Source: Chiloscyllium plagiosum
Taxonomy: Eukaryota
Direction: 5' to 3'
DNA length: 31,264 nucleotides
NCBI RefSeq assembly: GCF_004010195.1
Contig: NC_057718.1
Coordinates: 1,470,346 to 1,501,609, forward strand
Below are positions 1-31,264 of the stretch, piece by piece. The notes under the pieces were generated by a model that made no database searches, had not been told where the DNA came from, and worked only from the letters and a program-made list of their open reading frames with translations. A program made the position numbers and the translations under genes. The stretch's first letter is position 1; each line of letters begins with the position of its first letter.

Positions 1-88
1 ATGAGAGACTATGAGCGAATGAGGAAGTTAAGAGGCAGCTGTCAGCAGGACAGAGATTTCAAAATACTTGTTATGTTTAAATACTTAC

Positions 89-506
89 CATTTCCAACAT
101 GGTGGTCAGCGATTCCACAGCAGTCCATGAGAAATACAACTATGTATGCTCATTGGCATTCCAATAAATCTGAGGGTTGAGTTTCACTTGACAAAGAAGA
201 AAGCACTTTTAAAAAGGATGAAAAGCAAGAAACCACAGCGCTGATCTTTCTCGATGTCTGCAATGCTGCTATTGTACTGTCTGTCAGAAGGAGATTTCTG
301 GATTCAACAGAGCAAGGAGCAGAGCTTTATATTTCCAGCCTTCTCCCTCCGCCTTCTTCTTTCTCCCTTCAAGGGCGTTATGATACCAGTGACACACTTA
401 GACCAATTTCCAATCCTTTCACTCTCATAGATGCACAAATAATAGCTTTCAGTGCTCTATGGAAACGTAAGATGCATCACAATCTTTCAGTGACACAAAC
501 TCCAAT
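89..506 (-). other. Putative exon of a minus-strand host gene: long 5' UTR plus first coding bases (candidate EFR3B by synteny and intron phase)
   Basis: On the minus strand, a branch-point-like CTAAT and TGTTGTTGTTCCAG acceptor (AG at 508-507) and a consensus donor TG|GTAAGTAT (GT at 88-87) bound non-repetitive sequence. ATG at 128 gives MDCCGIADHHVGN+G (phase 1) with an in-frame upstream stop; an alternative ATG at 100 gives MLEM (phase 0). Gene identity is inference only. Confidence 0.5.
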
Positions 507-1076
507 CTGGAACAACAACAATTAGTTTTTAACCATTTAATTTTACATCAGAGATTGTGAAGTATAGACAGTACTGATTCAATTAAATGTAAAATAACTA
601 AGCAACTCAACATATACACAATAAAACAGTCTCCACTGCTGCACCATTTAAGTGTAAGTTATCAATCAATAACTTTAAAGGAAAAACAACAAAATAAAGC
701 AATGATTAACCAATTCAGTCCTTCCAATTTCTCACTTCTTGCCAAAACGTTATTTATAAATAATGTATGATCAGAACCATACCTGATCTATGGTTCTACA
801 GGGGGAGCTATTGATCTAAGAAACTCACTGAATACAACATTAATTTGAAGTCAGCTTCTATACTGTAAAAAGGTAAAGTTCTATGCATGAAATCCCAATG
901 TCAGCAGGCCAGAATCTGTGATTACAAATGAATTGAAGGAATGATTTTTAACTTGTATGTTTTACTCCTCACAGATATGCAGCAGGCCTAATGCATGCTT
1001 GCAAAAAGAGAATATACAGATGAAAATGGGAGATTTCACAATGGAATGTGCACATAAAGCAAGGGTAACATCCCAA

Positions 1077-1838
1077 TTAGATAAATGTGAGGTGCTGCAG
1101 TTTGGAAAGGCAAGTCAGGGCAGGATTTACACACTTAATGGAAAGATGCTGGGGAGTATTGCTGAACAAACAGACCTGGGAGTGCAGGTTCATAGTGCCT
1201 TGAAAGTGGAATCCCAGGTAGACAGGATAGCGAAGAAGGCATTTGGTATGCTTGCCTTTATTGGTCAGTGCATTGAGTATATAAGCTGGGAGGTCATGTT
1301 GCAACCTTACAGGACATTGGTTCAGCCCCTTTTGAAATACAGTGTTCAATTCTGGTCTCTCTGCTATAAAAAGGATGTTATGAAACTTGAAAGGGTTCGG
1401 AAAATATTTACAAGGATGTTGTTAGGATTAGAGGGTTTGAGCTATAGGGAGAGGCTGAATAGGCTGGGGTTATTTTCCCTGGAGTGTCAGAGATTGAAGA
1501 GTGACCTTACAGTGGTTTGTAAAATCACGAAGAGCATGGATAGCGTGAATTGCCATGGCCTTTTCCATGGGTTGGGGGAGTCCAAAACTAGAGGGAACTT
1601 GTTTAAGGTGAGAGGGGAAAGACTTAAAGAGGACCTAAGGGGCAACTTTTTCATGCAGAGGATGGTACAAGTATGGAATGGGCTGCCAGAGGAACTTCCT
1701 ATTCATATAACATTTAGAGGGATATGGGCCACATGCTGGCAAATTCAACTAGATCTACTTAGGATATATGGTAGGCATGGACGAGTTTGACCAAAGAGTT
1801 TGTTTCCACGCTATACAGCTCTATGGCTCTATGACTCC
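1077..1838 (+). mobile_element. 5'-truncated CR1 LINE (ORF2 RT C-terminus plus 3' tail)
   Basis: ORF 957-1790 contains KCEVLQFGK, DLGVQVH, YRTLVQPLLKYSVQFWS, LERVRKIFTRM, LSYRERLNRLGLFSLE and NFFMQRMVQVWNGLP; it ends in a CTCTATG-type tail. Confidence 0.92.
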
Positions 1839-2044
1839 CAGCTAAAATCAGGCAGGAGCAGAAGGGACATACACTTTCCCTTGCAATGATTGGAAGAAAT
1901 CTGCTGTTTTCATCAAGAAGAAATGGTGGGATGTAGGCAAGGAGGTGAGCAGCTGGAGGATTGGCTAGAAATCATGCGCACTTATCAAAGAGAAGTACAT
2001 ATTATCGGATAAGGCTAGAGGTTACAAAAACAATAGAAGGACAA

Positions 2045-2420
2045 AATTAAAGGATACGTTTCTGAATGCATTCAGAATAAAACAAATTAGCTGACAGCGC
2101 AAATACAAATAATTACATCCAGTATGACTACAGCATGACAGATTGATAGATTGGGACCTATATATTGTTAGGTGTGGGATATTTAGGAACACAGCAAGCT
2201 AAGATTATTGATGGTATTAGCACAATAAAAATGGATGACTAAAGTTCAGGAACCAAGGAATAAAGCATCTGGGTAGAGATGAGAAATAATAGAGACAAAA
2301 AGTCACTCATGGAAAAGATATACAGACTCCCTAACAGTAACCACAATGGAATATTAAGGAAACAATAATGGAGGTTCTCATAACGGTACAGCAGGAATCA
2401 TGGGAGACTTTAATCTTCCT
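2045..2420 (+). mobile_element. Decayed CR1 ORF2 endonuclease fragment
   Basis: Manual translation gives WVEMRNNRDKKSLM, YRLPNS and IMGDFNL (APE endonuclease GDFN motif), with frameshifts. Confidence 0.7.
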
Positions 2421-2631
2421 ATGGGAGATTTGCTTGTGTGGTTCGGTAGAGTTTAAACTAGTTNNNNGGTGCAAACTAGAGCTACACATCTGAGAGGGGG
2501 GTAATTGTAGGTGGGGCAGTGACAGGATGTAGTGAATCTATCGGGATGCATTATCATGTGATGAAACAAAGGGATTGGTTAAAGCAGGTCTGCTTTAATG
2601 CAAGGAGTGTCAGAAATCAGCGTGATGAACT

Positions 2632-2653
2632 TTAGATTAGATTAGATTAGATT
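2632..2653 (+). repeat. (TTAGA)n microsatellite
   Basis: ttagattagattagattagatt read directly. Confidence 0.85.
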
Positions 2654-2775
2654 TGTTTGTTTGACCAGCAGCATCTCTCCTTGAATATCCACTATACACC
2701 TGCTTAAAACAACAAGCAAAGTTAGGGTCTGATCTATTTCTTGAAATATTTTGAGGGAGTCTGGCCTGGTCATTA
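2654..2775. mobile_element. LTR fragment, inverted relative to the copy at 19977
   Basis: Its reverse complement (ccagactccctcaaaatattt...ctaactttgcttgttgttttaagcaggtgta) aligns by eye to 19990-20070. Confidence 0.75.
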
Positions 2776-3170
2776 ATACTTTATCTAATACCCATTCAAT
2801 TTTATAAACCTCCATAAGATCACCCCTCAGCCTCCTATACTCCGAGCGAAAAAACCTATTCAGCCTCTTCTCATAACTCAAACCTTCCAGTGTAATAACC
2901 GTCCTTGTAAACCTTTTTTGCACCTTACCAGTTTAATAACATTCTTCCTATAGCAGGGCAACCAGACTTATATGCATGGGGCCTTATCAATATCTCATGC
3001 AGCTATAACATATTATCCCAACTCTTGTACTCAATTCTCTGACTGATAAAGGCAAGCGTGCCAAATGCCTTCTTTACCACCTTGTTAATCTGTGATGCCA
3101 CTTTCAAGGAACAATATACGTGTATCTTTAGGTCTCTCTGTTAGACAGCACTCCACAAGGTCTGTATTTA
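2776..3170 (-). mobile_element. CR1 LINE RT C-terminal fragment
   Basis: ORF 2642-2923(-): QKRFTR...LEGLSYEKRLNR...RRLRGDLMEVYKI. Confidence 0.85.
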
Positions 3171-3660
3171 TCTAAATTAAACTCCATTGCTGAAATGCTG
3201 AGTTTCTCTAGCAATTTCTGTTTTTGTGTTATGGAGGGACATAGATGGGTTAAATGAGGGGGTAAAGATCAGGTAAATGGACTATACTATGGGAAAATGT
3301 TAAATTGTCCATTTTGTCAGGAACAATAAGAATGAAGCATATTCCCTAAATGGTGAGAGACTGCAAAGCTCTATGAAGCAGAGGGATTGGAGTGTCCTAA
3401 TGCATGAGCCACAAAAACTCTCATATCCAGGGTAGAACAAGTAATAGGAAAGCCAATAGAATGTTCCAATTTATTGCAAAAAAATTTGAATAGAATGCAG
3501 GGAGGTTATGCTTCAATTGAACAGGGCATTGATCAGACCACATTTGGAGCACTGGGTACAGTGTTGGTTTCCTTACTTATGGAAAGATGTAAATACATTG
3601 GAAGCAGTTTAGAAAAGGGTTACAAAATTAATAGCTAGAATAGGCAGGTTATCCCATGAG

Positions 3661-4221
3661 TTAAGAATGTGTTGCTGGAAAAGCACAGCAGGTCAGGCAG
3701 CTTCTGAGGAGCTGGAAAATCAATGTTTCGGGCCAGACCCCTTCATCAGGAATGAGAGTTTCCATTCTTTTCCAGCAACACACTCTCAACTCTGATCCTC
3801 AGATGCTGCCTGACCTGCTGTGCTTTTCCAGCAACATATTCTCAACTCTGACTCCTCGGATGCTGCCTGACCTGCTGTACTTTTCCAGCAACACACTCTC
3901 AACTCTAACTCCTCAGATGCTGCCTGATCTGCTGTACTTTTCCAGTAACACACTTTCAATTCTGATCCTCGGATGCTGCCTGATCTGCTGTGCTTTTCCA
4001 GCAACATATTCTCAACTCTGATCCTCGGATGCTGCCTGACCTGCTGTGCTTTTCCCGCAACACACTTACAACTCTGATCCTCAGATGCTGCCTGACGTGC
4101 TGTGCTTTTCCAGCAACACATTCTCAACTCTGACTCCTCGGATGCTGCCTGATCTGCTGTGCTTTTCCAGCAACACACTCTCAACTCTGATCTCCAGCAT
4201 CTGCAGAGTTCACTGTCTCCT
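3661..4221. mobile_element. Penelope-type (pLTR-derived) inverted element with internal tandem expansion
   Basis: Flanked by a 15-bp duplication aggttatcc(c/a)atgag (3646-3660 / 4222-4236). The left arm gtgttgctggaaaagcacagcaggtcaggcagc is the reverse complement of the downstream units, and a CTGATGA..GAAA motif lies on the minus strand. Confidence 0.7.
3766..4192 (+). repeat. 56/57-bp tandem repeat, about 7.5 copies
   Basis: Unit is approximately ttttccagcaacacactctcaactctgatcctcagatgctgcctgacctgctgtgc; gatgctgcc occurs 7 times; the ORF track shows 19-aa periodicity. Confidence 0.92.
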
Positions 4222-4599
4222 AGGTTATCCAATGAGGAAAGATTAGGCAGGATAGGCTTCTATCCACTGGAGTTTAGATGGGTAACATATAATCTGATTG
4301 AAATTTGCAAAATCCTGAGGATTCTTGACAGGGGACATGTGGAAAGGATGATTTTCTCATGTGGGAGAATCTAGAACTAAGGTCACCGTTTCAATATATG
4401 TAGGTGCCCACTTAAGAAAAAGATGAGAATTTCTTTCTCACAGAACTATGAGTCTCTTGAACTCTTTCTGGGAAGAAAAAGTGAAAAAACACACAACACT
4501 GCTTAGAAATTAATGTACTGTTTGTGCTGGAGCTCCACTTAGAAGAACAGTATACAATGAGTTGGTTCAGTATCAGGGGTTAAGGAGATAACGTGTAAT

Positions 4600-4915
4600 A
4601 ATGCACTACATTAATTATGGGTGATTTTAATCTTCATGCAGATTGGCAAAATCAAATTGGCAGACGTATTCATGAGGAAGAATTCATCGAATGTATTTGG
4701 GATAGTTTCCTGAAATAATATGTTGTGTATCCAATCAGGGATCAGGTGATTTTGGATCTGGTATTGTATAATGAGGTTCAATAAATGAACTTTGAGTAAG
4801 AGAAAGCTCATAATGACCTATACATTGTAGAATTTAGCATTCACGTTGAAAGTGAGAAAGTTGAAGCAGAGAAAAACTGTGCTAAACTTAAATAAGGGTA
4901 ATGAGGGCAGAGATA
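4600..4915 (+). mobile_element. Older CR1 endonuclease fragment, probably continuing at about 6945-7740
   Basis: IMGDFNL at about 4615 and HEEEFIECIWDSFL; CR1 linker/RT-start-like sequence resumes after 6945 (KSFFKYL, ICLIQKG). Confidence 0.6.
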
Positions 4916-4924
4916 CTTGGAAGT

Positions 4925-6938
4925 GTAAGGTAAAATAGAGCAAAGTCAGCATGGTTTCATCAAGGGAAAGTCATGCCTGACAGATCTGCTATAATGTTTT
5001 GAGGAAGTAATGAGCAGGTGAGACAAAGGACAGCCAATGGATGTTAGCTTCTTGGACTTCAAGAACGCCTTTGACAAGGTGCCACACAGGAGGCTACTGA
5101 GTATGATGAGGGTCCATGGTGTCAGAGGCAAGGTGCTAGCATGGATAGAAGCTTGACTGTCTAGCAAAAAACAGAGAATGGGGATAAAAAGGTCTTTCTC
5201 AGGATGACCAAGTGGTGCTCCACAAGGCTCAATGTTGGGACCACAACTTTTTATTTTATTCATTAATGATCTGGATGAAGGAACTGAGGGTACTCTGGCA
5301 AAGTTTGCAGATGAAACAAAGATATGTAGAGGGACAGGTAGCATTGAAGAGGCAGGAAGACTGTTGAAGGATTTGGACAGGTTACGAGAGTGGACAAAGA
5401 AGTGGCAGATGGAGTACAATATGGGAAAGTGTAAGGTCACGCACTTTGGTAGGCATGGACTATTTTCTATATGGGGAGAAAATTCAGAAGTCTGAAATGC
5501 AAAAAGACTTGGAAATTCTAGTCCAGAATTCTCTCAATGTAAACTTGCAGGTTGAGTCAGTAGTGAGGAAGGCAAATGTAATGTTGGCATTTATTTTGAC
5601 AGAAGTTGAATATAAAAGAAGGGATGTACTTCCGAGACTCTATTAAGGCTCTGGTAACACCACATTTGGAGTATCATGCGCGGTTTTGGGCCCCGTATCT
5701 CAGGAAGGATGTACTGGCCCTGGAGCATGTTCAGAGGAAGTTCACGAGAATGGTCCCAGAAATGAAAAGCTTAACATATGGGGAATGTTTGAGGACTCTG
5801 GATTTACACTCAATGGTGTTTAGAGGGGGGATCTAATTGAAACATACAGAATACTGAATTGCCTGGACAGAGTAGATGCTGGGAAGAGATTTCCACTGGT
5901 AGGAGAGACTAGGACCTGAGGGAATAGCCTTAGAGAAAAGGAAGACTTTCAGAACAGAGATAAGGAGAAATATCTTCAGCCAGAGAATCTATGGAATCTA
6001 TGGAATTCATTGCCACAGAAGGCTGTGGATGTCAGGTCGTTGAGTATATTTAAGACTGAGATAGATGGGTTCTTGAGTATTTTTATGTCATGGGGTAAAC
6101 TCTCCTGCTTAATTTAAACCAGCAGCATAGAAAAGATTTATTCCCACGCATTAATCTGAAAATTCGAGAGGCCAAGGACTATTTAAAGTAAAAATTAACA
6201 ATTTTATTTCTTAAAGTATAACAGGGAATAGTTAGCTAACAACTATTTACAACTCCTTCCTCTAACCTATCTTTTACTTTCCTTTCAATAATAATAGTCC
6301 GATTAAACCCCTGATTAAGATTTATCAAAAAATTAAATTTTCAAAACCAGCTAGATGTCAAATCTTCTCTTTATATCTTCCACAGTCTTCTTTTCTTCTT
6401 CTTAGAGATTTCTGTTTCACAGGTTACTGATCGGTAAAGGTATCCTTAAGAGAGCTATTCTCCAGGCAGTCTGCAGAGGCCGGTGGCTTGGTAATTCTCC
6501 TCCCAATTGTTCACTTTTCCCCGGTCTTATACCCCCAAGCATCAGATTGTGTCACTGGCTTTTAAGATTGTCAATGTACTAAATTCAGATTGATTTGAGT
6601 TTGGCATGTTTTGGGGTATAACTTAAACTGATTGGCCTAATTCGAATTTGTTTTGTCATTTCCAAGCAACCAGCTACCCTAGCTACTAGATCAAAAGGCT
6701 ACGTTATATCTTGTTCAGAAGAGTTGGTGCTGTCAGGTAGTTCTGCTAGCTTTTAACTCTCTTAAAGGTACAGCACACCCACACATTCATAACAGTATCA
6801 AAGGGATCAAAGGTTACAGGCATAAAGCGGGAGAATTAGGTTGAAAAACTTACCAGCCATAATTGAATGGCAGAGTAGACTCCATGGGCTGAATAGCTGA
6901 ATTTCTGTTCCTATGTCTTATAGACTTGTGGTCTTATA
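4925..6938 (+). mobile_element. CR1 LINE (RT through 3' tail), disrupted, with a solo LTR in its 3' end
   Basis: QHGFIKGKSCLT, LDFKNAFDKVPH, PQGSMLGPQLFILFINDLDEG, KFADETK, PHLEYHARFWAPYLRKD; internal stops and frameshifts; tail tatgtcttat...gtcttatag. Confidence 0.92.
6086..6794 (-). mobile_element. Solo LTR (about 710 bp)
   Basis: TGTCAT...ATAACA termini; it splits the CR1 3' end; its reverse complement begins tgttatgaa...ctgtacctttaagagag like the LTR at 20431; TATA-like ggggtataa on the minus strand. Confidence 0.85.
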
Positions 6939-7300
6939 GTTTCCCACAGTAGATTGGGAAAGGAGAAAATAAGGTTGATGAACATTTGTCAGATGTTTAA
7001 AAAAAGTCAATGACTCGAAGCATGCCAGTGAGAAAGAAAGATACTCAGATGGGGATAAACTGACACAATAGTTAACCGGTGAAATTAAATATCAAATTGA
7101 GGAATGTTTTGATAGCCAACAAAAGATTACCAAAAAATAAAGAAGAGGAGGATAATAAACTGAGGAAAAACTAGAAAGTAACATAAAAACAGACAGATAG
7201 CAAGAGCTTCTTTAAATATTTATAAAGGATGAGAGAGGCAGCAGTGAACATAGGTCCCTTAAAGAACAAGACTGAGGAAATATAATAGAAAACAGGAAAT

Positions 7301-7406
7301 GCTGTGGTTCTGCACAGCAGAAACGTTTGCAACAAAAACTTCCAACTCGGCGAACAGAACCACAGCAACGAGCACCCGAGCTACAAATCTTCGCACAAAC
7401 TTTGAA
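7301..7406. mobile_element. Short inverted-repeat insertion (second Penelope-type family, truncated)
   Basis: gctgtggttctg / cagaaccacagc inverted pair; caggaaatg is duplicated on both sides within CR1 sequence. Confidence 0.55.
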
Positions 7407-8350
7407 AGCAGGAAATGGCAGAAGAGGGGGACCAAACATTTTGCACTAGTCTTCACATTCAAGGATAATAACAGCACTCCAAAAATAATAAATAATCTAG
7501 GGGCTAAAAGGAAGGAGGGAATAAACACAATGTCATGAGGGAAATTAATGGGGTTAAAGGTTACAAAGACCTGATATGTCAATTTTGGGATTTTAAGGGA
7601 AGTAGCTGCAGATATAGTGGATATGGTGGATACATTGGTAGGAATCTTCTGAGAACTCTTAGATTCTGGAAAAGTCCCAGGGAATTAGAAAATTGCCAAT
7701 GTATTTGCCTTATTCAAAAAGGAAGGGAGACAGATTACAGGTAACTGTTTAAAAACTCCGTCCGGGTATCCATTGATTTGCTCCCTTTGTACCTGTTAAT
7801 CACCTTTTTTCTTTCTGATTGAGTCCTGAATACTTTGGAGATCCAGAATTACCTGAGCTTGTTGTTCCTATATTTCACTCTAAAGGGTCTTCACTCTTCC
7901 TAGTTCCATTCTGAATGCTCCTCTACATGCCCCTCTTCAACAGATTTACCCAAAGGTCACTATTCCCAGTCACCGTCGGCCAGATCCTGCATTTGTTTTA
8001 ATAAAACAAAAAATCCTGGGAATCACAGCAAGTCAGGCAGCATCCAGGGAGAGAGAGAGAGAGAGAGCAAGTTAATGTTTTGAGTCAAGATGTCTCTTCA
8101 TTCGAGCTGACGTAAGTGTGCAGGGGCAGCATTTATGCAATGGTGGGGGGGTGGAGTGCTGGGAGAAGAAAGAGTGTTGATAGAGTTGATTAAATGATAG
8201 AAATGTGAGAAAGGCAGGACAATTGTTTTTACACACCTCAGTGAATTGATTACAGACTTATTCGCCTATTGATCGATAATTGTTGGGAGTCTACAATACA
8301 CTTGCAGCAATGTAACTGTTCCATTTTATTCCTAAACAGTACCCACAAAG

Positions 8351-8678
8351 GGGCAGCCTGGCATCTCATTGGTTAGCACTGCTGCCTCACAGCGCCAGGC
8401 ACTCGGTTTCGATTCCAGCTTCGGGCGACTGTCTGTGTGGTTTGCATGTTCTCCCTGCATCTGCGTGGATTTCTTCCCACAACCCAAAGATGTGCGGGTT
8501 AAGTGCACTGACCATGCAAAATTGCCCACAGTGTTCAGGATTGTGTAGGTTAAGTGCTTAGTCAGGGGTAAATTTAGGATAGGGGAATGGGTCTGGGTGG
8601 GTTACTCTTCAGAGGGTCGGTGTGGATTTGTTTTTGGGCTGAAGGGCCTGTTTCCACACTGTAGGGACTCTATGATTC
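8351..8678 (+). mobile_element. tRNA-derived V-SINE (HE1-like), near full length
   Basis: tRNA head with A box (cattggttagc) and B box (ggtttcgattcca); V-domain-like tgtgtggtttgcatgttctccc; CR1-like tail gggcctgtttccacactgtagggactctatg. Confidence 0.88.
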
Positions 8679-9243
8679 GAAAGCCTCTTTTAGAGATTCT
8701 TCTAAGATATCATACCTCATTACTGCAGGAGCTGACTCCTTTATTAATAACCGAACACCACCTTCTCTCTGATATCCTCCCCTGTACACCTGCAGATTTT
8801 ATACTGCAGAATGTTGAGTTGCCACTCCTGCCCCTCCCTCAATCATGTCTCTATGATAACAACAACATTTAATTCAATGTGACAAGCCATGCCCTTAACA
8901 CACCTTGTCTTACCTGCAATATATCTAGCATTAAAGGAGAGGTCAGCCAGCTTCACGTTACTTTCTTGAAACACATGGCTGAACTCGCTCAGCCTTTATT
9001 CCTTGACTAAAGTGGTTCAGTATCCCTTTGTACTAACACTCTGTGTCTCCTTGCCTGGTGAACTACTTTAAATTCTGATTAAGAGCACTGGCAAATCTAC
9101 CCACAAGAACGGTTCAGGTGCAGACCATCTTGCTTGTCCAGATTCTATCTTCCCCAGAAATGGTCCCAGTGATCCTGAAATTGCTGAAAAAATACAGCAA
9201 GTCTGATAGTACATGTGGAGAGAAGGCAGAGTTGATGTTTTTT

Positions 9244-9432
9244 TTAGATTACATTACAGTGTGGAAACAGGCCCTTCAGCCCAACAAGTCCACACCGACC
9301 CGCCGAAGCGCAACCCACCCATACCCCTACACTTACCCCTTACCTAACACTACGGGCAATTTGGCATGGCCAATTCACCTGACCTGCACATCTTTGGACT
9401 GTGGGAGGAAACCGGAGCACCCGGAGGAAACC
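9244..9432 (-). mobile_element. HE1-like SINE, 3' half only, cut off by the 32-bp array
   Basis: cagtgtggaaacaggcccttcagccca...gggcaatttggcatggccaattcacctgacctgcacatctttgga is the reverse complement of the 8351 SINE's 3' half; the tRNA head is absent. Confidence 0.88.
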
Positions 9433-12400
9433 GGGCTCTGAGCCAATGTGAGGCAGGGCAGGCCGGGCTCTGAGCCAATGTGAGGCAGGGCAGGCCGGGC
9501 TCTGAGCCAATGTGAGGCAGGGCAGGCCGGGCTCTGAGCCAATGTGAGGCAGGGCAGGCCGGGCTCTGAGCCAATGTGAGGCAGGGCAGGCCGGGCTCTG
9601 AGCCAATGTGAGGCAGGGCAGGCCGGGCTCTGAGCCAATGTGAGGCAGGGCAGGCCGGGCTCTGAGCCAATGTGAGGCAGGGCAGGCCGGGCTCTGAGCC
9701 AATGTGAGGCAGGGCAGGCCGGGCTCTGAGCCAATGTGAGGCAGGGCAGGCCGGGCTCTGAGCCAATGTGAGGCAGGGCAGGCCGGGCTCTGAGCCAATG
9801 TGAGGCAGGGCAGGCCGGGCTCTGAGCCAATGTGAGGCAGGGCAGGCCGGGCTCTGAGCCAATGTGAGGCAGGGCAGGCCGGGCTCTGAGCCAATGTGAG
9901 GCAGGGCAGGCCGGGCTCTGAGCCAATGTGAGGCAGGGCAGGCCGGGCTCTGAGCCAATGTGAGGCAGGGCAGGCCGGGCTCTGAGCCAATGTGAGGCAG
10001 GGCAGGCCGGGCTCTGAGCCAATGTGAGGCAGGGCAGGCCGGGCTCTGAGCCAATGTGAGGCAGGGCAGGCCGGGCTCTGAGCCAATGTGAGGCAGGGCA
10101 GGCCGGGCTCTGAGCCAATGTGAGGCAGGGCAGGCCGGGCTCTGAGCCAATGTGAGGCAGGGCAGGCCGGGCTCTGAGCCAATGTGAGGCAGGGCAGGCC
10201 GGGCTCTGAGCCAATGTGAGGCAGGGCAGGCCGGGCTCTGAGCCAATGTGAGGCAGGGCAGGCCGGGCTCTGAGCCAATGTGAGGCAGGGCAGGCCGGGC
10301 TCTGAGCCAATGTGAGGCAGGGCAGGCCGGGCTCTGAGCCAATGTGAGGCAGGGCAGGCCGGGCTCTGAGCCAATGTGAGGCAGGGCAGGCCGGGCTCTG
10401 AGCCAATGTGAGGCAGGGCAGGCCGGGCTCTGAGCCAATGTGAGGCAGGGCAGGCCGGGCTCTGAGCCAATGTGAGGCAGGGCAGGCCGGGCTCTGAGCC
10501 AATGTGAGGCAGGGCAGGCCGGGCTCTGAGCCAATGTGAGGCAGGGCAGGCCGGGCTCTGAGCCAATGTGAGGCAGGGCAGGCCGGGCTCTGAGCCAATG
10601 TGAGGCAGGGCAGGCCGGGCTCTGAGCCAATGTGAGGCAGGGCAGGCCGGGCTCTGAGCCAATGTGAGGCAGGGCAGGCCGGGCTCTGAGCCAATGTGAG
10701 GCAGGGCAGGCCGGGCTCTGAGCCAATGTGAGGCAGGGCAGGCCGGGCTCTGAGCCAATGTGAGGCAGGGCAGGCCGGGCTCTGAGCCAATGTGAGGCAG
10801 GGCAGGCCGGGCTCTGAGCCAATGTGAGGCAGGGCAGGCCGGGCTCTGAGCCAATGTGAGGCAGGGCAGGCCGGGCTCTGAGCCAATGTGAGGCAGGGCA
10901 GGCCGGGCTCTGAGCCAATGTGAGGCAGGGCAGGCCGGGCTCTGAGCCAATGTGAGGCAGGGCAGGCCGGGCTCTGAGCCAATGTGAGGCAGGGCAGGCC
11001 GGGCTCTGAGCCAATGTGAGGCAGGGCAGGCCGGGCTCTGAGCCAATGTGAGGCAGGGCAGGCCGGGCTCTGAGCCAATGTGAGGCAGGGCAGGCCGGGC
11101 TCTGAGCCAATGTGAGGCAGGGCAGGCCGGGCTCTGAGCCAATGTGAGGCAGGGCAGGCCGGGCTCTGAGCCAATGTGAGGCAGGGCAGGCCGGGCTCTG
11201 AGCCAATGTGAGGCAGGGCAGGCCGGGCTCTGAGCCAATGTGAGGCAGGGCAGGCCGGGCTCTGAGCCAATGTGAGGCAGGGCAGGCCGGGCTCTGAGCC
11301 AATGTGAGGCAGGGCAGGCCGGGCTCTGAGCCAATGTGAGGCAGGGCAGGCCGGGCTCTGAGCCAATGTGAGGCAGGGCAGGCCGGGCTCTGAGCCAATG
11401 TGAGGCAGGGCAGGCCGGGCTCTGAGCCAATGTGAGGCAGGGCAGGCCGGGCTCTGAGCCAATGTGAGGCAGGGCAGGCCGGGCTCTGAGCCAATGTGAG
11501 GCAGGGCAGGCCGGGCTCTGAGCCAATGTGAGGCAGGGCAGGCCGGGCTCTGAGCCAATGTGAGGCAGGGCAGGCCGGGCTCTGAGCCAATGTGAGGCAG
11601 GGCAGGCCGGGCTCTGAGCCAATGTGAGGCAGGGCAGGCCGGGCTCTGAGCCAATGTGAGGCAGGGCAGGCCGGGCTCTGAGCCAATGTGAGGCAGGGCA
11701 GGCCGGGCTCTGAGCCAATGTGAGGCAGGGCAGGCCGGGCTCTGAGCCAATGTGAGGCAGGGCAGGCCGGGCTCTGAGCCAATGTGAGGCAGGGCAGGCC
11801 GGGCTCTGAGCCAATGTGAGGCAGGGCAGGCCGGGCTCTGAGCCAATGTGAGGCAGGGCAGGCCGGGCTCTGAGCCAATGTGAGGCAGGGCAGGCCGGGC
11901 TCTGAGCCAATGTGAGGCAGGGCAGGCCGGGCTCTGAGCCAATGTGAGGCAGGGCAGGCCGGGCTCTGAGCCAATGTGAGGCAGGGCAGGCCGGGCTCTG
12001 AGCCAATGTGAGGCAGGGCAGGCCGGGCTCTGAGCCAATGTGAGGCAGGGCAGGCCGGGCTCTGAGCCAATGTGAGGCAGGGCAGGCCGGGCTCTGAGCC
12101 AATGTGAGGCAGGGCAGGCCGGGCTCTGAGCCAATGTGAGGCAGGGCAGGCCGGGCTCTGAGCCAATGTGAGGCAGGGCAGGCCGGGCTCTGAGCCAATG
12201 TGAGGCAGGGCAGGCCGGGCTCTGAGCCAATGTGAGGCAGGGCAGGCCGGGCTCTGAGCCAATGTGAGGCAGGGCAGGCCGGGCTCTGAGCCAATGTGAG
12301 GCAGGGCAGGCCGGGCTCTGAGCCAATGTGAGGCAGGGCAGGCCGGGCTCTGAGCCAATGTGAGGCAGGGCAGGCCGGGCTCTGAGCCAATGTGAGGCAG

Positions 12401-15400
12401 GGCAGGCCGGGCTCTGAGCCAATGTGAGGCAGGGCAGGCCGGGCTCTGAGCCAATGTGAGGCAGGGCAGGCCGGGCTCTGAGCCAATGTGAGGCAGGGCA
12501 GGCCGGGCTCTGAGCCAATGTGAGGCAGGGCAGGCCGGGCTCTGAGCCAATGTGAGGCAGGGCAGGCCGGGCTCTGAGCCAATGTGAGGCAGGGCAGGCC
12601 GGGCTCTGAGCCAATGTGAGGCAGGGCAGGCCGGGCTCTGAGCCAATGTGAGGCAGGGCAGGCCGGGCTCTGAGCCAATGTGAGGCAGGGCAGGCCGGGC
12701 TCTGAGCCAATGTGAGGCAGGGCAGGCCGGGCTCTGAGCCAATGTGAGGCAGGGCAGGCCGGGCTCTGAGCCAATGTGAGGCAGGGCAGGCCGGGCTCTG
12801 AGCCAATGTGAGGCAGGGCAGGCCGGGCTCTGAGCCAATGTGAGGCAGGGCAGGCCGGGCTCTGAGCCAATGTGAGGCAGGGCAGGCCGGGCTCTGAGCC
12901 AATGTGAGGCAGGGCAGGCCGGGCTCTGAGCCAATGTGAGGCAGGGCAGGCCGGGCTCTGAGCCAATGTGAGGCAGGGCAGGCCGGGCTCTGAGCCAATG
13001 TGAGGCAGGGCAGGCCGGGCTCTGAGCCAATGTGAGGCAGGGCAGGCCGGGCTCTGAGCCAATGTGAGGCAGGGCAGGCCGGGCTCTGAGCCAATGTGAG
13101 GCAGGGCAGGCCGGGCTCTGAGCCAATGTGAGGCAGGGCAGGCCGGGCTCTGAGCCAATGTGAGGCAGGGCAGGCCGGGCTCTGAGCCAATGTGAGGCAG
13201 GGCAGGCCGGGCTCTGAGCCAATGTGAGGCAGGGCAGGCCGGGCTCTGAGCCAATGTGAGGCAGGGCAGGCCGGGCTCTGAGCCAATGTGAGGCAGGGCA
13301 GGCCGGGCTCTGAGCCAATGTGAGGCAGGGCAGGCCGGGCTCTGAGCCAATGTGAGGCAGGGCAGGCCGGGCTCTGAGCCAATGTGAGGCAGGGCAGGCC
13401 GGGCTCTGAGCCAATGTGAGGCAGGGCAGGCCGGGCTCTGAGCCAATGTGAGGCAGGGCAGGCCGGGCTCTGAGCCAATGTGAGGCAGGGCAGGCCGGGC
13501 TCTGAGCCAATGTGAGGCAGGGCAGGCCGGGCTCTGAGCCAATGTGAGGCAGGGCAGGCCGGGCTCTGAGCCAATGTGAGGCAGGGCAGGCCGGGCTCTG
13601 AGCCAATGTGAGGCAGGGCAGGCCGGGCTCTGAGCCAATGTGAGGCAGGGCAGGCCGGGCTCTGAGCCAATGTGAGGCAGGGCAGGCCGGGCTCTGAGCC
13701 AATGTGAGGCAGGGCAGGCCGGGCTCTGAGCCAATGTGAGGCAGGGCAGGCCGGGCTCTGAGCCAATGTGAGGCAGGGCAGGCCGGGCTCTGAGCCAATG
13801 TGAGGCAGGGCAGGCCGGGCTCTGAGCCAATGTGAGGCAGGGCAGGCCGGGCTCTGAGCCAATGTGAGGCAGGGCAGGCCGGGCTCTGAGCCAATGTGAG
13901 GCAGGGCAGGCCGGGCTCTGAGCCAATGTGAGGCAGGGCAGGCCGGGCTCTGAGCCAATGTGAGGCAGGGCAGGCCGGGCTCTGAGCCAATGTGAGGCAG
14001 GGCAGGCCGGGCTCTGAGCCAATGTGAGGCAGGGCAGGCCGGGCTCTGAGCCAATGTGAGGCAGGGCAGGCCGGGCTCTGAGCCAATGTGAGGCAGGGCA
14101 GGCCGGGCTCTGAGCCAATGTGAGGCAGGGCAGGCCGGGCTCTGAGCCAATGTGAGGCAGGGCAGGCCGGGCTCTGAGCCAATGTGAGGCAGGGCAGGCC
14201 GGGCTCTGAGCCAATGTGAGGCAGGGCAGGCCGGGCTCTGAGCCAATGTGAGGCAGGGCAGGCCGGGCTCTGAGCCAATGTGAGGCAGGGCAGGCCGGGC
14301 TCTGAGCCAATGTGAGGCAGGGCAGGCCGGGCTCTGAGCCAATGTGAGGCAGGGCAGGCCGGGCTCTGAGCCAATGTGAGGCAGGGCAGGCCGGGCTCTG
14401 AGCCAATGTGAGGCAGGGCAGGCCGGGCTCTGAGCCAATGTGAGGCAGGGCAGGCCGGGCTCTGAGCCAATGTGAGGCAGGGCAGGCCGGGCTCTGAGCC
14501 AATGTGAGGCAGGGCAGGCCGGGCTCTGAGCCAATGTGAGGCAGGGCAGGCCGGGCTCTGAGCCAATGTGAGGCAGGGCAGGCCGGGCTCTGAGCCAATG
14601 TGAGGCAGGGCAGGCCGGGCTCTGAGCCAATGTGAGGCAGGGCAGGCCGGGCTCTGAGCCAATGTGAGGCAGGGCAGGCCGGGCTCTGAGCCAATGTGAG
14701 GCAGGGCAGGCCGGGCTCTGAGCCAATGTGAGGCAGGGCAGGCCGGGCTCTGAGCCAATGTGAGGCAGGGCAGGCCGGGCTCTGAGCCAATGTGAGGCAG
14801 GGCAGGCCGGGCTCTGAGCCAATGTGAGGCAGGGCAGGCCGGGCTCTGAGCCAATGTGAGGCAGGGCAGGCCGGGCTCTGAGCCAATGTGAGGCAGGGCA
14901 GGCCGGGCTCTGAGCCAATGTGAGGCAGGGCAGGCCGGGCTCTGAGCCAATGTGAGGCAGGGCAGGCCGGGCTCTGAGCCAATGTGAGGCAGGGCAGGCC
15001 GGGCTCTGAGCCAATGTGAGGCAGGGCAGGCCGGGCTCTGAGCCAATGTGAGGCAGGGCAGGCCGGGCTCTGAGCCAATGTGAGGCAGGGCAGGCCGGGC
15101 TCTGAGCCAATGTGAGGCAGGGCAGGCCGGGCTCTGAGCCAATGTGAGGCAGGGCAGGCCGGGCTCTGAGCCAATGTGAGGCAGGGCAGGCCGGGCTCTG
15201 AGCCAATGTGAGGCAGGGCAGGCCGGGCTCTGAGCCAATGTGAGGCAGGGCAGGCCGGGCTCTGAGCCAATGTGAGGCAGGGCAGGCCGGGCTCTGAGCC
15301 AATGTGAGGCAGGGCAGGCCGGGCTCTGAGCCAATGTGAGGCAGGGCAGGCCGGGCTCTGAGCCAATGTGAGGCAGGGCAGGCCGGGCTCTGAGCCAATG

Positions 15401-15720
15401 TGAGGCAGGGCAGGCCGGGCTCTGAGCCAATGTGAGGCAGGGCAGGCCGGGCTCTGAGCCAATGTGAGGCAGGGCAGGCCGGGCTCTGAGCCAATGTGAG
15501 GCAGGGCAGGCCGGGCTCTGAGCCAATGTGAGGCAGGGCAGGCCGGGCTCTGAGCCAATGTGAGGCAGGGCAGGCCGGGCTCTGAGCCAATGTGAGGCAG
15601 GGCAGGCCGGGCTCTGAGCCAATGTGAGGCAGGGCAGGCCGGGCTCTGAGCCAATGTGAGGCAGGGCAGGCCGGGCTCTGAGCCAATGTGAGGCAGGGCA
15701 GGCCGGGCTCTGAGCCAATG
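9431..15720 (+). repeat. Perfect 32-bp minisatellite (CCGGGCTCTGAGCCAATGTGAGGCAGGGCAGG) x196 plus 18 bp
   Basis: First CCAAT at 9443 and last perfect-phase CCAAT at 15715: (15715-9443)/32 = 196 exactly. No variant unit is visible, and the translated repeats are invariant. Confidence 0.99.
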
Positions 15721-15945
15721 GGAGGGGTGCAGGGTGGGCCTGGCTCTGAGCCAATGGGGAGCAGGGCGGGCCGGGTTGTGAGCCAATGGGACCAGGGCAG
15801 GCCAGACTCTGAGCCAATGGGGGAAGGGCGGGTCAAGTTCTGAGCTAATGGCGGCAGGGGAGCCGCGCGCTTCGTTGGGATGTGTTGGTACGTGCAGCGA
15901 CAGCGGTTGGGATTTGAATGTTGGCGCGGGAGCGGGAGCCTCAGG
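15703..15945 (+). promoter_or_regulatory. CpG-rich promoter-like module: phased CCAAT boxes, GC boxes, CHR and E2F-like sites
   Basis: AGCCAATG with CCAAT at 15715, 15751, 15783 and 15814, plus CTAAT at 15845 (31-36 bp spacing). GGGCGG at 15764 and 15826, TTTGAA at 15913, TTGGCGCGGGA at 15921. Local CpG enrichment against a CpG-poor background. Confidence 0.65.
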
Positions 15946-18124
15946 TCTTCCTCTGTGGAACCCCGGTCCCAAACCGTTCCTCAAAACCAAACATGTGAAA
16001 TAGTGTTCTTCCCTGAATTTCAGTTTGCATTTCTATATTGCCTTTATTTTGGAAAACAATCCAAGGCCCTTTACAAGTGATATCAGGCCTGTCCAAAAGC
16101 TTATTGAAAGAGGGCTGTAGGTAGTGAAAGACATTTGAAAACAATGATAGTTTTAAAATTGTGGCGTTATTACACTAACCCCCAGTATAGGGCAGTGAGT
16201 ATGTGCCTGTGCTGCATTCATTTTCAATTACAATTTGGCAGCAATCTTGGAGGTGTTATTGACTATAATGGAGGCATGTGCTGATAATCAAGTCCCACTA
16301 CACCACGTGTCATACTCGCAGTGTAAAAGTTTTGATTTATTCATCAAAATAGTCCATTTTTAGCCTTTCTGCATTTCAATGCAGAATAAAAGATTCCTGG
16401 ATTTTACTGGATTTTTAAAAATGAACTCACTAATTTATCCATTATATTATAAAACTCACTATTAAACAAGTGGCCAGACTGGTCAACGTTTAAAAGATAA
16501 TTGGAAATTAGAAAGTAAGCAACATGGTCAGTGTGAGGGAGATCTGCTGCCCTGAGTCAGAATTAGAGTAACTGGGAATTTGGGTCAAGGTGGGAATTCA
16601 ACTGGTAAATCTTTTTGCAAATTTAATTATAAGACTGAAAATAATCAGGCCTAATCTTTAGGGAAGTTAAAATAGCCCAGTTAAACAGGCAACTGCCTGC
16701 TAGTAGCAGTTAACTATCAAACAACTGAATTTTTGGCGTTGATAACCGGCAGGACGTTAAAAAAGTGACTCATCAGTGCTGTCTACGTAATAAGGGCTTG
16801 CTGAAAGTGCACCCTCAAAGCTGCATCGTCAGAGGGGCAAGACTTTGCTGGAGTGAGGCAGAGATAGGATGAATAATGGGGAATTTGAGTCAAAATGGGA
16901 AATCAGACCAGGGGCAGAGGGGAAAAAGAGTTGCGATTCAGAGGCCCATCTACACTGAAACCAATAGTGAATGATTCAGAAGAAGCAGCTGACTGGTGAG
17001 TAGGTTTGGTCTCTAATCATCAAATTTTGGGTATTTGGTTTGTAATTAAGTCTCAACAACTTTTAGGAAGTTTTTTTGTGAGGAATAACTTGATAAGTAT
17101 TTATATTAATTCATTTTTATACTAAGGGTAACAAGTACTTTTTAGTGTTACAAGATGGCAATTCAGAAAGGCTAAATAGAGTGTACTTCCAATGATATGT
17201 GTGAAGTTATGGGCATACCCCCTACATGTCCCAGATAATAACATCCGTAAGGAGAAAATTAAAAATCACACAACACCAGGTCATAGTCACCTGCATCTAT
17301 TTATTGCCTTCCCAGCTACCTTCCCTCCACACTCACCCCCCTTCTAGATGAAGGGCACGTGCCCGAAACATCAATTCTCCTGCTCCTTGGATGCTGTCTG
17401 ACCTGCTGTGCTTTTCCAGTGCCACACCTTTTGACTATGGCACAGAAGGAGGCTATTCAGTCCATTGTGCTTTTACTAGTTCTATTACCTAGTACCAATC
17501 TCCTGCCTTATCCCCACATCCTGATGCACCATTTCTAAAAAACAATCATCCAATGCCCTTAATTGAACGTGCTTCCACATTTCCAGGCAGTGTATATCCT
17601 AACTGCTCACGTCACTCTTCCATCATTTGCACATTACTTTAAATCTGTGCCCTCTCGTTTTTTATTTGTTTACAAATGGGAACGGCTGTTCTCTGTTCTT
17701 AAGTCTAACTTGCTTACTTACTGATATTCCACCTAGGAAACTGGTGAGGGTGATAGTTCCTTATTGAAGTGCAGCCGGAGCCAAACCCATGACAACAAGA
17801 GTGACTGAGCTGCACAAGGCAAGAGGAAATAAGACAAGTGTTTCTGGGGCTTGAATCATGATTTCAGGACGGTGTATTGCCTTCCTTGTGCCAGGGTCAA
17901 AGATGTCACAGAGCTGCTGCAGGACATCCTTCTGAGAGACAGGAAACAGCTAGAATCCACTTTGGTACTAACAACTTAGGTAAGAAGTGGGATGAGGTCC
18001 TCAAGGGCAGATTTCAGGGATTTAGGAAGGAAATTTAAAAACAGGACCTTGAGCAATAATCTCAGGATTACAGCCAGTACCAAATGCTTTCAAGCATATG
18101 TACAGTTGGATTAATCAATTGAAT

Positions 18125-18290
18125 ATAGAGTCATAGTCATACAGTCACAGAGACGTACAGCATGGAAACTGACCCTTCAGTCCAACCCATCCATGCCGAC
18201 CAGATATCCCAACCCAATCTAGTCCCACCTGCCAGCACCCGGCCCATATCACTCCAAACCCTTCCTATTCATATACCGATCCAAATACTT
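18125..18290 (-). mobile_element. CR1 3' terminal fragment
   Basis: catagagtcatag-type tail and cagcatggaaactgacccttcagtccaa match the reverse complement of the CR1 tail at 1770-1838. Confidence 0.75.
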
Positions 18291-18324
18291 TTGTAAAATA
18301 AGGATAATGTTATCATTGTCCTAC

Positions 18325-18514
18325 TTTCTCATTAGAGCAAGAGCCACCTAATGGTGGCTTTAACTGAGGGTCACCATATTACAGGCAAGGGGCACTGCTG
18401 AGAAGGAGAGGTCTTTGAATCAAGCTCAGCCTGTGTAAGAATTGAACCAATGTTATGGCAACATCATTCTGTATTACAGCTCATATGTCTAGCCTACTGA
18501 GCTAACCAATCCCC
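18325..18514 (-). mobile_element. tRNA-derived SINE
   Basis: The minus strand begins ggggattggttagctcagtagg (A box) and contains ggttcaattc (B box) followed by a SINE-like body. Confidence 0.65.
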
Positions 18515-18524
18515 TTTTAACACG

Positions 18525-18606
18525 TGGCAACAGTGAGATCTGAACCCACGCCTCCTTAGAGACTGGAGTCTACATCCAGCACCTTAGACTGCTCAGCCAC
18601 ACTACT
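18525..18606 (-). pseudogene. tRNA-Leu(TAG) pseudogene
   Basis: The 82-nt minus-strand sequence agtagtgtggctgagcagtctaaggtgctggatgTAGactccagtctctaaggaggcgtgggttcagatctcactgttgcca aligns to vertebrate tRNA-Leu(UAG). It shows CpG-type transitions, mutated U33 and T-loop, and no oligo-T terminator. Confidence 0.85.
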
Positions 18607-19976
18607 TGAATTGTTGTCAGAGAGAAGACATCAGCTTTGAAGATTTTGGACTGGTTCTGGGACAGTTAGGGTCTATACAGGCTGAATGGGTTACACCCTA
18701 ATGGGATTGAGACTTGCATGGAGATTTGCTATTGCTGTTGAGCTATTTTAAATTAGCTTGAAAGGGAGACAGGAACCTGCTGTGGGTTGACCCATTGTAC
18801 CATTAGGGAGGGAATTCCAGGATTTTCTCCCAGTAACAGCGATATTGGAACCGGTCCTTTTATTCTAGATGGAAATGATCATGGATTTGGAAGGTGCTGT
18901 CTAAGGATACGTCTTGTAGATAGTACACAGTGCTGCTACTGAGTGTCAGTGGTAGAGGGAGTCACTACTTGTGAATTTAGTGTCAATAAATGGGATAGAT
19001 TACGAACAAATCTGGCATCTCAAGAATTGGCATCCATGAGGTGCTGTAGCCTATCAACAGCAGAATTGTACTCCATGACAATCTGAACCCCACGGCCCCC
19101 AGCATATCCTCCACTCAACCGTTACTGTCAAGTCACAAGATGGACCCTGATTCAATGGAGAGTGCAAGAGGGCATATCTGGAGATGAGGTGTCAACCTGG
19201 TGAAGCTATTAACAAGGCTACTTGCATGCCAACCAGCAGAAGCAGCAAGTGATGGACAGAACTAAGGGATCCCAGAACCTACAGATCAGATCTGAGCTTT
19301 GCAGTAGCTCCATATCTAATTGTGAATGGTGGTAGACAATTGAACAACTCATTGGAGGAGATGGCTCTGCAGATATTCTCATTCTCAATGATGAAGAGTC
19401 TGGCACACCAGTTCAAAAGATAAGACTGAAGCTTTTGCAGCAATCTTTAGCCAGAAGTGCCGAGTGGACGAACCAAATCAGCTATGTCCAGAGGTCCCCA
19501 GCACTATAGATACCAGTTTTCAACCAATTCAATTCACTTCACGTGGTATCAAGAAACAGTCAAAGACACTGAAAAGGCTATCGGCGCTGACAACAATAAT
19601 ATTGAAGGTTTGTGCCCCAGAACTTGTGCTCCCTTTCCCCATTCCAGTACAATTACAACACTGGCTCAGCTCTACCATGGACAAAAGAGCTGAATTCCAG
19701 AAGTGAGATGAGAGTGACTGTCCTTGACATCAAGGCTGCATTTAATAGAGTGTGGCATCAAGGAGCTTAAGCTAAACTGAATCAATGGGTATTAGTGGAC
19801 AAACTATCTAGTGATTGGAGTCATACCTGGCACATAGGGAGATGGTTGTGGTTGTTGAAGATCAGTCATCTCAGCTCCAGGACACCTCTGCGGGAGCTCC
19901 TCAGGGTGGTGTCCTCGGCCCAACCATCTTCAGCTACTTCAATGACCTTCTCTCCATCATAAGGTCAGAAGGGGAT

Positions 19977-20270
19977 TGTTATGGACCTGACCAGACCCCC
20001 TTAAAATATTTAAAGAAAGTCGCCCAGACTCTAACTTTGCTAGTTGTTTTAAGCAGGTGTAGAAGTGGTTATTCCAGGAGCGAAACAGCTAGCCTAACCA
20101 CTTAGTTTTAAACAAAGCAGAATTTATTTCCAAGATTACCAAATGAAACAATAACATGAGAATGGAACACTGGATAATTTAACCTATCTGAAAACCCAAC
20201 AGATCATCCCAACTTAATGATCCTGTTCTAAATACTTGCAACAATTCCCATAAACACTCCTTGGCACAGC
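19977..20270 (-). mobile_element. Partial LTR related to the 29972-30581 LTR, followed by a (GA)n tract
   Basis: Starts tgttatggacc..ccagacc..aactttgc like 29972. The LINE resumes at about 20325 without its FADD region, implying a deletion. Confidence 0.75.
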
Positions 20271-20430
20271 GAAGACAAATAGAGAGAGAGAGAGAGAGAC
20301 ACACAGAGAGACAGCGAGACAGCAACCTCCTGACGCCCCAAAGCCTGTCCACCATCTACAAGACATGTCATGAGTGTGATGGAATACTCCCCACTTGTCT
20401 GAGCAGCCCCAACAACACTCAAAAAGCTTG

Positions 20431-21110
20431 TGTTATGAAGTTGAAGGTATGTACTGTACCTTTAAGAGAGAGTGAAAGCTGGCACACACCTGCCATGTGA
20501 CTGACTCAAAGTCACAGTATGTGCTGAAAAATTGAAAGATGTAACATTTTGCTGTAACCTTGATACCACAGTTGTTTTCACAGCAGGTCAAATTTAACTG
20601 ATTTAAATTATGCCCCAAGATACTAAAACCCAACCAAATTTGAATTTTATTGTTTTGACAACATCGAACCAATGAGACAATCCGATTTTTGGGGTATAAA
20701 AAAGCAGACATTTTGGACAGTTGGACAGAAAGACTGCTAGTCACCACACTCTCTGTGAAAGGTACTCTTTTCACATGAAACATCTTTGCAGCAGAAGACT
20801 GAAGACGACAGAGGAAGATTGACACCCGCTGTCTAGTTTTGAAAATTAAGTTGCTGTAAATTTAAAGGGACTTTATTGGATCAGTATATTGTTAGAGTGG
20901 GAAGTAGGTAACAAATCATTAAGAGACAGGAGGCTTAGCATTGTAAATAGTTGTTGTTTAATGTTCGGTTTTGGCATTGAAGAATAAAATGGATATTTTT
21001 GTTAAATTTGGGTAGTTCAGTCACTCATACTTTAACAGATTATGAGGCGAGGTGAGCTTTTCTGTATGTTTGGTTTAATTAGCAGAAGGGTTTACTGCTG
21101 TATTGTAGCA
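20431..21110 (+). mobile_element. Solo LTR (680 bp) with 4-bp TSD
   Basis: TGTTAT...TAGCA termini with CTTG on both sides (20427-20430, 21111-21114); internal CCAAT, TATAAAA and AATAAA in LTR order. Confidence 0.9.
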
Positions 21111-21289
21111 CTTGTCACCATTCAAGACAAAGCTGCCTATTTGATTGACACCACATCTATAAGTAGTCACTCTCTCCACTCAGAAGCAGCAGCATGTACT
21201 ATCTACAAGATGCACTACAGAAATTCACCAACATCCTCAGACAGCATCTTCCAAATCCACAACCACTTCCATCTAGAATGACAAGAGCA

Positions 21290-22232
21290 GTTGATAAGGT
21301 TCCCCACGGTAGGCTATTGCAGAAAATAAGGAGGGATGGGATTGAGGGTGATTTATTGGTTTGGATCAGAAATTTCTCAGTTAATGGGAAATGTTCATCC
21401 TGGAGTTCAGTTACTGGTGATGCTCTGCAAGGATCTGTTTTGGGGCCACTGCTGTTTCTCATTTTTATAAATGACCTGGATGATGGCGTAGAAGGATGTG
21501 TTAGTAAATTTGCAGATGATGCTAAAGTCGGTGGAGTAGTGGATAGTGCGGAAGGATGTTGCAGGTTACAGAGAGATGTAGATAAGCTGGGCTGAGAGGT
21601 GGCAAATGGAGTATAATGTGGAACAGTGTGAGATGATTCACTTTGGAAGGAGTAACAGGAATGCAGAGTACTGGATTAATGTAATGTAACCAGAGAGATT
21701 TGTGTTCATGTGCATAGATCTCTGAATGTTGCCACCCAGGTTGATAGGGTTGTTAGGAAGGGGTACAGTGTGTTAGCTTTTATTGGTAGAGGGGATTGGA
21801 GCCATGAGGTCATGTTGCAGCTGTACAAAACTCGAGTGCGGCTGCATTTGGAGTATTACGTACAAGTTCTGGCCGCCACATTACAGGAAGGATGTGGAAG
21901 TTTTGGAAAGAGTTCAGAGGAAACTTACTAGGATGTTGCCTGGTATGGAGGGAAGGTCATATGAGGAAAGGCTGAGGGACTCGAGGCTGTTTTTGTTAGA
22001 GAGAAGATGTTGAAAGGTGACCTATTGAGACAGATAAGATGATCAGAGGATTAGATAGGGTGAACGGTGAGAGCCTTTTTCCTTGGATGGTGATGGCTAG
22101 CATGAGGAGACATAGCTTTCAATTGAGGGGGCGATAGATATAGGACAGATGTCAGAGCTGGTTTCTTTACTTAGAGTGATAGGGGTGTGGAACGGCCTGC
22201 CTGCAACATAGTAGACTCACCAAATTGAAGGG
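21290..22232 (+). mobile_element. CR1 LINE RT fragment running into the gap
   Basis: DKVPHGRLLQKI, QGSVLGPLLFLIFINDLDDG, SKFADDAK and LERVQRKLTRM. Confidence 0.92.
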
Positions 22233-22732
22233 NNNNNNNNNNNNNNNNNNNNNNNNNNNNNNNNNNNNNNNNNNNNNNNNNNNNNNNNNNNNNNNNNNNN
22301 NNNNNNNNNNNNNNNNNNNNNNNNNNNNNNNNNNNNNNNNNNNNNNNNNNNNNNNNNNNNNNNNNNNNNNNNNNNNNNNNNNNNNNNNNNNNNNNNNNNN
22401 NNNNNNNNNNNNNNNNNNNNNNNNNNNNNNNNNNNNNNNNNNNNNNNNNNNNNNNNNNNNNNNNNNNNNNNNNNNNNNNNNNNNNNNNNNNNNNNNNNNN
22501 NNNNNNNNNNNNNNNNNNNNNNNNNNNNNNNNNNNNNNNNNNNNNNNNNNNNNNNNNNNNNNNNNNNNNNNNNNNNNNNNNNNNNNNNNNNNNNNNNNNN
22601 NNNNNNNNNNNNNNNNNNNNNNNNNNNNNNNNNNNNNNNNNNNNNNNNNNNNNNNNNNNNNNNNNNNNNNNNNNNNNNNNNNNNNNNNNNNNNNNNNNNN
22701 NNNNNNNNNNNNNNNNNNNNNNNNNNNNNNNN
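22233..22732. other. Assembly gap (exactly 500 N)
   Basis: Run of N; the round length suggests a placeholder size. Confidence 0.99.
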
Positions 22733-22765
22733 GTGATCAGCCTGGGGAGCGCCGAGGTGGGCAAG
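22733..22765 (+). CDS. DNAJC27: DNAJC27 (RBJ, Rab-like GTPase plus J domain), 3' end of coding exon 1; start lost in the gap
   Basis: gtg atc agc ctg ggg agc gcc gag gtg ggc aag = VISLGSAEVGK (human VISMGNAEVGK, P-loop), followed by donor AAG|GTGAGG in phase 0, matching the next exon; GC-rich context. Confidence 0.92.
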
Positions 22766-24371
22766 GTGAGGGAGTCCGGGAGGTAATTGGGGCGGGGGGG
22801 TGCAGTGTTCGGGTTAGTATCTCAGCAAGGTTCCTTAGACACATTCCAAACCCAACCACCCCCATTGAGACATACAAGGGCAGCAGATACTGTACATTGG
22901 AACACCAGCACCCTCCAGTTCCCCTGCAAGCCATTCACCATGATTTGGAAATATGTTCAAGTAAACTAGAGATCCGAAACAAAAAGAGAACACAACATTA
23001 ATGTTTTGAGACCAGTTTCCCTTTTGAGATCTTTCTTCGAAATTTTTCGTTCCTTCAATGTTGCTGGGTCAAAATTCTGCATTTCTTCCCCCCAGAACTG
23101 TGGACAGCAGCAGATCAAGCAGGCAGCAAGTCACCACTTTTGAAGGACAACTGCTGCAAAGTTATCTGAGAAGACTGTTTTTTGACAGAGCAGTAATGAC
23201 TTGGAAGTTGTTATCTATGAGGATCATGAAAGTGAAGACAGTGAATTGATCCAAGTGGAAATTGGATTGACAATTGAAGAAAATACATTTGCAGGGCTCT
23301 GAAGAGAAAGTAGGGGAATAGAACTGAACAACTTTGCAGAGATGGCATAGTCACATTTGGCCAAATGACGTCCCTCTATGTTTGATAACTGAGTGCCTCT
23401 AACACTTTAATTCATTGTTGCACTTTTAATAAATGTAAGTACCTCGTCACTCTACCATCTACTTAGCTCCTTTTTTGTCAGGATTCAAATGACAAAACCA
23501 AGATAAGTTTTGACTTGAATTTTGGATTGATTCAAAAATCTAGTGTAAATATCACTATAAAACTCTGTTTTTGGATTTAAAAAATCTGTCATTCTTATCT
23601 GTTTTGAAGTATCTGTGCTTCTTGTCCCACATGAATGTGAGACTCTTGCATTTGGAAATTTTGGCAGAATTCAATGCTGTCTTTCCAACTATGGGGTCAG
23701 GGAATTCTAATTGTAAAGCCCCTTTTCCATCTTATTTATAACTTTTTCTGCAAAAAGAATGACAATATTATTAAACTTTAGCAATCTAGCCTGGCTGGTT
23801 TTTCAGTTTTGTTTTAATTCATTCCTGGGATGTTGGCATCACATCTGGCCAACATTTATTGCCTGTCCCACGTTGCCCTTGAGAAGGTGGTGATGAGCTG
23901 CTTTCTTGAACTTCTGCAGTCCACATGCTGTAGATTGACCCACAATGCCATTAAGGAGGATTAGGCTGTTGAGTCGGGACGATTGGCTATTGAGTTGGGA
24001 TGATCAGCCATGATTGTGATGAATGACCACCTCCTGCTTCTGTCTTCTGTGTTTCTATGTATGGCCGTCAGTGGGTAATTCAGTTGTTTTAACTTAGTGA
24101 ATGCAAATTTCAAGTGATAGTCTCCTTGCTGAGTTCAAAGTGATTAGTCAGTAGAGGGAACCCTCCTTGGTAATGTTAGGGATTGTGTACCAGCTGGAGC
24201 TTGGAACTATCTGCTATGCACAAACTCAGTATCATACTGGGTGAGATTGCTCAATTGTGCACAGGTTGGGGATGAATCGGAGCATTTTCAGTTTGACATG
24301 AGGCGTGCCTCATTTAAGTGCTGCTTTACTGGTGTAGCTCGAATTGCTGACTAATTGTGTTGTCTTTCCAG

Positions 24372-24454
24372 AGCTGTATCATTAAACGATACTGTGAGAA
24401 GAGGTTTGTCCCAAAATATTTGGCAACTATTGGAATTGACTATGGAGTGACAAA
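24372..24454 (+). CDS. DNAJC27: DNAJC27 coding exon 2 (83 nt)
   Basis: Acceptor tgtctttccag and donor aa|gtgagt; translates SCIIKRYCEKRFVPKYLATIGIDYGVT(K), versus human SCIIKRYCEKRFVSKYLATIGIDYGVTK as recalled. Confidence 0.96.
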
Positions 24455-24724
24455 GTGAGTACTACTAGGGATGCTACTTTTCTCCCTACCTTTAGTTGGT
24501 TTTCCTGATAGTAATTATTGTTAAATGTTAAAATCACAATTGGTAATAAGAGTATCCACTTGAATTAAACACATTCCTGTTCCAAGAAAATTTGAGAAGC
24601 ATTATCGAGTATTTGAAATAAGTTTAGATGATGAGACAGAAAGGGAGAGATTGGTGTGTGAGAGGGGTGTCACTGGGGAACAGGGGTTTGACCAGTAAGG
24701 GGAGGGTAGTACTGAAAACTAATT

Positions 24725-25263
24725 GAAAGAACAAAGAGCAGGCCTTTCAGTTAATCAAGACTGTGCTGATTCATGATGCCTTTCTAAATTAAAAGCCTTT
24801 TCCCCTCCACGTGGTCTGTATCTGTGTATTCCCTACATATTCATGTATCTGTCAAGATGCCTCTTAAGCGCTGCTATTGTATCCACATGCACCACATCCT
24901 TTGGCTGTGCATTCCACGCACTTACCACCCTCTGTGTAAAAAAAACCTTCCCTCTTCTCATCTTCTGTTTCCATCTTGAACCTAGGTCCCCTGGTAATTG
25001 CTATTTCTACCCTGGGAAAAAGACTCCGACTATCCATTCTGGTTTCCAGCATCTGCAGTCATTGTTTTTACCTTATCCATTCTGGCCATGCTACTCATAA
25101 TTTTGTAAGCTTCTATCAGGTCACCACTCATCCTTTGCTGTTCAAGTGAAAACAAACTGGCTTCATCCAATCTCCCCCTATAGCTAATGCCCTCCAAATT
25201 AGACAACATTCTGTTGAACCACTTCTGTCCTGCTCCAAAACCTCCACATCCTCCTAAATGCGT

Positions 25264-25297
<34 letters not shown>

Positions 25298-25680
25298 ACC
25301 TAACTAAAGTCCTACACAGCTGCAACATCACTTGATAAATTTTCTCTGTGCCCCAATTGCTGAAGGTAAGCATGCCATATTCCTTCTTGACCACCTTATC
25401 CAATGGTGTTCCAACTTTCAGGGAACTGTATATTGATGATACTAAGGGTTCTGGAATTTATTGTATACTTCCCTCCTGCATTAGATCTTCCAAAATGTAT
25501 TATGGCCCATGTGTCCAGATTAAATTCCACCTGCCATTTCTCCACTCCAGTTTAGCCATATACTGTTGTATTTTCTGGAAAATCTCCTCATTATCTGGAG
25601 CTCCCTCGTCTTTGTGTTGTCTGCACATTTACTAGTCAGATCACCTGCGTTCCCTCCAAATCACTTACACATATACTGCA
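24725..25680 (-). mobile_element. CR1 LINE 3' part in the DNAJC27 intron
   Basis: FNRMLSNLEGISYRGRLDEASLFSLEQQRMSGDLIEAYKIM; TRGPRFKM; FFYT. Confidence 0.88.
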
Positions 25681-25789
25681 AACAGCATGAGACCTGGAGC
25701 AAAGCATTCAGCACCCTGAACCTGTTCCAGCATTCCTATTGCAAAGACAGAATGATCTTATTTGACTTTATTTCTGACTGGAGTTAGAA

Positions 25790-26145
25790 GGGAGGTGATG
25801 GCCTTATGGTATTATTACTGGACTGTTGGTCCAGAGACCCAGGTAATGTTATGGGGAACCATGTTCAAATTCAGACACGAAATGGTGGTATTTGAATTCA
25901 GTGAAAATCTGGAAATAAGAGTCTAATGACAACCATGAATCCTTTGCCAATTGTTGGAAAAACCCATCTGGTTCACTCATGTCCTTTAGGGAAGAAACCT
26001 GCCATCTTTAGCTGATCTGGCTTACATGTGACTCCAGACCGACAGCAATGTGGTTGACTCTTAATTGTCCTCTGGGCAGTTACGGTTGGGCAATAAATGC
26101 TAGCCTAGCCAGCGATGCTGTCATCCCATGAAAGAATTTTAAAAA
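25790..26145 (+). mobile_element. tRNA-derived SINE with LINE-shared 3' tail
   Basis: A-box-like tggccttatggt and B-box-like gttcaaattc; the tail gggcaataaatgctagcc...catcccatgaaagaat resembles the reverse complement of 23815-23870. Confidence 0.75.
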
Positions 26146-27184
26146 TACAATGGTGAAAATGACTGTTTTACAGAAAAGGATTGAGGAAGGAATTGATGAA
26201 CTTTTATAAGAGCTAGTTACTGAAAGTCATTGTGTACGCTGTTTACACTGCTGCTGTTTTGTTCAAGCAGTGGGAAAGGATATTTTGGAGACAGACTGGC
26301 TCCAGGGGTTAATACAAACTGAGATTCAGCACCGGTAGGTTGCTGATTGGTTTTTGGGGTTATGACCAGTTGTGGATACCAATGGCCATCAGTTTGACAG
26401 CAACTATCTGACACCTGCATAGCTGAACAGGTAATGGGTGTGAATGATACTAGCAGAAGTCTGAGATTACTGAATGGGCAGATGATGTGTCTCTTTCTCT
26501 CTCCAGTGAAATACCAAAAATCTGAAGAAACCCAGTTTAATTTTTCCTACTATTTGCAAAGATCTTTTGTGTTTAACCAAGAAGTCTAAGACTTGAGAAT
26601 TTGTAAATTAATTACACTGTGTCTCCTGTAAAAAAATGTGAGAGCACCAGAGGAAGGGTCAGAGAACTGAAGGACATAGGGAAACAAAACAAATGGTCCA
26701 TCAAATCCTGAAGACTGGTGCTGTTGAACTGTTTCTTCAGGATTTTTTCCCACCACCTATTGCACCATTTGTTTTTTTGAGTTTGGCTGTGTGCCAAAGG
26801 GTTGTGGGGGATATTTAAATTTTTAATGAGTAGAGTTATATATTGACAGTTCACAGATGTTTACCTGTGGTTAGAATCTCTTTCATTGTAAGTTCAGGTT
26901 TCTGTTAACAACAGAAAACTGGTCAGTGTCTTCCATTTAACTGGATAGAACTTGAAACTAAATAGTGGAGCAGTGGCTGGGCTCAGCTGCATGGAAAATT
27001 TTGTAAAAAGTAAACCGTGACGGCGGGGGTGAGAGGGTGGTGGTGGGGGGAATGTCTCAGCAGAGGTTATTAAAGTTTCCAGAACAAGTATTAGAACATA
27101 GAGTATGGAAGGGTCAGGAATTGAACTTTAACTGATAAGGGACAACGATGATGGGGTGGGGTGGGGGGGAAGTTCAATTAGCAT

Positions 27185-28320
27185 AGGTCTGAGGGTACTG
27201 TAACTAAATGCACACAGTATATGAAACAAGTTAAATCAGCTTGTAGCGCAGATTGAAATTGATGGATACGATGCTGTGGATTATCACAGAGACACGGCTG
27301 CAAGGGGATCAGGACTAGGAACTAAATATGCCAGGATATGAGTCCTAACAAAAGGACAGGCAGAGGGGTGGCTTGCTTTGTTAATAAGTAATGAAATGAA
27401 ATTGATAGCAAGAAACTTGACATGTGTACCTTGATACAATGAAAAGAATAAATCAAATTAAATGAGTTTCAAAGTCATAGAAACTGTGTGGGTAGAGTTG
27501 AGGAACTGCAAAGGAAAAATGATTCTGAAGGGCATTATGTGCAGGTTCAGGAGTGTGGTGCTGGAAAAGCATATCAGGTCAGGCAGCATCTGAGGAGCAG
27601 AGTCGAGAGCACCACACTCTCAACTCTGATCTCCAGCATCTGCAGTCCTCATTTTCTCCTATTAAGTGCAGGTTTCCTAGCAGTAGTCAGGATGCAGGTA
27701 AGAAAAGACATGTATGAAAGCCATTATTACAATAATCAAGGTGGACTTCACTATGTAGGTGGAGTGGGAAAATCGGGTTGGTAACGGATCTCAGGAAAAG
27801 TCACTTGTGGAATATCTACAGGGTGGTTTTTTTGAAACAGCTTCTGGTAGATCCTGTCAGGGGACATGCAATTCAGGATTTGGTAATGTGTAATGAGGTA
27901 GACTTGATTAAAGAGCTTAAAGTGAAGGAGTCCCTCAGGGGCAGTGACCATAATATGATGGAATTCATCCTGCAGTTTGAGAGGGAAAAGTTAGAATCAG
28001 ATGCAACCATATTACAACTGAGTAAAGATAACTAGAAAAACATGAGGGAGGAGTTGACCAGAGTTGATTTGGAAGGAGAGCCTACCTGGGAAGATGGTGG
28101 ATCAACAAAGGCATGAGGTTTTGGGGGTAATCCAGAAGCTATAGCAGAAATTTATCCCAAGGAAGAAAAACATTCCCAAGGAGAACAACGTAGCCATGGC
28201 TGACCAGAGAAATCTGGGACAGCATAAAAGCAAAAGGAAAAGTATATGTTGCAATGAAAATTAGTGGGAAGTGAGAGGATTGGGAAGCCTTTAAACAAGC
28301 AGAAGATAACACAGGATGAA
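27185..28320 (+). mobile_element. Decayed CR1 ORF2 endonuclease/linker
   Basis: LNAHSI, ITETRLQG, VWVELRNCKG, IQDLVMCNE and LRGSDHNMMEF (APE SDH motif). Confidence 0.88.
27548..27660. mobile_element. Internally deleted Penelope-type inverted element
   Basis: Same arms as 3661 and 29606; 14-bp duplication atta(t/a)gtgcaggtt (27534-27547 / 27661-27674). Confidence 0.75.
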
Positions 28321-28469
28321 GCAGTAAGGGAGGTGTAGTGATTGTAGTGGGGTCAGCCAGCTGGACCGCATAGAATATGAGATCCCTGATTGGGGTTGCC
28401 AATCTGGTCTTATCAGGGAGACCTGGCAGACATAAAAAGATGAATGTTAGAGATCTCATCTCTATTCTC

Positions 28470-29420
28470 TTTGGCAGTCCTTCGCAGACGAGAATGACTC
28501 TCTTCCACCTTCAGGGCGAGCTCATAGGTGGCTTCGCAGGTTCTGTTACACTTGGGGCAAAACATGGTCTTGGGATGGGGTGACAGCACAGTCCTTCTGC
28601 TGTTTTCACTGTTTTCGCCATGACAGCATGTCTGGAAGTGCTTGACATCTTCCAGGATACACCTCCTGCAATTTGACAGTCATGGGCCAGTGGGAATGCC
28701 TTTCTTCCCAGTGGATTCGCAGGATCTTATGTAGACAGTGTTGGTGGTACTGCTCCAGCACCTTGAAGTATCTGCCGTATCTCAGAGCCGTATAGGAGGG
28801 CAGAAGCCCCCACAGCTCTGTAAACCATGAGCTTTGTATTGGATCTGATGTTGTCCTTGAGCACCCATTTCCTCAGGTGGCCAAAAGCTGTGCTAGCACA
28901 CTGGAGGTGGTGGTGGATCTCTCCAGGAAGAGCTGTTTTGGCCAACAGGAGACTCCCGAGGTATTAGAAGTGGTCAGTGTTCTCAAAGGCCTCCCATGAA
29001 CCTTGATGATTGGGGGTTCACTCCACAATGCCAGGCCAGGCTGGTGGAGTACCTTCGTCTTGTGGGTGTTCAGGGTGACACCCATTCTCTCATTTGCCTC
29101 AGTAAAGGTGCTGGCAATGGTCTGGAGTACGTCCTCTGAGATTGCACATAAACAAGCATCATGTGCATACTGGTAAAAACAAGGTAAAAACAATCACTGC
29201 AGATGCTGGAAACCAGATTCTGGATTAGTGGTGCTGGAAGAGCACAGCAGTTCAGGCAGCATCCAAGGATCCAGAATCATGTGCATACTGCAGCTTGATG
29301 ACCCTGGTTAGGGTGACTTTGGTTTTGGCATGAAGGTTGAATAATTTACCGCTGGTTCTGTAAGTTCGCTCCATTCCAGCGGGGAGCTTGTCAGTTGTGG
29401 GGTGAAGCATTGCAGCTAGG
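28470..29420 (-). mobile_element. RTE-clade LINE RT fragment
   Basis: QYAHDA (YADD), RMGVTLNTHKTKVLHQP, ASTAFGHLRK and TKLMVYRAV..ALLYGSE are typical of RTE ORF2. Confidence 0.88.
29173..29275. mobile_element. Short Penelope-type insertion inside the RTE YADD motif
   Basis: Perfect 15-bp duplication atcatgtgcatactg (29158-29172 / 29276-29290); contains ctgcagatgctgga and gtgctggaagagcacagcag. Confidence 0.75.
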
Positions 29421-29605
29421 TAGATCGAGAACAGTGGGGGCGGGGGGGAGGCGAGGGGAATGACACAGTCCTGCTTGATACTGGTCCAAATGGAGATCGA
29501 TGGGGTGGCAATATCAGAGATTGCAAGACCAGTCTTGAATAAAATTCACTTGTACTCCAGCCCTTTAATTTATGCAAGAATTTAGTGAAGCTATGAACCA
29601 ATACA

Positions 29606-29833
29606 GCTGCAAATGTGTTGCTGGAAAAGCGCAGCAGGTCAGGCAGCATCTAAGGAGCAGGAGAATCGACGTTTCGGGCATGAGCCCTTCTTCAGGAATC
29701 ATGCCCTTCTGCTCATGCCCTTCATGCCCGAAACGTCGATTCTCCTGCTCCTTGGATGCTGCCTGACCTGCTGCGCTTTTCCAGCAACACATTTTCAGCT
29801 CTGATCTCCAGCATCTGCAGTCCTCACTTTCTC
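29606..29833. mobile_element. Young palindromic Penelope-type element
   Basis: 73-bp inverted arms (29611-29683 / 29722-29794) with one mismatch; 15-bp duplication ctatgaa(c/t)caataca; CpGs retained. Confidence 0.8.
29663..29700 (-). ncRNA. Minimal hammerhead-ribozyme-like motif
   Basis: Minus strand reads GAUUC-CUGAAGA-A-GGGC-UCAU-GCCC-GAAA-CG-UC-GAUUC: core CUGANGA, 4-bp stem II, GAAA, palindromic ACGU at stem III and a GUC triplet. Helix I is short with a U-U mismatch. Confidence 0.55.
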
Positions 29834-29971
29834 CTATGAATCAATACAAGCAGTCTTTGCAGATTAAGATTATAAGTAGAATTATGTTAATTGTCACATG
29901 TGCTGAAGTACAGAAGCACAGGAGTACAGTGAAAAGTATACAATGTTGCCTCACACAACGCCATGTACGAG

Positions 29972-30581
29972 TGTTATGGACTAGGCCAGACCACTAAAAA
30001 TGTTCTTGGGCAGGCAATCCAGACCATAACTTTGCAACTTGTTTTGGTAAGTGAGAATTACCCAGAGTAGGTTAGCTAGGTTGACTACTAGGTTTTAAAA
30101 TAGACAGAAATGTATTCACAAAATTACACAATGAAACACCAAGAACAGAATAAAGAACCCCGACAGAACACAGCCTATCCAAACTAGACTTAATTATGCT
30201 GTTCCGAATATACACAACAGCCCCAGTAAACAAAACCCCTTGAAACACAGTTAAAAACTGGAACAGATGCTTACAGGTTGAAGTTAGAAGGGCAGGAAGA
30301 GAGACAGATTCCAGACAGCTCACTGTTGAACTCCTAACTAGTTCTGGCCTGAACTGCTCAGCTAGAGAGCTGACCACTCTCCTTTCATTCTACAGGTCAC
30401 TTCTAAAACATGACCACTTTGGCCTGAAGTCGCTTCAGTTTGCATATAAACAAAAAGGCCTCTCAATACTCTTAAATCTCTGTTCCAAACCAGTCTAATC
30501 TGCATCTGGAAATGTTTATGACCCCTCTGTATCCTTGAGAAAAGAAACAGCTTTTAGAAAAAAGTAACCAGCTTTGTGACA
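29972..30581 (-). mobile_element. 3' LTR (610 bp) of a gypsy retrotransposon
   Basis: TGTTAT...GTGACA termini; on the minus strand it is preceded by the polypurine tract aaggggagaa (30593-30584) and by the pol ORF. Confidence 0.88.
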
Positions 30582-30760
30582 CATTCTCCCCTTAAAATAT
30601 GAACCATCATTACCAAAAGATGGCTTCAGTTTTAAAACCCTTCAATAACCCATAGTAGTCTAAACACACAAATACACTATATTAAAGATAAAATTGCAAA
30701 CATGCACAACCATATGCGAATTCAGGCTATGGCACAGCCGCAACCGAACGCTCCCGTATC

Positions 30761-31264
30761 TCATTTGTGTCTCGATAATGCATCAGCAATCACGTTTTCG
30801 TGACCTGCCACCTGCACAATTGTCAAACTGAATGGCTGCAACAACAAGCTCCATCTAAACAGTCTGGCATTTTTGTCCTTAAATTCTTCCACAAATGTCA
30901 ATGGGTTATGATCAGTGTATACGATTGTCTCAGATGCATTGCTAGTAATACAAACACTGAAATGTTGTAATGCCAACACCAAGTTTAAAGTCTCTTTTTG
31001 CACCGTTGAATATTTCTGTTGACGAACGTTCAACTTCCTGGAAAAATACCCGATGGGTCTTTCTATCCCGTCATCATCCTCCTGCACAAGCACTGCACTG
31101 ACACCCACATCACTGGCATTGATAGCCACCTTTGTGTAATCTAGCGTGGCTAATACTGAGGCAGTGGTTAACACAGTTTTTAGGCTGTCAAATGCCTTTT
31201 GACAGTCTGCTGTCCACTGAAACTTCTTACCCTTCTTTAACAATTCGGTGAGTGGAGCAGCCAC
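30761..31264 (-). CDS. Ty3/gypsy Pol C-terminus (RT thumb/connection plus RNase H), partial, probably defective
   Basis: AAPLTELLKK..FQWT..CQKAFDSLK, NASDVGVSAVLVQ, PIGYFSRKL, YTDHNPL, RLFRWSLLLQ and NVIADALSR, then stop. The first catalytic Asp (DAS) reads NAS. Confidence 0.93.
   Translation of the reverse strand: MAAPLTELLKKGKKFQWTADCQKAFDSLKTVLTTASVLATLDYTKVAINASDVGVSAVLVQEDDDGIERPIGYFSRKLNVRQQKYSTVQKETLNLVLALQHFSVCITSNASETIVYTDHNPLTFVEEFKDKNARLFRWSLLLQPFSLTIVQVAGHENVIADALSRHK

Follow-up and report, generated by a model that had tools for sequence, protein, structure and literature searches.

Is a tandem repeat that carries a CCAAT box in every unit a regulatory platform, or are the boxes carried along as passengers of its growth? 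This question is raised by a locus of the shark Chiloscyllium plagiosum, which we analyzed in a window of 31,264 bp (contig NC_057718.1, positions 1,470,346 to 1,501,609; coordinates below are those of the window). According to the original prediction, an NF-Y cell-cycle promoter unit between an adenylate-cyclase gene and DNAJC27 had been amplified about 200-fold, giving rise to a tunable NF-Y platform, a nucleosome-depleted domain or a transcription-factor sink. We regard this as unlikely. With somewhat better than even confidence, we favor an ordinary minisatellite upstream of DNAJC27, which would have grown from an older cluster of CCAAT/GC-box units, with the CCAAT boxes as passengers and with numbers probably shaped by the assembly.

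Anatomy and uniqueness of the 32-bp array

Tandem Repeats Finder returned a single array at 9431-15859 (period 32, 200.9 copies, 99% matches, score 12640). Cutting the sequence in register from position 9431 resulted in 196 units that are all identical to CCGGGCTCTGAGCCAATGTGAGGCAGGGCAGG, followed by five diverged units:

9431..15702, + strand: 196 identical 32-bp units (Tandem Repeats Finder, in-register cut and composition)

The perfect CCAAT-bearing repeat that had been proposed is therefore present as assembled. Between 9431 and 15859 the plus strand holds 200 CCAAT and not a single ATTGG, and the window outside the array contains 32 and 36 of them, respectively. Each of the 196 amplified units includes GAGCCAATG. 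The NF-Y CCAAT-box consensus is RRCCAATSR. In favor of an NF-Y platform, every amplified unit has an intact pentamer, purines at -2 and -1 and a G at +1; against it, position +2 is a T in all 196 units, whereas four of the five diverged units have a G.

Several properties place the array among the minisatellites: it is a head-to-tail repeat with a unit length within 10-100 bp, it is GC-rich (0.688 in 9431-15702; 0.69 per bin, compared with 0.37-0.48 elsewhere in the window), and it shows a purine/pyrimidine strand asymmetry with a GC skew of +0.27. It also contains a core-like motif: across the junction of adjacent units, GGGCAGGCCG agrees with 8 of the 9 specified bases of the minisatellite core GGGCAGGANG, as quoted in PMC2408603. 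Folding of three units as single-stranded DNA gave z-scores of -0.11 (plus strand) and +1.25 (minus strand), and these values provide no signal of a hairpin-driven expansion. Inspected by eye for G-quadruplex potential, each unit has two G3 tracts with loops of 6 and 20 nt. With a unit of tens of bases, high GC content, strand asymmetry, the GGGCAGG core-like motif and diverged units at its end, the array resembles the hypervariable minisatellites of the Jeffreys type, a class that is defined by length polymorphism and germline instability. Real long minisatellites usually contain variant units, unlike the 196 copies found here.

The unit is nearly unique in the genome. A search of the 3.56-Gb assembly for the 32-mer, allowing up to two mismatches, yielded 197 forward matches, no reverse matches and no matches of the control; all 100 of the 197 matches that were listed fall within the array. 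The only other place is the end of a small unplaced contig, C73507, and phased pairs of CCAATGGG occur only at the right edge of the array on C9 (three) and in C73507 (two). Many copies at many loci, as expected from a dispersed satellite or a transposon-internal repeat, were not found, which answers a concern raised with the original prediction. With just two places in the genome, the unit does not belong to a dispersed element.

This result also bears on the idea that the array is a coding or transposon-derived repeat, either as a 32-residue protein repeat encoded by the minus strand or as a tandem repeat inside a mobile element. The minus strand is indeed open in all three frames across the array, with open reading frames of 2,160-2,230 amino acids. 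However, neither the repeat nor the open frames entering it from the right contain an ATG, and all Pfam matches stay below the curated cut-offs, so that the coding repeat was rejected. An Rfam search of the window gave no matches either, and together with the restriction of the unit to two places this makes the idea as a whole extremely improbable.

What exceeds chance is the array itself and its near-uniqueness, but not the presence of a CCAAT box within a 32-bp repeat unit. Triples of RRCCAATSR at an exact 32-bp period were found 72 times at 19 other places of the genome, mostly unrelated tandem repeats, compared with 305 for the reversed control. Phased CCAAT repeats are thus not enriched, and a CCAAT in a 32-bp repeat is unremarkable in this genome.

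Each unit has one CpG, and the observed/expected ratio of 0.29 in the array lies at the genome background (diverged units: 0.32, flanks: 0.23-0.24). Being CpG-depleted like bulk DNA, the array does not look like a germline-unmethylated domain, and its CpG ratio gives no sign of a protected regulatory domain.

Diverged units and a CpG-rich patch at the right edge

The right edge of the array differs from its interior and is organized as follows:

15703..15862, + strand: five diverged units, d1-d5 (sequence, in-register cut and contigs of relatives)
15863..15990, + strand: CpG-rich patch of 128 bp (12 CpG, observed/expected 1.04, GC 0.60)
15991..16740, no strand assigned: single-copy right flank (contig depth; GC 0.36, CpG observed/expected 0.21)

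Diverged units had been predicted here, although as four units at 15721-15850 instead of the five that we found. Their CCAAT boxes start at 15715, 15751, 15783 and 15814 and are followed by a CTAAT at 15845, which results in spacings of 36, 32, 31 and 31 bp and agrees with the predicted range of 31-36 bp. Two true GC boxes (GGGCGG) start at 15764 and 15826, again as proposed. In comparison to these older units, the amplified unit has GGGCAG instead of GGGCGG, so that the GC box is lost by a CpG-to-CpA change, and CCAATGT instead of CCAATGG. The part of the original prediction in which the repeat derives from a promoter unit is accordingly upheld insofar as the amplified unit is a variant of an older CCAAT/GC-box family, but no gene start was found at the edge. 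Summed contig depth is 13-98 in the two bins covering 15703-16740 and rises to thousands to millions further right; the flank at 15991-16740 has no recognisable exon.

The CpG-rich patch, which looks like a promoter in its sequence features, had been described as a CHR/E2F region. The patch itself, a TTTGAA (15913-15918) and a TTGGCGC (15921-15927) are all in place, but a CDE at a distance of 4 nt is not: TTTGAA is preceded by the G/C-rich GCGG stretch at a distance of 6 nt and followed by TTGGCGC after 2 nt. TTTGAA does not exceed chance, with 0.12-0.15 occurrences expected per 128 bp on either strand, while TTGGCGC occurs only twice in 183 kb. CpG islands are defined by a length of at least 200 bp, a GC content of at least 0.5 and a CpG observed/expected ratio of at least 0.6. 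Neither the array nor the diverged units reach this ratio, and the patch does so over just 128 bp; widened to 238 bp, it has a GC content of 0.496 and a ratio of 0.82.

The closest architecture among known promoters is that of cyclin B2, which combines CCAAT boxes about 33 bp apart with a TTTGAA CHR element (PMC3287175). The spacing invoked in the original prediction as a hallmark of this type is borne out by the same source, and two or more boxes at such a distance are present at 15715-15845. The shark locus shares the CCAAT boxes on one strand, the TTTGAA behind them and, in TTGGCGC, a motif related to the G/C-rich element. In contrast, the G2/M promoters of this type contain two or three boxes just in front of the mapped transcription start of a cell-cycle gene, and their CDE precedes the CHR by 4 nt (PMC3287175); at the shark locus, we found no gene start, the GCGG stretch is displaced to 6 nt and TTGGCGC lies downstream of TTTGAA. 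The distance of the shark TTTGAA is 68 bp to the CTAAT and 99 bp to the final CCAAT. For double boxes bound by NF-Y, a survey across the genome gives spacing peaks at 24-27, 36 and 43 bp (PMC4889920).

Contigs from two related species cover the diverged units, and so do contigs of a second individual, which span 15796-16428 with 2 differences. No listed difference in any of these contigs touches a CCAAT pentamer. Within the diverged units, the 12-bp core TCTGAGCCAATG has 3 mismatched cells out of 96, compared with 68 of 153 in the remainder of the unit. The cells are not independent of each other, however, and anchoring of the aligner on the core, together with indels in the G runs, may exaggerate this contrast. 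Judged from these alignments, the older CCAAT/GC-box cluster is real and old, and it is the sole part of the locus with signs of constraint. It may represent a candidate NF-Y-type enhancer or an alternative start region for DNAJC27.

The strongly conserved TCTGAGCCAATG, the pair of GC boxes, the spacing of 31-36 bp and the presence of TTTGAA and TTGGCGC in the CpG-rich patch count against the minisatellite reading. As a set, these features resemble an NF-Y promoter of the G2/M type more than the chance decay of a repeat edge. They likewise count in favor of an NF-Y platform, since the phasing of the older units, the GC boxes and the TTTGAA and TTGGCGC motifs match the cyclin B2 type and the core is kept in diverged units found in two related species. 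The displaced GCGG, the chance-level TTTGAA and the missing GC box of the amplified unit argue against it.

In human cells, NF-Y binds CCAAT in unmodified, closed chromatin as well as in tandem and LTR repeats (PMC3730095); if the older element is active, NF-Y occupancy of the amplified units could therefore be conceivable. The human repeats LTR12, MLT1 and R66 are similar in that they bear CCAAT boxes which NF-Y occupies, often without active marks, but they are dispersed retroviral LTR families or related repeats, whereas the shark unit is found at one or two loci with no recognisable element around it (PMC3730095). The sink reading loses weight from this source as well, as about 200 sites are few compared with the 5,000-15,000 bound sites given for human cells.

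A closer parallel is the 43-bp minisatellite about 3.8 kb upstream of human ABO, which has a CCAAT in each unit, reportedly binds CBF/NF-Y and acts as a positive enhancer element in some cell types, with a copy number that depends on the allele (PMC7187371). The shark array is likewise a tandem repeat with a CCAAT per unit located kilobases upstream of a gene. The ABO repeat, however, has one or four copies, while the shark array has 196 plus 5 copies of 32 bp, and binding and activity were shown by experiment for ABO, whereas the shark array is known from sequence; according to the same review, it is a matter of dispute how important the ABO repeat is for function.

Apart from the CCAAT systems, a promoter piece has been tandemly multiplied beside a gene in the 60/81-bp enhancer repeats of Xenopus rDNA and in the CSTB dodecamer expansion. 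Their effects, which were demonstrated experimentally, are ascribed to factor recruitment or altered spacing, and both the factors and the genes differ from the shark case.

The left edge and the assembly

Unlike the right edge with its diverged units, the left edge is abrupt and falls within a repeat:

9246..9430, + strand: SINE copy forming the left junction (alignment with two other copies; sequence)

Compared with the copies at +74 kb and +47 kb of the window, this high-copy SINE ends about 110 bp short, pointing to a deletion or an assembly join at the left edge. Its 3' remainder does not reappear across the array. A second candidate for the left boundary is C73507 (2,993 bp, unplaced). 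It contains, in the same orientation as the C9 array, a unique flank, two diverged CCAATGGG units that include a GC box and array-type units, and it stops after 3.5 units; it has a diverged left edge of its own and a variant unit that the C9 array lacks. Apart from dispersed repeats, the flank of C73507 has no match elsewhere in the assembly or within the 191 kb surrounding the window (84 HSPs in the latter comparison; the 80 listed all lie within C73507 626-781 or 1560-2090). C73507 as a haplotig of the left flank of the window was rejected, as dispersed repeats alone match.

These observations raise the possibility, which we consider real but doubtful, that the array is a product of the assembly: a real but much shorter or more heterogeneous repeat would have been unrolled or consensus-homogenised so as to fill a gap of estimated size and then joined to a contig ending in the SINE, with C73507 as the true left flank. 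The absence of variants in 196 units agrees with this, given that other repeats in the window are imperfect, for instance a 56-bp repeat at 3767-4192 with 89% matches. In addition, the surrounding 191 kb are interrupted by 13 N runs (4-1,701 bases), as is typical of scaffolded short contigs, a perfect 32-bp repeat of 6.3 kb is beyond short-read resolution, and the contigs from all three short-read DNA runs break within, or just left of, the diverged units. On the other hand, the gap-free stretch of 19.8 kb around the array (2468-22232) hints at long-range data of some kind that bridged the array. C73507 might just as well represent a second locus or the alternative haplotype, and contig breaks indicate a repeat but not its length. 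A very recent expansion could likewise have produced a truly homogeneous array.

Nonetheless, the stated length and the perfect uniformity of the array are not reliable from a gapped assembly, and the copy number on which the NF-Y platform depends is known from this assembly alone. The 196 perfect copies and the abrupt junction with a cut SINE were probably shaped by assembly. Left junction and C73507 give more weight to the caveat, already attached to the original prediction, that the length may be inflated.

Position upstream of DNAJC27 and significance of the locus

To the right of the single-copy flank, the window continues into DNAJC27:

16741..22232, no strand assigned: interspersed repeats, i.e., LINE reverse-transcriptase fragments, SINE and hairpin elements (contig depth, ORFs)
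22233..22732, no strand assigned: 500-N assembly gap over the DNAJC27 start codon and promoter (sequence)
22733..22765, + strand: end of DNAJC27 exon 1 (VISLGSAEVGK), then donor GTGAGG (sequence, P0003)
24372..24455, + strand: DNAJC27 exon 2, 28 aa, Ras-family P-loop region (flanking AG and GTGAGT)

The interspersed repeats, which lie between the CpG-rich patch and the DNAJC27 start, include reverse-transcriptase-like ORFs and reach summed contig depths of 8,000 to 2.3 million in all bins of run X5, with lower values in X13 and X19. VISLGSAEVGK is preceded by 18 residues in the shark DNAJC27 protein P0003, and exon 2 is identical to residues 30-57 of this protein. While the Pfam Ras/Roc matches of this 28-aa piece are below the curated cut-off, later exons exceed it for Ras and then for DnaJ, and the best named matches of the gene are DNAJC27 with 96% identity. 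From the position of the exon 1 end and the exon identities it follows that the array edge is at least 6.4 kb upstream of the gap holding the DNAJC27 start.

This gene context does not favor an NF-Y platform. The nearest coding exon is 6.9 kb away from the right edge, and neither a gene start at this edge nor an exon in 15,991-22,232 was found. DNAJC27 did not appear among the CHR genes in five of the six supplement files of PMC3287175 or among the NF-Y tables in nine of the ten supplement files of PMC4889920, and the literature searched contained no link between DNAJC27 and NF-Y. None of the listed sequencing datasets that contain the right flank is recorded as RNA. About 6/100 of one single-cell poly-A RNA run (X22) placed 0 reads on 15703-31264, which is uninformative on expression. 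CENPO, which adjoins ADCY3 in human, was considered as a cell-cycle neighbor and rejected, as the CENP-O Pfam match (C9:1007504-1007854), together with a PTH2 match (C9:971763-971939), is about 470 kb from the array.

Taken together, the observations of the original prediction largely stand, and its interpretation is supported in part. In the minisatellite reading, the starting point would be a small, older cluster of tandem CCAAT/GC-box units upstream of DNAJC27. One variant unit of this cluster would have been amplified by replication slippage or unequal exchange, leaving the older cluster as the five diverged units that adjoin the 128-bp CpG-rich patch. We infer that the CCAAT boxes of the amplified part are passengers of this expansion instead of a platform selected for NF-Y. 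In reality, the array may be shorter than assembled or contain more variation, and the diverged units of C73507 may form its true left boundary. Quite improbable, in our view, is the combination of a conserved NF-Y/DREAM-type alternative promoter or enhancer of DNAJC27 in sharks, formed by the diverged units and the CpG-rich patch, with a real, recently expanded and length-variable array of about 200 NF-Y sites that tunes its output or opens a kilobase-scale domain.

As it stands, the locus illustrates that a single CCAAT per repeat unit can mimic a regulatory platform, and a gapped assembly can produce just such a picture of 196 perfect copies and a sharp left edge. If the array is real at its assembled size and bound by NF-Y, it would provide a natural allelic series for the effects of the number of phased sites, setting sites of a histone-like pioneer factor against chromatin and a neighboring gene, and it would extend the four-copy case of ABO by two orders of magnitude. 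The part of most experimental promise is the small conserved cluster at the right edge.

Organization of the array and conservation of its right edge

Tandem Repeats Finder detected a single array at 9431-15859 with a period of 32, 200.9 copies and 99% matches. Cut in register, it divides into 196 units without any base difference, followed by five diverged units (d1-d5).

Features of the array locus (window coordinates)
9246-9430, truncated SINE at the left junction of the array, by comparison with two family copies
9431-15702, + strand, perfect array of 196 identical 32-bp units
15703-15862, + strand, diverged units d1-d5, by unit alignment
15863-15990, CpG patch with 12 CpG, TTTGAA and TTGGCGC

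The array has 200 CCAAT pentamers, every one of them on the + strand; the rest of the window (24.8 kb) holds 32 CCAAT and 36 ATTGG. The GC content of the array is 0.69 with a GC skew of +0.27, and that of the window elsewhere 0.37-0.48. Start positions at the right edge are 15715, 15751, 15783 and 15814 for CCAAT, 15845 for CTAAT (spacings of 36, 32, 31 and 31 bp) and 15764 and 15826 for GGGCGG. The adjoining 128-bp patch has a CpG observed/expected ratio of 1.04 and carries TTTGAA at 15913 (chance expectation on both strands 0.12-0.15 per 128 bp locally) and TTGGCGC at 15921, one of two copies in 183 kb. The original prediction had thus described the array, the phased CCAAT/CTAAT boxes, the GGGCGG boxes and the patch accurately. 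Where the older units read GGGCGG and CCAATGG, the amplified unit reads GGGCAG and CCAATGT; the former difference is a CpG-to-CpA change that abolishes the GC box.

Judged by its sequence, the right edge looks like an old repeat end. In an alignment of the perfect unit, d1-d5 and 3.5 units of C73507, a small unplaced contig ending in array-type units, TCTGAGCCAATG was almost invariant and the G-rich half variable. Across eight diverged or variant units (leaving out C73507 unit 3, an array unit with one change), 3 of 96 cells were mismatched in the 12-bp core and 68 of 153 at the remaining 20 positions, a contrast that is large but possibly inflated by the anchoring of the aligner on the core, by indels in G-runs and by the common ancestry of the units. 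The CCAAT core of the older cluster shows signs of constraint.

Contigs of three DNA runs were compared with 15703-31264. In a second individual under the same species label (X5), a contig of 633 bases covers 15796-16428 with 2 differences. For related species C (X19), a 1,564-base contig covers 15704-17278, reaching 36 bases farther left, with 84 other letters and 59 gaps, and species B (X13) provided short contigs across about 15702-15824. Two changes common to species B and C, 15776 T>C and 15778 G>C, both restore the consensus GGGCTCTGAG, and none of the best-supported differences listed for the three runs hits a CCAAT pentamer. In all three runs contigs end in, or just left of, d1-d5, showing that a repeat starts there in each of them; the breaks do not give its length.

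Genomic distribution of the unit and reliability of the array length

The whole assembly (3.56 Gb, 101,977 contigs), in which the window occupies C9:1470346-1501609, was searched for the 32-mer with up to 2 mismatches, resulting in 197 forward and 0 reverse matches (control pattern: 0); the 100 matches listed are all inside the array. The 16-base core of the unit occurs 210 times, about 10 above the array's own supply and near chance for a genome of this size; among the first 100 listed, four are off the array, on C2 and C3. Phased CCAATGGG pairs were found at two places only, the array right edge (3 matches) and the end of C73507 (2 matches). As the unit is confined to the array and C73507 in these searches, it is neither the dispersed satellite considered in the original prediction nor part of a transposon. 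A transposon-derived repeat is therefore hardly credible, and the same holds for a coding one: frame, Rfam and Pfam scans found neither an exon nor an Rfam family at or within the array, and no frame there with Pfam support. All three minus-strand frames are open across 9340-16032 (ORFs of 2,160-2,230 aa), with no ATG and no Pfam support, and automatic gene callers could misread them as a giant repeat protein.

Triplets of RRCCAATS boxes spaced at exactly 32 bp number 382 in the assembly (reversed control: 445), and about 195 of these belong to the array. The pattern RRCCAATSR, which leaves out the array, gave 72 triple matches, which fall into 19 places spread over 17 contigs (control: 305 matches) and are mostly part of unrelated tandem repeats of 32 or 16 bp. 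A CCAAT box within a 32-bp repeat unit is thus not special for the C. plagiosum genome, in which 32 bp seems to be a common repeat period. The at least 19 places with three or more consensus CCAAT at this exact period include C7:33836363, C7:90502850, C7:96558908, C34:18052371, C45:3079905, C86470:523-4844, C93586:631 and C96222:15661. Three near-identical, non-tandem copies of a stretch with three good CCAAT boxes spaced 32 bp and a CpG-rich tail (C37:10000336, C75909:1914 and C85018:4904, all on the minus strand) resemble a promoter shared by the members of a small multi-copy gene family.

The SINE copy abutting the first perfect unit is about 110 bp shorter than two other family copies, and its missing remainder was absent from the far side of the array; the junction would stem either from a deletion or from a join made in the assembly. 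C73507 (2,993 bp) has the structure expected of a natural left edge: a unique flank leads into two diverged CCAATGGG units, of which one carries a GC box, and these are followed by an array-type unit with a single change and, at the contig end, by a variant unit. Its flank has no other match in the assembly and, within the 191 kb surrounding the window, matches only dispersed repeats; its variant unit has no exact copy elsewhere in the assembly. C73507 would represent either the genuine left flank, the other haplotype or a separate locus. Directly left of its CCAAT units, a degenerate G-rich repeat of about 40 bp occupies contig positions 2100-2760 (variants of GGGTTTATGGAGAAGG...).

Together, the left junction and C73507 point to an error of the assembly somewhere in this locus. 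The surrounding 191 kb are interrupted by 13 runs of N (4-1,701 bases), which fits scaffolded short contigs, and the reads behind such contigs cannot bridge a perfect 32-bp repeat over 6.3 kb. The window's other repeats are not perfect; the one with 56-bp units at 3767-4192, for instance, is 89% matched. This tandem repeat (7.6 copies) is made of a hairpin-like element also present at 17.3-18.3, 27.5 and 29.6-29.8 kb of the window, with a summed contig depth of millions in the three DNA runs. The absence of variants in 196 units would be expected from consensus polishing or gap filling; however, the array lies inside a gap-free stretch (2468-22232), and a very recent expansion would have the same appearance. 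We consider it unlikely that the array is largely an assembly product, a reading that overlaps with our preferred one.

DNAJC27 downstream of the array

Reading frames were scanned in the window and in 80 kb to either side of it. The downstream gene on the + strand is assigned to DNAJC27 by its predicted exons, which carry collinear Ras-family matches followed by a DnaJ domain (Pfam); a search with one exon retrieved DNAJC27 of sharks and other vertebrates (best named hits: 96% identity).

Features of DNAJC27 (window coordinates)
22233-22732, gap of 500 N
22733-22765, + strand, end of exon 1 (VISLGSAEVGK, donor GTGAGG)
24372-24455, + strand, exon 2, by frame scan
window +67.4, +71.4, +76.6, +77.3 and +78.6 kb, + strand, later exons, by frame scan

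Since shark DNAJC27 (P0003) has 18 residues before VISLGSAEVGK, start codon and promoter lie inside the gap, leaving 6.4 kb between the right edge of the array and the gap, and 6.9 kb up to the visible exon 1 end. The 5' UTR falls into the gap as well, and annotation from GCF_004010195.1 will miss the first 18 codons. By summed contig depth, 16,741-22,232 is wholly interspersed repeat and only 15,703-16,740 single copy; prior to the repeat insertions, roughly 1 kb may have separated the CCAAT cluster from the promoter of DNAJC27. LINE reverse-transcriptase fragments were recognized by eye at 945-1790, 5208-5836 and 21167-22013, and a minus-strand frame at 30761-31264, open past the window end, resembles the reverse transcriptase/RNase H of an LTR retrotransposon.

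Adenylate-cyclase exons, presumably type 3 from synteny and sequence, flank this region on the + strand: a first exon (AC_N, Pfam) downstream at +88.9 to +89.8 kb (L035:7644-8570, flanking DNA) and catalytic-domain exons (Guanylate_cyc) upstream of the array at -48.5 to -44.1 kb, including L025:1490-2227 (-48.5 to -47.8 kb). This reflects either two tandem cyclase genes or a scaffold ordering error.

Regulatory potential and origin of the array

The original prediction took a CCAAT spacing of about 32-33 bp as a mark of NF-Y-driven cell-cycle promoters. The cyclin B2 promoter has three CCAAT boxes spaced by about 33 bp, at a conserved distance from TTTGAA (PMC3287175), whereas the broader survey of NF-Y-bound double boxes in PMC4889920 favours 24-27, 36 and 43 bp. 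The spacing is therefore typical of one promoter class and not of NF-Y generally. The CpG-rich patch, which the original prediction took for a CHR/E2F region, contains TTTGAA and TTGGCGC, but the G/C-rich GCGG sits 6 nt upstream of TTTGAA instead of the 4 nt of a canonical CDE (PMC3287175).

A working, tunable NF-Y platform would draw on this cyclin B2 likeness and on the binding of NF-Y to CCAAT within closed chromatin and on repeats, one of them a tandem repeat, reported in PMC3730095. However, the array (CpG observed/expected 0.29) and the diverged units (0.32) are CpG-depleted like the flanks (0.23-0.24), and CpGs are kept in the 128-bp patch only. The amplified unit also lacks the GC box and CCAATGG, the GCGG spacing deviates, no exon lies at the array, and DNAJC27 was not found in the CHR/NF-Y target tables of PMC3287175 and PMC4889920 (all but one supplement file each); it might be listed in the remaining supplements of these or of PMC3730095. 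A platform of this kind thus appears quite improbable from the sequence features.

We lean slightly towards an old CCAAT/GC-box cluster of which one unit variant expanded into a minisatellite. The small tandem cluster upstream of DNAJC27 is old, since two related species have it as well; combined with the CpG patch, it may form a genuine NF-Y-type enhancer or alternative start region. A decayed variant of its unit, which has a near-perfect hypervariable-minisatellite core (GGGCAGGCCG vs GGGCAGGANG), would then have been multiplied by slippage or unequal exchange, the CCAAT boxes probably being passengers of the expansion. Of the predicted 200-fold expansion of one promoter unit, the origin from older CCAAT/GC-box units, seen at the right edge and in two relatives, is retained.

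The closest known case is the human ABO 43-bp minisatellite, located 3.8 kb upstream of its gene, which has a CCAAT per unit, binds CBF/NF-Y and enhances expression in some cell types, with alleles carrying either one or four copies (PMC7187371). Similar in kind are classical GC-rich minisatellites, phased-CCAAT G2/M promoters and NF-Y-bound LTRs and tandem repeats; published examples also include the four-box CCAAT array of the Mrps12/Sarsm promoter (PMC1802594) and a BORIS minisatellite (PMC4973313). If confirmed, the scale of the C. plagiosum array would be unusual.
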